Part shown: piece by piece, positions 1 to 64,000 of the stretch
Layout of the letters: every line of letters begins with the position of its first letter
Position numbering within the stretch: the stretch's first letter is position 1
Assembly: GCA_965242835.1 (NCBI GenBank)
Contig: OZ251506.1
Coordinates: 4,826,494-4,890,493, forward strand
DNA from: Vicinamibacterales bacterium
Lineage (GTDB): Bacteria > Acidobacteriota > Vicinamibacteria > Vicinamibacterales > UBA8438
Length of the DNA: 64,000 bases
Reading direction: 5' to 3'
Translations under genes and position numbers: made by a program
Notes under the pieces: model-generated
What the model was told of the DNA's origin: nothing
Databases searched by the model: none
The model's input: the letters and a program-made list of their open reading frames with translations, nothing else

Positions 1-1197
1 CGGACGGACCGTTTTTCCGGGCGCTTCGGCGTGTGGACGCAGTTCCGGAACTTCGAGGCGGTCGGGGTGGAGGCGCTGGTGCCGCGGACCGACCAGACGT
101 CGTTCGCGGCGTTCGGCCACGAGGAGGTGAATTTCGGACGGGTCCGCCTGCAGTTCGGGGCGCGGGTCGAGCAGAACGACTACCGGCCCGGCGAACGCGT
201 GGGGGGACACGGTCACGACGACGACCACGACGACGACCACGACGACGGGGACGACGACCACGACGACGGGGATGACGACGATCACGACGACGATCACGAT
301 GATGATGATCACGACGATGATCACGACGACGGGGACGATCACGACGACGACCACGACGACGGGGACGATCACGACGACGACCACGACGACGGGGACGATC
401 ACGACGACGAGCTCGTGGCGCGCGACCCGCGCGACCGGAAGTTCCGCGGAGCGACGGCCTCCGTCGGTCTGCACGCCGACGTCGGCGCCAACAGCGCGCT
501 GGTGGTCAACCTCACCCGCTCGCACCGCGCCCCGGCGCTCGAGGAGCTCTACAGCTTCGGCCCCCACGTCGGAACCCTGGCCTTCGAGGTGGGCAACCCC
601 GATCTGGACGAGGAGACGACGCTCGGCGTCGACGTGAGCCTGCGGAGCCGGGCCGACCGCGTGCGCGCCGAACTGAACGCCTTCGTCTACTCCATCGGCA
701 ACTTCATCTTCGGCCACCGGACCGGGGCGATCGAGGACGGCCTGCAGGTCCTGGACTTCATGCAGGGCGACAGCCGGTTCACCGGCTTCGACGCCCGGGG
801 CAGCGTCCGCCTGGGCGGGAGCGCCTGGGCGACGCTCGGCCTCGGCTACGTCGACGCCAGACTGACCGCCACCGACGAACCGCTGCCGCGCATCCCGCCG
901 CTGCGCGGCACCCTGAGCCTCGACATCCCCTACGGCGGGTTCACGCTCAGCCCGCAACTCGAGTTCGCGGGGCGGCAGAGCGACGTGTTCGACGGCGAGA
1001 CCGAAACGGCGGGCTACTCCGTCGTCAACCTGCGGGCCTCCTACGTCTGGCCGCGGCAGCAGACGGCGCACATCCTGTCGTTCACCGGTTACAACCTGAC
1101 GGACGCGCTGTACCGCAACCACACGTCGTTCATCAAGGACCTGGCCCCCGAGATGGGCCGCGGCGTCCGGGTGAACTACTCGGTGCGGTTCTTCTAG
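1..1197 (+). CDS. TonB-dependent receptor, C-terminal part (5' end outside window) with His/Asp-rich insert
   Basis: Frame is open from base 1 into ORF 31..1197. Alternating beta-strand pattern. The terminal '...RVNYSVRFF' aromatic C-terminus is typical of TonB-dependent/OM barrels. Confidence 0.7.
   Translation, partial: RTDRFSGRFGVWTQFRNFEAVGVEALVPRTDQTSFAAFGHEEVNFGRVRLQFGARVEQNDYRPGERVGGHGHDDDHDDDHDDGDDDHDDGDDDDHDDDHDDDDHDDDHDDGDDHDDDHDDGDDHDDDHDDGDDHDDELVARDPRDRKFRGATASVGLHADVGANSALVVNLTRSHRAPALEELYSFGPHVGTLAFEVGNPDLDEETTLGVDVSLRSRADRVRAELNAFVYSIGNFIFGHRTGAIEDGLQVLDFMQGDSRFTGFDARGSVRLGGSAWATLGLGYVDARLTATDEPLPRIPPLRGTLSLDIPYGGFTLSPQLEFAGRQSDVFDGETETAGYSVVNLRASYVWPRQQTAHILSFTGYNLTDALYRNHTSFIKDLAPEMGRGVRVNYSVRFF
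208..411 (+). repeat. In-frame His/Asp(/Gly) coding tandem repeat
   Basis: 30-nt unit GGGGACGATCACGACGACGACCACGACGAC is perfect at 331-360 and 361-390, partial at 391-409, with degenerate copies upstream. Translates to HDDDHDDDHDDGDDDHDDGDDDDHDDDHDDDDH... Confidence 0.9.
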
Positions 1198-1214
1198 GGA
1201 GGAGTATGGGCCGT

Positions 1215-1254
1215 CCGGCCCCGGCCGTCCCGCGACGGGGACGGCCGGGGCCGG
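1215..1254. terminator. Perfect 17-bp-stem hairpin between convergent genes (candidate bidirectional terminator)
   Basis: CCGGCCCCGGCCGTCCC (1215-1231), loop GCGACG, then GGGACGGCCGGGGCCGG (1238-1254). Lies between the receptor stop (1197) and the stop of the minus-strand CDS (1330). No U-tract. Confidence 0.45.
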
Positions 1255-1340
1255 CGCTCACGGCAGGGCTACGTCACGTGCGGCGCCACCTGCGTCGCCG
1301 ATCGCGACGGGGACGGCCGGGGCCGGCGCTCACGGCAGGG
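1231..1340. repeat. 38-nt direct repeat with 72-nt period duplicating a gene 3' end
   Basis: CGCGACGGGGACGGCCGGGGCCGGCGCTCACGGCAGGG occurs at 1231-1268 and 1303-1340. The second copy contains the stop codon (1330-1332) and last codons of CDS 1330..2055. Confidence 0.85.
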
Positions 1341-2055
1341 GCAGCGTGAGCCGGCTGCCGGGCGGGCGCTGCACGTCGAACGCCTTGAGCGTGTAGTTGA
1401 CCAGCGTGTAGTGGCCGATCAGGCCGGCGAGGTCCATCAAGCCCCGGGCGCCGAAGATCCGTTGCGCCGCCTCGAACGCCTCGTCGCTCAGCCTCGGCTC
1501 GCGGATCAGCTCGCGCACGACGCGGACGATCGTCCGTTCCGGCTCGTCCAGCCCCGGCAGGTCCCCGGCGTCGGCCAGCGGCGTGTCCCAGCGGAGCAGC
1601 TCGATGATCTCCTCTTCGAGCCCGGCGTCGCGGCCCAGCGGCTCGTGGGCCGACCACTCGTACTGGCTGTTCAGCGCCCGGGCGGCGGTGAGGATCGCCA
1701 GTTCGGCCAGCCGCTGGTCCCGCCGGCCGTCCGCGCCGAAACGCAGGTAGGTGCTGGCCGGGAACAGGTGCTCGGCCATCGGCGGGCTGTACAGCCACAT
1801 GCCGATCGGGCCCCGCGGGCCGCTCGCGTAGCGGCTGTCCGGGTTCACGACGGCGTCGTACGCCCGCCGGCCGTCCGCGTCGAGCGACTCGCGCGACACC
1901 GTCGGCAGCCGCGCCCAGGAATCCTCGTGGATGCCCGGCGGAATGTCCTCGCGCGTCACCACGCGCGGCGTGAACTCGGGGTCCTGGGCCGGCGCGGCCG
2001 CCGGCGCGAGGACACAGGCGCAGAGCGCGGCGAGCGTCATCGGATGCAGCTTCAC
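1330..2055 (-). CDS. Carboxymuconolactone decarboxylase (AhpD-like) family protein, secreted
   Basis: ORF 1330..2169. GTG at 2055 is preceded by AAGGAGG (rc of 2062-2068) and gives the signal-like 'VKLHPMTLAALCACVLAPAAAPAQ'. 'AILTAARALNSQYEWSAHEPLG' resembles the CMD-family core. Confidence 0.6.
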   Translation of the reverse strand: MKLHPMTLAALCACVLAPAAAPAQDPEFTPRVVTREDIPPGIHEDSWARLPTVSRESLDADGRRAYDAVVNPDSRYASGPRGPIGMWLYSPPMAEHLFPASTYLRFGADGRRDQRLAELAILTAARALNSQYEWSAHEPLGRDAGLEEEIIELLRWDTPLADAGDLPGLDEPERTIVRVVRELIREPRLSDEAFEAAQRIFGARGLMDLAGLIGHYTLVNYTLKAFDVQRPPGSRLTLPLP

Positions 2056-2213
2056 GGAACACCTCCTTCTTCGAGGCCGGTCGGCAGGGACGCGCCCATC
2101 CTCCCGATGCGGCGCGGCGATCCTGCGCCGGCTGCCGCTATGCTCTACCGTCACCCGCGCCCGAGGCAACCGCCGACGCCCGCCGCCGCGGCCGGCCCGC
2201 GCGGAATCGCGAC

Positions 2214-3575
2214 ATGTCGCTGAACCACCTGGCCACCCGCTTCCGCTGCTCCTGGCCCTGGAGCACGCTCGTGCTGACCTGCGACGGCCGGGTCGTGTGC
2301 GGCTGCGCCGACCCGTACGTCCGGCGCGTGCTCGGCGACGCGCGCCGGCAGACCATCGGGGAGATCTGGAACGCCGCGGCCGTCCGGGGCCTGCGCGCCG
2401 ACCTGAACGCGGGAGGCTCCCGGTTCTGCGGCGACTGTCCGCTCAAGCTGCCGCTGGACGCCGGCGATGATCCTCCCGTGCGGCCGGTCGACGCCGGCGC
2501 GTTGCCGTCGCGGCTCTACGTCGAGTGCACGGCGGCCTGCAACATCTCGTGCTTCGAGGCCTGCTGCGCGCCCGAGACCGGCATCACGCGGACGCGGCAG
2601 GCGGGCATGCTGGACTTCGATCTGTTCACGCGGGTCGTCGACGAGGCCGGTCCGGGCCTGGGGCGAATCGACTTCTTCAACTACGGCGAGACGTTCCTGC
2701 ACAAGCGGGCCGTCGAGATGTGCGAGTACGTCAAGCGCCGGTTCCCGCGAATCTACCTCTACACGAGCACCAACGGCCTGGCGCTGAGCGAGGAACGCGC
2801 CGCGCGCCTGGTCCACTCCGGCATCGACGAGGTCACCTTCTCCATCGACGGCGCCTTCGCCGAGAGCTACGCGCGCTACCGCCGGCGCGGCCGGCTCGAC
2901 GTCGCGTTGCGCACCCTGCGGACGATGACGCGGGAGAAGCGGCGCGCCGGCCGCGACCTACCGTTCATCAACTGGCGCTACATCCTGTTCCGGTGGAACG
3001 ACAGCACCGAGGAGATGGACCGCGCCCGCGGCCTGGCCGGGGAGCTGGGCGTCGACCGGTTGAGCTGGGAGATCACGGACCATCCCGAGTCCGCGTTCTC
3101 GCGCCGGTTCGCGCCCGGAACGCCGGACCACGCCGCCATCCGCCGCGAGATCTGGGACGACAACCACCTGGGCAACGCCATTCCCGGAGCCACGCCGCGG
3201 GCCGACATCCGCCTGCGCGCGCTCGTGCCGGGACTCCCCCTGATCGGCCGGCGGGGCGCCCGGATGCGGCTGCGCGCGAGCGTCCGCAACCTGTCGAGCC
3301 GGCCGTTTCCGGCGCAGGCCAGCTACGGCCGCCGCCTCGTGCGCCTGGGCGCTCAGCTCTGCACCGCCGCGGGCGCGGTCGCCGACCGGGACCACGCCCG
3401 CGCCTGGCTCCCCGCGGCCATCGAACCGCGGCAGGCCGCCGACGTGCCGATAGAGGTCCCGCTGCCGGACGCGCCCGGCCGCTACCGACTGAAGTTCGAC
3501 CTGGTCTCGGAGGGCGTCGACTGGTTCGAAGCCTGCGGGTCGCCGACGACCAGCCGGGCGCTCGTGGTCTGGTAG
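2214..3575 (+). CDS. Radical SAM-like protein with N-terminal Cys-rich SPASM/twitch-like module
   Basis: N-terminus 'CSWPWSTLVLTCDGRVVCGC...IGEIWN...FCGDCP'. This is followed by the cluster 'ECTAACNISCFEACC' and a TIM-barrel-like 'IDFFNYGETFLH...YLYTSTNGLAL...DEVTFSIDG'. Confidence 0.6.
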   Translation: MSLNHLATRFRCSWPWSTLVLTCDGRVVCGCADPYVRRVLGDARRQTIGEIWNAAAVRGLRADLNAGGSRFCGDCPLKLPLDAGDDPPVRPVDAGALPSRLYVECTAACNISCFEACCAPETGITRTRQAGMLDFDLFTRVVDEAGPGLGRIDFFNYGETFLHKRAVEMCEYVKRRFPRIYLYTSTNGLALSEERAARLVHSGIDEVTFSIDGAFAESYARYRRRGRLDVALRTLRTMTREKRRAGRDLPFINWRYILFRWNDSTEEMDRARGLAGELGVDRLSWEITDHPESAFSRRFAPGTPDHAAIRREIWDDNHLGNAIPGATPRADIRLRALVPGLPLIGRRGARMRLRASVRNLSSRPFPAQASYGRRLVRLGAQLCTAAGAVADRDHARAWLPAAIEPRQAADVPIEVPLPDAPGRYRLKFDLVSEGVDWFEACGSPTTSRALVVW

Positions 3576-3633
3576 GCTGAAGCAGACCCCTGGAACGTCG
3601 ATCCTCGTCCGTTCGACGCGCGGAGGCGCCCGG

Positions 3634-4845
3634 GTGACTGCTCCGTATGCTCGGCACGAGCTGGAAGCGATGCTGGCGGACCTGGAGTCCGACCTCGTCG
3701 AGCGCAAGGAATCGTTGGGGGGAGACAGTCCCCGCAAGCTCCGGGAGGCGGTCTGCGCCTTCGCCAACGATCTGCCGGACCACCGGCGCCCCGGCGTCGT
3801 GTTCGTCGGAGCAGATGATACCGGCGCGCCCGTCGGGCTGGAGATCACGGACCAATTGCTGTTGCAGCTCGCCGACGTCAAGACGGACGGCAACATCGTG
3901 CCACCGCCGACGCTGACCGTGGACAAGCACGTGCTGCGCGGGACGCCCGTCGCAGTCGTCACCGTCATGCCGTCGGACACGCCGCCGGTGCGTCACCGCG
4001 GCCGGATCCGGATCCGGGTAGGGCCGCGGCGGGCCGTCGCCAGCGGCCAGGACGAACGCGTCCTGAACGAGAAGCGGCGGCATCGGGACCCCCACTTCGA
4101 TGCGCAGTCCGTGCCCACCGCCGGTATCGCGGACCTCGACTTGCGGCGTTTCGAAGAAGAGTACCTGCCGGCGGCGGTCGACGCGGCGGCGCTGGCGCAG
4201 AACGATCGGAGCACGGAGCAGCGTCTCGCGGCCCTCAAGATGATCGCCGCGGTCGATGATCCGAGGCCGACGATAGCCGGCATCCTCGTCCTGGGCAGGA
4301 ACCCGCAGGACTTCCTGCCGGGCGCATACGCGCAGTTTCTTCGCATCGCGGGAACGGATCTCGGCGACCCCGTGGTCGACGACGGACGGTGCAGCGGCCC
4401 CATCGCCCACCTGGTTCGCGGTCTCGACGACAAGCTGGCGGCGCACAATCGGACCGCCGTCGACTTCACGTCGAGTCCGGTCGAAGTGCGTACGCCGGCG
4501 TATCCGACGGCGGCGCTTCAGCAACTCGTTCGCAACGCCGTCCTGCACAGGACCTACGAAGGCACCAACGCGCCCATCCACGTCTACTGGTTCGACGACC
4601 GCATCGAGATCACGAGTCCCGGCGGCCCCTACGGCGCCCTGAACGCCGAGAACTTCGGGCAGCCGGGCATCGTGGACTACCGCAACCCGATTCTGGCGGA
4701 AGCGATGCGGGTTCTCGGACTGGCCCAACGCTACGGCGCGGGCATTCCGATGGCGCGGCGCGCCCTGCTCGTCAACGAACAACCGGAACCCGATTTCCGC
4801 GTCGAGCCGAACTGGGTGCACTGCACGGTGAGGGCCCGCGCGTGA
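3634..4845 (+). CDS. AlbA_2/Schlafen-like divergent AAA domain protein with C-terminal HATPase-like/wHTH region
   Basis: GTG start. 'ESDLVERKESL...LREAVCAFANDL...GVVFVGADDTG' is typical of the AlbA_2 putative DNA-binding domain. C-terminal 'LVRNAVLHRTYE...IEITSPGG'. Confidence 0.6.
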   Translation: MTAPYARHELEAMLADLESDLVERKESLGGDSPRKLREAVCAFANDLPDHRRPGVVFVGADDTGAPVGLEITDQLLLQLADVKTDGNIVPPPTLTVDKHVLRGTPVAVVTVMPSDTPPVRHRGRIRIRVGPRRAVASGQDERVLNEKRRHRDPHFDAQSVPTAGIADLDLRRFEEEYLPAAVDAAALAQNDRSTEQRLAALKMIAAVDDPRPTIAGILVLGRNPQDFLPGAYAQFLRIAGTDLGDPVVDDGRCSGPIAHLVRGLDDKLAAHNRTAVDFTSSPVEVRTPAYPTAALQQLVRNAVLHRTYEGTNAPIHVYWFDDRIEITSPGGPYGALNAENFGQPGIVDYRNPILAEAMRVLGLAQRYGAGIPMARRALLVNEQPEPDFRVEPNWVHCTVRARA

Positions 4846-5894
4846 CGACGCCCGTACTGACGTTCTTCAACAACAAGGGCGGCGTGGGAAAGACCTCGCT
4901 GGTCTACCACGCGGCCTGGATGCTGTCCGAGCTGGACCATACGGTGCTGGTCGTCGATCTCGACCCGCAGGCCAACCTCACGGCGGCGTTTCTGGACGAG
5001 GACGCGCTCGCAGAACTCTGGGACGGCGGGGCGTCGTCGTCCGGCAGGACGATTTACGAGTGCGTGGCGCCCCTCACGCAGGTCGGGGACGTCAAGGACC
5101 CCGAGCTGCGGCGGCCCTCGGACGGGCTCTACCTCCTGCCGGGCGACCTGGCCCTGTCGGGATTCGAGGATCTGCTGTCCACGGAATGGCCGAACTGCCT
5201 GGGAAGCACGAACCTGTACCGCGCGTTCCGCGTGATCACCGCGTTCTGGCAGGTCGTGCAGCGGGGCGTCGCGGAGTCGGGCGCGGACGTCGTGCTGATC
5301 GACGTCGGTCCGAGCCTGGGGGCCGTCAACCGTTCCGCCCTGATCGCCACGGACTTCGTGGCCGTGCCGCTGGCCGCGGACCTGTTCTCGCGGCAGGGGC
5401 TGCGCAACCTGGGTCCGACACTCCGCCGCTGGCGGGCCGACTGGAAGAAGCGCCGTGACAATTGGGGCGAACCGGACTTTACCCTGCCAGTGGGCGCCAT
5501 GCAGCCCATCGGCTACCTGATTCAGCAGCACGGAGTCCGGCTGAGCCGTCCGGTGAAGGCCTACGACCGGTGGGCGAGGCAGATGCCGGCCGAGTACGCC
5601 CGCAGCGTGCTGGGCGGCCACCCTCCCGCAACCGTGCAGGATCCGCAAGCCGACGCGCATTGCATCGCCACCGTGAAGCACTATCGCAGCCTCGTTCCGC
5701 TTGCGCAGGACGCGCGCAAGCCGATCTTCGCCCTGTCCGCGGGAGACGGCGCCCTCGGCAGTCACGCCGCCGCCGCCCGCGGCGCGTTCGACGACTTCAA
5801 GGCGCTCGTCGAGAGTCTGCTTCAACGGACACGCAACGCCGCCGCCGGGGCGGTTCCGCCGCGGCCCGGCGCGCCGCCGCCGGGGCCGGCGTAG
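4842..5894 (+). CDS. ParA/MinD-like (deviant Walker A) ATPase with long C-terminal extension
   Basis: GTG at 4842 overlaps the upstream stop (GTGA). 'FFNNKGGVGKTSLVYH...VLVVDLDPQANLT'. In frame with ORF 4389..5894. Confidence 0.7.
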   Translation: MTTPVLTFFNNKGGVGKTSLVYHAAWMLSELDHTVLVVDLDPQANLTAAFLDEDALAELWDGGASSSGRTIYECVAPLTQVGDVKDPELRRPSDGLYLLPGDLALSGFEDLLSTEWPNCLGSTNLYRAFRVITAFWQVVQRGVAESGADVVLIDVGPSLGAVNRSALIATDFVAVPLAADLFSRQGLRNLGPTLRRWRADWKKRRDNWGEPDFTLPVGAMQPIGYLIQQHGVRLSRPVKAYDRWARQMPAEYARSVLGGHPPATVQDPQADAHCIATVKHYRSLVPLAQDARKPIFALSAGDGALGSHAAAARGAFDDFKALVESLLQRTRNAAAGAVPPRPGAPPPGPA

Positions 5895-5907
5895 CCGGGG
5901 CCGGCGG

Positions 5908-7104
5908 TCAGCGCGGGTCGCCGGCGTCCCGCGCGGCGCGCTCCAGCACCGCGCGCGTCCGGGCCGCGGCCGCCGCCCAGTCGAAGGCGCGCGCCCGTTC
6001 GCGCCCGCGCGCGCCGAGCCGGGCGCGCAGGGAGGCGTCCCCGGCCAGCTCGGCCAGCGCCCGCCTCCAGGCCGCGGCGTCGTCCGCCGGCAGGAAGACC
6101 GCGGCGTCGCCGGCGACCTCGCGGAACACGGCAAGGTCGCTCGCCAGCACGGGAACGCCGGCGGCCAGCGCCTCGACCAGCGGCAGGCCGAAGCCCTCGT
6201 AGAGTGACGGACAGACGACGGCCAGCGCCCGGCGGTAGAGCGCCGCCAGCGCGTCGTCGTCGACGTAGCCCGGGTGACGCAGCCAACCGGCCGCCTCGGC
6301 GGCGGCGAACGCCTCGTGCAGCCCGCCGCTCTTCCATCCCCGCCGGCCGCACAGCACCAGCGCCGGCGCCGCCGGGTCCTCGGCCGTCCACGCTTCCCAG
6401 ACGCGCAGCAGGAGTTCGATGTTCTTGCGCGGCTCGACGGTGCCGACGTGCAGCACGTAGCGCTCGGGAGCCCAGGCCGGCAACCCGGCTCCCGGCCGTC
6501 CCGACAGGCGCCCCGGACCGTGGGGAATCGCCGTCACCCGCGCCGGGTCCAGCGGTTCGGCGGCCAGCAGCTCGTCACGCACCGCCCGCGACACGGTGAC
6601 CACTTCCCGGGCGCGGGCCAGGGTGCGGTGGAAGTGCGCATCGAGCGCGGCGCGGGTCTCCTCGCGGACCGTCCCCGGCAGGCGGCGGAAGGCGAGGTCG
6701 TGGACCGTCGCCACCACCGCTCCGCGGGCCAGCCGGAACGTCCGCGGCAGGATGAAGTTCGGCGCGAAGAGGACCGCGTTGCGATGGCCGGCGACGACCA
6801 GCGGCTCGATCGCCCGCAACGCGCGCAGCACGACGCGCCGGCGGCCCCACCCGCCGGGCGGCGGCGCCGCCGGGACCCGCTCGACGGCCGGGCCGGAGGG
6901 GAGCTCGACCACCGGACCCGGAGCGTCCGGATCGGGAAAGAGCGTCGGGCCGTAGAGCCGCAGCCGCAGCCCCTCGGCGTCGGCCAGATGCCGCAGCAGC
7001 TCGAAGAGGTACCAGCCCACGCCGGTCAGCGGCTCCCAGAAGGCGGCGGCGTCGACGGCGACGGTCAGGCGGCCGTCCGGCGCGGGCTCGGCCGTAGCGC
7101 ACAA
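5908..7104 (-). CDS. Glycosyltransferase family 4 (GT-B fold)
   Basis: 'EGFGLPLVEALAAGVPVLASD' E-x7-E region. GT homology begins near 'RLTVAVDAAAFWEP'. In-frame TTG at 7104 is proposed; the track ORF extends to 7242 over an intergenic-looking repeat array. Confidence 0.7.
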   Translation of the reverse strand: MCATAEPAPDGRLTVAVDAAAFWEPLTGVGWYLFELLRHLADAEGLRLRLYGPTLFPDPDAPGPVVELPSGPAVERVPAAPPPGGWGRRRVVLRALRAIEPLVVAGHRNAVLFAPNFILPRTFRLARGAVVATVHDLAFRRLPGTVREETRAALDAHFHRTLARAREVVTVSRAVRDELLAAEPLDPARVTAIPHGPGRLSGRPGAGLPAWAPERYVLHVGTVEPRKNIELLLRVWEAWTAEDPAAPALVLCGRRGWKSGGLHEAFAAAEAAGWLRHPGYVDDDALAALYRRALAVVCPSLYEGFGLPLVEALAAGVPVLASDLAVFREVAGDAAVFLPADDAAAWRRALAELAGDASLRARLGARGRERARAFDWAAAAARTRAVLERAARDAGDPR

Positions 7105-7128
7105 CCGCCGCAGCCAGGCGCGCGCCGC

Positions 7129-7279
7129 GCGGAAGCCGCCGCGCGCGGGGGGCGCGGGGAGACGAGCAGGCTCCGCCGCCCGGTCTTCGGCGGAAGCCGC
7201 CGCGCGCGGGGGGCGCGGTGTCGGGCGCACGTCGACGCTCAACCCGATCCGCGGAAGCCGCCGCGCGCGGGGGGCGCGG
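7129..7279. repeat. CRISPR-like mini-array: 3 x 29-nt identical repeats, 2 x 32-nt unique spacers (no cas genes in window)
   Basis: GCGGAAGCCGCCGCGCGCGGGGGGCGCGG at 7129-7157, 7190-7218 and 7251-7279 (exact 61-nt period). Spacers at 7158-7189 and 7219-7250 are unrelated to each other. Confidence 0.3.
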
Positions 7280-7291
7280 GGCGGGCGTCCG

Positions 7292-9370
7292 TCACCGCTC
7301 CACCGTGATCTCGCCGATCGCCCACGGATGGTCCGCGCAGTGGTAGAGGAACGTGCCGGGCTCGTCGAAGGTGACGTAGCCCGACGCCGCCGGCGCCAGC
7401 GAGCCGGTGCTCCAGCTCCCGTCCCGCGCCGCGACGGTGTGGGACGTCTCGCCGTTGTTGACGAACCGCAGGCGCGCGCCCACGGTGACCAGCGCCCGCA
7501 CCGGGTTGAACGCGTGCTCGTTGATCGCGTTGCGCCGCCCGCCCACCGACCAGGCGATCGGATTCTCGACCAGCGTCGCGGTCTCGACGACGTCGGCCGC
7601 GCGCGGCGGCGGGCCGATCCAGCGCACCAGGTCGTCGAGCGGCTCCTCGGCCTCCGGCCGCTCCGGCACGCCGCCGTCGAGCGCGAACGCCCACAGCTCG
7701 CCGCCGACCGGGAGGGCGACGAACTGCCGGCCGCCGGCCGCGTACGAGACCGCCGGCCCGGGCCGCTGCCGCACGCCGGGCGGTCCGGCCTGGAACGCCC
7801 ACAACCGCTCGCCGCTGTCGGCGTCGTACGCCTCGAGCCGGCCGTCGGCCGAGCCCCAGAACATCAGTCCGCCCGCGGTCGTCAGCGGGCCGCTCGTGGC
7901 GAGCCGCGCCCCGCGGAACTCGTTCTTCCAGACGATCGCGCCGGTCCGCCCGTCGACGGCGGCCAGCACGCCGGTCGACTCCGGCAGCGTGAGCCGGACG
8001 TAGCCGCTGCCGCGGTTGTCCGAGATCCAGGGGTCGTCGAAGCGGAACGCGCGGCCGACGTGCGCCCGCCCCTGCGCGTAGACGTAGCCGGTCCGCGGGC
8101 TGAACGACATCGGCGTCACCCGCACCATCGGAATCGGCGCGCCTGGGGCCACGACGTCCTGCCGCTCGCGCGACGGCGGCGTGTACGGGCTGCAGCTCAG
8201 CTCGAACGGCGGAGGCACGCGGTCGCGCCAGAAGGAGCACGGGGGCAGGATGCTCTCGCCCGCCGGGAAGGGCTGGGTCGGCGCGGTGAGCAGGTACTCG
8301 TCCTGCGGCACCGGCCGCTCCTCGACGGGCGCGAGCGGCTCGCCGGTCTCGCGGTCGAACAGGAACAGGTGGCCGTCGGCCCGCATCGCGGCCAGCGCCT
8401 TGCGGGTCCGGCCGTCCACCTCGGTTTCGTAGAGCAGCAGCGGCGTGGCTATGTCGGCGTCCCATACGTCGTGCCGGACCACCTGGTAGTGCCAGCGCCG
8501 CTCGCCGGTCTCCACGTCGAGGGCCAGCACCGAGGCGGTGAACAGGTTGTCGCCGGCGCGGAGCTCGCCGCCGTACATCGGGACCGGGTTGCCGGTGACG
8601 AAGTAGACCATCCCCAGGTCGGGGTCGACCGCGCCCACCAGCCAGACGCCGCCGCCGCCGAGCCGCCACGCCTCCGAGTCCCGCGGCCACGTCTCGTGGC
8701 CGAACTCGCCGGGCCGCGGCACGACGTGGAACGTCCACAGCTTCTCGCCGGTCGCCGCGTCGAGGGCGACGACGCGCCCCTGCCCGCCGCTGTCGCCGTT
8801 CGCGATGCCGACGAACACCCGGCCCCGCGCGTGCATCGGCGCCGTCGTGACCGACTCGCCCGCCCGCGGCGGATCGCTGCCGACCCGCTCCACCCAGACC
8901 GGCTCGCCGGTGTCCCGGCGCAGGGCCGCCACCTCCGCGCTCCGCAGGCCGACGAAGACGTATCCGCCGCCCAGGCCCACTCCCTGCCACGACGGCACCC
9001 GCTGCTCCCCGGCGGGGGAACTGCCGGGCCGCCAGCGCCAGACCGTCTCGCCGGTCCGCCCGTCGACGGCGAACACGTTGGCCCCGCCCGTCAGGTACAG
9101 GACGCCGGCGGCGGCCACCGGCGTCGACCGCGACGACACGCCGCCCGGCAGCCGCGCCACCCACGCCCCGCCCAGCCGGTCGATGGTCTCGGTCGACACG
9201 TCCGTCAGGGTCGAGTGGCGCGAGCCGGTCCAGTCCCCGCCGGCGAAGGGCCAGTCCGCCGCCGGATAGCCCCGGCCCCGTTCCTCCGTCTCCTGTCCCT
9301 GCAGACCTCCCGTCAGGGCGACGACGCCGGCCGAGATCGCGGCGGCGAGCCGCCGGTTCAGTCTTCGCAT
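7292..9370 (-). CDS. PQQ-dependent dehydrogenase-like beta-propeller fused to C-terminal cupredoxin-like domain
   Basis: Signal peptide 'MRRLNRRLAAAISAGVVALTGG', then repeated propeller motifs. C-terminus 'FVNNGETSHTVAA...GTFLYHCADHPWAIGEITV' (His...Cys-x2-His). Confidence 0.7.
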   Translation of the reverse strand: MRRLNRRLAAAISAGVVALTGGLQGQETEERGRGYPAADWPFAGGDWTGSRHSTLTDVSTETIDRLGGAWVARLPGGVSSRSTPVAAAGVLYLTGGANVFAVDGRTGETVWRWRPGSSPAGEQRVPSWQGVGLGGGYVFVGLRSAEVAALRRDTGEPVWVERVGSDPPRAGESVTTAPMHARGRVFVGIANGDSGGQGRVVALDAATGEKLWTFHVVPRPGEFGHETWPRDSEAWRLGGGGVWLVGAVDPDLGMVYFVTGNPVPMYGGELRAGDNLFTASVLALDVETGERRWHYQVVRHDVWDADIATPLLLYETEVDGRTRKALAAMRADGHLFLFDRETGEPLAPVEERPVPQDEYLLTAPTQPFPAGESILPPCSFWRDRVPPPFELSCSPYTPPSRERQDVVAPGAPIPMVRVTPMSFSPRTGYVYAQGRAHVGRAFRFDDPWISDNRGSGYVRLTLPESTGVLAAVDGRTGAIVWKNEFRGARLATSGPLTTAGGLMFWGSADGRLEAYDADSGERLWAFQAGPPGVRQRPGPAVSYAAGGRQFVALPVGGELWAFALDGGVPERPEAEEPLDDLVRWIGPPPRAADVVETATLVENPIAWSVGGRRNAINEHAFNPVRALVTVGARLRFVNNGETSHTVAARDGSWSTGSLAPAASGYVTFDEPGTFLYHCADHPWAIGEITVER

Positions 9371-9410
9371 GACGTCCTCCGCACGATCGCCCGCGGCGCG
9401 CGCCGCGGCG

Positions 9411-10451
9411 TCAGGGCATCTCCGGAACCAGCGCCAGCGGCACCGTCGCGTGCCGGATGCGCCGACGGTTCCACGTATAGGTGATCTGCAGGTCGCCGTC
9501 CGCGTCCTGGATCAGCGCCGGATACGAGAGCTCGCCGCGCTCACCTTCATCGAGCGCCTCGACGACGAGGAAGTCCTCCCAGGCGACGCCGCCGTCGAAC
9601 GACACCGCGAGGGAGAGCGGCGTGCGGCGTGCGGCCGAGGGATTGTAGACGAGGATGCAGCGCCCGTCGTCGAGCCGCAGCGAGTCGATTCCGGCGCTCG
9701 GGTTGTCGAGGTCCGTGAGCGCCAGCGGCGCCCAGGTCCGCCCGCCGTCCCGCGAGAGCGACGTCGCGATCTTCCCCAGGCGGCGCGGCGTCCGGAAGAA
9801 CGCGCGGACGACGCCCGGCTCGATCTCCAGCAGGGTCGGCTGGATGGCCCCGAGGCGGTCGCGCCCGGGGTCGCCGAAGAGCAGCGGGCCGTGCTTGCTC
9901 CACGACGCGCCGCCGTCGGCGCTGATCTCCATCCACGAGGACCACGTCCGGTAGCTCTCCAGGGACGTGCCGGCGAGGATCTCGCCGCCGGCGAGCCGGA
10001 TCGGCTTCGCCCGCACCGGACCCAGCATGCCCGCGGGCAGCCAGACCGGCTCGGACCACCGGCGGCCCGAGGTCGTCGACCGCATGAACGCCCCGCTCCA
10101 CGCGCGGGGGCTCGGGCCGATCTTGAAGTAGAGCCAGACCGTGTCCCCGTCCCCGCGGAACAGCACGGGGTTCCAGGCGGGCTGTCCGGGCTCCTTGTAG
10201 AGCCGCGCGGGAGGCGACCAGTCTCCTCCCCGCGGCTTGCGGGACGACCACACCCCGACGTCTTCGCGGCCCTCTCCCGAGCCGCCGAACCAGGCGGCGA
10301 GCAGCGCGCCGTCCGGCGCTTCGACCAGCGTCGAGGCGTGCGCCCGCGGGAAGGGCGCCTCGTCCCAGATGAAGTCGAGCGTGTGCTCCTGCGCGCGGGC
10401 GGCCGTCACCGGCGCGGCGGCGAGGAGCCAGAGAATCGCGCACGTCCGCAT
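9411..10451 (-). CDS. BNR/Asp-box repeat exo-alpha-sialidase-like glycosidase, secreted
   Basis: ATG at 10451 gives 'MRTCAILWLLAAAPVTAARA'. Asp-boxes 'SADGGASW', 'SRDGGRTW', 'SFDGGVAW'. The longer track ORF (to 11192) reads through into the neighbouring gene. Confidence 0.7.
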   Translation of the reverse strand: MRTCAILWLLAAAPVTAARAQEHTLDFIWDEAPFPRAHASTLVEAPDGALLAAWFGGSGEGREDVGVWSSRKPRGGDWSPPARLYKEPGQPAWNPVLFRGDGDTVWLYFKIGPSPRAWSGAFMRSTTSGRRWSEPVWLPAGMLGPVRAKPIRLAGGEILAGTSLESYRTWSSWMEISADGGASWSKHGPLLFGDPGRDRLGAIQPTLLEIEPGVVRAFFRTPRRLGKIATSLSRDGGRTWAPLALTDLDNPSAGIDSLRLDDGRCILVYNPSAARRTPLSLAVSFDGGVAWEDFLVVEALDEGERGELSYPALIQDADGDLQITYTWNRRRIRHATVPLALVPEMP

Positions 10452-10483
10452 GATCCGTGTCCGTCCTTTCCGCGGCGCCGCCG

Positions 10484-11689
10484 TCATCCCGAGAGCGCCG
10501 CGCACGCACGCCGGATCCGCGCGCACGCTTCCCGGAGGCGTTCGGTGGCGAGCGCGTACGAGACGCGGAAGTACGGCGAGAGACCGAACGCCGCGCCGTG
10601 CACCACCGCGACCTCCTCGCTCTCGAGCAGATACTCCGCGAAGTCGCCGTCGGTCTCGATGGTCCTGCCCCGCGGGGTCCGCCGGCCGACGACGCCCCGG
10701 CAGTCGACGTAGAGGTAGAACGCGCCGTCCGGCGGCCGGCAGCGCAGTCCGCCGGTCCCGTCGAGCAGCGCGGCGGCCAGGTCGCGCCGCTCCCGGAACG
10801 CCGCCACGTTGCGCCCGATGAACGTCTGGTCGCCGTCGAGGGCCTCCACCCCGGCCCACTGGCTGATGCTCGACGCGCCGCTGGTGGTCTGCGACTGGAC
10901 CGTCGCCATCGCGGCGATCAGCTCCTTCGGCCCCGCGCCGTAGCCGATGCGCCAGCCGGTCATGCAATATGCCTTGGAGAGTCCGTTCATGGTCAGGACG
11001 CGCCCGCGCAGGTCCGGCGCCGTCTGCGCCATCGTCGAGAACGGCGCGCCGCCGTAGAGGACGTGCTCGTAGATGTCGTCCGCGAGCACCCACACGTGCG
11101 GATGCCGCCGCAGCACCTCGGCGAACGCCTCGAGGTCCCGCGCCGGGTAGACCGCGCCGGACGGGTTGCAGGGGTTGTTCAGGATCAGCCACTTCGTCCG
11201 CGGAGTGAGCGCCGCTTCGAGCCGCTCCGGCGCCAGCCGGAACCCGTTCGCCGCGTCGGTCGGGACCGCCACCGGCTCGCCGCCGGCGAGCAGCGCCATG
11301 TCCGGGTAACTGACCCAGAACGGGGCGGGAACGACGACTTCCTGGCCGGGGTCGAGCGTCGCCGCGAGGGCGTTGTAGATGACCTGCTTGCCCCCGTTGC
11401 AGACGATCACCCGGTCCGGCGTGGTGCGCAGCCCGTTCTCCCGCTCGAGCTTGCGGCAGATCGCCTCCCGCAGCTCCGGGATGCCGGTCAGCGGCGGGTA
11501 CTTCGTCTTCCCCTCGGCGATGGCGCGCACGGCCGCGGCCTTGACGTGCTCCGGCGTGTCGAAGTCCGGCTCGCCCGCGGAGAGGGCGATGACGTCGCGG
11601 CCGGCCCGCGCCATCTCCATCGCCCGCGCGGAGACGACGGCGGCGGGCGAGGCCTTGATGCGGCTCATGCGCCGCGCGGCGATGGGCAT
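10484..11689 (-). CDS. Pyridoxal-phosphate-dependent aminotransferase class I/II (aspartate aminotransferase-like)
   Basis: 'MPIAARRMSRIKASP...LSAGEPDFDTP...NNPCNPSG...LSKAYCMTGWRIGY' (PLP-lysine motif). Confidence 0.85.
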   Translation of the reverse strand: MPIAARRMSRIKASPAAVVSARAMEMARAGRDVIALSAGEPDFDTPEHVKAAAVRAIAEGKTKYPPLTGIPELREAICRKLERENGLRTTPDRVIVCNGGKQVIYNALAATLDPGQEVVVPAPFWVSYPDMALLAGGEPVAVPTDAANGFRLAPERLEAALTPRTKWLILNNPCNPSGAVYPARDLEAFAEVLRRHPHVWVLADDIYEHVLYGGAPFSTMAQTAPDLRGRVLTMNGLSKAYCMTGWRIGYGAGPKELIAAMATVQSQTTSGASSISQWAGVEALDGDQTFIGRNVAAFRERRDLAAALLDGTGGLRCRPPDGAFYLYVDCRGVVGRRTPRGRTIETDGDFAEYLLESEEVAVVHGAAFGLSPYFRVSYALATERLREACARIRRACAALSG

Positions 11690-11725
11690 GGCGGTTCGGA
11701 TAGGATACGCGGGAACGAGGTGCTC

Positions 11726-13105
11726 ATGAAACGACTTCAGCTTCCGGCGGCGGGGCTGGCGCTGATTCTCGCGGGTTGCGGCGAAGGCGCGGCGCCGGGA
11801 GACGGCTCCGCGGAGTCCGTCGGCGGACTCGCGCTGGTCGGGGCGCGGTTGATCGACGCGACCGGCGCGCCGCCGGTGGCGGACTCCGTGGTCGTGGTCC
11901 GCGACGGCCGCATCGCGGACGCCGGCCCGCGGGCCACGACGCCCGTGCCCGCCGGCGCCGAGGTCGTCGACGTGAGCGGCAAGACGATCATTCCCGGTCT
12001 GGTCAACCTGCACGTGCACTACCGGGGCGGACCGGAGGAGATCGAGCGTCAGTTCCGCGCGCAGCTCCACTACGGCGTGACCACCGCGCGGAGCATCGGC
12101 AGCGACACGCCGGAGCGGGTCGCCCACCTGCTCGCGTCCGCCGGCCGTCCCGACGCCCCGCGGACCTATACGGCGGGGCTGGGGTTCTCCTACCCCGGCG
12201 GGTTCAACGCGGCCGGCCGCAACGCGCCGACCACGGCGGAAGAAGCGCGGGCGCTGGTGCGGGGGCAGGTCGCGCTCGGCGTGCACTTCATCAAGATGTG
12301 GGTCAACGAGGTCGCGGAGCCGGGCCTGAAGATCCCGCCGGAGATACGGGCGGCCATCATCGACGAGGCCGTGGGGAACGGCGTCGTCCCCGCCGCCCAC
12401 ATCGACGACGAAGCCGACGGCCGGCAGCTCGTCGAGGCCGGCCTGCGGGACTTCCTGCACAGCACGGTGCTGACGTTCGGCCCCGGCGCCGGCGCGCCGA
12501 TGGACGATCCCGACCCTTCGCCCGAATTCATCCGCCTGTGCCTCGACAACGGCGCGTACTTCACCCCCACGCTGTCGATCGTCCAGAACCGCTGGCACTT
12601 CGCGGAGCGTCCGGAACTGCTGGAGGACCCGGAGCTGCGCGCCGCGTTCGACCTCTACAACCCGGACGCGCTGGCCGCCTGGGACGACCCGGCGCGCCGG
12701 GCGGAGGTCGTCGACGATCCGGGGTTCGAGGACCGCAAGGCCGCGTTCCGGCAGTTGCAGGACTTCGTGAAGACGATGCACGACGCCGGCGTCGACGTGG
12801 CCCTCGGGAACGACGCCGGAACCCCGAACGTGCCGTTCGGCTGGGGCATGCACCACGAGCTGGAGCTGTACGTCGAGGCCGGCCTGACCCCGATGGACGC
12901 CCTCGTCGCGGCGACCGCCACCGGCGCCGCGCGGATGCCGCCGGTCGGCGAGGCCGACTTCGGCACCCTCGAAGCGGGCAAGACCGCCGACCTGATCGTG
13001 CTGAACGCCGACCCGCTGGCCGACGTCCGCAACACGCTGGCGATCGACCGGGTCATGCGGCTCGGCGAGTGGGTGGACCGCTCGGGATTCGTCCCGGCCC
13101 CGTAG
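11726..13105 (+). CDS. Amidohydrolase family metallo-hydrolase, lipoprotein
   Basis: 'MKRLQLPAAGLALILAGC' lipobox. 'IIPGLVNLHVHY' His-x-His metal motif. C-terminal 'ADLIVLNADPL'. Confidence 0.75.
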   Translation: MKRLQLPAAGLALILAGCGEGAAPGDGSAESVGGLALVGARLIDATGAPPVADSVVVVRDGRIADAGPRATTPVPAGAEVVDVSGKTIIPGLVNLHVHYRGGPEEIERQFRAQLHYGVTTARSIGSDTPERVAHLLASAGRPDAPRTYTAGLGFSYPGGFNAAGRNAPTTAEEARALVRGQVALGVHFIKMWVNEVAEPGLKIPPEIRAAIIDEAVGNGVVPAAHIDDEADGRQLVEAGLRDFLHSTVLTFGPGAGAPMDDPDPSPEFIRLCLDNGAYFTPTLSIVQNRWHFAERPELLEDPELRAAFDLYNPDALAAWDDPARRAEVVDDPGFEDRKAAFRQLQDFVKTMHDAGVDVALGNDAGTPNVPFGWGMHHELELYVEAGLTPMDALVAATATGAARMPPVGEADFGTLEAGKTADLIVLNADPLADVRNTLAIDRVMRLGEWVDRSGFVPAP

Positions 13106-13130
13106 CCCGCCGCCCCCGTCCGGGGCTCCG

Positions 13131-13248
13131 GAGCGGAGCCGTCAGGCGACGATTGGCGGCCAGGAGTCTGCGCCGTAGAACGGCGCGGACTCCTGGAGCG
13201 GTCAGGATGGGCGCCGAGCGGAGCCGCAAGGCGACGCTTGGTGGGCGC
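13131..13248 (+). repeat. REP/BIME-like composite element, copy A (module-hairpin-module)
   Basis: Hairpin GGAGTCTGCGCCG-TAGAA-CGGCGCGGACTCC at 13163-13193. It is flanked by GAGCGGAGCCG..AGGCGACG.TTGG.GGGC modules at 13131-13160 and 13217-13248. 13162-13248 matches 36317-36403 with 1 mismatch. Confidence 0.9.
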
Positions 13249-14828
13249 TATCCGTCCGCTCCGGGCCGGCGGACGGCGCGGCCGAGCGCGCGCCGAACGC
13301 GGCCGCAACCGATCCACAGGCCGATGCCGCTCGACGCCAGGCCGCCGAGGCTCAGGGCGATCACGCCGACGTCCCAGAGCGGCCGGCGGTCGTACCAGAA
13401 CGCGAAGTCGAAGCTGTGCAGTCCGTTGAAGAGCCATCGCTCGACGCGCGTGAACCGGTGCTCGCGGGCGACCACCCGGCCCAGCGCCGGATCGACGTAG
13501 ACCCAGGTCTCCAGGGGATCGCCGAACTTGACGCGCAGCACCGGCAGCGGCGCCGCCCGGTGGCGCTCGGCGCCGCGCGCGTAGTAGTAGGCGTCGTACT
13601 CGGCCAGCAGCTCGGATTCGACGATCGGCGTCCCGGGCAGCGCGCGGGTCAACCGGGCCAGCAGCGACTCGACGCTGAACGGCTCGCCGCGCGGGGTCAG
13701 CGTGTCGGCGGCGACGAGCAGCGGCGCGGCGGCGATCCCGGCGCCCTCCCGCGGACGCTCGGGTCCGAGCCGCCCCGGTGCGGGCGGCCCCGCTCCCGTC
13801 CGCACGGCGTAGTAGGGATCGTCCTGGATGCGCAGCAGCTCGATCTCGCGGACCGGGCGCCCCCCGGTGACGCGCCGCCAGTCGGCCGCCTCCCGGCGCG
13901 GGAAACGAGACAGGTCGATCCTTCCGCCGGACAGCGCGTCCGGCGGGACGTCGAGGCCGGGAGCGCGGGTCCAGGCGTACGGCTCCAGCGACAGCAGGCC
14001 GCTGAAGACCCAGGTCAGCGTCACGGCCCCGAAGACCACGCCGGTCAGGTAGTGCCAGCGCATCCAGCCGGCGTACGGGATTCGCGCCCCGAGACCGCCC
14101 CGGGATCGAGCGGCCCCGCGCCGGCGCCACCGGAACTGCGTGACGCCGAGGAGGAGGCCGGTGACGGCGAGCAGGCACCCCAGGGTCGACGTCCAGACCA
14201 GCAGGTCGTACCACAGCGGCTGGTTCGCGCGCAGCGCCGTGAAGTAGATCCAGTGGGGAATCGCGCCCATCCACGCCAGCGCCCGGCTGCGCCGCGTGGT
14301 CGCCATCACCACCTCGCCCGTGCGCGGCGAGACGTAGAGCTCGGTGCGGTCCTCGTCGTCGACCCGGAACTTGCGCAGCGGCAGGCGGCGCCTCTCGACC
14401 AGCGTCCACTGGTCGGGCTCGGTGAGCGCGCCGACGTACTCCACGGCGTCGGCCGGCCGGCCGGCGAAGCGGGCGGCGACGGCGGCGGCGGCGGCCGGTC
14501 CCAGCTCGCCGAGACGCTCGCCGGTGTCCGCCAGGACGGTCACGCCGTCGAACCGGTAGGCCGGCCGGCCCGTCACCGTCAGGAGGACGGCCCGGCGCGG
14601 GGTCGGCGACAGGCGGGCGCGCCGGGCCGCCGCCGCCGGGGCCAGGGCGACGCGGTCGAAGTCGAGCGCCGGCAGCCGCTCGAGCCGACGCTCCGGCGTC
14701 AGGCGCGGCATGCCGCCGGTGTACATCATCACGACGCCGGAGGCGAACCACGCCACGAAGAGCACGCCGAGCGGAATGCCCAGGTAGCGGTGGGTCAGGA
14801 TCAACCCCCTCGACAGCGCGCTCGTCAT
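13248..14828 (-). CDS. PepSY-associated TM helix domain protein
   Basis: 'LILTHRYLGIPLGVLFVAWFASGVVMMY', 'DQWTL', C-terminal 'FNGLHSFDF'. Paralog of 43030..44589. Confidence 0.75.
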   Translation of the reverse strand: MTSALSRGLILTHRYLGIPLGVLFVAWFASGVVMMYTGGMPRLTPERRLERLPALDFDRVALAPAAAARRARLSPTPRRAVLLTVTGRPAYRFDGVTVLADTGERLGELGPAAAAAVAARFAGRPADAVEYVGALTEPDQWTLVERRRLPLRKFRVDDEDRTELYVSPRTGEVVMATTRRSRALAWMGAIPHWIYFTALRANQPLWYDLLVWTSTLGCLLAVTGLLLGVTQFRWRRRGAARSRGGLGARIPYAGWMRWHYLTGVVFGAVTLTWVFSGLLSLEPYAWTRAPGLDVPPDALSGGRIDLSRFPRREAADWRRVTGGRPVREIELLRIQDDPYYAVRTGAGPPAPGRLGPERPREGAGIAAAPLLVAADTLTPRGEPFSVESLLARLTRALPGTPIVESELLAEYDAYYYARGAERHRAAPLPVLRVKFGDPLETWVYVDPALGRVVAREHRFTRVERWLFNGLHSFDFAFWYDRRPLWDVGVIALSLGGLASSGIGLWIGCGRVRRALGRAVRRPGADG

Positions 14829-14883
14829 GACCGTCGGAAGGGTCCAGCCGATTCGGAGACGACGCGGCGTCCTCCGGGTACGG

Positions 14884-16311
14884 TCACGCTCCTCGGGCCG
14901 CCCGGCCGCGTTCGCCGGCCGGCAGCGTGATGCGGAAGGTGCTGCCGCAACCATCCTCCCGCTCGTAGCCCAGCCGCCCGCGGTTGGCCTCGACCGCCCA
15001 GCGCGCGATCGCCAGCCCGAGGCCGGCTCCGCCGCCGTGCGGCGCCTCCCCGTTTCCCGCGGCGTCGGACCCCGGCACGCGGTAGAGCCGGTCGAACAGC
15101 CGGGGCGCGTGCCGCTCCGGCACGCCCGGGCCGGTGTCGGTGACTTCCAGGACCGCGGCGCCGCCGGCCGCCGCCGCCCGGACCCGGATTTCGCCGCCGG
15201 CCGGCGTGTAGCGGATCGCGTTGTCGACGAGGTTGATCAACGCCTGCCGCAGCACGATGCGGTCGCCGCGGCAGGTCGCCCGGCCGTCCCGGACGACGAC
15301 CAGCGCCTGCTCCTTCTCCTCGGCCAGCACGCCCAGGTGACCGGCCACGTCGCCGGCCAGCTCCGCCAGATCGATGGTCTCGCGGGCCCGCGCCCGATCG
15401 CCGGTGTCCGCGCGGGACACGGTCAGCAGCCGGTCCACGAGACCGCTCAACCGGTCGGCCTCCTCCAGCATGCTCTCGATGACGGCGCGGTACGACCCGG
15501 CGTCGGGCGGCTCGCGCAGGGCGACCTCGCCGACGCTGCGGATGGCGGTCAGCGGCGTCCGCAGCTCGTGGGAGACGTTGGCGGTGAACCGCCGCATTTC
15601 GGTGAACGAGGAATCGAGCCGGCCGAGCGTCTCGTTGAACACCGCCGCCAGGCGGCCCAGCTCGTCGTCGGGGTTGTCGATGGGCAGCCGCTCGCCCAGC
15701 CGGGACGCGGTGATGGCGCGGGCGCGCCCGGTCATGCGGGCGATCGGCGCCAGCGCGCCGCGCGCCAGGTAGTAGCCGCCGAGTCCGGCGGCGGCCACGC
15801 TCAGCGGCAGGCCGAGCAGCAGCACGAGCGCCAGCTCGCCCACCTCCTGACGCATCAGCGCCTCGGAGCGGCCGACCTGGACGACGACCGGATCGCCCCC
15901 GATGCGCGTCCGCCGGCCCAGGATGCGGAACGGCGCCGGCTCGCCGGCCACCGAGACGACGCGGCCGTCGGCCCGGTCGAGCAGCGCCTCGCTCCCGGGC
16001 ACCGGGAGCCGCCGGGCGACCGCGGTCCGGTAGATCGACTCGCCGCCGGTGGTCCACACCTGCAGCCAGGGGCTCTCCTCGCTCCACGGATCGCCCTCGA
16101 ACCAGGTGAGCGATCCGTCGGGGCCCCGTTCGGCCATTCCCGCGGCCCAGCGGAAGTCGCTCCGCAACCTCGCGTCCAGCGCCCGCGACGCGTTGCGCGT
16201 GACGATCGCCAGCACGGCCGCCGCGTAGACGCCCAGCGCCACCACCATCATGGCCGCGTGCCACAGGGTGAGCCGGACGCGCAGCGTCCGCGGCGGCCGG
16301 AGGAAGGTCAT
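14884..16311 (-). CDS. Sensor histidine kinase (HAMP-HisKA-HATPase, CusS/heavy-metal-sensor-like)
   Basis: H-box 'NVSHELRTPLTAI', N/G boxes 'DNAIRYTP', 'TDTGPGV', 'GLGLAIA'. 4-nt overlap with the regulator gene. Confidence 0.85.
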   Translation of the reverse strand: MTFLRPPRTLRVRLTLWHAAMMVVALGVYAAAVLAIVTRNASRALDARLRSDFRWAAGMAERGPDGSLTWFEGDPWSEESPWLQVWTTGGESIYRTAVARRLPVPGSEALLDRADGRVVSVAGEPAPFRILGRRTRIGGDPVVVQVGRSEALMRQEVGELALVLLLGLPLSVAAAGLGGYYLARGALAPIARMTGRARAITASRLGERLPIDNPDDELGRLAAVFNETLGRLDSSFTEMRRFTANVSHELRTPLTAIRSVGEVALREPPDAGSYRAVIESMLEEADRLSGLVDRLLTVSRADTGDRARARETIDLAELAGDVAGHLGVLAEEKEQALVVVRDGRATCRGDRIVLRQALINLVDNAIRYTPAGGEIRVRAAAAGGAAVLEVTDTGPGVPERHAPRLFDRLYRVPGSDAAGNGEAPHGGGAGLGLAIARWAVEANRGRLGYEREDGCGSTFRITLPAGERGRAARGA

Positions 16312-17060
16312 CGGTCTTCCGCCTCGCGCAGAACGAACCCCACGCCCCGCACCGTCCGAATCAGGCGAACCGGCTGTTCGGCGTCGATCTTCCGCCGCAG
16401 CCGCGAGACGTGCACGTCGATGACGTTGTCGAGCGTCGTGCTGCGAGCCGTCTCCCGCCAGACTTCGCGGACGAGGGTGTCGCGCGAGACGACCTGCCGC
16501 GCGTGGCGCGTCAGGTGCAGCAGCAGGTCGAACTCCTTCGCGGTCAGCTCCACCACCTCTCCGGCCCGCGTCACCCGGCGCGCCGCGCAGTCGATGGCCA
16601 GCGTGTCGACGCTCAGGCGCTCGGCCTCGGCCGGCCGTCCCCGCCGGGCCACCGCCCGGATGCGCGCGAGGAGTTCGGCGAAGGCGAACGGCTTGACGAC
16701 GTAATCGTCGGCGCCCGCGTCGAGACCCGCGACGCGGTCCTCCAGGGTGTCCCGCGCGGTCAGGACCACCACCGGCGTCCGGAGCCCGCGCCGCCGCGCC
16801 GCCGACAGGATCCGGAGGCCGTCCCGCCCCGGCAGGCGCAGGTCGAGCAGGATCAGGTCGAAACGATCCGTCGTCAGGCGGAAGAACGCCGCTTCGCCGG
16901 AGGTCTCGACGTTCACGTCGTAGCCCTCGCCCTCGAGGCCCCGGCGCAGGGCCTCGGCCACCTTCCGCTCGTCCTCGACGACGAGCACCCGCAACGGGCG
17001 CCCGCCCGCGGCGGCGGCGCGCCGCTCTCCGCCCTCCGGGACGACGACGGTGGCCGGCAT
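16308..17060 (-). CDS. OmpR/PhoB-family response regulator
   Basis: 'RVLVVEDE...DLILLDLRLPGRDG...GADDYVVKPF' receiver domain plus winged-helix 'RTVRGVGFVL'. Confidence 0.9.
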   Translation of the reverse strand: MPATVVVPEGGERRAAAAGGRPLRVLVVEDERKVAEALRRGLEGEGYDVNVETSGEAAFFRLTTDRFDLILLDLRLPGRDGLRILSAARRRGLRTPVVVLTARDTLEDRVAGLDAGADDYVVKPFAFAELLARIRAVARRGRPAEAERLSVDTLAIDCAARRVTRAGEVVELTAKEFDLLLHLTRHARQVVSRDTLVREVWRETARSTTLDNVIDVHVSRLRRKIDAEQPVRLIRTVRGVGFVLREAEDR

Positions 17061-17236
17061 TCCCCGCATGATAGCGGCAGGACGGGCCGGGGCGCGCGGG
17101 ATTCAGACTATCTTCAGGATCCCGCGCGCCCCGGGCGCACTATCATTGGGGGCGCGTCCCGACGGCCGCGCCGCTCCGGGCGGCGCGCCGACGGCGGCGC
17201 CGCGGGAACTCGCCTCGTACCGAGTGGAGAACGGCC

Positions 17237-17833
17237 ATGAAGTGGACCCTGCCCGTTCTGATCGCGGTCTGCACGAGCCTCGGCCTCCGCGCGCACCCGG
17301 CCCCCGGGCCCGCGGGATTCTCCGAGTCCGCCGCTCGCCGCCTGGCGGCTCCGCTCGGCGCCCACTCCCCCCTGCAGGGGTCCGCGCCGTTCTACGGCGC
17401 GGACCCCGAGGCGGAACCCGGCGGCGCCGGCCACCACGCCATCGGCGAGATCTACGACGAGGAACGCACCGTCGTCGTCAGCGGCGAAGTGGAGTCGTTC
17501 CTGTTCGGCAATCCCCACTCCCTGCTCCACGTCCGGGTGCTGGACGGCGGCGGCCGCGCGCGCACCTGGGCGGTGGAATGGCGGGCCGCCGACCGGCTGT
17601 CGCGGGCCGGCCTGACCGGAGAGGCGCTCGCGCCCGGGGACGCGGTGACGCTGTGCGGGCACCCGGGACGCGACCCGGCCGCCTATCGCCTGTACCTGCT
17701 GAACGTGGCGCGGCGCACGGCCGGGTCCCCGGCGGCCGCGGACACCCGCGCGGCCCCGTGCGAGCGCGAGGCCCGCCCGGGGATCGCCGACCTGCCGCCG
17801 CGCGAACGCGTCGGCGGGCGGGCCGCGCGCTGA
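17237..17833 (+). CDS. DUF6152-like small secreted protein carrying an in-frame REP-element insert
   Basis: Signal 'MKWTLPVLIAVCTSLGLRA'. Mature-domain-like 'HHAIGEIYDEERTVVVSGEVESFLFGNPHSLLHVRV...WAVEW...PGDAVTLCGHP'. Residues 28-57 are encoded by the dispersed repeat. Confidence 0.6.
   Translation: MKWTLPVLIAVCTSLGLRAHPAPGPAGFSESAARRLAAPLGAHSPLQGSAPFYGADPEAEPGGAGHHAIGEIYDEERTVVVSGEVESFLFGNPHSLLHVRVLDGGGRARTWAVEWRAADRLSRAGLTGEALAPGDAVTLCGHPGRDPAAYRLYLLNVARRTAGSPAAADTRAAPCEREARPGIADLPPRERVGGRAAR
17318..17407 (-). repeat. REP/BIME-like element, copy E, located inside a CDS
   Basis: Hairpin GGGGTCCGCGCCGTTCTACGGCGCGGACCCC at 17377-17407 and module CCGCTCGCCGCCTGGCGGCTCCGCTCGGCGCCC at 17331-17363 (reverse orientation relative to copies A/B). 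Confidence 0.85.
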
Positions 17834-17936
17834 AGCCGCGGCGGGTTCTCTCGGCGCGGCCCGCCGCCGGCGCCTCCCGGCGGCCGCGGCGGCGCCTCGG
17901 CGCTGCGCCGGAAGCGGCGCGGCCCCGCCCGGGGGA

Positions 17937-18416
17937 TCAGCGGATGGTCCGCCCCCTCTGCTCGTCGCCTATCCAGTAGACGTTGTGGCAGTTGTTGCAG
18001 GCGTTGTAGACGGTTTCCCCGCTGTCGAAGACGCGGTCCGGGTCGCGCGCCTCGGCGGCCGCGAGGGCCACCGCGGCCGCGTCGATCATGTCCTGCGAGT
18101 ACACGTACCACTGCTCCGTGTCGCGGGCGCGGCTGCCCAGCATCAGCAGGTTGCCGGACTCGACGAGGGTCATCGCGGCGCCGGTCACGGCGAGCCAGTC
18201 CTCGTCGGTCTCCGGCTCCCAGTAGGTCTCCCCGTTCTCGTCCCAGACGGTGCCGACGGCGTCCCAGAGCGCGTCCGCCGACGCGTCGATCATCCCGGCC
18301 ATCAGGTCCCGGGTCGTATGCCGCATGTCGAACGGGGGGCCGGCCGGCTCCTCGTCCGCCGCGCACCCGGACAGCGCCAGGGCGCCCACCAGCACGAATC
18401 CGCACGTCGTCCGCAT
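17937..18416 (-). CDS. Class II (cytochrome c'-like) c-type cytochrome lipoprotein
   Basis: Lipobox 'LALSGC'. Single CxxCH ('CNNCH') close to the C-terminus of a ~160-aa helical protein. Confidence 0.5.
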   Translation of the reverse strand: MRTTCGFVLVGALALSGCAADEEPAGPPFDMRHTTRDLMAGMIDASADALWDAVGTVWDENGETYWEPETDEDWLAVTGAAMTLVESGNLLMLGSRARDTEQWYVYSQDMIDAAAVALAAAEARDPDRVFDSGETVYNACNNCHNVYWIGDEQRGRTIR

Positions 18417-18609
18417 TGTCGTGTCCTCACCGCTCGCTCGACGAGCGCAATCCGGGCGCCGCGGGGGCGGCGCCCGGGGGTACAGGCCGTACATGGTACG
18501 TGCCGCGCCGCGGGGAAGCAACCGGCGCGGCGCACGGCGGCGGCCTGTACGTGGAAAGGGCCGGGACCAGACGGTCCCGGCCCCGCTGATTGCGACGGCG
18601 CGAACGCCG

Positions 18610-19809
18610 TTACGGGCGCGGAACGCCGACGTCGCCCTTCGCGTTGCCCAGCCCCTTGTACTTGAACCGCTGCACGCGCTTGCCCTCGTAGGTCTCCGTC
18701 GTGTAGACGTTGCCCTTCGAGTCGACCGCGATGCTGTGGTTGCCGTAGAACTGCCCCGCCATGCGGCCGCCGCTGCCGAAGCTGTAGACGTACTCCAGCG
18801 GCTTGCGGCGCAGCACGTGCACCTTCTCGTTCATGCCGTCGGCGACGTAGGCGAAGGTCTGTTCGGGGTCGGTCGAGAACGCGATGTCCCAGACCGCGCC
18901 GGCGCCGAGCGTCTTCGTCATCAGGTAGATCTCTTCGACGAACTCGCCGGCCTTGGTGAAGACCTGCACGCGGTTGCCCGGACGGTCGCACGCGTAGACC
19001 AAGCCGTCGTTGGTCGGGTCGGCGCAGTGCACCGGGTTGCGGAACTGCGGGTCGCCGGACTTGTCCTTGCTGACCGCGCCGTGCGCCGGCGCGTTCTCGA
19101 GGTCGTAGCGGGGGAGCTCGTCGTCGCTCGGCGGGTTGCCGTAGGCGCCCCAGAAGCGCTTCAGCTCGCCGCTGTCGCCGTCGACCACCGCCACGCGCTT
19201 GTTGCCGTAGCCGTCGGCCAGATACGCCTCGTTGGCCTCGGGGTCGAAGGTGACCTTGGCGACCTTCGAGTAGCGCGTCGTCGAGTTGCTGTCCGGGTCC
19301 GGGTGGCCGTCCTCGCCGATCTGCAGCAGGAACTGGCCGGTGTGCGTGAACTTCAGGGCGTGCGAGTCGTCGCCGCCGTTGCCGCCGATCCAGACGTTGT
19401 CCATGTGGTCGACCCAGACGCCGTGGTTCGACTCGGGCCAGTCGTAGCCCTCGCCGGGACCGCCCCAGTGCTGCAGGAGGTTGCCCTCCTGATCGAACTC
19501 CAGGATGGGCGGGGCCGCATGGCAGCACGCCTCCGCGAACGGCGGGTCGAGGGCGGCCGGAATCTCGTTCGGCGCGAGGTTGCCGCGGTGCACGATCCAG
19601 ACGTGGTCGTCCGAATCGACCGCGACCCCGATGGTCGAGCCGAGCAGCCAGTTGTTCGGCAGCGGCTTCGGCCAGAACGGGTCGACCTCGAACAGCGGCG
19701 CGTTCGGGATCATCCCCTGGGCCCCGACCGCGCCGCCCTGGATCCCGCCCCACAGGAGGCCGGCGGCCGCCAGGACGCCCAGGCTCATCACAACCAGTTT
19801 TCGCTTCAT
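18610..19809 (-). CDS. NHL-repeat six-bladed beta-propeller protein, secreted
   Basis: ATG at 19809 gives 'MKRKLVVMSLGVLAAAGLLW'. Repeated 'G.F..P..IAVDS.GNVY'-type blades ('FYGNHSIAVDSKGNVYTTE', 'DNVWIGGNGG'). Confidence 0.65.
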   Translation of the reverse strand: MKRKLVVMSLGVLAAAGLLWGGIQGGAVGAQGMIPNAPLFEVDPFWPKPLPNNWLLGSTIGVAVDSDDHVWIVHRGNLAPNEIPAALDPPFAEACCHAAPPILEFDQEGNLLQHWGGPGEGYDWPESNHGVWVDHMDNVWIGGNGGDDSHALKFTHTGQFLLQIGEDGHPDPDSNSTTRYSKVAKVTFDPEANEAYLADGYGNKRVAVVDGDSGELKRFWGAYGNPPSDDELPRYDLENAPAHGAVSKDKSGDPQFRNPVHCADPTNDGLVYACDRPGNRVQVFTKAGEFVEEIYLMTKTLGAGAVWDIAFSTDPEQTFAYVADGMNEKVHVLRRKPLEYVYSFGSGGRMAGQFYGNHSIAVDSKGNVYTTETYEGKRVQRFKYKGLGNAKGDVGVPRP

Positions 19810-20027
19810 GTCAGGGTCCTCCTCAGACTCCTCGCGGATCACCGTCGATCGCGCCGCTCGACGCGCTGTGCACAGACTGCCACCTGACGGCGCGCAAGGC
19901 AAGCCCGAAATCGATTTTCCGGCGCGGCGCGGGAGACGAGGCGGCCCGGCCGGCGGCAGGCGCGGGCGCGCGCGGCCGGCGGCGTCCCGCGGACCGCCGA
20001 TCGGCGCCGCGCGGCTCCGCCCGGCGT

Positions 20028-20354
20028 CTACCGCGCGGACTCCCGGCGAACCGCCGGTCCGGGCTCGATCAACCGTCTCGCCACGAGTTCCTCCACCAGT
20101 CTTCCGACGTCCCGCTCGAGCACGTCGGGGGACACGTCGTATTCGGCGGACAGACACTCGACGATCGCGCCGCGCGTGGCGCCCTCCCCGACGAGGTCCC
20201 AGACCCGCGCGCCGACGCCGTCGAGCCCCAGGTAGCGGCCCGAGCGCAGGTCCGCCACGATGACCTGGTCGTCCATGCGCACGTGACGCACGTGCTCCGA
20301 CAGCTTCAGGCGCGTATGCGCGCGCGCTCCCCGCGGGTCCTTCTTCTTCTTCAT
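20028..20354 (-). CDS. Lasso peptide biosynthesis B1 protein (PqqD-family RiPP recognition element)
   Basis: 'VIVADLRSGRYLGLDGVGARVWDLVGEGATRGAIVECLSAEYDVSPDVLERDVGRLVEELVARRLI'. ATGA overlap with the cyclase stop. Confidence 0.8.
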   Translation of the reverse strand: MKKKKDPRGARAHTRLKLSEHVRHVRMDDQVIVADLRSGRYLGLDGVGARVWDLVGEGATRGAIVECLSAEYDVSPDVLERDVGRLVEELVARRLIEPGPAVRRESAR

Positions 20355-22210
20355 GCCGCCGCTCCTCCTCCCCGCGCGGCGTGCTGCAGCCACGCGTCCA
20401 GCGTCAGCGTCGACAGCAGCCCGCCGAGGTGAAAGGCGTGCCCCTGACGCGCCAGGTGCATGGCGTCGCGCAGACGCTCCCGGTTGACGACGCCGAGTTC
20501 GACCAGCATCGACGAGGCGGCGACCTCCTCCAGGACCGGCCATTCCTTGCGCAGGCCCGCGTAGACCGCGTGGCCGGTCGACACGTCCTGCGTCCGGGTT
20601 CTGATCTCCTCCGGCAGGACGCCCCGCATCGCGCGGCGCAGCAGGGCCTTGGGCTCGCCCGGGACTTCCTTCACGCTCCAGGGCGCGGCGAGCGCCAGTT
20701 CCACGAGCGGGCGGTGCAGGAAGGGGTAGCGAACGTCGCACACCTTGTCCAGGTAGCCGCGCAGCAGGAAACCGGTGACGCGCCCGATCGCCTCCACCTG
20801 CCACTGGTCGGCCACGCCGCCGCCGGCCGGCGGCATGCCTCCGTCGCGCGCCCGCGCCGCCAGATCCCAGCGGCGCGCGAAGGCGGGCTCGACCCAGTCG
20901 TGCGGCTCCGGAGACCACTCGTAGCCGACCAGGGACCGGCGCGCGAAGGGCCGCAGGCAGAAGCGCCAGGCCAGGTTGCCGAGCGGCGTCCCGAACACCC
21001 GCTGCCAGCGATCGAGCTCGCGCCACAGGGCGGCGATGCGTCCGCGGCGCAGCAGGTCGGCGAGATAGACCGGCGCCTGGTGCTTGTTCATGACGACCGC
21101 CTCGGCGCCGATGCCCGTCAGCAGTATCGGGACGCCGGGCCCGCCCAGCAGCCGGCCGTACGCCCGGTGGACCGCGAAGAACGCGGCCGCGGCGTGCGGC
21201 TCCTCCCAGTACCGCACGGCCTCGCGCAGCCGGCTGAACGGATGACAGGCGTCGCCGTCGATGCAGTGCCGTTCGACGCCGAGCGCCCTGGCGGCGGCCA
21301 CCGACCACTCCCGCTCGTCGCTCAGCGTCGACTCGCCGAATACGACGCTGACCGTGCGCAGGCGGCGGGCGCCGCCCCGGCGGGACGCGGCGCTCGCGAT
21401 CGACGACGAGTCGAGGCCGCCCGACAGGTCCGCCCAGACGCCGCCGCCCCCTCCGGCGCGGCAGTCGACGGCCTCGGAGAACGTCTCGCGGAACCGCTCG
21501 ACGTACTCCCCGGCCCGCCTCCCGGACGCCCCGGCCCGAACGCGCCACTTCCAGTACCGCTCACCGCGGACCCGCCCGTTCTCGGCGACCAGGCGGTGGC
21601 CGGGCCTGAGCCGGGACACGCCGCGGAACGGCGTGCAGCCGGCGTCGGCGCGATCGACCCCGTGGACGAGCCGATCCGCCACGAACTCCGGATCGAACGG
21701 CGGCGCGTGGGGGTGCACGGCGAGCAGCTGCCGGAGCTGCGTGGCGAAACAGACCCGGCCGTTCCGCACGAGCACGTACAACGGGCGCACGCCCAGCGGG
21801 TCGCGCACGCAGAGCAGGCGACGCCGGGCGCCGTCCCACAGCCCGAACGCGAAATCGCCGACCAGCCGCGGCGCGGCCTCGTCGCCCCAGGCTTCGTACG
21901 CCGCCAGCGTCAACCCGGCGTCGTCGGTCTCGCGCCCCGCGCCGCGGCGGCGCAGCAGGCCGATCAGTTCCTTCCGGTTGTCCAGCCGGCCGTCGAAGAC
22001 GAGGGCGTAGCGCCGGCGATCGTCCTGCACCAGCTTGGCGCCACCGGACCGGCCGCCGGCCTGAACCGACGCGCAGGCGAACGCGATCGACCCGCCGGAC
22101 CAGGAACTCCGGCGGACCGGCCGCAGGAGCTGCGCCGCGCCGTCCAGCCGGCCGACGACGCCGGCGACCGGCCCGCCGTCGAACCGGCAGGCTCCGCCGA
22201 TGGCGTTCAT
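20351..22210 (-). CDS. Lasso peptide isopeptide bond-forming cyclase (asparagine synthetase homolog, C protein)
   Basis: 619 aa. N-terminal Ntn-like 'CRFDG...' and 'SGGLDSSSIA' PP-loop ATP-pyrophosphatase motif. Sits between the B2 and B1 genes. Confidence 0.85.
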   Translation of the reverse strand: MNAIGGACRFDGGPVAGVVGRLDGAAQLLRPVRRSSWSGGSIAFACASVQAGGRSGGAKLVQDDRRRYALVFDGRLDNRKELIGLLRRRGAGRETDDAGLTLAAYEAWGDEAAPRLVGDFAFGLWDGARRRLLCVRDPLGVRPLYVLVRNGRVCFATQLRQLLAVHPHAPPFDPEFVADRLVHGVDRADAGCTPFRGVSRLRPGHRLVAENGRVRGERYWKWRVRAGASGRRAGEYVERFRETFSEAVDCRAGGGGGVWADLSGGLDSSSIASAASRRGGARRLRTVSVVFGESTLSDEREWSVAAARALGVERHCIDGDACHPFSRLREAVRYWEEPHAAAAFFAVHRAYGRLLGGPGVPILLTGIGAEAVVMNKHQAPVYLADLLRRGRIAALWRELDRWQRVFGTPLGNLAWRFCLRPFARRSLVGYEWSPEPHDWVEPAFARRWDLAARARDGGMPPAGGGVADQWQVEAIGRVTGFLLRGYLDKVCDVRYPFLHRPLVELALAAPWSVKEVPGEPKALLRRAMRGVLPEEIRTRTQDVSTGHAVYAGLRKEWPVLEEVAASSMLVELGVVNRERLRDAMHLARQGHAFHLGGLLSTLTLDAWLQHAARGGGAAA

Positions 22211-22253
22211 CGCCGTGCCGCCGCGGCCTGCTCACGACCCGAGCCGCGCCCGG

Positions 22254-22682
22254 TCAGCTCGAGATGATCGGCACGTAGGGTTCGTGACGCCGCGACCTCG
22301 GCGTGTCGTCCAGCACCTCCCCCAGGCACTCCACCCAGGCGTGCGCGCCGAACGGATACCGTTTCACGCCGATGCGCAGCGTCGCGGGGACGCCGCGCCG
22401 CCGCAGGAGCAGGTAGAGCGTCAGCGACCTCGGCAGACAGTCCAGCCCGCGGCGCCAGTAGTAGCGCGTGGCGGTCCGCAGCGCGCGCCGCGTCCGGCCC
22501 ACGACGCGCGCCGGATCCGGCGGCCCGGCGCGGACGGCGGTTCTCCGGCTCCACCGTTCGACCAGCCGGTGCACGCGGGCGAAACCGAACAGACGAAACC
22601 CGGCGTCCAGGACGAGGAACACCAGGAACGCCTGCACGGTCAGCATGAAGACCGAACCCCCTTCCGGCCGTCGTTCCGCCAT
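22254..22682 (-). CDS. Lasso peptide biosynthesis B2 protein (transglutaminase-like leader peptidase)
   Basis: 'RRGLDCLPRSLTLYLLLRRRGVPATLRIGV...FGAHAWVECLGEVLDD' (Cys...His...Asp arrangement). Confidence 0.8.
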   Translation of the reverse strand: MAERRPEGGSVFMLTVQAFLVFLVLDAGFRLFGFARVHRLVERWSRRTAVRAGPPDPARVVGRTRRALRTATRYYWRRGLDCLPRSLTLYLLLRRRGVPATLRIGVKRYPFGAHAWVECLGEVLDDTPRSRRHEPYVPIISS

Positions 22683-22703
22683 CGGCCCGGGACCTCCTGC
22701 GAA

Positions 22704-22853
22704 TCACGGGAACAGCCACGTCATTCCACCGCTCTCGCCGTCGATGCAGAATCCGCTGCAGCCGTCGGTCATCTCGACGATGGTCCCGAAGTCGACGAGG
22801 CGGGGCGTCGCATAGGGTTTCTTCCGCCGAGGACGCGTTCCGAGCTCGTTCAT
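22704..22853 (-). CDS. Lasso peptide precursor (49 aa)
   Basis: ATG at 22853 with AAGGAG 5 nt upstream. 'MNELGTRPRRKKPYATPRLVDFGTIVEMTD|GCSGFCIDGESGGMTWLFP'. Leader Y-x-x-P-x-L...G...T-x motif with Thr at -2, core Gly1, Asp8. Confidence 0.75.
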   Translation of the reverse strand: MNELGTRPRRKKPYATPRLVDFGTIVEMTDGCSGFCIDGESGGMTWLFP

Positions 22854-22995
22854 CGTTTCTCCTTTCCCGTCGCCGGGGCCGTTCCCCCGCGCCATGCCCA
22901 TGATGCGATCCCGGACGCGGAAACGCATTGTCCTCGGTCAATTCGATCACGAATGCAGGTCAAGCGGCGCGGGAGCGCCGGGCGGAGCCGCAACG

Positions 22996-23190
22996 CACCT
23001 TCGACGACGACAGGGCGCGTGAAGCGGCCGAAACCGTCGGCGCGGTCCTGGCGGGTTGAAGATGGCGGCGCCGACACCGCGGGACTTCGCCGCCGGGCCG
23101 TGGAAAACCGCCTGCTACGACCGCTGCAAGCCGTCGACCCGCGGGACGGCAAGACCGGCCCGCGGACGGTCTTCCTCAACCGGCAGGCCC
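22996..23190 (+). pseudogene. Remnant of the tyrosine-recombinase pair (3' end of one gene, 5' end of the next, internal deletion)
   Basis: 22996-23140 matches the rc of ~28405-28548 ('[29 protein letters not shown]' vs '[29 protein letters not shown]'). It then jumps to '[16 protein letters not shown]', which lies ~135 codons further into the intact gene. Confidence 0.8.
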
Positions 23191-23322
23191 GGGAGCGGAT
23201 GTGTCGTGCGCACGGTGGGTCGGCGGACGGACGGTGCATCCGGCGACGCAGGGCGCGGGCAGGCGCGGCGCCGACGCGCGCGGACGGCACGGATCCGCCC
23301 GGACCTGGCCCGCGGCAACCCC

Positions 23323-23528
23323 GCGTATCGCGTGTAAACCGCCATGCCGGGGCCGATGGCCGCCTGCGCCAGGTCGACCGGCGCGACGTTGCCGGTCTGC
23401 AGCAGCCGCAGCGCCGGGGGGAGCTCCGCGCGGAGGGCGGTGACGCACTCGCGGCGCGTGGCCGCCGGGGCGTCCGCGGGACGGCGGCGGCAGACGAGGA
23501 CGATGGAGGAGGCGAGGGCGTTGGTGCC
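23323..23528 (-). repeat. Inverted-repeat arm B1 (206 bp near methyltransferase 3' region)
   Basis: Matches 32809-33014 in inverted orientation with a few mismatches ('[66 protein letters not shown]'). Confidence 0.9.
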
Positions 23529-24239
23529 TATTGCTACGGATCGGCTTTCAAGTTCTGTTCGCACAGGCCACGTGCCGGTGATGGCGAAACCCGACCGGAT
23601 CACCGCATCGAGAAACGTCTCCCATCCGGTGCTCGACGTACCGGTGTCGCCTTGCCGTTCCGACTGCTTGAAGGCGTAGTAGACAGTGACCGGAAACCCC
23701 GGGTGCACCTGTTGAGCAAGGCGCTTCATCACCCGTGTCATGCCGTCGAGGAAGAAGGCTTCGGCGGTTTCCTTGCTGCCATGGCGGTACGGAGTGGCCA
23801 CCAGCTCTTCGGACTTGGGGACTGCGAGCGTGGCGAACAGCTCGGGAAATACTGGTTTCAGCGACCGGCGGAGCCATACGTAGAAGAAGTCCGACAAGTC
23901 TGCGTAACCTATGTTGTCGTAGTATGGAGGATCAGTTGAACGAACAGCCACCAAATTCGACGTCTGTCGGGCATCAGCTTGCTCAATCTGTACTCGTATA
24001 TCGACCCGTCCAAGATCAGAAAGTGCTGTCACTATAGTGTCCACGGCGGTTGTTACGTCGCCAAATGCGCCAGCGAATGTATTTGGCTCGGCGAAGCTCC
24101 ATACCATCGGTATCGCCTGTCGCCCAAAGAGCCTAAGAACCCGTGCGTGCGAGTCCTGCCATCGACAAAGGCTGTTGCAGGTATCGGTCGTCCGACTGAC
24201 GGCCAACGCCAGATACAGGGCGACCGCGTCGGCATACGC

Positions 24240-24660
24240 CGCCGCGCCCGCGCCGCCGTCGCGCAACGGGCGGGCGTCATCGGTCAGGCCGGCGGCGTCG
24301 GCGGTCGCCGCGTCGTCGCTGTCGCGCAGCGACCGGGCGGCGTCGTCAGGAAGCCCCGCGCCCGCGCCGCTGTCGCGCTGGCGTCGGGCGTCGTCGGTCA
24401 GGCCGGCGTCCGCTTCGGCGCCGCCATCGCGCAGCGACCGGGCGTCGTCCGGCTGGCGGGCGGTCGCCGCGTCGTCGCTGTCGCCGCCGTCGCGCAGCAA
24501 CCGGGTGGCATCAGGAAGCCCCGCGCCCGCGTCGCTGTCGCGCTGGCGTCGGGCGTCGTCGGTCAGGCCGGCGTCCGCTTCGGCGCCGCTCTTGCGCGAC
24601 GGCCGGTCGTCGTCAGGAAGCCCGCTGCCGCGGGCGCGCTCGACAGCCGCGGCGTCGGCG
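24240..24660 (-). repeat. Intragenic acidic/Arg tandem repeat in disabled methyltransferase copy
   Basis: Encodes '[81 protein letters not shown]...'. Long internal direct repeats are visible in the DNA. Confidence 0.8.
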
Positions 24661-24864
24661 CGCCGCTGTTGCGCCTGCTCGTATGCCGCGGCGGCGTCGC
24701 GGCGGACGCGCTCGGCCGCCTCTCCCACCAGGTCGGAGAAGGTCGTCAGGGCGACGAGCTGGCGCGGGGTGAAGAGGTCGCCCCAAGCAGACAACCCGTA
24801 CGGCACGCAGGTCCCGCCTGTCAGCCGCGCCGGAACATCGCCTTCAGGCCGCCACTCCGGAACG

Positions 24865-26205
24865 GCGCTCCGCGCGATCTCTTCCTGCTCCGGGCTCGGC
24901 GTCAGATAGACCCGCCCGCGGTCACCCTCCGCCACGACCGCCATCAGCCGCGCGCCCATCCTCTTCGCCTGCCCCTCCGCCTTGACGTAGTCGCCCGCGA
25001 TCGGCGTGCCCGACATCACGCAGCGGAAGTTCGCCCCCCGCGCCAGCTTCGTCCCCGCCTTCGCCGCCTCCGCGTCCGGCGGCGCGCCTGCCTTCACCGC
25101 GAACCGGTACCCCCGCCCTTCGATCACCGGCTCGACGTACGCCTCCTTCCCCTTCTTCGTCGACAGCATGAACGTCGACGCCAGCGGCACGTCCACGCCC
25201 GCGAACGCCGGGTTCGGACTCTTCACCGTCCGCGCCCACAGCCACGCGATGACCGTCAGCTTCCGCCCCGCGTACGGCGCGAGGTCAGGCCGCTCCCGCA
25301 CCATCTCCGGCGTGACTTCCACCTTCGGATACAGATGCCCGATGCGCTTCTCCGCCTCGTCCCGCATCCACCGGCCGTAGCGCCGCACGTCCTCGGCCAG
25401 CCCTTGCGCGCCGCGCCACGTCCTGTCGACCAGCGTCGCCTCCGCCCGCGCGTCGGGGTGCGCCGGCGGCCGGCCCGCGAAGCGCGGCGGGACCTCGATC
25501 ATCGCCTTGTTGATCAGCACCGCCACCGGGTTCAGGTCGCTCGCGTGCGCCTCCAGGCCCAACCGTTGCGCTTCGAGCGGCAGCGAGCCTCCGCCCGCGA
25601 ACGGGTCGTGGAAGGCGGGCAGCCGGTGCCGGTCGAACAGCTCGGCCGCCCGTGGGTGATCGGAGTGCACGGCGCAGGCCCGGCGCCAGCTTTGCCAGAT
25701 CTCCCGCCGCGCCCGTTCGAGCACCTTCTCGTTGGTCGTGTTCTCCCACTTCACCAAGTCCCGGACGATCCCGAACAGCCGCTCGCGTTCGATCTCCGCC
25801 GCCGCCTCGCCCAGGGCCCGCAGGTCGGCCGCCTTACGCCGCCCCGGCGGCCGTTCCGCCGTCACGCGGCCGGGCGAGCGGGCGGGTGCGAACGGCGGCG
25901 GTACCCGCGACGACGCCGCGTCCGCCGGCGCGGCGCCGGCGGACGCGGCGTCCCCCGGCCCGCTTCTTCAGCGCCCGGCGCGCCACGCGCTTCTTCGCCG
26001 GGTCCGACAGCAGCACGTCGACGTACTCCGACGGGTCGTCGACCAGTTGCGCGAAGATCACCGCCCGCGCCGCCGCCAGCGGGCGGCGCGCCCACCACAG
26101 GTGCAGCGTCGACGGATGCCCGTGGCGGATCGACTTCTCCCGCGCCGACGCCGCGTTGACGGCGTCGAGCGGCAGCGCCACTTCGATCAGCTTCCGGCGC
26201 GCGCG
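24865..26205 (-). repeat. Inverted-repeat arm A1 (5' ~1.3 kb of methyltransferase gene)
   Basis: Near-identical to 30087-31439 in inverted orientation, except for a variable patch at ~25800-25990. Track ORFs 24922..25245 and 25006..25380 are 100% identical in protein to 31059..31382 and 30924..31298. Confidence 0.9.
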
Positions 26206-26216
26206 GGTCCCGGGCA

Positions 26217-26417
26217 TCACGCTCCTGGCTCAAGCAACGGCTCGGTCACCGTCAGGAACGGAACGTGATGAAGACGGACGTCGCGGGCGCAGACCAAGCT
26301 CATGCCGTGTTCGCGCACCAGCACGGCGGCGTGCACGTCATCCATCACGTTGCCGCGCGAGTCCGACAGTGCCACCAGGGTCCGCGGCAGCACCGCCGCG
26401 GGCCCCGGCGTCGCCAC
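26217..26417 (-). pseudogene. C-terminal fragment of a PIN-domain (VapC-like) toxin gene
   Basis: 'GNVMDDVHAAVLVREHGMSLVCARDVRLHHVPFLTVTEPL' resembles the VapC C-terminus '..GN.v.DahlAalA.ehg..L.t.D.dF.rfpgL....PL'. The N-terminal two-thirds are absent. Confidence 0.4.
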
Positions 26418-26781
26418 CAGGAGCTTGAACCCCGGCGAAGTCGCCGCCGGGGCTGTTCGGCGGCTGGTCCCTGGCTTCGATCCAGCGCGTGCGGAACAGC
26501 CATACGGTCGTCAACAAGTACCCGGCCAGGGCGAACCCGTGCGCCAGGGTGTTGGCCGCCGGCGCGATCCGTTCGATGGCGACGTACGAAACCACGTGAC
26601 CGGACTGAACCAGGACGAGCAGGGCCGCCGGCCAGAGCTGCCGGCCACTCAACTGCCCGAAGGTTTCCGGTTTGAGCAGCCACGCGAAGGTGGTCAGCGT
26701 GATGGCAAGAAGGATGTAGATCTGCGGGGGCGCGAGCGAAGCGCCGAGCACGGGAATCGCGGGAGAAGCGTCAGGCGGCAT
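26338..26781 (-). CDS. Multi-pass membrane protein (hypothetical), AT-richer cassette gene 2
   Basis: 3-4 hydrophobic helices ('IYILLAITLTTFAWLL', 'LWPAALLVLVQSGHVVSYVAI', 'LAHGFALAGYLLTTVWLF'). The C-terminal tail reads into the VapC fragment region. Overlaps the upstream gene by 11 nt. Confidence 0.5.
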   Translation of the reverse strand: MPPDASPAIPVLGASLAPPQIYILLAITLTTFAWLLKPETFGQLSGRQLWPAALLVLVQSGHVVSYVAIERIAPAANTLAHGFALAGYLLTTVWLFRTRWIEARDQPPNSPGGDFAGVQAPGGDAGARGGAAADPGGTVGLARQRDG

Positions 26782-27337
26782 GGCGCTCGAAATCGTCGAA
26801 GTACCGCCGAAGCGCCAGGGGACGGCTGTCCCGATGACGAGAGAGTGCGTTCGTGCAGTCGATCATCCTTCGGTTCCGAATCGTCCTTCCATGCTCGTGG
26901 CAGGACACGTACGCCTTCCGGCCGTCGACGATCTTGTAGTGGACCCGGCTCGGGTCGGCGCGGCGCTGACGGACGCGCACGTTCGGATACGAAGCGAGCT
27001 CTTTCTCGAACAGAGTCTCCCCCGTCCGCTTGTTCAACACGCAATCGACCCTGAAATCCGGATTGGAACGGATCTTCGCCTCCATCGCGCGCACCACGTC
27101 CCGGCTCTGATACAGCGAACCGGCATCCGTGTCCCCGTCGTCGTACATCACGATCTCCTTCGTCGCTTCGTTCAGGAGATCCAGGAAGATCCGTTGCGCC
27201 TCATCGTTGCTGTTGGGAGCCATCGGCGTCACGCGAGTCCGTGACACCTCGACCGCGTCTCGCAGCCAGGGGATGCTGACGAGTCCCGCGGTCAGGATCA
27301 GAAGGACGTTGACCGCCGGCCCGATCATGCTCTCCAC
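26771..27337 (-). CDS. N-terminally membrane-anchored protein with possible PLD/Nuc-like (HxK) domain, AT-richer cassette gene 1
   Basis: TM 'GPAVNVLLILTAGLVSIPWL'. 'IFLDLLNEATKEIVMY...DVVRAMEAKIRSNPDFRVDCVL...RVHYKIVDGRKAYVS' resembles a single HKD-type unit, but the K-to-D spacing is shorter than canonical. Confidence 0.45.
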   Translation of the reverse strand: MESMIGPAVNVLLILTAGLVSIPWLRDAVEVSRTRVTPMAPNSNDEAQRIFLDLLNEATKEIVMYDDGDTDAGSLYQSRDVVRAMEAKIRSNPDFRVDCVLNKRTGETLFEKELASYPNVRVRQRRADPSRVHYKIVDGRKAYVSCHEHGRTIRNRRMIDCTNALSRHRDSRPLALRRYFDDFERHAA

Positions 27338-27493
27338 GCAGAACCTCCATGTCGGTTGTCGTTTTTCTCTACTTGCGAGACTTGAACGGCTTCACCGTCG
27401 GAACCCGACCGGCTGATCATAGGAGTACGGCTTTCCCGGTGCAACAACATCTTGTTGTGTCCGCCTGCAGAAGCGGCACAAGATATAGGGTGT

Positions 27494-27575
27494 GATGATG
27501 AACGGCTTTCCGTTGGCCGCGGCCTCCACAAGGCGCGAGAGGTGTCTTCGCTTCGTGCATGTTCACGATGCGCAT
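27494..27575 (-). pseudogene. Phd/YefM-type antitoxin 5' fragment (frameshifted, truncated)
   Basis: rc reads ATGCGCATCGTGAACATGCACGAAGCGAAGACACCTCTCGCGCCTTGTGGAGGCCGCGGCCAACGG... This parallels 29558-29641 but is 2 nt shorter, and homology ends at the AT-richer cassette. Confidence 0.6.
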
Positions 27576-27609
27576 GACAGTTCCGGACTTGCGCGCCGGC
27601 GGCGTCCCG

Positions 27610-28494
27610 TCAAGTCCCGCCGGCCAGCGCCGCCGCCAGACCGGTCCCGATCCGCTCGGCCGCCGCCTCGGTCTCGCCGTCGCTGACGTGCGCGTAGCGC
27701 AGGGTCATCCGCTCCCGGGCGTGGCCGAGCAGGCGCGCGACCACCGGCAGGGTGATGCCCTGCAACACGGCATGGCTCGCGAACGTGTGGCGCAGGTCGT
27801 GCAGGCGCGCGTCCTCGATCCCGGCCTGCCGGCGCGCCTTGCGCCAGAGGGAGAGTTCGGCGGAGCGCGGCGCCGACGGGTCGGCCGGCGACGGAAAGAC
27901 GTGCGGACCGCCGGTTCGCGGCTGGTCCGCGAGGACGGCCCGGGCCTGCCGGTTCAGGAAGACCGTCCGCGGGCCGGTCTTGCCGTCCCGCAGATGCAGC
28001 GCGTCCTTCTCCACCTCCGACCAGCGCAGGTTCACGATCTCGCTCTTCCGGCACCCCGTCAACAGCAGCAGACGAATGACGTCCACCTGTTGCCGGCCGG
28101 ACCCCCGGCCGCGATGCGCGTCCAGGGCCGCGTGCAGGCGGCCGACCTCGGCCCGCGACAGGAAACGGGTCGGCTTCGGACGCCGGTTGCGCGTCACGCC
28201 GCGCGTCGGATTGCGGGCGAGATGGCCGCACGCGACGGCGTGGTTCAGGATCTGCCGCAACACGTCCAGCGTCCGGTTGGCGCCGCCCGCGGAGGTACGG
28301 CTGTAGCGGTCGAACCACCGATGCACCGCCGCCGGGCGTATCCGATCCAGCGGGCGCGCTCCGAACGCGGGAAGCAGTTGCGTCCGCAGCGCGCCGTCCA
28401 TGCGCTTGCGGGTCGACGGCTTGCAGCGGTCGTAGCAGGCGGTTTTCCACGGCCCGGCGACGAAGTCCCGCAGTGTCGGCGCCGCCATCTTCAA
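27610..28494 (-). CDS. Tyrosine recombinase/integrase (XerC/D-like)
   Basis: 'LLLLTGCRKSEI', 'ARLHDLRHTFASHAV', 'LLGHARERMTLRYAHV' (R...H-x-x-R...Y catalytic pattern). Confidence 0.85.
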   Translation of the reverse strand: MKMAAPTLRDFVAGPWKTACYDRCKPSTRKRMDGALRTQLLPAFGARPLDRIRPAAVHRWFDRYSRTSAGGANRTLDVLRQILNHAVACGHLARNPTRGVTRNRRPKPTRFLSRAEVGRLHAALDAHRGRGSGRQQVDVIRLLLLTGCRKSEIVNLRWSEVEKDALHLRDGKTGPRTVFLNRQARAVLADQPRTGGPHVFPSPADPSAPRSAELSLWRKARRQAGIEDARLHDLRHTFASHAVLQGITLPVVARLLGHARERMTLRYAHVSDGETEAAAERIGTGLAAALAGGT

Positions 28495-29369
28495 CCCTCC
28501 AGGACCGCGCCGACGGTTTCGGCCGCTTCACGCGCCCTGTCGTCGGCGAAGTGGACGTACTTGAGGGTGGTCGCCGGGTCGCGGTGTCCCAGCAGGCGGC
28601 CGATGATCGGCACCGTCTCGCCCTGCCCCAGCGCGAAGCTCGCGAAGCTGTGGCGGAGGTCGTGCAGCCGGACGCCGGGCAGGTCCGCCGCCGCCCGGAG
28701 GGGGCGCCAGCAGCCGTACAAGGACTCCGTCGACAGGCAGTCCGCGCCCGTCGACGCGGGGAAGACCCAGCGGCTCGTCCGCGGCAGACCGTCGAGCACC
28801 AGGCGGGCGGCCGACGAGAGCCAGACCGTGCGCGGGCCGGTCTTGCTGTCGGGCAGGAACAGGTGGTGCTCGCGATAGTCCGCCCAGCGCAGCGTCCGGA
28901 TCTCGCTCTGGCGACAGCCGGTCAGCAGCAACAGGCGGACCGCCGCCACGGGCAGCGGCGCCCCGGCCTCGCGCGCGGCCAGCGCCGCGCCCAGGCGGCG
29001 GATCTCTTCGTGCGTCAGGAACCGCTCCCGGCCCGGCGTCCGGTAGCGCCGGAGACCCGTGCACGGGTTGCTGTCCTCGGGCCGATGGCCGTAGATCTCG
29101 GCCTGACGCAGGATGACCGACAGGACCGGTAGCGACCGGTTCGCCGCGGCCGGCGTCGCGTGCAGCGAGGCGAACCAGCGCCGCACGTCCGCGCGCGTGA
29201 TCCCGGTGACGGGGCGTCCGCGGAACCACGGCATGATCCGGCTGCGCAGGTAGGACCGGTTCACCATGAGGGTTCGGGCCTTCCAGCGGCGCGCGTAGCG
29301 GTGGAAGACCTCCTCGGCGACCGTTTCGAACAGTACGTCCCGGCGTCCTTTCGTCGATGGTCCATGCAT
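28491..29369 (-). CDS. Tyrosine recombinase/integrase (XerC/D-like), overlaps downstream recombinase by 4 nt
   Basis: 'LLLLTGCRQSEI', 'VRLHDLRHSFASFAL', 'LLGHRDPATTLKYVHF'. Confidence 0.85.
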   Translation of the reverse strand: MHGPSTKGRRDVLFETVAEEVFHRYARRWKARTLMVNRSYLRSRIMPWFRGRPVTGITRADVRRWFASLHATPAAANRSLPVLSVILRQAEIYGHRPEDSNPCTGLRRYRTPGRERFLTHEEIRRLGAALAAREAGAPLPVAAVRLLLLTGCRQSEIRTLRWADYREHHLFLPDSKTGPRTVWLSSAARLVLDGLPRTSRWVFPASTGADCLSTESLYGCWRPLRAAADLPGVRLHDLRHSFASFALGQGETVPIIGRLLGHRDPATTLKYVHFADDRAREAAETVGAVLEG

Positions 29370-29557
29370 CCGCCGAGTTTGCGCCGAACCCGGGGCGGAG
29401 ATGCCGCCTGTTCACCCTCCGCATGCGTCTCGACTGCGCCGTGCTAGCATATTGAAAGCAACCGCGGCGAACGTCGTCCGACGATGCCCGGCGCCTCCTG
29501 TCGCGTCGGATCGACCTGCACGCGCCGCGCGTTCGGCGCTGGTGAACGGGGGCTCTC

Positions 29558-29803
29558 ATGCACGTCGTGAACATGCACGAAGCGAAAACACACCTCTCGC
29601 GCCTTGTGGAGGCCGCGGCAAACGGAGAACCGTTCATCATCGCGCGCGCGGGCAAGCCGGTCGTCAAGGTCGTGGCGGTGGACGCGCCGCCGCCGGGTGT
29701 CTCCCGCCGACTCGGGTTTCTGGCCGGACGGATCTCGGTCCCGAGCGATTTCGACCGCCTGGGCGCCGACGACGTCGAAACGCTGTTCGAAGGCGGCGCA
29801 TGA
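29558..29803 (+). CDS. Phd/YefM-family type II antitoxin
   Basis: 'MHVVNMHEAKTHLSRLVEAAANGEPFIIARAGKPVVKVV'. Its stop overlaps the downstream ATG (ATGA). Confidence 0.8.
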   Translation: MHVVNMHEAKTHLSRLVEAAANGEPFIIARAGKPVVKVVAVDAPPPGVSRRLGFLAGRISVPSDFDRLGADDVETLFEGGA

Positions 29804-30060
29804 AGCTGCTGCTCGACACGCACGTGCTGCTCTGGGCGGCCGGCGCCCCGGATCGGTTGCCGGCCGACGTGCGCACGCTGCTGGAAGACGCGGAGCTGGC
29901 CGTGACCGGCGCGCATGCGGTGGCCGTCGACCTGCTGCCGCCCCTGCACCGCGACCCGTTCGATCGCATCCTGATCGTGCAGGCGCAGATCGAAGGAATC
30001 GTGCTTCTGACGGCGGATGCGGCAATCGCCCGCTATCCGGGGCCGATCCGTGCGATCTGA
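29800..30060 (+). CDS. PIN-domain VapC-like toxin, unusually short (86 aa)
   Basis: 'MKLLLDTHVLLWAAGAPDRL...' and 'LPPLHRDPFDRILIVQAQIEGIVLLTADAAIARYPGP'. The central helical segment expected in this family seems to be missing. Confidence 0.6.
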   Translation: MKLLLDTHVLLWAAGAPDRLPADVRTLLEDAELAVTGAHAVAVDLLPPLHRDPFDRILIVQAQIEGIVLLTADAAIARYPGPIRAI

Positions 30061-30078
30061 ACCTCCTCGCGAACCCCG

Positions 30079-33000
30079 ATGCTCAACGCGCGCCGGAAGC
30101 TGATCGAAGTCGCGTTGCCGCTCGACGCCGTCAACGCGGCGTCGGCGCGGGAGAAGTCGATCCGCCACGGGCATCCGTCGACGCTGCACCTGTGGTGGGC
30201 GCGCCGCCCGCTGGCGGCGGCGCGGGCGGTGCTCTTCGCGCAACTGGTCGACGACCCGTCGGAGTACGTCGACGTGCTGCTGTCGGACCCGGCGAAGAAG
30301 CGCGCGGCGCGGCGGGCGCTGAAGAAGCGGGCCGGGGGACCCGCGTCCGCCGGCGCGGGGCCGGCGACGACGGGCGGCGCCGCTACGGGGAACGGCGGGG
30401 GAACCGCCGCCGTTCGCACCCGCCCGCTCGCCCAGCCGCGTGGCGGCAGGGCCGCAGCCGGGGCGGCGAAGGCGGCCGGCCGGCGGGCCCTGGACGAGAT
30501 GGCGGCGGAGATCGAACGCGAGCGGCTGTTCGGGATCATCCGGGACCTGGTGAAGTGGGAGAACACGACCAACGAGAAGGTGCTCGAACGGGCGCGGCGG
30601 GAGATCTGGCAAAGCTGGCGCCGGGCCTGCGCCGTGCACTCCGATCACCCACGGGCGGCCGAGCTGTTCGACCGGCACCGGCTGCCCGCCTTCCACGACC
30701 CGTTCGCGGGCGGAGGCTCGCTGCCGCTCGAAGCGCAACGGTTGGGCCTGGAGGCGCACGCGAGCGACCTGAACCCGGTGGCGGTGCTGATCAACAAGGC
30801 GATGATCGAGGTCCCGCCGCGCTTCGCGGGCCGGCCGCCGGCGCACCCCGACGCGCGGGCGGAGGCGACGCTGGTCGACAGGACGTGGCGCGGCGCGCAA
30901 GGGCTGGCCGAGGACGTGCGGCGCTACGGCCGGTGGATGCGGGACGAGGCGGAGAAGCGCATCGGGCATCTGTATCCGAAGGTGGAAGTCACGCCGGAGA
31001 TGGTGCGGGAGCGGCCTGACCTCGCGCCGTACGCGGGGCGGAAGCTGACGGTCATCGCGTGGCTGTGGGCGCGGACGGTGAAGAGTCCGAACCCGGCGTT
31101 CGCGGGCGTGGACGTGCCGCTGGCGTCGACGTTCATGCTGTCGACGAAGAAGGGGAAGGAGGCGTACGTCGAGCCGGTGATCGAAGGGCGGGGGTACCGG
31201 TTCGCGGTGAAGGCAGGCGCGCCGCCGGACGCGGAGGCGGCGAAGGCGGGGACGAAGCTGGCGCGGGGGGCGAACTTCCGCTGCGTGATGTCGGGCACGC
31301 CGATCGCGGGCGACTACGTCAAGGCGGAGGGGCAGGCGAAGAGGATGGGCGCGCGGCTGATGGCGGTCGTGGCGGAGGGTGACCGCGGGCGGGTCTATCT
31401 GACGCCGAGCCCGGAGCAGGAAGAGATCGCGCGGAGCGCAATTCCCCAGTGGCAGCCGGAGCAGTCGTTGCCGGACGATCCACGAAACTTCTGGACGGTA
31501 CTGTACGGCCTGAAGACCTATAGCGACCTCTTCACCCCGCGCCAGCTCGTCGCCCTGACGACCTTCTCCGATCTGGTGTCGGAGGCGGCCGAGCGCGTCC
31601 GCCGCGACGCCGCGGCGGCATACGAACAAGCGCAACAGCGGCCCGCCGACGACGCGGCTGTCGAGCGCGTCCGCCGCCGCGGCGGGCTTCCTGACGACCG
31701 TCGCGCAAGAGCGGCCGAAGCGGACGCCGGCCTGACCGACGACGCCCGACGCCAGCGCGACAGCGACGCGGGGCTTCCTGGCAACGCCCGGTCGCTGCGC
31801 GATGGCGGCGACAGCGACAGCGACGCGGCGACCGCCCGCCTGCCGGGCGACGCCCGGTCGCTGCGCCACGGTGACGCCGCGGCGGACGCCGGCCTGACCG
31901 ACGACGCCCGACGCCAGCGCGACAGCGACGCGGGGCTTCCTGGCAACGCCCGGTCGCTGCGCGATGGCGACGCCGCGGCGGGCGCGGGCCTGCCGAACGA
32001 GGGCCGGTTGCTGCGCGACAGCGACGACGCGGCGACCGCCGACGCCGCCGGCCTGACCGATGACGCCCGCCCGTTGCGCGACGGCGGCGCGGGCGCGGCG
32101 GCGTATGCCGACGCGGTCGCCCTGTATCTGGTGCTGGCTGTGAGCCGATCGTCAAGCATGTGGTCGTCCAACTGTTGGTGGCAATCCAACGGCGAATTTG
32201 TTGCTCAGGTGTTTACGAGGCAAGCCATTCCGATGGTGTGGGATTATGCGGAGAGTAACATCTTTTCAACATCCACTGGGAATTGGATCAACGCCATTGA
32301 GTGGATTGCGAGAGTCATGGAGAAACTGCCAACGCAGGGCATCGGCACCGCCAAACAAGAAGCTGCTCAGGTTCAGGCCAGCGGTAGTGGAAGATTGGTG
32401 TCAACCGATCCACCCTACTATGACAACGTCGGATACGCTGACCTGTCAGATTTCTACTATGTATGGCAACGACGTACAACCCGCAATGTGCTTCCTGATC
32501 TTTTTGCCACGGTCGCCGTGCCCAAGGCCGATGAATTGGTAGCGACGCCGTATCGCCACGGTGGCAGAGATGGGGCTGATGCATTCTTTCTCAATGGCAT
32601 GATGAACGCTTTGCATCGGCTTGCAGAGCAAGTGCATCCCGGGTTCCCGGTCACCGTCTACTACGCCTTCAAGCAGTCGGAAAACAAAGGAGGCATTGGA
32701 ACCGCCAGTACAGGCTGGGAGACGTTCTTGGACGCCGTGATCCGATCTGGGTTCGCAATTTCCGGTACGTGGCCCATGCGAACTGAAAGACCAACAGGTG
32801 TGAAAGTCGGCACCAACGCCCTCGCCTCCTCCATCGTCCTCGTCTGCCGCCGCCGCCCCGCGGACGCCCCGGCGGCCACCCGCCGCGAGTGCGTGACGGT
32901 CCTCCGCGCGGAGCTCCCCCCGGCGCTGCGGCTGCTGCAGACCGGCAACGTCGCGCCGGTCGATCTGGCGCAGGCGGCCATCGGCCCCGGCATGGCGGTT

Positions 33001-33606
33001 TACACGCGATACGCCCGCGTCCTCGACGCCGCCGGCGCCGCCATGTCGGTGCGCGAGGCGCTGGCGCTGATCAACCAGATTCTCGACGAGGTGCTCGCCG
33101 AACAGGAGGGCGACTTCGACGCCGACAGCCGGTGGGCGCTCGCCTGGTTCGAGCAGCACGGCTTCGACGAGGGCGGCTACGGCGTCGCCGAGACCCTGTC
33201 GACGGCCAAGAACACCAGCGTCGCCGGGATGGAGGAAGCGGGCATCCTGAAGTCGCGGGCGGGGCAGGTGCGGCTGCTGCGCCCGCGGGAACTGCCGGCC
33301 GACTGGGACCCGGAGAGCGACGCGCGGCGGACCGTGTGGGAGACGGTCCACCATCTCGTCCGGGTGCTGGAGACCGGCGGCGAGCAGGCGGCGGCGGCGC
33401 TGGTCCGCAAGCTGAGCGACCGGGGCGAAGCCGCCCGCGAGCTGTGCTACCGGCTGTATACGCTGTGCGAACGCAAGAAGCGCCCCGCCGAGGCGCTCGC
33501 CTACAACGGGCTGGTGCAGAGCTGGCGCGAGATCGGCCGCCTCGCCGCGGCCACGCCCGCCGAACAGGGCGGGCTGCTGGACGAACCGCCCGAAGCGGCG
33601 CCCTGA
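30079..33606 (+). CDS. DUF1156-like N6-adenine/N4-cytosine DNA methyltransferase, intact copy (1175 aa)
   Basis: '[46 protein letters not shown]' N-terminal domain. AdoMet motif '[14 protein letters not shown]'. Catalytic '[18 protein letters not shown]'. Confidence 0.85.
30087..31439 (+). repeat. Inverted-repeat arm A2
   Basis: Partner of 24865-26205 (see above). Confidence 0.9.
31684..32095 (+). repeat. Intragenic acidic/Arg tandem repeat in intact methyltransferase
   Basis: An 88-nt perfect direct repeat at 31722-31809 and 31884-31971 (162-nt period). Encodes '[28 protein letters not shown]' units plus related '[11 protein letters not shown]', '[11 protein letters not shown]', '[11 protein letters not shown]'. 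Confidence 0.9.
32809..33014 (+). repeat. Inverted-repeat arm B2
   Basis: Partner of 23323-23528. Confidence 0.9.
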
Positions 33607-33710
33607 CCGCGGCCGGCGTCGGCGCGCGGCCGTGGCCAAGAACGCCGCGGCCGCCCGGCGAAGGCGCTTGGCCTGTCACTGCCGTTTGACAAACCGCCAC
33701 TCCTCGCGAC

Positions 33711-34724
33711 ATGCTTGAGAGCATCATGGGTGCGAAATCGACCCCTCAACTCGCGGAGGCTCCGGGCCCGGAGCGGTCGCCGGCCCCCGCTGCCAATGAC
33801 GGTCTGCGGGGCGTTTCGGCTGACGGCGACCGAAAACCGATGTGCGATCCACGGGAAGTCTCCGCAAGGATAGCACCGTTGCTCGACCGCCTGAGGGAAG
33901 CACGGAACCGCCCCCTTTTCACTCTGGTTGCGGAGCAAATCGACGGCGAGGTCTGGAACCAGGTCTATTCGTGGAAACACGAACTGCGGGCGGCTGGGAA
34001 AGCCGGAACGGTCGACGTCCTGATTCATTCACCGGGCGGCGTCCTCACGCCTTGTTACATGATCGCTCGTTTTCTGGCCCGGTGCGTGGATTCGTGGACC
34101 GCGCTCGTTCCGACGTTGGCAGCCAGCGGGGCGACGCTGGTCACGCTCGGCTCCCACGAAATCATCATGTCACAAGGAGCGCAGCTAGGTCCATTGGATC
34201 CGCAGGTAATCAGCAAGCGTCCGCAGAAATTCTTCACGACCGAACGCCAATCGCCTCTCGAGGCGCTTGAACTCGTGAACTACGCTCGAGAACTCACTTT
34301 CTCCTCCATGGACACTTCGATGCAGGAACTCCTGAGTCAGGGCGTCGCCCCGCAACGCGCACTGGAGAACTCCATCGAGATCGCCACGCGTGTCGCCCGT
34401 CCGCTTCTGGAACGGATCGAACCGTACGACTTGGCCGCGTTGCGACTCGACAGCCGCCTCGCGCTGCTATATTGCGAGCGCGTGTCTCGTCCGACTGATT
34501 CTTCGAAGAAGACTCAACGGGAAGCGAACTACCGAGACCTGGTGGAGTACTTCCCCGCGCACGAATTCGCAATCGATATCGCGGAAGCCGGCGACGGCTT
34601 GAAATTCAACGTTTCTGAACCTGAAGGGGAAATTGAAGGTATCTTCGATGCGCTCCGCCCCGAGCTGGAACGCTCTCGCGCGTACATCGGACTCGTCCCG
34701 TCGAACCCGGCACACAGGAGTTGA
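33711..34724 (+). CDS. SDH-family (ClpP/SppA-fold) serine proteinase
   Basis: 'VDVLIHSPGGVLTPCYMIARFL...ALVPTLAASGATLVTLGSHEIIMSQGAQLGPLDPQV' matches my recollection of the serine dehydrogenase proteinase family core. An alternative ATG at 33840 is possible. Confidence 0.65.
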   Translation: MLESIMGAKSTPQLAEAPGPERSPAPAANDGLRGVSADGDRKPMCDPREVSARIAPLLDRLREARNRPLFTLVAEQIDGEVWNQVYSWKHELRAAGKAGTVDVLIHSPGGVLTPCYMIARFLARCVDSWTALVPTLAASGATLVTLGSHEIIMSQGAQLGPLDPQVISKRPQKFFTTERQSPLEALELVNYARELTFSSMDTSMQELLSQGVAPQRALENSIEIATRVARPLLERIEPYDLAALRLDSRLALLYCERVSRPTDSSKKTQREANYRDLVEYFPAHEFAIDIAEAGDGLKFNVSEPEGEIEGIFDALRPELERSRAYIGLVPSNPAHRS

Positions 34725-34728
34725 CACG

Positions 34729-34965
34729 ATGAGTTCTCCAAACGAGAGACCGAGGTTCGAGTCTATCGAACACAAGCCGGATGACGTCGACGTTCGGGAT
34801 CTCATTCAGCGGTCTGACCGACGCGCGCGGAGAATATTCGAAGAGCATGTCGAGCGCCCGCTTTTCCCCTACTCGGGACACCGAGACGGACGCGACAGGG
34901 CGTTCACGTCAACGCCGGGAGTCATCCCCAAGCAACCGCGCAACAGACCCTTACGGTCGGTCTGA
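34729..34965 (+). CDS. Small hypothetical protein (78 aa)
   Basis: ATG at 34729 lies 9 nt after CAGGAG and 5 nt after the protease stop. No recognisable motif. Competes with an overlapping frame (34781..). Confidence 0.3.
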   Translation: MSSPNERPRFESIEHKPDDVDVRDLIQRSDRRARRIFEEHVERPLFPYSGHRDGRDRAFTSTPGVIPKQPRNRPLRSV

Positions 34966-34972
34966 ACGCCCC

Positions 34973-35626
34973 TTGCCCGGACGTTTCGTCTTTCTGGAGC
35001 TCACCGACCCGGAGGTCGCTTCGCTGTTGCGCCGCATGCAGTGGATCCTGTCCGGCGTGGAGCCGCGGCGGCCGGTTCACCTGACGTTGCGGGGACCGTA
35101 CCGGCGGGACGTCCCGCCCGGGGTTCTGAAGAACCTTCGCGCCGCGTTGCAGGGTGACGTGCTGCGCGTCGCCGGCGTCGGGCGATTCCGGAACCGCAAC
35201 GAGGAGGTCGTGTTTCTTCGCGTCGATAGTCCGAATCTTCGCAAGGTCTGGTGGAAGCCGAGCTATCCGATCAAGGATCACGGCTACGCGCCGCATATTT
35301 CGCTCTACCGGGGGGGCGACGCCCGGTTCGCCCGCCGCGCGGCCGATTTCCTGGAGCGCGAAGCGCTGGACCTGACCTGCGCCGAGTACGAATTGACCGT
35401 GCATCGGCGCGGGACGCTGCCGTTCGCGAATCCGGCGCGGGCGTTCCACTCCGCGGAACCGTCCGGCGGCCGCGGACGTTTCGATTCCCTGCTCGAACGC
35501 CTCGGCCGTTTCGTGGACGCCTACCGTGGTTCGCCGGCCGACGACGCCGCGGCGCGGGCCGGGCCGAAGGCGCAGGAGGACAAACGCCCGGCGCCGAGCC
35601 GCAAGGAGCCGGCAATCGTGCGCTGA
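34973..35626 (+). CDS. 2H phosphoesterase superfamily (LigT/cyclic phosphodiesterase-like) protein
   Basis: Two H-x-T/S-x motifs in strand context about 90 aa apart: 'PVHLTLRGPY' and 'APHISLYRGG'. The start is uncertain; TTG at 34973 is proposed, and the track ORF begins at 34781. Confidence 0.55.
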   Translation: MPGRFVFLELTDPEVASLLRRMQWILSGVEPRRPVHLTLRGPYRRDVPPGVLKNLRAALQGDVLRVAGVGRFRNRNEEVVFLRVDSPNLRKVWWKPSYPIKDHGYAPHISLYRGGDARFARRAADFLEREALDLTCAEYELTVHRRGTLPFANPARAFHSAEPSGGRGRFDSLLERLGRFVDAYRGSPADDAAARAGPKAQEDKRPAPSRKEPAIVR

Positions 35627-35832
35627 AGCCGGCAGCGACGGCAGGCCTTCGCCTGCCGGGATCCGGCCGGCGCCTCAGCCTTTGATCACGAACGATTATA
35701 CCCCGTGACGTTGTTCGATCGACTGTGACCGTCGCCCGGCGAAGCCGGGGACCAGACGTGATGTACACTGCGGTGGAGAGGCGCCGCGCGGCCCGACGAG
35801 CAGGGTCGATGCGGATCAGGAGGAGGCCGGCC

Positions 35833-36318
35833 ATGGTCAGCCCCGAGACGCGCGAAGCAATCTGGATCGCGATGATGCACAGCGCCCGGTGGGGACGGTA
35901 CTACGGCGCCCTCGCGAACCGGTATCGCCGGAAGGAGCGGGTCGTCCGCGCGGCGCTGCTCGCCTCCGTGATGGGCTCCGTCACGACGTTCGTCGCGGCG
36001 CTGCCGCCGCTCGTGCAGGCCGTTTTCGGCGTGCTGGTCGCCGGCGTGCTGATCGCGGACTTCGTCCTCCGGCCGGCGGAGAACGCTACGCTGCTCGGCC
36101 TGATCCGGGACGAATGCGACCAGTCGAAGGGTGCGCTGAAGGAGTTGTGGCTGGACGTCCCGTCCATCGACGACGCGGAGGCGCGGCGCCGCCTCGACGA
36201 ACTGAACCGGCGGCTGCACCACGTGACCTCGAAGGACCCGATACCGGAAGACGAGCGCGTGAACCTGGCGTCCACCGAGGCCGTGTACGAGGAAATGAAG
36301 GCGGGTTATGTCTCCTAG
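35833..36318 (+). CDS. SLATT-like two-transmembrane protein (putative membrane effector)
   Basis: ATG at 35833 with AGGAGG 6-7 nt upstream. N-terminal amphipathic helix 'REAIWIAMMHSARWGRYYGALANRYRRKERVVR'. Two TM helices 'AALLASVMGSVTTFVAAL' and 'AVFGVLVAGVLIADFVL'. C-terminal coiled helix. Confidence 0.5.
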   Translation: MVSPETREAIWIAMMHSARWGRYYGALANRYRRKERVVRAALLASVMGSVTTFVAALPPLVQAVFGVLVAGVLIADFVLRPAENATLLGLIRDECDQSKGALKELWLDVPSIDDAEARRRLDELNRRLHHVTSKDPIPEDERVNLASTEAVYEEMKAGYVS

Positions 36319-36403
36319 GAGTCTGCGCCGTAGAACGGCGCGGACTCCTGGAGCGGTCAGGTTGGGCGCCGAGCGGAGCCGCAAGGCGACGCTTGGTGGG
36401 CGC
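36318..36403 (+). repeat. REP/BIME-like element, copy B
   Basis: Hairpin at 36318-36348 plus module at 36372-36403. Fills the whole gap between two convergent stop codons (36316-36318 and 36403-36405). Confidence 0.9.
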
Positions 36404-37086
36404 TAACCGATGAACTTGTAGCCGACGCGGTGCACGGTGACGAGCCAGCGCGGGTCGGACGGGTTGTCCTCGATCTTCTGGCGCAGCTTGGCGATGTGCA
36501 TGTCGACGGTGCGGGTCAGCGGGGAGATCGCGTCGTGGCCCCAGACCGAGTCCAGCAACCGATCCCGGCTCACCACTTCGCCCCGGTGTTCGACGAAGTA
36601 CTCGAGCAGCCGGAACTCGCGCGGCAACAGCGGCAGGGACCGCCCGTGCCTGGTCGCTTCCCGGGTCTTGAAGTCCAGCACCACGCCGCCGAACTCGTGC
36701 GTGTGCGGCCGCTCCGCGAACCGCCTCGACCGGCGCAGCACCGCCTCGACCCGCGCCAGCAGCTCCATGAAGCTGAACGGCTTCGTGACGTAGTCGTCCG
36801 CGCCGGCCTTCAGACCGACCACCTTGTCGAGTTCCTCCCGCTTCGAGGTGAGCATCACGATCGGCACCTTGCTGCCCCGCGCCCGCAGACGCCGGCACAC
36901 GTCTATCCCGTTCACTTCCGGCAGCATGACGTCGAGCACGATCAGGTCGATCCCCTCCTGGCCGGCCAGACGCAGGGCCGCGGCGCCGTCCTGGGCGACC
37001 AGCGTCGTATGCCCCTCGTACTGCAGCCCCTCCGACAGCACCGTCGACAGCGACCGATCGTCCTCGACGATCAGGATTCTGCTCAC
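36403..37086 (-). CDS. OmpR/PhoB-family response regulator
   Basis: 'RILIVEDD...DLIVLDVMLPEVNG...GADDYVTKPF...TVHRVGYKF'. Confidence 0.9.
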   Translation of the reverse strand: MSRILIVEDDRSLSTVLSEGLQYEGHTTLVAQDGAAALRLAGQEGIDLIVLDVMLPEVNGIDVCRRLRARGSKVPIVMLTSKREELDKVVGLKAGADDYVTKPFSFMELLARVEAVLRRSRRFAERPHTHEFGGVVLDFKTREATRHGRSLPLLPREFRLLEYFVEHRGEVVSRDRLLDSVWGHDAISPLTRTVDMHIAKLRQKIEDNPSDPRWLVTVHRVGYKFIG

Positions 37087-37156
37087 GGCGCCCTCCCCGG
37101 CCGCGGCCGGCGCGCGGCGCGGGTTCTCCCGCGCGAATCGGCGGCGGCCATGCCGC

Positions 37157-38836
37157 TCAAGCCTCTGCTCCGACCTTGAGTCCCACGCCCCCCACCGCGG
37201 CCGGGACGTCGGTTCCGCGCCCCTCCGCGGCCGGGACGAAGAGAGGAATCAGGACCGTGAAGGTAGTGCCGAATCCGGGCCGGCCGTCCACTTCGATGGT
37301 CCCGCCGTGGGCCTGCACCACGTGTCGCGCGATGGCGAGGCCCAGGCCGGTCCCTCCGACCTGCTCCTCGACCGCCTCCGCGGTCCTGTAGAACTGCTGG
37401 AAGATACGCTCCCGGTCGTCCGGGGCTATGCCGATCCCGAAGTCCTCCACGCTGACCGCGGCGCAGCCGCCGCGGACCGACAGGCCCACGCGGATGCGCC
37501 GCGACCGCCCCGAATACTTCATGGCGTTGTCCAGCAGGTTGACGAAGACCTGCGTCATCGCCTGCCCATCGACGCGCACGACGGGCGCCGCGCTCTCCGA
37601 ACAGTCCACCGAGATCGTGAACCCGTCCCTCTCCCGGCGGGCGTCGACCGTCCTGATGGCGACCCCGACGACGTCTTCGACCGCGACCTCCCGGCGGCAG
37701 TACTGCACCGTGGAGGACTCGATGCGCGCGAAGTCCAGCACGTTGTCGATGAGCTGCCGCAGGCGGTTGCTTTCGTGCTCGATGTGGCGGCCGTACTCCG
37801 CCACCTTCCGCGGCGACGTGACCCGCCCCCGGCGCAGGAACTCGCCGAACACCGCCAGCGACGCCAGCGGCGTCCGCAGCTCGTGGGAGGCGTTCGCCAG
37901 AAAGGCGCTCCGCATCCGCGACAGACGCTGCTCGCGGCTCGACGCGCGCCAGGTGAGCATCACGCCGCTGAGCACCGCGAACGACATCAGCGCCGTCAAC
38001 CACCAGGTCGTGGCCGCGTTGGATTGCAGGATCCGGGCCGCGGCCGTGTGGCGGCTGCGCGCCGACACCTCCCAGTCCCGGAACACGAAGTCGAAGCGGC
38101 CGGCCAGAACGTCGGCCTGCCCCGGTTCGTCATGGGTCGCCGTCACCACCCTCTCCTCGCCGTCCGTCACGCGGACGACCAGGTTGTCCCGCACGTCGTC
38201 GGGCAGCGACGCCAGGGCGCCGGCCAGCGCCCGCGGCAGGTACTCGCGCTCGAAGCGCTCGACGTCGACGACGAAGCCGGCGACGCCCACGACCTCGCCG
38301 CCCTGGTCGACCACGAACCTGTAGACGACCCGGGTGTCGGGGTCCAGTTCGTCCACGTAGGTCCCGTTCGGGTCCATGCGCAGGCGGTGGCGCGGCAGCG
38401 TGCTGGCCTGCAGGAGCGTGCTCACCCGCAGCACGACCGTCTCCACGCCGGCCTCCGGTTCGCCGGGGCTCGTCCCCGCGAGCGGATCGAAGTAATGCGC
38501 CTGGCACCAGCACTGGTCCAGCCGGACGGCGAACAGCAGGCGGGCCACCGACGCGTCCGTCGACCGAAAGTGCCGGTCCAGTTCCTCGAACCGTTTCGCG
38601 GCCAGGGCGTCCGCCGGCGCCGCCAGCACCTCACGCGCCGCGGTTTCGTACACCCGGCGCACGCCGCCGATCACCGTGTCGAGGTAGCCGGAGATCGTGG
38701 TCTGGTGGGCGACGACCTCGACCTCGGCCAGCCGCCGGCTCGACACGTACTGCAGAACGAGGATCGCGAGCAGCGGGACGACGACGATCGCCGCTTCCAG
38801 GCGGTACCGGCCGCGGAACTTCTCGAATCGACGCAT
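37157..38836 (-). CDS. Sensor histidine kinase with large periplasmic/sensor region
   Basis: H-box 'ASHELRTPLASL', 'DNAMKYS', 'EDFGIGI', 'GLGLAIARH'. N-terminal TM segment. Confidence 0.85.
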   Translation of the reverse strand: MRRFEKFRGRYRLEAAIVVVPLLAILVLQYVSSRRLAEVEVVAHQTTISGYLDTVIGGVRRVYETAAREVLAAPADALAAKRFEELDRHFRSTDASVARLLFAVRLDQCWCQAHYFDPLAGTSPGEPEAGVETVVLRVSTLLQASTLPRHRLRMDPNGTYVDELDPDTRVVYRFVVDQGGEVVGVAGFVVDVERFEREYLPRALAGALASLPDDVRDNLVVRVTDGEERVVTATHDEPGQADVLAGRFDFVFRDWEVSARSRHTAAARILQSNAATTWWLTALMSFAVLSGVMLTWRASSREQRLSRMRSAFLANASHELRTPLASLAVFGEFLRRGRVTSPRKVAEYGRHIEHESNRLRQLIDNVLDFARIESSTVQYCRREVAVEDVVGVAIRTVDARRERDGFTISVDCSESAAPVVRVDGQAMTQVFVNLLDNAMKYSGRSRRIRVGLSVRGGCAAVSVEDFGIGIAPDDRERIFQQFYRTAEAVEEQVGGTGLGLAIARHVVQAHGGTIEVDGRPGFGTTFTVLIPLFVPAAEGRGTDVPAAVGGVGLKVGAEA

Positions 38837-38869
38837 GGCGACCTCCCCGGTGTCAGCGCACCGTCATCC

Positions 38870-39646
38870 TCAGGAACGCCCGGCCGGCGAATGCCCGGCC
38901 GCCGCCGCGCTCCCGACCGGCGTCATCAGCACTCCGAGACCCTCGGCGTCGTCGGCCGCGAGGCGCCGCAGGTCCGTGATCACGATCCACCCCTTGTCGA
39001 CGCGAATCACGCCGTCGTCGCGAAGCTGCTTCAGGAGCCGGCTGAGATGCTCCGGGGAGACCGCGATCAGGCTGGCCAGTTCCCAGCGCTTCAGCGGCGA
39101 CAGCAGCCGAACGTCCCGGTCCCGGCCGTTCGGGTTCGTGACGGCCGCCAGCCGTCGAAGAACGCGCTCCAGCCGCTGCCGCGCGGTCTTGCCCCCCAGA
39201 TCCGCCATGTGATGGGACTGGCTGAGCACTTCGCGGCTGTGCATCCGGTGCACGTGCCACGACAGACCCGACTGCTCCTCCATCATCTCCAGGAACGCGT
39301 CGCGCGACAGGCGCCTCAGCGTGCAGGGGGTCACCGCGACCACGCTGGCCGGATGCGACCGCCCCGCGAGGACGAAGGCCGCGCCCAGCAGCCATCCGGG
39401 GCCTCGCAGCCCGAGGATCTGCTGGCGCCCGTTCCCGTCCATGCGCACGAGCTTCGCCAGACCCTCCTCGATGAAGAAGATGTCGCCGGGCTCGCCCCCC
39501 TGCTGAACCAGCACGGTTCCGACGGGATAGGACTGGGCGTCCGGCAGCAGCGACAGCCACGATTCCAGGCCGCGATCGTCCCGGGAATCGAGCGCCTCGA
39601 CGTCGTAGTAGTTGCGTACGCCGCATGTGTGGAGTGACATGCGCAT
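38870..39646 (-). CDS. Crp/Fnr-family transcriptional regulator
   Basis: cNMP-binding-like 'GEPGDIFFIEEGLAKL' and C-terminal HTH 'ASLIAVSPEHLSRLLKQLRDDGVI'. Confidence 0.8.
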   Translation of the reverse strand: MRMSLHTCGVRNYYDVEALDSRDDRGLESWLSLLPDAQSYPVGTVLVQQGGEPGDIFFIEEGLAKLVRMDGNGRQQILGLRGPGWLLGAAFVLAGRSHPASVVAVTPCTLRRLSRDAFLEMMEEQSGLSWHVHRMHSREVLSQSHHMADLGGKTARQRLERVLRRLAAVTNPNGRDRDVRLLSPLKRWELASLIAVSPEHLSRLLKQLRDDGVIRVDKGWIVITDLRRLAADDAEGLGVLMTPVGSAAAAGHSPAGRS

Positions 39647-39663
39647 GATGCTTGCTTGCCGCG

Positions 39664-39711
39664 CCTGTAAATGTCATCTCTGACACGTCAAAGTTGTCAT
39701 GGACCTGTAAA
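39664..39711. promoter_or_regulatory. AT-rich operator-like region with palindromes upstream of the Crp/Fnr gene
   Basis: TGTCA-TCTC-TGACA (39672-39685), TGAC-AC-GTCA (39681-39690), and duplicated CCTGTAAA (39664, 39704) and TGTCAT (39672, 39695) words. Confidence 0.4.
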
Positions 39712-39737
39712 AGAACGGCGCGTTCGCGGGCGGGAGG

Positions 39738-40376
39738 TTACGGCGCCGCGGCGGCCAGCGGCGCGAGGCAGCCGTTCCCGGGACCGGCGTCGAGCGGCCA
39801 CCAGCTCGCGAAATCGGCGTCGGAGGCGGCGAGGGGCGCCGCCAGCGGGAAAGGTTCCGGCGCGAACGCGCCGCTGCCGCCGGCCTCCGCGTGGCGGCGC
39901 GCGAGCGCGGCGCGAAAGCGGCCGGCCTCGGCCGCCTCGAAGAGCGCGTAGTAGAGCTGCCGCGTCGTGCCGGCGCCCTGCCGCCGTACGACGCCGATGC
40001 ACACCGGCTCGGGGACCGCCGCGGCCAACCCCGACTCCTCGGCCAGGTCCAGCACGTCGGACGGCGTCAGCACGCCGCCGAGCGCGTCGCGGTACTCGGC
40101 GTGCAGCACGACCGGCGCCGCCGATTCGGACGGCGACGTCAGCGACTCCATCGTGCGGTTGAAGATCTGCTGGAAGAGCTCGGCGCGAAGCCGGTCCGGG
40201 GGCAGCAGCACCAGCAGGCCGGCGCCCGGCTGTTGCGGGCCGCGAAGGGCCAGGGTCCACTCCGAGAGCAGCGCGGCGTCGACGACGTAGGGCTCGGCCA
40301 GGCTGCTCTGCACCGTCCGCCAGAACAGCCAGCCGAGCACCGCCAGCACGACGAGCGCGATGCCGGCCTTGCGCAT
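39738..40376 (-). CDS. Hypothetical membrane-anchored protein
   Basis: ATG at 40376 gives 'MRKAGIALVVLAVLGWLFW' (TM anchor). No recognisable domain. Confidence 0.5.
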   Translation of the reverse strand: MRKAGIALVVLAVLGWLFWRTVQSSLAEPYVVDAALLSEWTLALRGPQQPGAGLLVLLPPDRLRAELFQQIFNRTMESLTSPSESAAPVVLHAEYRDALGGVLTPSDVLDLAEESGLAAAVPEPVCIGVVRRQGAGTTRQLYYALFEAAEAGRFRAALARRHAEAGGSGAFAPEPFPLAAPLAASDADFASWWPLDAGPGNGCLAPLAAAAP

Positions 40377-40461
40377 CTCCCGGCGGCTGCCGCCCTCCTC
40401 CGCACGTGGCCGCCGAGGGTGACCGCTCACGCGGCCGGTCACCCTCGGCGGCGAGGCCCGA

Positions 40462-42615
40462 TCAATACGTGAGCCAGGTCCCCTTCAGGCCGGTCTGCCC
40501 GACGCCCGGCTTCGTCCAGTCGCAGACGCCGCCGGCGAACGTCTCGCGCAGCTCGGCCTCCTGCTCGGCCGTGAACGCCGCGCCGTAGTCGTCCACGTCG
40601 ATCGGCTTCAGCGCGCACTTGACGACGTCGCTGGCCACCGATGCGCCGGCCACCTCGCGCGGGGCCGGCGCCGACGGGTACAACCGCTCGCAACGGCCGG
40701 CGCCGCGCACCTGCTCCTCGACGACGCGGGCCGGATCGTCGTCCCGCGTCCAGCAGGCGTCGACGAGGTCGGCCGGCCTGGCGGCGGCCACCCGTTCGAT
40801 CCGCGGAGCGTCCCCGTCTTCGGCCTCGGCCAGATTCGCCAGCCAGCGGTCCATCTGCGCCAGCGCGCCCTGCAGCACCGGGCTGCCGCTGCTGTAGAGG
40901 CCGTGGCGATCGTCCTCGACCAGCATCACGTGGTTGTCGGCGCGCCCGTTCGCCTTGCGCAGCCGCTCGCGCATCGAGAACGAGTGGTAGCGGACGTGCA
41001 CGTCGCCGTTCTCCCGGTCGTCGCTGTAGGCGCGGTAGTCGATGATCGGCGTCCCGGACAGCCCGCCGCCGCCGCTGGTCAGCCGCCCCGTCTCGTAGGC
41101 CAGCCGCACCGCCTCCGGGTCGGCCACCGTCCGCTCCGCCTGGAAGCCGCCGTCCCGGTCGTAGCCGCCGATGCGGCGGTTGAGGTCGAGGAACTGGGCC
41201 GGGGTGATGACGCCGTCTTCGAGCGCCCGCAGGCCGTACTGCACGCCGACGTTGTCGAGCGGCCGGCGCGCGAAGCCGGTCTCGGCGTCGCGCCCGTAGA
41301 CGTTGACGTAGTGGCTGTAGACGTCGCAGCGGGCCCCGCCCGGATTGTCCTCCGGATGGTAGCGGAGCTCCTCCGGCAGCACGTCGGGGCAGAACTCGCC
41401 CACCCGGACCCGGCCGGCGTTGACCGACACGTTCGGCATCGTGGCCAGGTTCAGGAACCCGGCGACGGCCCGTTTCTGCTCCTCGGTGAACGGCACCGGC
41501 GTCTCCCGGAAGTAGCGGTCGAGCAGCCGCGCGTCGGTGACCATCGGGATCGTGCCGAAGCCGACGTCCGGAAAGCTGCAGCCGGGAATGATGCCGTCGA
41601 GCAGCCCCGGATAGTTGTCGGCGATCTGGTGGTTCTGGTACGACCCGCCGGAGCAGCCCCAGCCGATGGTGTAGCGCGGCGGGCCGTAGGCCTCGACGAA
41701 CCGCTCCTTGACCATCATCATCGTCTCGGCCGCGAGCAGGTCGTTGCAGTTGTTGCCGTAGACGTTCAGGGTCGCCGACGCCACCGCGTAGCCCCGGCGC
41801 AGCATGACGTCGTCGGTGACGCCGCCGGTGCTCGCGCCCTGGCGGTGCCAGCCGTTCACGCAGCCGCCGCCGAAGGTGTAGATCAGGCGGCGGTTCCAGC
41901 CCGGCGGCGGCGTCCACGGGTCCGGCTCCGGGTCGCCGGCCCCCGGCGCGTGCAGCATGGCGATCTGGTAGACGGCGCGGTTGACGACGCCGGTCTCGAT
42001 GCGCACGACGTACGGCGCCTCGGCCCCGGTCAGCGTCGTGGTGGCCGCCGCGTCCGGCGGCAGCGCCGACGCGTCGGCGAGCGGCTTCAGCGTCCCGTCC
42101 GCGGCGCGGTAGGCGTAATCGACGCGGCGGGCGGCCGAGCAGTTCTCGTCGAGAGGCGCGCCGAGCGTCTCGCCCGACGGCAGCTCGAAGGCGTCGGTCT
42201 CGCAGACGAACGGCTGCTCGTGCGGCCCCGAAAACACCGGACCCTCGAGCGGATGGTTGACGAGCTCGAGCGCCGCGCCGCCCTCGGCGCCGGCGACGGT
42301 CACGACGACCTCGCTCGCCCCGAGCGGCAGCCCGTCGACGAGGCCCGTCAGCCGGCGCGCCTCGGCGTCGGCGCGGAACGCCCCGGTGGCGTCGACGCCG
42401 TTGACCGCCACGCGCACGTCGGACGGCGCGACGTCCGCCGGGACGTCGATCCGCAGCAGCGCGTCGCCGCCGCTGACCATGTCCGGACGGCCCGACAGCA
42501 CCGTCACTTCGACCCCGCCGGCCGCCTGCGCGGCCCCCGTCACGACGCCCGCCGGCGTCCCGGCCGCCAGCAGGACGGCCGCCGCCGCGCTCCCGAGGAT
42601 TCTCTGCCTGCGCAT
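40462..42615 (-). CDS. Secreted alpha/beta-hydrolase-like protein (tannase/feruloyl-esterase-like 'GCSGG')
   Basis: ATG at 42615 gives 'MRRQRILGSAAAAVLLAAG' signal. 'YTIGWGCSGGSYQ' nucleophile-elbow-like motif. Confidence 0.5.
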   Translation of the reverse strand: MRRQRILGSAAAAVLLAAGTPAGVVTGAAQAAGGVEVTVLSGRPDMVSGGDALLRIDVPADVAPSDVRVAVNGVDATGAFRADAEARRLTGLVDGLPLGASEVVVTVAGAEGGAALELVNHPLEGPVFSGPHEQPFVCETDAFELPSGETLGAPLDENCSAARRVDYAYRAADGTLKPLADASALPPDAAATTTLTGAEAPYVVRIETGVVNRAVYQIAMLHAPGAGDPEPDPWTPPPGWNRRLIYTFGGGCVNGWHRQGASTGGVTDDVMLRRGYAVASATLNVYGNNCNDLLAAETMMMVKERFVEAYGPPRYTIGWGCSGGSYQNHQIADNYPGLLDGIIPGCSFPDVGFGTIPMVTDARLLDRYFRETPVPFTEEQKRAVAGFLNLATMPNVSVNAGRVRVGEFCPDVLPEELRYHPEDNPGGARCDVYSHYVNVYGRDAETGFARRPLDNVGVQYGLRALEDGVITPAQFLDLNRRIGGYDRDGGFQAERTVADPEAVRLAYETGRLTSGGGGLSGTPIIDYRAYSDDRENGDVHVRYHSFSMRERLRKANGRADNHVMLVEDDRHGLYSSGSPVLQGALAQMDRWLANLAEAEDGDAPRIERVAAARPADLVDACWTRDDDPARVVEEQVRGAGRCERLYPSAPAPREVAGASVASDVVKCALKPIDVDDYGAAFTAEQEAELRETFAGGVCDWTKPGVGQTGLKGTWLTY

Positions 42616-43029
42616 GGATCTGACTCCCTGGAACGGATTCGACCGCAAGACTACACCGAGGCGCCGGCCGAGGAGAAATCGAACGGCCGTCCGGACCGGC
42701 CGGCGCCCGCCCATCGTCGCCCGGCGGCTCCGCCCGGAGCCCGACCGGCCCTCTTCGGGAGTCCGCCGTCCCGCGGCGCGGACTCCCGCCCGCCGGCTCC
42801 CCGTGCTCCGTGCGCTCGGCGCGCACGTCGGCTCGCCGGTCTTCGGCCCCGAGGTCGGCGGCGTTTGCGCGGAAGAGCCGCACCCCCACGGGCGGGCCGC
42901 AAGTCGAGCAAAGCATGAACGGGATTTCAGATGAACTTAAGACGGCCTTCAGGCTTGGCGGCCGCCCGCGCCGCTAGCATGCCGTAGCAAGCGGGCGGAG
43001 ACGGCGCGGGATTGCCCTGCATGCCCTGC

Positions 43030-44589
43030 ATGAAGCGTCATCTGTACCTCTGGCACCGGTATCTGGGCATCGGTCTGAGCCTTGCCTTCGCCCTGTGGTT
43101 CGCCACCGGCGTGGTGATGCTCTACGCCCAGTTCCCCATCCTCACCCCCGCCGAGCGCCTTGCCGGACTCCCGGCGCTGGACCCCGCGCGCTTCAGCGTC
43201 ACTCCCGCCGCGGCGGTCGACGCGGCCGGGCTGTCGGCGCCGCCCCGGCGCATCCGCATGGGCGTGCTGCTCGACCGGCCGATCTACTACGTTCTGCCCG
43301 CCGGCCAGCCCTGGCTGGGGGTGTACGCGGATGACGGCCGAGCCCTCGCGGCGGTCGACGCGGCGACCGCCGAGCGCGTCGCGCGCCGTCACGCGCCTGC
43401 CGACGCGCAGCCCGTCTCGTTCGGCGTGGTCGAGACCATCGACCAGTGGACGCTGACCAACAGCCTCAACCTCCACCGTCCTCTCTACCGGTTCGGCCTG
43501 GACGACGACGCCGGCACCGAGTTGTACGTGTCGGCGAAGACCGGCGAGATGGTGATGCGCACGACCCGCAACGAGCGCTTGTGGTCGTGGCTGGGCGCCG
43601 TCATCCACTGGGGAGCGCCCCGGATCCTGCGCGAGCGTGTCGGCGTCTGGCGTCAGACGATGCTGTGGCTCTCGGGCGCGGGCATGGCGCTGGTTTCCAC
43701 CGGCCTCGTCGTGGGATGGCTGCGCTATCGGCGCCGCGGCTACCTGCTGAAGGGCGTCGACGCGACGCACCGCTTCGCAAGCCCCTACGTCGGCGTCAAG
43801 CGCTCTCACCACCTGGCCGGACTTGCCGCGGGCCTGGTCTGCCTGACGTGGATCACCAGCGGGTTCCTCTATCTCAATCCGGGCGGCAGCCGCCAGGGGC
43901 CGTTGTCGACCACGACGCAGATGACGCCGTACAGCATCGGCGGCGTGCGGGCATCGACGTCCGCCCGCCCGGGGCAGGCGGAGGCGATGCGCGGCGGCCC
44001 GCTCGCGGCGTCGCTCTGGGTCGACTCGCCGGCAGCCGCCTGGGAGCGGGTTCCGGCGGACGCGGCCGGCCGGCTGCCGAAGGAAGTGGAGCTGCGCCGC
44101 TTCGCCGGGCGGCCCTACTACGCATTTCTGTTCGGCGCTTTCGAGAGCGTCACCGTCGCGGCCGACGAAGAGGGTGGCGCGCCGTTCGTCCGCCATCCGA
44201 CGGAAGCGCTGGTGGCCCGGGCGCGGCAGGCCGTGCAAGGCCCGCTGACGTCCGCCGAGCTGCTCGAGAGCTACGACGCGTACTACTACTCGGTGGGCCC
44301 GGGAGCCCGGCGCCGGCTGCCCGTCCTGCGGCTCACCTTCGACGATCCCGAAACGCGCCTGATGTACGTCGACCCGCACACCGGGTCGGTGGCGCGCGCC
44401 TACGACACCCACGCCATGGTCATGCGCTGGGCGGTCACCGGCCTGCATTGCCTGGATTTCCCGTTCCTGATCCGCAACCGTCCCGCGTGGGACGTCACCA
44501 TCATCGGCCTCGGCCTCGGCGGCCTGACGCTCAGCCTGTCGGGGGTGGTGTTGAGCTGGCGGCGGGTGAGCCCGCGAAGGAGGAGGTAG
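43030..44589 (+). CDS. PepSY-associated TM helix domain protein
   Basis: 'MKRHLYLWHRYLGIGLSLAFALWFATGVVMLY', 'DQWTL', 'VTGLHCLDF'. Paralog of 13248..14828. Immediately upstream of a TonB receptor. Confidence 0.75.
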   Translation: MKRHLYLWHRYLGIGLSLAFALWFATGVVMLYAQFPILTPAERLAGLPALDPARFSVTPAAAVDAAGLSAPPRRIRMGVLLDRPIYYVLPAGQPWLGVYADDGRALAAVDAATAERVARRHAPADAQPVSFGVVETIDQWTLTNSLNLHRPLYRFGLDDDAGTELYVSAKTGEMVMRTTRNERLWSWLGAVIHWGAPRILRERVGVWRQTMLWLSGAGMALVSTGLVVGWLRYRRRGYLLKGVDATHRFASPYVGVKRSHHLAGLAAGLVCLTWITSGFLYLNPGGSRQGPLSTTTQMTPYSIGGVRASTSARPGQAEAMRGGPLAASLWVDSPAAAWERVPADAAGRLPKEVELRRFAGRPYYAFLFGAFESVTVAADEEGGAPFVRHPTEALVARARQAVQGPLTSAELLESYDAYYYSVGPGARRRLPVLRLTFDDPETRLMYVDPHTGSVARAYDTHAMVMRWAVTGLHCLDFPFLIRNRPAWDVTIIGLGLGGLTLSLSGVVLSWRRVSPRRRR

Positions 44590-44591
44590 GC

Positions 44592-46787
44592 ATGCCCGTG
44601 CGCAGCGTTCGATTCGGAATACACGCGTATCTCGGCGTGGTGTTGTCGCTGCCGGGAGCGGGCGCCGCGTCCCCGGCGGCCGCGCGGCAGGGCGCCGCCG
44701 CCGGCCCGGACGATCCGGCCGCCCCGCAACGGCGCTTCGAGGAGGTCGTCGTCACCGCCACGCTGGAGGACGAGCGCGTCAGCGACGTGCCCGTGACCAT
44801 GCAGACGTTCGATCGGGAGGAGATCGAAGAGTCCGCGGCGATGACCGTGACCGAGTTCCTCGGCGAGCGCGGCGTGGCGTTCTTCAGCACGTGGACGCCG
44901 GGCCAGACGTCGATCAACATCCGCGGCGGCGCCAGCGACGGACAGGGACGCGACTTCCGGAGCCAGGTGGTCGTGCTGATCAACGGCCGGCGCGCGGGCA
45001 CGGCCAACGTCTCCAAGCTCGGTCTCCACAACGTCGAGCGCATCGAGGTGCTGCGCGGCCCCGGGGGGCTCGTGTACGGCAGCCAGGCCCTCGGCGGCGT
45101 CATCAACCTCATCACGAAGGACGGCCTGCGGAGCCCGGGCGCCCACGTGCGCATCGGCGGCGGGTCGTGGGGACAGCTGGAGACCGTGGCCGAGTACGGC
45201 GCGTCGGTCAGCGAATGGGACTACTTCGTCAGCGCGCACGGCGGCCGGCGGGGCGACTACGAAGCCGGCGCCGGCGCGGTCGAGTCGCCGATGCGCAACA
45301 CCGCCTACCAGCAGGGCGGCGGCATGGTCGCGCTCGGCTACACGCCCAACGCCTTTCAGCGCGTGACGTTCACCGGGCGCACCGACGGCATGTACGACGC
45401 CGGCTTCCGCGGGTCGTCATGGGACTGGGACAACGACGAGAACCGTACCAACCGTTCCTTCGATCTCGTCTACAGCGGCGAAACCCCCGGCGAGCGCGTC
45501 AACTGGGAAGTGCAGACGTCGTACCTCCGGGACCTCGACGATTTCCGTTGGGGCGCCGAGGTGCGGCGAAGCAGCTCGGGGCCCATACCCGGCGTCGACC
45601 TCGACCACAATCGCCGGCAGCAGACCGGTTTCTTCCTGCGCGGGCTGACGAACGTGGAAGCGGGAGGGGGAAACAGCGTCCAGGTCGGCGTCGACCAGCA
45701 GTGGTGGCGGCTGCGCAGCACGCGGATGCGCGAACCCCTGCCCGGGAGAACGGCATCGCAGGTGGGTCCGTTCGACAACAACTCCGACAGCCGCAACCTC
45801 GGCGTGTTCGTCGAGGACGTGCAGCGCGCGCTGGACGACCGCCTCATCCTTCGCGGCGGCGTGCGCTTCGACGGCGGACGCCATCGAATCCGCGAAACCC
45901 CCAACCGCGCCAATCTGGCCGAGCGGGCCGCGAACTACGACGCCGTCACCTGGCGCGTCGGCGCCACGGTCAAGCCGACCGAAGAGCTCGCGGTCCGGTT
46001 CAACGTCCAGACGGGATACCGGGCGCCGAACGCGACCGAGCTGGCCATCGACTACACGACCGTCCTCGGCGGCCAGATCATCGGCAACCCGGACCTGGAG
46101 CCGGAACAGGCGACGAGCGCCGAAGTCGGTCTCGCGTACGAGACCGCGCGGACGTGGTTCGACCTGGCGCTGTTCCGCAACGACGTCACCAACCGGATTC
46201 AGGCCGTCGGGGATACGCGCAACGCCCTCGTCCGCATCTACCAGAACCGCGCGGAGTCGGAGCTGGTCGGGCTCGAGTTGCAGAGCGATTCCGTCCTGGC
46301 CCGGGTGGGCGACGCCACGAGCGTGAACCTCGGGATCAACGCGGCGCACCACTTCCGGATGCGCGACCTCGACGCGGCCGCGCGCAACCTCGGCACCGAC
46401 CGCATCATCCGCGTCTACGAAACGCAGGGTTCCCTGCTCCTCGGGGTGCGCAACCCGGCGTGGATGGTGCAGGTGGCCGGGACGTACCACGGACCGGTCT
46501 GGTACGACACGGAGGAGAACCTGCTGATTCCGTTCGCCGAGCCGGCGCGCGGAACGATCCACAGGAAGGGGCCCTTCACGACCTGGAACCTGCGTGGACG
46601 CTACGAACTGGGCGGCGGGTTACGGCTCACCGGCGCCGTCCGCAACCTGTTGAACAAGAACGATCACCCGTTGTTCATCGCGATCAACAGGGAGCCCCTG
46701 TTCGGCAACGCGGCGCTGTCGAACGGCGGCCTCGGCAACAGCATGCCGGGGCGCGCGTTCATCGTGGGTCTCGAGTGGCGGACGTGA
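44592..46787 (+). CDS. TonB-dependent receptor
   Basis: Plug 'VVVTAT...DVPVTMQTFDREEI...SINIRG...NGRR...ERIEVLRGPGGLVYGSQALGGVINLITK'. The C-terminus '...GLEWRT' lacks the usual terminal aromatic. Confidence 0.8.
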   Translation: MPVRSVRFGIHAYLGVVLSLPGAGAASPAAARQGAAAGPDDPAAPQRRFEEVVVTATLEDERVSDVPVTMQTFDREEIEESAAMTVTEFLGERGVAFFSTWTPGQTSINIRGGASDGQGRDFRSQVVVLINGRRAGTANVSKLGLHNVERIEVLRGPGGLVYGSQALGGVINLITKDGLRSPGAHVRIGGGSWGQLETVAEYGASVSEWDYFVSAHGGRRGDYEAGAGAVESPMRNTAYQQGGGMVALGYTPNAFQRVTFTGRTDGMYDAGFRGSSWDWDNDENRTNRSFDLVYSGETPGERVNWEVQTSYLRDLDDFRWGAEVRRSSSGPIPGVDLDHNRRQQTGFFLRGLTNVEAGGGNSVQVGVDQQWWRLRSTRMREPLPGRTASQVGPFDNNSDSRNLGVFVEDVQRALDDRLILRGGVRFDGGRHRIRETPNRANLAERAANYDAVTWRVGATVKPTEELAVRFNVQTGYRAPNATELAIDYTTVLGGQIIGNPDLEPEQATSAEVGLAYETARTWFDLALFRNDVTNRIQAVGDTRNALVRIYQNRAESELVGLELQSDSVLARVGDATSVNLGINAAHHFRMRDLDAAARNLGTDRIIRVYETQGSLLLGVRNPAWMVQVAGTYHGPVWYDTEENLLIPFAEPARGTIHRKGPFTTWNLRGRYELGGGLRLTGAVRNLLNKNDHPLFIAINREPLFGNAALSNGGLGNSMPGRAFIVGLEWRT

Positions 46788-46988
46788 CACCGTCCGCCCC
46801 GGCCGGCCGTCCAGCGAACCGGCGGAGGCGCCGGCCGCCGCGCCGAGGGCGCCGCGGCCGCGGCAGAACACTTCACCCACCTTCCGCGGCATGGGCCGCA
46901 ACGACAACCTGCTCCGACCGCTCCCGCGGTCCCCGAGTCGGCGCATACCGGCGGCGCCTGGAGCGGGAGCCGTACCCGGGTCCGACGA

Positions 46989-47657
46989 CTACCGCGCGGC
47001 CGATTGCGCGGCCAGGTCGAGACTCCATTCCGACAGGACGGCGTGCCGCGGCCGCCAGACCGCGCCGAACCGGCGCCGCTCGAACTGGTACGCCCCCGTG
47101 AAGGAATGCCCGGACCCGAAACGCCAGCGGAACCCGACGCGGGACCGGGACCGCACGAAACCGCGGCGTTCGAAGGCCACCGACTGGTAGAGCCACGGCG
47201 ACACCCGGGCGCGCGGACGCTCCACTTCCACCTGCTGGCGGTAGCGGTTGAAGTCTCCGTCGTCCCGCCGGCCGACGTGGCGTTCGTAGAGCGTCGCGCC
47301 CTCCATCCGGACGCCCCGCCTCAGCAGCGGATACGTCAACGCGGCGCGCAGGCGATGATCCCGGCCGAAGCCGGAGCCGGAGCCGGTCCGGGTCCGGTGG
47401 AGCAGGACGTAGCCGAGCGAGAGGCTTGCGGCGCTGTTCGGCGCGAACTCCACGTCGGTCATGACGCGCCGGTCGTACACGCTGGCCAGCGCGTCTCGAA
47501 CGCGGGCCACGCCGCCGACGGTCCAGGCGATCCGGTCGGACGCGAGGACGCCCAGCTCGATCTCCGTCCAGGACTGCACGTCGTCGGCCGCGGCCGGACG
47601 CGCCCCGAGCAGGAGCAGGCCCAGGGCCATGACGCTCGAGACGCAAGTCCTGCGCAT
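46989..47657 (-). CDS. Outer-membrane beta-barrel-like protein (DUF2490-like)
   Basis: Signal 'MRRTCVSSVMALGLLLLGARPAAA'. Alternating-residue strands and C-terminal aromatic-rich strands. Confidence 0.45.
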   Translation of the reverse strand: MRRTCVSSVMALGLLLLGARPAAADDVQSWTEIELGVLASDRIAWTVGGVARVRDALASVYDRRVMTDVEFAPNSAASLSLGYVLLHRTRTGSGSGFGRDHRLRAALTYPLLRRGVRMEGATLYERHVGRRDDGDFNRYRQQVEVERPRARVSPWLYQSVAFERRGFVRSRSRVGFRWRFGSGHSFTGAYQFERRRFGAVWRPRHAVLSEWSLDLAAQSAAR

Positions 47658-47741
47658 GGCTCCTGCCCCATCCGCCGCCAGCATCGGCGGCGTCGCCCGC
47701 CCATGACGCTCGAGACGCAAGTCCTGCGCATGGCTCCTGCC
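47627..47741 (-). repeat. 41-nt direct repeat (74-nt period) duplicating RBS, start codon and first codons of the adjacent gene
   Basis: CCATGACGCTCGAGACGCAAGTCCTGCGCATGGCTCCTGCC occurs at 47627-47667 and 47701-47741. Confidence 0.9.
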
Positions 47742-47906
47742 GCGGCCGGCGCGGCGGCGGCCGAGGTTCGGGCAGGTGTCGCGAGGACGGCGCAGTCGAT
47801 CAGGCGCGCCCTGTCCATAACCCGGGAGAGCGGGAACGGGCCGCCGCGGTGGTCCACGGCGGCCCGCTCCGTCCGTTCCGGTGCGCGGGAACGGCGCTCG
47901 CGCCGG

Positions 47907-48371
47907 CTACTTGAGGTGGGAGTAGTCGCTGGAGCTCAGCATGAAGACCTCGATCCCCTCCAGCGGGGCCGGGTACTTCGCCCGCAGCTCGTGCCACTCG
48001 GGATCGTCGCGGAACCCGGCCCACACCTCTTCCCGGTGCGCGCGGTCGCGATAGGCCAGCATCCAGACCAGGCGGTTCGGATCGTCGAGGTTCTGCCAGA
48101 CGGCGACGATCTCGGCGCCGTGCTTCTCGAAGATGGCGACTTCGCCCTCGCGGAACCGCTGGTGCAGCTCGTCGATGCCGCCCTTGCCGTCCTCCGGCGG
48201 TCTGGCCGTGTACATGCGGATCTCGAAGCAGCGCGCGTCGGCGCCCACGTTGTTCGACAGCTCGGCCGGCAACTGCGCGGCCGGGCCGCACGGCGCGGGC
48301 GGGTCCTGCTCGGCGGCGGCCACGCCGAGGAGACTGAAACCGACGACGACGGCGAGTGCGAATGTGCGCAT
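47907..48371 (-). CDS. NIPSNAP-family protein, secreted
   Basis: 'CFEIRMYTARP...FEKHGAEIVAVWQNLDDPNRLVWMLAYRDRAHREEVWAGFRDDPEW'. Confidence 0.6.
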   Translation of the reverse strand: MRTFALAVVVGFSLLGVAAAEQDPPAPCGPAAQLPAELSNNVGADARCFEIRMYTARPPEDGKGGIDELHQRFREGEVAIFEKHGAEIVAVWQNLDDPNRLVWMLAYRDRAHREEVWAGFRDDPEWHELRAKYPAPLEGIEVFMLSSSDYSHLK

Positions 48372-48481
48372 CACGATCCCCCTCCGGGAAGTTCCGGGTT
48401 CGGCGCCGCGGCCGGCTCCGCGCGCTCGCGGACGCCGCGCGGCGCGTGTCGGACGGCATTGTAACGGCAGGCGGTTCCGCC

Positions 48482-49603
48482 CTACCAATCGGGCGCGCTC
48501 AGCCGGTTCCAGAACACGCGGGTGCGGACCTGCCGCCCGCCGGCCGTCGAGACCGGCGGCGTCAGGACGAGCCGTTCGCCGCGGAACTCGAAGGCGCGGA
48601 GCGCGTCGCCCCCGATGCGGCCGGGGTCGAGATGGCCCGCGAGGTGGTGCACGACGACGCCCTCGTCGGCGTCGACGCGGAACGGACCGAAGTAGCTGGC
48701 GTAGCTCCGCAGCGCCGCGTGCGCCTCGAGGTCCGTCGGCCGCGGCCCCTCCCAGGGCCGGCGGTCCGGGCGCATCAGGTGAACCGCCATGTACCCCGAC
48801 GGCATGTAGACGAGATAGCCGGCCGCGAACCGCTCCGCCGGGACTTCCGCGCCGTCGACGGTTCGGCGCTCGAGGCGGTCGATCTCCCAGAATCCGAGGA
48901 ACGGCCGCGCCGCGCCGCCGGCCTCGGCCGACGGCGGAAGCCGCTCCCAGACGGTGCGCAACTGAACGCCGGTGGTGCCGTAGGCGCAACCGCGATCCCG
49001 GACGTACGAATCGGGGCACCGCAGGCCGGGCGAGAGCACGAGTCGATCGCCGTCGAACTCGTAGAACGGCTCGAGCCGGCCGCCGGTCAGGCGCGGATTG
49101 AGGCTGCCGAGCAATTGCTGCGCCACGAAGCCCCGCGCCTCGTTCAGCGCATAGGGACCGAAGCGCGAGGCGTACCGCTCGACGGCGCCCGCCGCGTCGT
49201 CCGGCGCGGCGCCGCCGTCCGCGCCGGCCGCCGGGGCTTCCTCCTGCATGACGAACGCCAGGCGCTCGCCGTCGGCCATCAGGAAACCGAGGGTCGGAGC
49301 CAGGCCGATCGTCGGGTGCATGAGGTCGGACAGCGGCGCCCCGGCCTGATCGAAGCGCTCGATCCGCTCCAGCCTCCACGTTCCCGCCAGAGGCGCGCCC
49401 GGATCGAAGTCGGCGGCCGACTCGGCGGCGGCGGACGCATCGGGCGCGTCCGTGTCCGCCGGCGCCGGGCCGACGCAGGCGCCGGGCGCTCCCGCGAGAA
49501 TCCCGATCGCCGCGGCGCGCGCGAGGAACCGGAACGCGGCGTCCTCCCCTGTCGTCCTCCGTCCACTCCAGCAGGAAAGGCGGGCGCGGGCGTGACGGAT
49601 CAT
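48482..49603 (-). CDS. Tandem lipocalin-like domain protein
   Basis: Two 'G(T/F)W.(L/I).R.ER' lipocalin-like starts ('LAGTWRLERIERFDQAG', 'FLGFWEIDRLERRTVDG'). Start uncertain (49603 or 49618). Confidence 0.5.
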   Translation of the reverse strand: MIRHARARLSCWSGRRTTGEDAAFRFLARAAAIGILAGAPGACVGPAPADTDAPDASAAAESAADFDPGAPLAGTWRLERIERFDQAGAPLSDLMHPTIGLAPTLGFLMADGERLAFVMQEEAPAAGADGGAAPDDAAGAVERYASRFGPYALNEARGFVAQQLLGSLNPRLTGGRLEPFYEFDGDRLVLSPGLRCPDSYVRDRGCAYGTTGVQLRTVWERLPPSAEAGGAARPFLGFWEIDRLERRTVDGAEVPAERFAAGYLVYMPSGYMAVHLMRPDRRPWEGPRPTDLEAHAALRSYASYFGPFRVDADEGVVVHHLAGHLDPGRIGGDALRAFEFRGERLVLTPPVSTAGGRQVRTRVFWNRLSAPDW

Positions 49604-49760
49604 CCTCTCGATTTCCATGAAGTGGAAAATATACAAGGATTCCACCGACGTGGGGGCACGCGGGGCACGCGGCGGATCGCCCGGGCGGCCGCGGGCGCGG
49701 AGACGTACAATGGCCGCGACGTTCGTCTCGGGCGGAAACGGAACCAGGGGGAGGAAACCC

Positions 49761-51011
49761 ATGCGCGCGACCGTGGCAGGGCTGGCCGTCGTTCTGGCGC
49801 TGATCACCGGCTCGGGTCCGGGAGCCGCCGTCTCCGGTCAGCAACCCGCGGGGGACGACCCGATCGCGGTCCTCGTCGGCCGCCTCGACCTCGAACGCTA
49901 CAAGGCCGTCATCAAGGGGCTGACGCGGTTCGGCGACCGGCGGCAGGGCACGCGGCGCAACCGCGACGCCGTCGACTGGATCGAGTCGTGGCTCGAGGCG
50001 GCGGGGTGTCCCACCGAGCGCCTGCGCTACACCTACGACCCGCCGCCGCGGCCGGCCGGCGCGGCGCGGCGGCGCGCCCGGGGGCCGCTGAACCCGGCCG
50101 GGCCGACCCCGACCGGCGGACGCATCGGGCGCAACGGGAGCGGTCCCGGCGGCAGCTCCATCTTCGGTTACCGCGGCCGCACCGGCGTGGTCCGCGACCC
50201 GGCGCTGCAGCCGGACGAAGCGCTGCGCGCGCTCAACCTCGAGGAGCCGGTCAACGGCGGCCGATCCCAGGTGTACTGCACCACGGTGGGGACCGCGCGG
50301 CCCGGCGAGATGTACATCCTGGGCGCGCACATGGACGGGCACGGCTTCGGCGAGGCGGCCGACGACGACGCTTCCGGCACGGCGCTGGTGATGGAGCTGG
50401 CGCGCATCTTCAGCGCGCCGGACGTGCGGACGGAAGTCTCGATCCGCTTCGCCCTCTGGAACGACGAGGAGACCGGGCTCAACGGCAGCCGGGCCTACGT
50501 GGAGCAGCGGCGCGGGCGGCAGGGCGTCGAGGATCCGCCCGGCTCCGGCCTGTACCCCGAGCCGCGCTGGCTCGGCATGATCCAGCACGACATGATGCTG
50601 TTCGACCACGGCGCGCCGGGGCCGGACGGCGTCGTCAGCCGCGACCAGCGGCGCGAAGCGGACGTGAACGTCGAGTTCCAGTCGAACTCGGAGCTCGCCG
50701 CCGAGTCGCGCGAGCTCGCGTTCCGCTTCAAGGCGGCCAACGACGCGTACGCCACCGACTACCCCGCCGCGGTCGGCCCCCACATGACCAACACCGACTC
50801 GACGCCGTTCATGAACCTGACGCCGTCGATCAGCCTGCGGGAGAACGAGCGCGGCATGCACCTCGGGGCCGGCTGGAACCCGCACTGGCATCAGCCGACC
50901 GACCTCTACGACACCTACACGGACGACGACTTCCGGCTCGGGCTGAACGCGGCGCAGACCACGCTGGCCGCCGTCGCCGCGCTGGCCGGGGCGAGCGTCG
51001 ACGGCCCCTGA
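49761..51011 (+). CDS. M28-family metallopeptidase, secreted
   Basis: ATG at 49761 after GGGGGAGG. 'ILGAHMDGHGFGEAADDDASG', 'ALWNDEETGLNGS'. Confidence 0.75.
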   Translation: MRATVAGLAVVLALITGSGPGAAVSGQQPAGDDPIAVLVGRLDLERYKAVIKGLTRFGDRRQGTRRNRDAVDWIESWLEAAGCPTERLRYTYDPPPRPAGAARRRARGPLNPAGPTPTGGRIGRNGSGPGGSSIFGYRGRTGVVRDPALQPDEALRALNLEEPVNGGRSQVYCTTVGTARPGEMYILGAHMDGHGFGEAADDDASGTALVMELARIFSAPDVRTEVSIRFALWNDEETGLNGSRAYVEQRRGRQGVEDPPGSGLYPEPRWLGMIQHDMMLFDHGAPGPDGVVSRDQRREADVNVEFQSNSELAAESRELAFRFKAANDAYATDYPAAVGPHMTNTDSTPFMNLTPSISLRENERGMHLGAGWNPHWHQPTDLYDTYTDDDFRLGLNAAQTTLAAVAALAGASVDGP

Positions 51012-51103
51012 CGACTTCGCTCTCCGCCCGCGGAGGTCACGAACGTGTGCGGCCGTCGCTCGCGGCGCAGGCTCACGGCCGGCGATCGCCCTTTCCTGCC
51101 TCC

Positions 51104-51865
51104 TTACGGATGCCGCCAGCGCAGCAGGCGGCGCTCGATCCGTTCGGCGCAGGCGAACAGCAGCAGGACGACGACCATGACGACGAGAATCAGGGCGATG
51201 GTCAGCGCGGCGTTGTAGGTGCTCTGCGCGAACTGCAGCAGATAGCCCAGGCCCCGGCTGGAGGCGACGAACTCGCCCACCACCGCGCCGGTGAAGGCGA
51301 ACCCCACCGCGACCCGGAAACTTCCGAGCACGCGGCTCGTCACCGCCGGCACGTACACCTCGCGCACCAGCGTCCGCTGTCCGCCGCCCAGGGTGCGGAC
51401 CCGCTCGACCAGCCGCCGGTCCACGTCGCGGACGCCGTTGCAGACCGCGAAGAAGACGAGCACCGCCACGAGGATCGCGGCGAGCGCCAGCTTCGACGCC
51501 AGCCCGATGCCGAGCCAGATGACGAACAGCGGCGCCAGCACGACGCGGGGGATCGCGTTGAGCAGGATCATCACGGGCTCGAGCACGTCGGAGACCAGCG
51601 GCGTCAGGGCGGCCGCGAAGCCGAGCGCGACGCCGAGCACGAGGCCGGCGAGCAGCCCGGCGAACGCGGCGGACGCGGTCGCGCCCAGGTGCGGCCACAG
51701 GTCGCCGCCGGCGGCGAGGGTGAACAGGACCTCCGCGACGGCCGCCGGCGGAGGCGCGTAGAACGGGTCGAGGACGCCCGCGCGGGACGCCGCCTCCCAC
51801 GCCGCCAGCAGGAGCAGCAGCGCGGCGCCGCGGCGGACCGGCGGAGACCGGAACTTCTCCTTCAT
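51104..51865 (-). CDS. ABC transporter permease (NitT/TauT family)
   Basis: 6 TM-like segments. 'LLNAIPRVVLAPLFVIWLG', EAA-like 'RVRTLGGGQRTLVREV'. Confidence 0.8.
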   Translation of the reverse strand: MKEKFRSPPVRRGAALLLLLAAWEAASRAGVLDPFYAPPPAAVAEVLFTLAAGGDLWPHLGATASAAFAGLLAGLVLGVALGFAAALTPLVSDVLEPVMILLNAIPRVVLAPLFVIWLGIGLASKLALAAILVAVLVFFAVCNGVRDVDRRLVERVRTLGGGQRTLVREVYVPAVTSRVLGSFRVAVGFAFTGAVVGEFVASSRGLGYLLQFAQSTYNAALTIALILVVMVVVLLLFACAERIERRLLRWRHP

Positions 51866-52623
51866 GACGGGTTCGACTCCCGGGCCGGCTCCGCGGACCG
51901 CCCGGCCAACCCGGCCCACAGGGTCCGCAGCAGCGGTCCGAAGGCCGGGTGGCCGCGCGCCTCGAGCACCCGCCGGGGCCGGGGGATCCCGACGCGGTGG
52001 CTGGCGCGGATCGCGGCGCGCGGTCCGTGGCCCAGCACGTGCACCACGTCGGAGGCGGCGATCGCCTCCTCGAGGTCGTGCGTGACCAGCAGCACGGTGA
52101 GCCGCTCGCGCTCGACCCACTCCAGCAGCTCCTGGGTGATGCGCATCCGGACGATGGCGTCGAGCGCGGCGAACGGCTCGTCCATCAGCAGCAGCCGGGG
52201 CCGCAGCGCCAGCACCTGGGCGATGGCCACCCGCTTGCGCTGCCCGCCGGAGAGCTGCCCCGGATAGCGGCCGCCGTAGCCGGCCAGCCCCAGCACCTTC
52301 AGCCAGTGCTCGGCCCGCTCGCCGGCCGCGTCCGGCGCGAACTGCCGGATGCGCAGCCCCAGGGCCACGTTCTGGCGCGCCGTGCGCCACGGCAGCAGGG
52401 CGTCGTCCTGGAACAGAAAGCCCACGTCGCGCGCCCCGACGTCGACGTCGACCGTGCCGCGCAGCGGTTCCAGCAGCCCCGTCACCACCCGCAGGATGCT
52501 CGTCTTGCCGGATCCGGAGGGTCCGACGAGGGCGGCGAACTCCCCCGCCGCCACGTCGAGATCGATGCTCTCGAGGACCGGCTCCGCGCCGTAGCCGACC
52601 GCCAGCCCGCGGACCCGCAGCAT
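51862..52623 (-). CDS. ABC transporter ATP-binding protein
   Basis: Walker A 'GPSGSGKTS', signature 'LSGGQRKRVAIA', Walker B 'LLLMDEPF'. Confidence 0.9.
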   Translation of the reverse strand: MLRVRGLAVGYGAEPVLESIDLDVAAGEFAALVGPSGSGKTSILRVVTGLLEPLRGTVDVDVGARDVGFLFQDDALLPWRTARQNVALGLRIRQFAPDAAGERAEHWLKVLGLAGYGGRYPGQLSGGQRKRVAIAQVLALRPRLLLMDEPFAALDAIVRMRITQELLEWVERERLTVLLVTHDLEEAIAASDVVHVLGHGPRAAIRASHRVGIPRPRRVLEARGHPAFGPLLRTLWAGLAGRSAEPARESNPS

Positions 52624-52635
52624 CGGTCGTCGGCG

Positions 52636-53643
52636 CTAGCCGGCCAGGGCGCCGGCGTCCAGCAGGGTCTCCAGGTCGACCTGCCCCGGCGCGAGCAGGC
52701 CGGCGACCTCCTGGGCGCGCAGAACCCGCGCCGCCGCCTCGACGTCCAGGTCGACGCGTTCGGGGTACAGCGACCGCCGGTAGCGGCCGATGACCCGCTC
52801 GAGGCGGTCGACGTCGCCGCCGGCGACGAGCGCCTCGGGGAGCGCGCCGACGACCTCGGCCGGCGGCAGGGCGCGCGTATCGGCCAGGCCCGCGGTCAGC
52901 GCGGCGGCCAGCTTCCGTATCTCCGGCAGCCGCCCGTCGCGCTCGGCCGCGCGCACGCTGACCCCCATGAACGCATAGGGACCGCCCAGGCGCCGCCGCG
53001 CCTCCTCCAGCTCCATGAAGTTGACCAGCTCGCGCCCGCCCGCCTCGACGATCAGCGACAGGGCCGGCTCCTGCAGCATCGCCGCGTCGACCTGGCCGAG
53101 CCGCAGGGCGTCGAACACGTTCGTGCCGATGGCGGCGAACCGCACGGCGCCTTCGTCGACGCCGGCCCGATCCAGCAGGTACAGCAGCAGGGCGTGGTCG
53201 GCGTTGCCGAGAGCGGAGATCCCGACCGTCCGGCCCTCCAGCGCCGCCACCGAATCGAGGTCGTCCGCCCGCGCCGGGGACGCCGCGAGCGCGAACAGCG
53301 GCAGCCGGCCGGTGGACGCCACCCGGCGGACGGGCGCGCCGTGGGCGGCCGCCTGCAGCGCGACGTCGAACGAGGTGCCGGCGTAGTCGACCGCGCCCCC
53401 GACCAGAGCCTGCATCGCCGCGGCGCCCCCGCGCGTGTAGACCAGCTCGACGGCCAGCCCCTGGGCGGCGAAGTGTCCGCGCGCCCGCGCGACCTCGTAG
53501 GGCACGACGCACAGGAGCTGGCCGCAGAAGGCCAGCCGGACGCGGGCCGTCCCGTCCTCGGGCTCGCCGGCGCAGCCGCTGACCGCGATCACCCCGGCCG
53601 CGCCCAGCAGGCTCCTGAGCGTGGTGCGCCGATCCCAGGCCAC
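52636..53643 (-). CDS. ABC transporter substrate-binding lipoprotein (NMT1/SsuA-like), Tat-type signal
   Basis: GTG at 53643 gives 'VAWDRRTTLRSLLGAAGVIAVSGC'. The track ORF extends to 53754. Confidence 0.65.
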   Translation of the reverse strand: MAWDRRTTLRSLLGAAGVIAVSGCAGEPEDGTARVRLAFCGQLLCVVPYEVARARGHFAAQGLAVELVYTRGGAAAMQALVGGAVDYAGTSFDVALQAAAHGAPVRRVASTGRLPLFALAASPARADDLDSVAALEGRTVGISALGNADHALLLYLLDRAGVDEGAVRFAAIGTNVFDALRLGQVDAAMLQEPALSLIVEAGGRELVNFMELEEARRRLGGPYAFMGVSVRAAERDGRLPEIRKLAAALTAGLADTRALPPAEVVGALPEALVAGGDVDRLERVIGRYRRSLYPERVDLDVEAAARVLRAQEVAGLLAPGQVDLETLLDAGALAG

Positions 53644-53900
53644 GCCCGGTTCGGGCCACGGCCGCGCGCCCGCCTCCGGATCTTCGCGCGAACCGGACAC
53701 GACCCCGGCGAGCCCCGGATTCGTCGCCTCGCAACAGCCCATGCCGGGGACCATACCACGCGCCGCCGCGGTGACGGCGCGCGGCGAGGCGTCACCCGGC
53801 CCCGCCCGCGCCGGCGCGTCGGGTACATTGGGCCCGGCGGCCGGGACGCGCCGCCTGCGTCCGCGCTTCCGCGGCGCAGACCGCCACGAGGAGGTCTTCC

Positions 53901-54878
53901 ATGACGTCGTCCTCTCGTCTCTCCCGTCTCCGCCCCGCCGCCCCGCCCGCGGCGGCCGCCGCCGTTCTCGCCGTCCTGTTCGTCTGCGCCCCGGCGGCCC
54001 GCGAGTCCTACCTCCACCTGAACCCGGTGATCGAGAAGCTCGAGCAGGGCAAGCACGTGTTCGGAGTGAGCACGGCCGACCTGTCGCTTCAGAACGCGCG
54101 GTCGCTCGCCGGCGACCCGCGCATCGACTACGTGTACGTCGACATGGAGCACAACCCCCTGCGGTTCGAGGGGCTCGAACGGTTCGTGGCGTTCCTGACG
54201 GCCAGCGACAAGGCGGGCCTCCTCGCGCGGGGCCACGCGCAGGCGCGTCCGCCGGTGTTCGCGCGCTTTCCTCCCTACGGCCGCGAGCAGACGCAGTGGA
54301 TGGTCAAGCACGCGCTCGACGTCGGCCTGATGGGCATCCTCGTCAACAACGTCGAGACGGCCGAACAGGCGGAGAACGTCGTGCGGACGATGCGTCCCCG
54401 GCAGCTTCGATCGTCCGCCATCCCGAACCCGCCGGGCGTCCGGGGCACGGTGCAGTGCCCGTTCTGGGGCGTCGGCCGCGCCGAGTGCCGGCGCCGCGCC
54501 GACCTCTGGCCCCTGAACCCGCAAGGCGACCTGCTCTTCTGGGCGATGATCGAGACGCGGGAGGGGGTGGAGAACGCCGACGCCATCGCGCGGGTGCCGG
54601 GCGTCGGAGGCTTCTATCTGGGAGCGGGCGGCGACCTCGCCGCCTCCTACGGCGCCGAGAGCGCGGACGACCCGGAGGTGGCCGCCGCCTTCGAACGCCT
54701 CCTGGCGGTCTGCCGGACGCGCGACCTCGCCTGCGGAGGCACCGTCACGCCCGCGAACGCCGCCCCGCGGATGGAACAGGGCTACCGGATCTTCAACTTC
54801 GGGGGCGCGAACGGCGGCCTGACCGCGGCGAACGCCGCCGCCCGGTCGGCGGTGATCGCCGCGGGCGCGCAACGCTGA
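53901..54878 (+). CDS. HpcH/HpaI aldolase/citrate-lyase family protein
   Basis: 'DYVYVDMEHNPL', 'GDLLFWAMIETREGVENADAI'. An N-terminal hydrophobic signal-like segment is unusual for this family. Confidence 0.6.
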   Translation: MTSSSRLSRLRPAAPPAAAAAVLAVLFVCAPAARESYLHLNPVIEKLEQGKHVFGVSTADLSLQNARSLAGDPRIDYVYVDMEHNPLRFEGLERFVAFLTASDKAGLLARGHAQARPPVFARFPPYGREQTQWMVKHALDVGLMGILVNNVETAEQAENVVRTMRPRQLRSSAIPNPPGVRGTVQCPFWGVGRAECRRRADLWPLNPQGDLLFWAMIETREGVENADAIARVPGVGGFYLGAGGDLAASYGAESADDPEVAAAFERLLAVCRTRDLACGGTVTPANAAPRMEQGYRIFNFGGANGGLTAANAAARSAVIAAGAQR

Positions 54879-54946
54879 CCCCGCCAGGAGGCCGGTGAAC
54901 GGGCCCCGAGGCAGCGGCGCTGCGCCGGGAGCCCGTCCGTCCGCCG

Positions 54947-55954
54947 CTACTGACCCGCGGCGCGCCGCTCGACGGCCCGGGCGCCGGTCAGCGTGCCGTC
55001 CATGCCGTAGTTGCCCTCGTGGCAGGCGTACTCGAAGATGGGCAGGTCGCTCCGCCGCATCGGCAACTCGACCGTCCACGGCGCAGTCCAGGTGGTCGGA
55101 TCCGTCACCGTGAAGGTGTAGAGCAGCGTGTCCTCGTCCACCCGCCGAATCCGCTCCACCAAGTGCAGGTTCCTGCTGGAGTTGCGGAAGCTGGTCTCGC
55201 GCAGGAAGTTCTTCGTCTCGACGACCAGGGTGTCGCCGTCCCAGCGCCCGCGCGACACGCCGGTCCACTGCGGCAGCACGCCGTGACCGCTCCCGTCGAG
55301 GGGGATGATCCGCGCGTTGTGCACCATCTCGTTCAGCAGCACGACGTGGTCGGGCGTCTGGAAGACCTGGACGTTCATGTTGTAGGCGGCGGGCAGCATC
55401 GGCGGCCCGGAATTGAAGCCGGTGATGCAGCGCTCGCCGAGCGGACGATCCTCCGGCCCCTCGGAGGGACGCTGGTTGATCCGCACGCGCTCGGCCGCGC
55501 GCCGCGCCGCGGCCTCGGTCAGCGCGGGAATCCGGCCGTTCGGCGGATCGACGACCAGCGAGGTGCGGCGCGTCTCGACCACGTTGTCCCCTCGATCCCA
55601 CCAGAAGTCGTTGTAGGCGAGGGCGAGGTCGCGGCTCTCGCGGGTCCCGTTCACCGTCCCGCGGTCCGTGGTCACCTGCTTCCGCTGCTCGCGGTCCCGG
55701 TCGGCGTTGTTGGCCAGCACCCGCTCGGCGGCGTACTCGGCGCTCTCCTCCTCCGAGAAGAACGCCTGGTCGCCCAGCTCCTCCGGACGCTCCAGCGGAG
55801 TGACGGTCCGGAAGTCCCAGATGCCCTGCAGGTCCGGGTGGCCGTGCGCGGTGCGCAACGGCGCCGCGTCCCCGGCGGACTGCGCGGCGGAGACCGCCGG
55901 CAGCAGCCCGAGCGCCGCGGCGGCGGCGAGCGCGAGAATCGATCGGTTGGTCAT
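54947..55954 (-). CDS. Secreted hypothetical protein, tandem paralog 1
   Basis: Signal peptide. 'HPDLQGIWDFRTVTPLERPEELGDQAF'. C-terminal 'FEYACHEGNY'. Confidence 0.65.
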   Translation of the reverse strand: MTNRSILALAAAAALGLLPAVSAAQSAGDAAPLRTAHGHPDLQGIWDFRTVTPLERPEELGDQAFFSEEESAEYAAERVLANNADRDREQRKQVTTDRGTVNGTRESRDLALAYNDFWWDRGDNVVETRRTSLVVDPPNGRIPALTEAAARRAAERVRINQRPSEGPEDRPLGERCITGFNSGPPMLPAAYNMNVQVFQTPDHVVLLNEMVHNARIIPLDGSGHGVLPQWTGVSRGRWDGDTLVVETKNFLRETSFRNSSRNLHLVERIRRVDEDTLLYTFTVTDPTTWTAPWTVELPMRRSDLPIFEYACHEGNYGMDGTLTGARAVERRAAGQ

Positions 55955-55996
55955 CTTCTCTTCACCTCGTGCCGAAGTTTGCCGTAAGGACGTCCG

Positions 55997-56989
55997 CTAC
56001 TTCCCCGCCGCCTCCCGCTCCTCGGCCCGGTGTCCGGCCAGGATGCCCTCCATCGAGTAGTTGCCCTCGTGGCAGGCGTACTCGAACAGCGGAACCTCGG
56101 TCCGCCGCATCGGCATCGACGCCGTCCAGTCGCCGGCCCACGTGCCGGGATCGGTGACCGTGAAGGTGTACTCCAGCGTATCGCCGTCCAGACGGGTGAA
56201 ACGTTCGACCAGCGTCATGTCCGCGGTCGACGTCACGCCGGACCCCCCGGACGTGAGCGGGATCCACTGCCGCTTCTCGTTGAAGTTCGCGGTCTCGACG
56301 ACGAGCGTATTCCCCTCCCAGCGCCCGCGCGAGTCGCCCGACCAGAGGCGGATGCGCGGATCGAGCGGCGGGCGGCCGTCGAGCGGCACGATGCGCGGCG
56401 TGTGGACCATCTCCGTGTAGATCACGACGAGGTCCGGCGTCTGGAACAGCTGCATGTTCTGGTTGTAGGCCAGCGGCGTGATCGGCGGGCCGGCGTTGAA
56501 ACCGACGATGCAGCGGTCGGACGTGTTGCGATCGGCGTACGAATCGGCCGGGTGCTCCGCCAGGTACGCGCGGCGCGCCTCCGCCCGCCGCGCCCCGGCC
56601 TCCGACAGTTCCGGGAAGCGTCCGTCGGATGGATGGACGATCAGCGACGTGCGCCGCGTCTCGATCGGGTTCGTGCCCCGGTCCATCCAGAAGTTGTTGT
56701 AGGCGCCCACGTTGCCGCCGGCTTCCGTGCGGCGCGCCTCCGCCTCCCACAGCTCGGCGTTGCGCCGGACTTCCGCTTCCTCGGCGGCGGCCGCTTCCTC
56801 GGCGGTCAGGAACGCCTTGTCGCCCAGCTCCTCCGGCCGTTCCAGCGGAGTGATGGTGCGGAAGTCCCAGATGCCCTGCAGGTCCGGCGCCCCCCAAGGG
56901 GTCCGGAGCGTCTGCGCCGACGCCGGCGCCGCGGCCAGAGAGACGGCCGCGGCCGCCGCGCACGCCACCGCGAAGTTTCGACAGGTCAT
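55997..56989 (-). CDS. Secreted hypothetical protein, tandem paralog 2
   Basis: 'APDLQGIWDFRTITPLERPEELGDKAF', 'FEYACHEGNY'. Collinear with 54947..55954. Confidence 0.65.
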   Translation of the reverse strand: MTCRNFAVACAAAAAVSLAAAPASAQTLRTPWGAPDLQGIWDFRTITPLERPEELGDKAFLTAEEAAAAEEAEVRRNAELWEAEARRTEAGGNVGAYNNFWMDRGTNPIETRRTSLIVHPSDGRFPELSEAGARRAEARRAYLAEHPADSYADRNTSDRCIVGFNAGPPITPLAYNQNMQLFQTPDLVVIYTEMVHTPRIVPLDGRPPLDPRIRLWSGDSRGRWEGNTLVVETANFNEKRQWIPLTSGGSGVTSTADMTLVERFTRLDGDTLEYTFTVTDPGTWAGDWTASMPMRRTEVPLFEYACHEGNYSMEGILAGHRAEEREAAGK

Positions 56990-57169
56990 GCCACCCTCCC
57001 GGGGCCATCATAGCATCGAGGACCCGGTCCGAAGAAAGGAAGGACGTCCCGCGATCGTCGCAAGGTCCGCCGTGGCGCCCGGCGCCGGGCCCCCTGGCGC
57101 GCCGCCGTTCCCGCCCGCCGAAGCCGGAGGAACGCCCGCTCTTCTTCGAGCCGGCGTTCCCCGGCCGGC

Positions 57170-57460
57170 CTACTCCTCCGAGGCTTTCGCTTCGCGTCTC
57201 GACGCCCAGTAGCGCCGCATCCGCTCGGAGATGGCCTGACGCTGCTCCTCGGTCATCGGCCGCTTCCGCCGCGGAGTCGGAGCCGGAGCCGGAACGGCCA
57301 CGACCTTGCGCGCCTTCTTCCTTCCGCGCGCGGCGGGCGCCGGCGCATCCGCCAGCTCTATCGCCTCGATGGCGCGCTGTATCGCGACCAGCTGCGTCTT
57401 GAGCGCCTTCTCCTCGGTCCTCAGCGCTTCCAGGATTCCGCCTCTCGACATTGTTGCCAC
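57170..57460 (-). CDS. Small basic coiled-coil hypothetical protein (96 aa)
   Basis: ORF only. N-terminal heptad-like 'LEALRTEEKALKTQLVAIQRAIEAIE' and a Lys/Arg/Pro-rich centre. Confidence 0.35.
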   Translation of the reverse strand: MATMSRGGILEALRTEEKALKTQLVAIQRAIEAIELADAPAPAARGRKKARKVVAVPAPAPTPRRKRPMTEEQRQAISERMRRYWASRREAKASEE

Positions 57461-57579
57461 CAGCCCCTTTCGGACCGGACCCGCGACGGTATCGCGCGGA
57501 TCCCGTAACTCCCGTCGGGCGACAGTCTACTACAAGTTCATACCCGCGGCAAAGTCCGGAACGGATGCGGACGAATTCC

Positions 57580-57692
57580 AGAGTCCGCGCCGTTCTACGG
57601 CGCAGACCCCGCCCGCCAACCGTCGCCTGACGGCTCCGCTCGGCGCCCAACCGGGCCCGCAGGAGTCCGCGCCGTTCTACGGCGCAGACTCC
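57580..57692 (-). repeat. REP/BIME-like element, copy C (hairpin-module-hairpin)
   Basis: Hairpins at 57580-57610 and 57662-57692 with module GCCCGCCAACCGTCGCCTGACGGCTCCGCTC between them. The second hairpin overlaps the stop of CDS 57677..58732. Confidence 0.9.
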
Positions 57693-58732
57693 TGGCCGTC
57701 CGAAGTCTCGCGCCGGGTCGCAACCGCCTGCCGCCGGGCGAACGCCCGCAGGTCGGTCACCGCGTCGAATTCGTCGACGATCTCGCGGCCGATGAGCTCC
57801 TCGAGCACGTCCTCCAGAGTGGCGATACCGGCGAATCCCCCGAACTCGTCGATCACCGCCAGCATGTGCTGGCGCCGGGCGAGAAACGTCCTCAGCACGC
57901 GGTCGAGCGGCGCCGCGGCGACGACGAAGTTCAGGGGCCGCATCACGGCGTCCAGCGTGGTCTCGAAACGGTCCCCGGCCACCGCCTTCAGAATGTCCAC
58001 CTTGTGCGCGACGCCGATCAGCTCCTCGGGATCCCGCGCATGGACGGGAACCCGGCTGTACTTGTCGAGCTCGGTCATCGCCGCCGCTTCGCGGACGGTG
58101 AGGGAAGCGGCCAGCGTGAAGACCACCGGACGCGGCGTCATGACCTCCGAGACCGTGCGGCGCTCGAGGGCGAGCACGTTCTGGATCACCCGCGCCTCGT
58201 GGGGCTGGAAGTCTCCCGACCGCAGACCGAGCCCGACCATCGTCAGCAACTCGTCGTCGGAGATGCGGAGTTCCCGGGATTCGGAGCGGACGACCCGGGT
58301 CGCGAGTTGCGTCAGCGCGATGAGCGGGCCGAAGAACACCACGAGCCAGGCCAGCGGCCGGGCGACGAAGGGCGCCAGCGCGCGGGAATAGACCACGCCC
58401 ACGGTCTTGGGCAGGACCTCCGAAAAAAGGAGGATCGCCACGGTGAAGGTGACCGAGAACACCCAGATGCGCGCCGCGCCGAAGACGCCGGCCGCCAGCG
58501 CGCCGGCCAGCGCGCCGCCGCCGGTGTTGGCGATGGTGTTCAGGGACAGCACCGCGGCGATCGGCCGATCCACCCTCTGCCGCATCCGCTTCAGGATGCG
58601 GCCGGAAGGACGCTTCGCGCGGTCGAGGGCCTCGACGCGGCTCGCCGGCACCGAATACAGGACCGCCTCGAACAGCGAGCAGGCGGCGGACGTGCCGACC
58701 ACCAGGCCAACCACGACGAGCAGCTCCAGCAT
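57677..58732 (-). CDS. CNNM/DUF21 transmembrane domain plus CBS-pair protein (hemolysin-family/divalent-cation efflux-like)
   Basis: 'LSLNTIANTGG' DUF21 motif, then a CBS-pair region 'VSEVMTPR...VPV...IGVAHKVDIL'. The C-terminal '...GQESAP' and stop are encoded by the REP hairpin. Confidence 0.75.
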   Translation of the reverse strand: MLELLVVVGLVVGTSAACSLFEAVLYSVPASRVEALDRAKRPSGRILKRMRQRVDRPIAAVLSLNTIANTGGGALAGALAAGVFGAARIWVFSVTFTVAILLFSEVLPKTVGVVYSRALAPFVARPLAWLVVFFGPLIALTQLATRVVRSESRELRISDDELLTMVGLGLRSGDFQPHEARVIQNVLALERRTVSEVMTPRPVVFTLAASLTVREAAAMTELDKYSRVPVHARDPEELIGVAHKVDILKAVAGDRFETTLDAVMRPLNFVVAAAPLDRVLRTFLARRQHMLAVIDEFGGFAGIATLEDVLEELIGREIVDEFDAVTDLRAFARRQAVATRRETSDGQESAP

Positions 58733-58783
58733 GGTCGTCTCCGGGTGATGACGGCGAGCGGCCCGATTCGACGCGCGCCGGCG

Positions 58784-60052
58784 TCAGCGGCCGAGATCGA
58801 CCGCCAGCAGGGTGTCGCCGTCGCGCACGTAGAACCGGCCGCCGGCCAGCGCCGGATAGGCCCGTACCGTGCCGCGCAGAAGCCGCGCGCGGGCGACCGG
58901 CGTGAAGGCGTCCGGCGACGCCTCGGCCAGCAGCAGCTCGCCGGACTCGCGCATGACGACCAGCAGGTCGCCGGCCAGCAGAATGCTTCCCGCTCCGAAC
59001 CGGGGCTCGTCCCAGGCGACGCCGCCGGTCTCGAGCGCCACGGCGCGCAGGCTCGGGCCGTACTCCTGCCGCCCGTGATAGCCGTAGAGATGGCCGTCCC
59101 GGTGCACGCTGGTCGCGTAGTGGTTCGACAGCGCGTCGTCCGACGTCCACAACTCTTCGACCCCCGACCCCGCCACGCGGAACACGCCGGCGCCGGTGCC
59201 GTACTGCGCCGAAACGAAGACCAGATCGTCCACGACGAGCGGCGTCGCCGCGTTGACCGACGCGCGTATTCGAGCTCGCCAGCCTCGGCGGAAGCGCTCT
59301 CTTCCGGTGGCCGGGTCGAGACTCACCAGGTTGTCGCGCGTGAAGAACAGGGCGTGCCGGACGCCCCCGAGGGTGGCCCCCACCGGCGAAGAGTAGCTGG
59401 CCTCCTCGCCGGCCGCGGCCCACAGCACGGCGCCCGAATCGGCGTCGAAGGCCACGATGCCTCCTTCCGGTCCGCCGACGGCGGCGATCACGCGTCCGTC
59501 CTCGACGAGCGGCGAGCCGGCCGCTCCGAAGAACGCCTTGCGGAAGCGGAAACGCGCGCGCGTATCGACGCTCCAGACGCCGGCCCCGGTCTCCACGTCG
59601 ACGGCGTGCAACCGTCCCTGCGCGCCGAACGCGTACGCCCGGCCGCCCGCGACGACCGGCGCCGAGCGCGGCCCTTCGTCGAATCCGAAGTCGTCACGGT
59701 AGGTCGTCGGATAGTCGTAGCGCCAGACCGTGGAGCCCGTCCCGGCGTCCAGCGCTTCGAGCACCTCGCGGCCGCCCTCGCGATGGAACAGCAGCACGCG
59801 CCCCCCGTGGACGACGGGGCCCGCGAAGCCTTCGCCGACCGGCCGGCGCCAGAGCTCCCGGGGGGCGCCCCCCGGCCACGAGCGGGCCAGCGGCGGCCCG
59901 CCGTAGCGGCCGTTCCTCTCCGGGCCGAGAAAGTGCGGCCAGTCCTGCGCGCCGAGCGTCGCCCCCGCGGCGAGCAGCAGGGCCGCTCCGAGGCCGACGA
60001 TCCACCCGCGCCGGACCGCCGTGTACAGGCGCGCCGCGCTGACACCCGTCAT
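58784..60052 (-). CDS. PQQ-like (BamB-type) beta-propeller repeat protein, secreted
   Basis: ATG at 60052. 'DWPHFLGPERNG...', repeated 'G..vW' blades. Confidence 0.7.
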   Translation of the reverse strand: MTGVSAARLYTAVRRGWIVGLGAALLLAAGATLGAQDWPHFLGPERNGRYGGPPLARSWPGGAPRELWRRPVGEGFAGPVVHGGRVLLFHREGGREVLEALDAGTGSTVWRYDYPTTYRDDFGFDEGPRSAPVVAGGRAYAFGAQGRLHAVDVETGAGVWSVDTRARFRFRKAFFGAAGSPLVEDGRVIAAVGGPEGGIVAFDADSGAVLWAAAGEEASYSSPVGATLGGVRHALFFTRDNLVSLDPATGRERFRRGWRARIRASVNAATPLVVDDLVFVSAQYGTGAGVFRVAGSGVEELWTSDDALSNHYATSVHRDGHLYGYHGRQEYGPSLRAVALETGGVAWDEPRFGAGSILLAGDLLVVMRESGELLLAEASPDAFTPVARARLLRGTVRAYPALAGGRFYVRDGDTLLAVDLGR

Positions 60053-60633
60053 CCTTCCCTCCCGTCGTCGGCGCCGTCCTCCGCCGCTCCCCACTCGCGC
60101 GCCAGGGCCGCGTAGATCACGTGATCCACGAAACGGTCGTACAACCACTCCACCTCGCGCAGCAGCCCTTCTTCCCGCAAGCCGAGACGGATCGGGATCG
60201 CCCGGCTGCGCAGGTTGTCCGGCGCGCAGCGGATCTCGACGCGGTTGAGCCGGGTCCTCCCGAAAGCCCGGCCGATCAGCGCGCGGCACGCCGACGTCGT
60301 CCACCCGCGGCCCTGGAAGGACTCGCCGATCCAGTAGCCGATCGAGGTGCTGCGGTTGCGCCAGTCGACGTGGTGCTGACCCACCATCCCGGCGATGCGG
60401 CCGTCGACCGTCAGGGCGAGCTGGACGCCGTCGTTGCGCGCCGCCTGCGCCTGCGCGGCGCGGATGAAGGTCCGCGTGTCGTCGACCCCGCGGACGCCGT
60501 CCAGCCACGGCAGCCAGCGCCGCAGGTGACGGCGGTTCGCGTCGGTGAGGGAGAAGAGCTCGTCGGCGTCCGCGAGCTCGAGCGGCGCGAGCCGGCAGCG
60601 GTCCGTGAGCGGGATCGTCAGCATGAAGCGCAT
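60049..60633 (-). CDS. GNAT-family N-acetyltransferase (RimJ/RimL-like)
   Basis: 'IGYWIGESFQGRGWTTSACRALI...RVEIRCAPDNLRSRAIPIRLG'. Confidence 0.75.
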   Translation of the reverse strand: MRFMLTIPLTDRCRLAPLELADADELFSLTDANRRHLRRWLPWLDGVRGVDDTRTFIRAAQAQAARNDGVQLALTVDGRIAGMVGQHHVDWRNRSTSIGYWIGESFQGRGWTTSACRALIGRAFGRTRLNRVEIRCAPDNLRSRAIPIRLGLREEGLLREVEWLYDRFVDHVIYAALAREWGAAEDGADDGREG

Positions 60634-60761
60634 CGGCGCCGTCCCGCGCCGGCTGGCGCCGATTATAGCCGCGTCCGCGGATCCGCGAACGCCCCGGGCG
60701 ACCCGGGGGCGCGCCGCCGCCGCGTATAATGTGTGCCGCGCCGCGCCTCCGAGGAGAGGAC

Positions 60762-62069
60762 ATGAAGGTTCATCGTCTCGCCCCGATCGTCGCCCTGATC
60801 CTGACCGCGCCCGCCGGCGGCGCGTCGATCGGCCGCGCCCAGACGCCGGCCCCGGCCGTCGGCATGATTCCGGTCGAAGGCGAGGGCGCGCGCTACTGGC
60901 CGCGCTGGCGAGGTCCTTCCGGCCAGGGCGTCGTCGCCGATTCCGGATACGTGGACCGCTGGAGCGCGACCGAGAACGTCCTCTGGCGCGCTCCCGTGCC
61001 GGGACGCGGAAACTCGTCGCCCGTCGTCTGGGACGACCACGTCTTCCTGACGGCGGGGCGCGACGGCGGGCGCCGCCTGTACGTTCTCGCCTACCGGCGC
61101 AGCGACGGGGCGCTGCTGTGGGAGACCGAGGCGGCCCCCGGGCCGCGCGAGGACGTGCACCGGAAGAACGGGCCGGCCTCGGCCACCCCGGCCACCGACG
61201 GCCGGCGGGTCTACGTGTCGCTGGGCAGCCGGGGACTGGCGGCGCTCGACTTCGACGGCGCCGTGCTCTGGCGCACGGAGGTGGGCCCCATCTCGAACTA
61301 CCACGGACCGGCCGGGTCGCCGCTGCTCTACCGCGGCAAGCTCGTCATCTACCAGGACCAGCGCAGCGGCGGCTTCGTGGCCGCCTACGACACGGCCACC
61401 GGCGAACCGATCTGGCGCACCCCCCGCGCGCAGAGCGTCGGCTGGGGAACGCCCGTGGCCATACGGGTCGGCGGCCGCGACGAGCTCGTCGTCAGCAGCC
61501 AGCGCACGGTCAACGCCTACGACCCGGAGACGGGGCGGGAGCTGTGGCGCTGCAGCGGGAACAACTTCGAAGTCATCCCCACGCCGGTGGTCGAGGCGGG
61601 GCTGGTCTTCTGCACGTCGGGGCGCGCCGGGCCGACGCTGGCGATCCGGCCGGGCGGACGGGGCGACGTGACGGACACGCACGTCGCGTGGTCCACGTCG
61701 CGCGGCTCGCCGTTCGTGCCCTCGCCGCTCGCCCACGACGGCTACCTCTACACCATCAACGACATGGCGAGCATCGTCACCTGCTTCCGGGCCGCCACCG
61801 GCGAGGTCCTGTGGCAGGCGCGGCTCGGACGCGCCGTCCGGGAAGGTTTCTCGGCCTCCCCGGTGCTGGTCGACGGCAAGGTGTTCTTCACCAACGACGA
61901 CGGCGTCACGTTCGTCCTGCGGGCGGGACCGGAGTTCGAGCTGCTCCACACGAACGACGTCGGCGCCCGCACCCTGGCCTCGCCGGCGCTCGTCGACGGG
62001 ACGTGGTACATCCGCACCGAGGACGAGCTGCTGGCCATCGGCGCCGCCCCTCGGGAATCTGCGCCGTAG
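60762..62069 (+). CDS. PQQ-like beta-propeller repeat protein, secreted
   Basis: ATG at 60762 after GAGGAGAGG. 'YWPRWRGPSGQG...VLWRAPVPGRGNSSPVV'. The last residues 'ESAP' and the TAG stop lie in the REP hairpin loop. Confidence 0.7.
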   Translation: MKVHRLAPIVALILTAPAGGASIGRAQTPAPAVGMIPVEGEGARYWPRWRGPSGQGVVADSGYVDRWSATENVLWRAPVPGRGNSSPVVWDDHVFLTAGRDGGRRLYVLAYRRSDGALLWETEAAPGPREDVHRKNGPASATPATDGRRVYVSLGSRGLAALDFDGAVLWRTEVGPISNYHGPAGSPLLYRGKLVIYQDQRSGGFVAAYDTATGEPIWRTPRAQSVGWGTPVAIRVGGRDELVVSSQRTVNAYDPETGRELWRCSGNNFEVIPTPVVEAGLVFCTSGRAGPTLAIRPGGRGDVTDTHVAWSTSRGSPFVPSPLAHDGYLYTINDMASIVTCFRAATGEVLWQARLGRAVREGFSASPVLVDGKVFFTNDDGVTFVLRAGPEFELLHTNDVGARTLASPALVDGTWYIRTEDELLAIGAAPRESAP

Positions 62070-62139
62070 AACGGCGCGGACTCCCGCGGGATTGGGTTGG
62101 GCGCCAAGCGGAGCAGCAAGGCGCGACGGTTGGCGGGCC
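62054..62139 (+). repeat. REP/BIME-like element, copy D
   Basis: Hairpin GGAATCTGCGCCGTAGAACGGCGCGGACTCC at 62054-62084 plus a degenerate module at ~62107-62139. Confidence 0.85.
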
Positions 62140-62185
62140 AGGACGGCGCGGAGCGGCCGGCGCGGCTCCGGCCGTCCTCCGCCGT

Positions 62186-63190
62186 TCAGAAGATCGCCAG
62201 CGGGTTCAGGGGCGACCCGGTCCCGCCTTCGACCGCGAGCGGCGCCGCCACCAGCAGGAACTCCCAGCGGCCCTGGCGGGCCGCCTCGGCGGCCAGCGCT
62301 TCGAGGTCGAGGTTGTCGAACAGGGGCATCCCCATCGCCACGATCGTCAACTGGTGGATCGGCTGCGTCACGCCCTCGACGCCCGACGGCAGCACGTCGT
62401 TGGTGCCGTCGGCGCCGAGCATGGCGACGCCCCGCTCGCGGAGCCAGGGGGCGACCGAGGCGTGCAGCCCCGCCGCCTCGCGGTTCATCTCCCACGGCCC
62501 GTGCTCGGCCCGGCGGGCCCACCGCCCGGTGCGGACGAACAGCACGTCGCCGCTCTCCACGCGCAGCCGCGCCTCGGCCTCCCAGGCCTCGAGGTCCTCG
62601 ACGTGGATCGGCGTGCCCGGCTCCAGATGGCCGACGCCCTTCAGGCGCGGGACGTCCATCAGGATCCCGCGGCTGACGATCCCCTGCTTGTAGTTGTCGA
62701 CGCCCAGCCTGGCGCACCCGGCCTCGGTCACTTCCTCGTCGCGGACGTAGCCGTTGTACAGCGCCCCCTCGTGCATCATGTGGCAGAGCGAGTCCATGTG
62801 CGAGTGCGCGTAGCCGTGATACGCGAACGTGTAGCGGTCGCTGCGGAAGGGGCCGGGGCGGTTCGGGCCGAGCAGCTCGTAGCCCACCGGCGAGGTGGCT
62901 TCGACGTCCGGCTCGGTCAGATAGTCGTGGGACAGCGAGACCGATACGCCGGCCGTCGCCAGGGCCAGCGCGGCGCGGCGCTTCTCCGGCGTCACGAGGT
63001 TGAGCGTGCCCAGCTCGTCGTCGGCGCCCCAGCGGCCCCAGTTCGACAGCTCGCGCATCCACTCCGCGACGGTCTCCGCCGTGACCGCGTCCGGCCCCTG
63101 CGCCCCGAGCGGCGCCGTGGCCGCGAGCCCCGCCCCCAACAGGCCGCCGATGACCGCCGCCGCGCCGATCCGCTGACTGGTCCTCTGCAT
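62186..63190 (-). CDS. Cyclase-family protein (kynurenine formamidase-like fold), secreted
   Basis: Signal peptide. 'FAYHGYAHSHMDSLCH' His/Asp-rich metal motif region. Confidence 0.55.
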   Translation of the reverse strand: MQRTSQRIGAAAVIGGLLGAGLAATAPLGAQGPDAVTAETVAEWMRELSNWGRWGADDELGTLNLVTPEKRRAALALATAGVSVSLSHDYLTEPDVEATSPVGYELLGPNRPGPFRSDRYTFAYHGYAHSHMDSLCHMMHEGALYNGYVRDEEVTEAGCARLGVDNYKQGIVSRGILMDVPRLKGVGHLEPGTPIHVEDLEAWEAEARLRVESGDVLFVRTGRWARRAEHGPWEMNREAAGLHASVAPWLRERGVAMLGADGTNDVLPSGVEGVTQPIHQLTIVAMGMPLFDNLDLEALAAEAARQGRWEFLLVAAPLAVEGGTGSPLNPLAIF

Positions 63191-63322
63191 CTCCCTGCTC
63201 CCTCCGGCCCCGGTGTTGAACGGGAATCCCGCGGACGTCCGCCGCCGTCGACGCCCCGGATTCTACACGCGCGGTCCGGCGGCCCGCCCCCGGCGCGGCG
63301 GCGATCGTAGTAGGTTGTGGCG

Positions 63323-64000
63323 ATGCATTCCTCCAACGACCTCTGCGCGTGGCCGGCGGCCGAGCTCGTCCGCGCCGTCGCGGCCCGCGAGCTCTCCGCG
63401 GTGGAGGTGATGGACGCCCACCTGGCCCGCATCGAGCGGGTCAACCCCATCGTCAACGCCATCGTCACCCTGCTGCCCGGCCGGGCGCGCCGCGGCGCCG
63501 AGGCCGCCGACGCCGCGGTGGCCCGCGGCGACGCGCTCGGGCCGCTGCACGGGCTGCCGGTGGCCCACAAGGACCTGACGTGGACGAAGGGCGTCCGGAC
63601 CACGTTCGGCTGCCGGGCCTTCGAGCGTTTCGTGCCCGACGAGGACGCGCCGATCGTCGAGCGGCTGCGCGCGGCCGGAGCGATCACCATCGGCAAGACC
63701 AACACCCCGGAGCTCGGCGCCGGCTCGCAGACGTTCAACGCCGTGTTCGGCCCGACGCGCAACCCCTGGGACACGACGAAGACGTGCGGCGGCAGCAGCG
63801 GCGGCGCGGCCGTGGCGCTCGCCGCGGGGATGCTGCCGATCGCCGACGGCAGCGACCTCGGCGGATCGCTGCGCAACCCGGCGAGCTTCTGCAACGTCGT
63901 CGGCTTCCGTCCCTCGCCGGGCCGCGTGCCGATCTGGCCGAACCAGGCTCCGTGGTTCCCGATGGGCGTGCAGGGGCCGATGGCCCGCACCGTGGCCGAC
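63323..64000 (+). CDS. Amidase-signature family amidase (3' end outside window)
   Basis: Not in the ORF track because no stop is reached. My own translation from ATG 63323: 'MHSSNDLCAWPAAELV...GLPVAHKDL...GKTNTPELG...CGGSSGGAAVALAAG...GSDLGGSLRNPA'. Confidence 0.8.
   Translation, partial: MHSSNDLCAWPAAELVRAVAARELSAVEVMDAHLARIERVNPIVNAIVTLLPGRARRGAEAADAAVARGDALGPLHGLPVAHKDLTWTKGVRTTFGCRAFERFVPDEDAPIVERLRAAGAITIGKTNTPELGAGSQTFNAVFGPTRNPWDTTKTCGGSSGGAAVALAAGMLPIADGSDLGGSLRNPASFCNVVGFRPSPGRVPIWPNQAPWFPMGVQGPMARTVAD

Follow-up and report, generated by a model that had tools for sequence, protein, structure and literature searches.

A putative recombination-driven allele-switching locus for an HmaB/DUF1156 methyltransferase in a Vicinamibacterales bacterium

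In Type I hsdS shufflons, such as the pneumococcal SpnD39III/ivr locus with PsrA and that of Bacteroides fragilis, inverted repeats inside the coding sequence bracket two variable modules, and silent partial copies and a nearby resident tyrosine recombinase accompany combinatorial alleles of a specificity subunit that is a polypeptide of its own and has two target-recognition domains. In the BREX type 1 system of Lacticaseibacillus rhamnosus, nested inversions swap the middle of pglX, which encodes a single-polypeptide N6-adenine methyltransferase (Milman et al. 2023, PMC9881135), and programmed gene-altering inversions were also described for Class 1 DISARM DrmMI and Cj0031-like Type IIG enzymes in the same report, the main text of which mentions neither DUF1156 nor DUF499. 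Hma (PADLOC; Payne 2021, PMC8565338) is also known as the DUF499-centred BREX-related (BR) systems (10.1101/2025.10.09.681413). Both published accounts of Hma/BR are silent on invertases and on inverted pairs of methyltransferase genes; integrases close to hma loci were read as mobility markers, and the DNA methylation activity and specificity of HmaB are without experimental demonstration in the literature (PMC11232893). The original prediction, made from one genome, proposed cassette swapping between two inverted methyltransferase copies and was not aware of a description of this for the family. We found no report of inversion switching for DUF1156/Hma in the searchable literature; the swap principle itself is already published for PglX, DrmMI and Type IIG enzymes (PMC9881135), and what is new is the DUF1156/Hma family and the two-recombinase twist.

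We analyzed a 64-kb stretch of a Vicinamibacterales genome, referred to here as the window, whose relevant features are listed in Table 1. The predicted intact gene, copy A, carries a DUF1156 N-terminus (Pfam E value of 1.4e-26) and matches the PADLOC HmaB profile over its full length with 1495 bits, whereas the PglX profile reaches only 13 bits. Motif I (DPFAGGG) lies at aa 207 and motif IV (DPPY) at aa 777. The second copy, B, is present on the minus strand in inverted orientation as predicted, although its homology to A starts at 26203 instead of 26220 and runs down to 23323. Because of indels in the low-complexity linker, copy B is split into two ORFs, 25834..26220 (128 aa) and 23115..25865 (916 aa); the disabling indels and a TAA stop lie at about 25834-25950. 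From a GTG at 25865, at the end of the linker and just upstream of the conserved core of arm 1, the 916-aa frame is open through arm 2. Copy B ends precisely after residue 979 (A numbering) and has no C-terminal tail. It had been described as disabled at both ends, and both the 5′ frameshift and the 3′ cut are real, but we rejected random decay as the cause of the latter, as four of five relatives with paired copies (L001, L007, L011, L053) have a second copy ending at residue 979 or within about 17 residues of it (L001_Y).

Table 1. Features of the methyltransferase locus, with positions in the window
Feature	Position	Strand	Remarks
Expressed copy A, intact HmaB/DUF1156 N6-adenine methyltransferase (putative)	30079..33606	+	1175 aa; open frame and family matches
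Arm 1 of A	30087..31439	+	indel-rich linker 30340-30470; perfect-match stretch 30548-31439
V1A, variable block 1	31440..31522	+	aa 454-482
Middle arm of A	31523..32130	+	expanded in-frame tandem repeats at about 31700-32130
V2A, variable block 2	32131..32808	+	aa 685-910; carries DPPY; low GC3 (0.59)
Arm 2 of A	32809..33014	+	aa 911-979
C-terminal tail of A	33015..33606	+	aa 980-1175; one copy only, both here and in all paired relatives that keep the tail; absent from L005
Arm 1 of B	24865..26203	-	disabling indels and TAA stop in linker
V1B, alternative block 1	24782..24864	-	
Middle arm of B	24210..24781	-	tandem repeats at 24250-24614
V2B, alternative block 2	23529..24209	-	open frame; 59% protein identity to V2A
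Arm 2 of B	23323..23528	-	end of copy B
RecD, tyrosine recombinase	27610..28494	-	motifs TGCRK, KTGPR, HDLRH, LLGH and RYAH all seen by eye
RecU, tyrosine recombinase	28491..29369	-	44% identical to RecD
phd-family antitoxin gene	29558..29803	+	right inverted-repeat copy (29553-29641) is made up of its first ~85 bp
Remnant of phd gene 5′ end	27494..27580	-	left inverted-repeat copy around the recombinases
Shortened PIN toxin gene	29800..30060	+	86 aa; directly upstream of A
PIN toxin gene remnant	26235..26438	-	C-terminal half; a short way upstream of B
Two ORFs of unknown function	26341..27337	-	147 aa (hydrophobic by eye) and 188 aa; inserted on the B side
Recombinase fragment	22999..23193	+	end of RecU and start of RecD joined to mid-RecD; 97-98% identical

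Both of the inverted arms that had been predicted were found, together with a middle arm (31523-32130 vs 24781-24210) that had been missed. The stretch of at least 459 bp of complete identity extends to a perfect inverted match of 892 bp within arm 1 (30548-31439 vs 25756-24865), which rules out a chance match and shows recent exchange between the copies. The middle arms are 84-96% identical, with a 122-bp perfect run and in-frame tandem repeats, and the 206-nt arm 2 is 97% identical. The predicted divergence between the arms was confirmed, not as a single stretch but as two blocks around the middle arm, V1 (83 bp in both copies) and V2 (about 680 bp), to which divergence is confined. These blocks coincide with the hypervariable regions of the family, marked by entropy peaks at aa 451-480 and 691-780. 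They are placed between motifs I and IV, where a nested target-recognition domain was described in such enzymes (10.1101/2025.10.09.681413), and both blocks probably determine or modulate which DNA sequence is methylated; the quality of a structure model was too low for placing them. Near-identical inverted repeats of about 1 kb assemble with difficulty, and a mis-joined or falsely duplicated repeat could mimic such an arrangement. We consider such an artefact extremely improbable, given that B has its own V1B and V2B sequences and its own flanks and that the independently assembled chromosome-level genomes L053, L011 and L007 show the same layout.

Our preferred explanation, to which we assign a probability of roughly 0.6, is a shufflon-type locus in which recombination switches alleles of the methyltransferase belonging to an Hma (DUF499-centred BREX-related) defence system. 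Copy A, with the sole C-terminal tail, would be the expression copy, and B would act as a silent store of the alternative V1 and V2. The recombinase genes separate the two copies, which face each other head to head, and the three homogenised inverted arms would serve as crossover substrates. Crossover in the middle arm or in arm 2 would invert the intervening DNA and join the 5′ part of B to the 3′ part of A. Since the linker of B is frameshifted, this one-inversion intermediate would be OFF here, and a productive switch in this genome would need a second, nested inversion across arm 1 that restores the 5′ end of A. The product would be an intact V1B/V2A, V1A/V2B or V1B/V2B chimera, so that two swappable modules could give up to four alleles. 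In support of this, all five recombinants constructed in silico translated into intact ORFs of 1163-1176 aa.

Such a locus would resemble that of PglX in several respects: a defence-system N6-adenine methyltransferase made as one polypeptide is encoded by a full-length gene, accompanied by an incomplete copy in inverted orientation, by inverted repeats within the gene and by a nearby tyrosine recombinase, the termini are constant while the middle part is swapped, and two nested inversions are required, with a non-functional intermediate. In contrast to PglX, the enzyme belongs to another family with a DUF1156 N-terminus, motif I before motif IV and a reported nested target-recognition domain; the system is Hma/BR, with an orphan methyltransferase; two abutting recombinases are found instead of one; two blocks appear separately swappable; and switching is predicted here from assembled sequence. 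The layout also recalls hsdS shufflons, with the difference that here the catalytic polypeptide itself contains the blocks, and catalytic motif IV falls within V2. As with DrmMI and the Cj0031-like enzymes, inversions would alter a large single-chain methyltransferase of a defence locus, although those methyltransferase families are unrelated and their partner genes are others.

The architecture recurs in related genomes. Orthologues of RecU and RecD, 70-81% identical, adjoin DUF1156 methyltransferases in Vicinamibacterales (L053/L002, L011, L005, L052), Binatia (L007), Thermoanaerobaculia (L006) and at L001, and five of these loci (L001, L005, L007, L011, L053) contain two inverted methyltransferase copies. 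The paired design occurs in four long-read genome assemblies (Vicinamibacterales, Binatia) and the IS-damaged L005. The tail is single-copy in the other four, and an arm 1–V1–middle arm–V2–arm 2 mosaic was found in five genomes. Within genomes, the two copies of arm 1 are 99, 94, 98, 97, 96 and 82% identical, compared with 73-88% between genomes, and those of arm 2 are 97, 100, 100, 90 and 84% identical, whereas V2 is 60-68% identical within genomes, the same as between them. This pattern is one of concerted evolution, in which the arms appear homogenised within each genome and the V blocks stay diverged. Three of five silent copies are fully open, and the other two carry a single frameshift. 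Cassettes are also common to different genomes (100% identity for L001_Y and L005_X, 85% for L001_X and L053_B). Moreover, between the close relatives L001 and L005, whose flanks are collinear, the segment 16819-19061 of L001 (V2, arm 2 and 1.16 kb) is inverted and joined to the 5′ part of the other copy in L005, with the crossover in the middle arm. Recurrence, concerted arms, mostly open silent copies, this inversion, the intact chimeras and the hypervariability of V1 and V2 support the cassette-swapping reading, and these sequence comparisons lead us to infer switching in the present genome as well. None of 80 metagenomic HmaB loci contained an inverted pair with recombinases; short-read contigs break at such repeats.

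The two predicted overlapping recombinase genes lie between the copies, abutting or overlapping by up to 4 nt depending on the start codon. Both proteins match Phage_integrase and are catalytically complete by residues; in RecU, R153, K176, H236, R239, H262 and Y271 are invariant among orthologues. The abutting pair is the likely invertase, and RecU and RecD may act as a heteromer analogous to XerC/XerD. Like XerC/XerD pairs and recombinase-in-trio (RIT) elements, they are adjacent paralogous tyrosine recombinase genes, presumably cooperating; the likeness to XerC/XerD is an analogy, and that to RIT elements, which have three genes instead of two, concerns gene arrangement. Linkage alone does not prove an invertase role, because the closest wider relatives of the pair, in Alphaproteobacteria, are compact, selfish two-recombinase elements that are mobile and multi-copy, have no long terminal inverted repeats and carry no methyltransferase. 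An inverted duplication could instead be kept alike by RecA-dependent recombination and gene conversion next to resident recombinases, domesticated or formerly selfish, that do not catalyse the exchange; cassettes may still be swapped then, just not in a programmed way. We consider this rather unlikely. Arms of 206-1350 bp with up to 100% identity are good RecA substrates and could recombine through it, no core site or conserved DNA motif specific to the paired loci was detected in our search, and arm 2 of L001 is 100% identical between copies even though RecD of L001 is internally deleted. There is also a precedent in hsdS, as rearrangement at the pneumococcal spnIII locus was reportedly independent of known site-specific recombinases (PMC6620402). 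However, RecU and RecD are linked to the methyltransferase pair in Vicinamibacterales, Thermoanaerobaculia and Binatia, are intact in six of eight loci, and diverge much as the methyltransferases do. The ~400-bp leader found in the alphaproteobacterial element is missing from the Group-1 pairs, suggesting that these are not complete mobile units, and the recurrent end of the silent copy near residue 979 suggests a selected design.

The locus in this genome is partly eroded. The frameshift at the 5′ end of B, the shortened PIN gene (146 aa at the matching position in relatives) and the recombinase fragment, which lies 130 bp past the end of B and inverted relative to the intact pair, indicate that it may be decaying. 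The predicted absence of DUF499 ATPase and helicase partners extends over the whole 64-kb window, in which we found neither the HmaA helicase-nuclease nor the HmaC ATPase and no DUF499, SNF2 or AAA_21 gene; although A is a full-length HmaB homologue, it is an orphan here. In relatives L053, L005, L007, L006 and L136, a HEPN-DUF499 ATPase, an SNF2 helicase-nuclease or both adjoin the methyltransferase. These losses, the stop in the linker of B, the mere phd and PIN remnants on the B side, and similar erosion in L005 (IS66-like insertion, tail lost) and the degenerate L052 would fit a fossil, in which a former switching or duplicated defence locus has become an orphan methyltransferase and a pseudogene, with no exchange or function. 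We regard this as distinctly unlikely, as A, RecU and RecD are all intact, B retains its long open frame, and the perfect 892-bp match and 99% identity of arm 1 beside blocks of ~60% identity imply very recent homogenisation.

Family searches with the 147-aa and 188-aa ORFs on the B side gave no match. The recombinases are flanked by an 89-bp inverted repeat (27494-27580 and 29553-29641); we rejected a transposon end as its identity, as the repeat is the duplicated 5′ end of the phd gene.

Gene A carries a DUF1156 domain (Pfam PF06634) at its N terminus (E = 1.4e-26), is covered over its full length by the HmaB profile (PADLOC PDLC00660; 1495 bits), and contains motif I (DPFAGGG) at residue 207 and motif IV (DPPY) at residue 777, both of which are invariant in 59 homologues. 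With all of these features present, A belongs to the HmaB family, the methyltransferases of the Hma defence system. The BREX type 1 PglX profile matched A with 13 bits only (E = 0.0043), which places A outside that family, and a PDB sequence search retrieved no solved relative. The original observation of an intact gene accompanied by an inverted second copy, B, was borne out by ORF listing, repeat finding and global alignment (see the table of features), and B was rightly described as disabled at both ends. The first ORF of B also matches PF06634 (E = 2.8e-28); the copy is disrupted by indels and a TAA stop within a low-complexity linker (A 30340-30470) and ends after residue 979, so that the last 196 residues, here called the tail, are missing. 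Downstream of the linker, B keeps a single open frame of 916 aa that reaches arm 2.

Features of the methyltransferase locus, in window coordinates
Feature	Position	Strand or location	Remarks
A, intact methyltransferase gene, 1175 aa	30079..33606	+	ORF listing, repeat finding, global alignment
B, second copy, inverted vs A	26203 down to 23323	-	ORF listing, repeat finding, global alignment
Arm 1	A 30087-31439 vs B 26203-24865	inverted	alignment
V1	A 31440-31522 vs B 24864-24782		83 bp in each copy
Middle arm	A 31523-32130 vs B 24781-24210	inverted	84-96% identical, 122-bp perfect run
V2	A 32131-32808 vs B 24209-23529		59% protein identity; DPPY inside
Arm 2	A 32809-33014 vs B 23528-23323	inverted	alignment
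RecD, tyrosine recombinase	27610..28494	between copies	catalytic motifs kept
RecU, tyrosine recombinase	28491..29369	between copies	abuts RecD; catalytic motifs kept
phd-family antitoxin gene	29558-29803	upstream of A	
Shortened PIN toxin gene, 86 aa	29800-30060	upstream of A	146 aa in relatives
PIN remnant	26438-26235	just upstream of B	C-terminal half only
Recombinase fragment, 195 bp	22999-23193	+	matches segments of RecU and RecD at 97-98% identity

Both of the repeat arms originally proposed were found where they had been placed, and a third, middle arm had been missed; because this arm is shared as well, the divergence between A and B is confined to two blocks, V1 and V2. Within arm 1, where a stretch of at least 459 bp had been expected to be fully identical, the longest perfect inverted match extends over 892 bp (30548-31439 vs 25756-24865). 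The middle arm contains in-frame tandem repeats (A 31700-32130, B 24250-24614) with a spacing of roughly 42-66 nt (periods 54/96/165 by TRF), which code for roughly seven or eight GLxDDxRxLRDGx-like peptide units; this region is much shorter in homologues, with gaps in 84-99% of them. In an alignment of the 59 homologues, entropy peaked at residues 91-135 (the linker), 451-480 (V1), 691-780 (V2 before DPPY) and 901-915. Both V1 and V2 fall within the interval that starts at motif I and reaches slightly beyond motif IV, and for this reason they plausibly set the specificity of the enzyme. An AlphaFold2 model of A built with these homologues was too poor to place the two blocks (mean pLDDT 49, pTM 0.30). 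The GC content at third codon positions (GC3) was 0.41-0.63 in the V1/V2 blocks vs 0.86-0.94 in the arms, and V2 fell below arm 1 in all related copies, including the single-copy locus L003, with the exception of L006 (0.82 vs 0.83). This low GC3, and its recurrence in relatives, suggests that the variable cassettes have been exchanged horizontally.

The closest homologue of A in the protein databases is 72% identical, and of the three homologue contexts inspected first, two displayed the same layout. A RecU alignment was then used to scan one genome per species, and the matches fell into two groups. Group 1, from Vicinamibacterales, Thermoanaerobaculia and Binatia, comprises seven loci (L053, which is the same locus as L002, L011, L005, L007, L006, L052 and L001; sequence records OZ244051.1 for L053, OZ241978.1 for L011 and OZ220487.1 for L007) in which RecU is 68-79% identical to that of the window, RecD abuts it and a DUF1156 methyltransferase gene adjoins the recombinases. 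The paired architecture seen in the window recurs as inverted copies in five of them, head to head in L053 and L011, as in the window, and tail to tail in L007, L001 and L005; that the arrangement in the window is an assembly artefact is very unlikely. Single-copy methyltransferase genes, each with a DUF499 gene, occur in L136 and L140, and L137 (10001-18550) has a pair of DUF1156 methyltransferase genes that face the same way, with NOV_C and AAA_15/21 genes between them and without a recombinase. Duplication of the methyltransferase thus also happens without the inversion layout, and, taken together, these loci indicate that the inverted pair is a minority state. In a scan of 80 metagenomic HmaB loci, neither RecU/RecD nor an inverted pair turned up, and a tandem pair was seen once; as repeats like these interrupt short-read contigs, the scan is uninformative on prevalence.

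The related loci also bear on whether alleles are exchanged. The window, L001, L007, L011 and L053 share one mosaic, in the order arm 1, V1, middle arm, V2, arm 2; in the four relatives the second copy ends no more than about 17 residues from residue 979, and only one copy of the tail (residues 980-1175) is present. Arm 1 is 99, 94, 98, 97, 96 and 82% identical within genomes and 73-88% between them, and arm 2 is 97, 100, 100, 90 and 84% identical within genomes, whereas V2 reaches only 60-68% within a genome, no higher than between genomes. Judged from these alignments, the arms evolve in concert. Similar cassettes occupy different positions in different genomes: one copy of L001 (L001_Y) equals L005_X (100%), and the other, L001_X, shares 85% identity with L053_B and 77% with L011_B. 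The silent copies L001_Y, L011_B and L053_B are fully open, and L007_B and B of the window carry one frameshift each. Furthermore, the comparison of L001 with L005, whose collinear flanks are about 95% identical, shows that a real inversion separates these close relatives. Positions 16819-19061 of L001, comprising V2, arm 2 and 1.16 kb of the neighbouring AAA_21 gene, are inverted in L005 and fused there with the 5′ portion of the other copy; the crossover falls within the middle (repeat) arm, and the tail of L005 was removed by a later IS66-like insertion and deletion. In L007 (Binatia), the genes are convergent, and 1.6 kb containing a spacer and the single tail lie between 100%-identical copies of arm 2; this segment (4516-6132) would be a compact invertible unit giving the C-terminal tail to either gene. 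Clusters at 90% protein identity contained no chimeric variants, only linker-length variants and contig-end fragments.

As originally noted, two tyrosine recombinase genes lie between the copies; both keep the catalytic motifs, and their products, RecU and RecD, share 44% identity. Because the linkage is conserved and the catalytic residues are intact, RecU and RecD likely catalyze the inversions, and they may act as a heteromer. An unlikely alternative is that RecA drives gene conversion or inversion while the recombinases are bystanders: the arms are long, arm 2 of L001 is still 100% identical despite an internally deleted RecD, and a comparison of DNA conservation between paired and unpaired loci revealed no ultra-conserved window specific to the paired ones that could mark a core recombination site. 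Returning to a recombinase-driven switch, the locus has an intact gene and a partial inverted copy, with in-gene inverted repeats around the variable segments, and recombinase genes inside the locus whose orthologues are linked to a methyltransferase in seven other loci. The locus is most likely a shufflon-type system. The predicted allele switching draws its support from comparative evidence, namely the concerted arms, the recurrent layout and the L001/L005 inversion, from which we infer it for the window genome.

In such a system, an inversion with its crossover in the middle arm, or in arm 2, would flip the core, consisting of both 5′ ends and the recombinases, and would place the 5′ part of B before the 3′ part of A. 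This one-inversion state would be OFF because the linker of B is frameshifted. A second, nested inversion across arm 1, whose 892-bp perfect stretch lies downstream of the frameshift, would restore the 5′ end of A and yield an intact chimera with V1 of B, V2 of B or both. All A/B recombinants assembled in silico were intact ORFs of 1163-1176 aa. Two blocks inside one catalytic polypeptide would give 2 x 2 alleles with OFF intermediates, and in the tail-to-tail relatives one inversion would suffice to transfer the tail, alone or together with V2 and V1, from one complete 5′ body to the other. Our full reading, to which we assign a probability of only about 0.25, is that two tyrosine recombinase genes which once formed a mobile unit were domesticated and now encode a heteromeric invertase that shuffles V1 and V2 in an Hma-family methyltransferase, which is orphan and phasevarion-like here.

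The mobile origin is suggested by Group 2, about 40 alphaproteobacterial loci (in MAGs L008-L045; for example, L031/L032/L042, 9601-12116) in which RecU is 56-68% identical to that of the window, a 250-300 bp gap precedes RecD and no methyltransferase gene is nearby. The unit is often multi-copy per genome, and since copies within one genome are 96-97% identical over about 2.4-2.5 kb, it represents a compact mobile two-recombinase unit. It looks like an unnamed mobile element of two tyrosine recombinases, and the Group 1 pair looks like its recruited relative, from which the roughly 400-bp leader of the element is missing, given that RecU of L053 starts only about 20 bp from a divergent antitoxin gene. 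The left end of the alphaproteobacterial unit bears a dyad, CACCACGGGACGCACCTGTGGTG, and no inverted repeats flanking the alphaproteobacterial copies were found. The pair was also considered as a BIM element and rejected, as BIM consists of a single recombinase plus an unrelated protein (Van Houdt 2012) and the inverted repeat in the window is a duplicated phd start missing from other loci. RIT elements differ in having three adjacent recombinase genes and flanking inverted repeats, whereas the window has two genes and its repeat is that same phd start. On the megaplasmid of Shewanella oneidensis MR-1 (L138, 3710-6207), a distant RecU relative of 44% identity is the first of an overlapping tyrosine recombinase pair that adjoins a MazF toxin-antitoxin pair. 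Recombinase pairs of this type may be a widespread class that has yet to be named.

The partner genes of an Hma system had originally been noted as absent, and neither the DUF499 ATPase gene (HmaC; tblastn with the L002 DUF499 protein) nor the SNF2 helicase-nuclease gene (HmaA) was found across the 64-kb window, nor was an AAA_21 gene. The window is without a complete Hma system, and its methyltransferase is an orphan within it. DUF499 genes are present in L005, L006, L007 and L053, and the SNF2 helicase-nuclease in L005, L007, L002 and L136. The orphan state, together with the erosion of the locus, would fit a fossil, a quite improbable reading against which the near-perfect arms argue by pointing to very recent exchange. 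For a locus that still switches, the loss of the restriction partners in this genome would leave a specificity-variable orphan methylase, and the switch would give an Acidobacteria-like soil bacterium a phasevarion-like device for epigenetic bet-hedging.

Allele switching by inversion has long been known for hsdS. A study of 2023 added the single-chain methyltransferases BREX-1 PglX, DISARM DrmMI and Cj0031-like Type IIG, and long reads demonstrated a two-nested-inversion logic for PglX of L. rhamnosus (PMC9881135); we propose the same logic for the window. DUF1156, DUF499 and Hma are not named in the main text of that study, published Hma descriptions and the BR-system survey (DUF499-centred BREX-related systems, an alias of Hma) make no mention of inverted pairs or invertases, and a search of the full-text literature on DUF1156, or on DUF499 with inversion or recombinase, retrieved nothing relevant. 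The proposed device is thus of an established kind, and what is new is the methyltransferase family and defence system in which it occurs. Its distinguishing marks are a recombinase pair with relatives in a mobile element, an orphan context in the window, and three arms around two blocks that could be swapped independently and take in the region of catalytic motif IV. If the reading is correct, inversion-based specificity switching would extend from Type I, BREX, DISARM and Type IIG to the very widespread Hma systems, reported from 26 phyla (BR systems from 3592 prokaryotic taxa), and RecU/RecD would exemplify how a selfish element of two recombinases came to serve its host. The principle would be no conceptual surprise to specialists; the value lies in natural domain swaps, as A/B chimeras would delimit residues 454-482 and 685-910 as the best candidate specificity determinants in a family whose DNA target and activity are uncharacterized (PMC11232893). 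Such loci also break short-read assemblies and confound methylome-based binning, and in annotation pipelines B would pass for a pseudogene and RecU/RecD for "integrases of a mobile element".

The surroundings bear on the origin of the locus. An 89-bp inverted repeat around the recombinases (27494-27580/29553-29641) is a duplicated phd gene start, and this repeat, together with the PIN remnant beside B, implies an ancestral inverted duplication of phd, PIN and methyltransferase residues 1-979, in which the central loop contained the recombinases. The PIN gene next to A was apparently shortened by an internal deletion, and neither side seems to have kept an active phd-PIN module. The 195-bp recombinase fragment, 130 bp past the truncated end of B, joins the RecU end/RecD start (reverse complement of 28551-28408) to mid-RecD (reverse complement of 27991-27939); it runs opposite to the intact pair, which leaves B between recombinase sequences in inverted orientation, and it points to a recent extra rearrangement. 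A promoter/terminator consensus scan of 26000-30200 gave no match. Chromosomal genes, among them those for asparagine synthase, a transglutaminase-like protein and two-component systems, occupy the window on both sides of the locus; the GC content is about 72%, and a tRNA scan found no tRNA gene within the window and hence no tRNA-linked island boundary. Downstream of A lie genes for an SDH-type Clp-like serine protease (33711-34724), a 2'-5' RNA ligase-like protein (34781-35626) and a weakly SLATT_4-like protein (35725-36318), the last two syntenic with genes that follow the full-length methyltransferase in L001; the genes in 33711-36318 may form a separate defence or accessory module.
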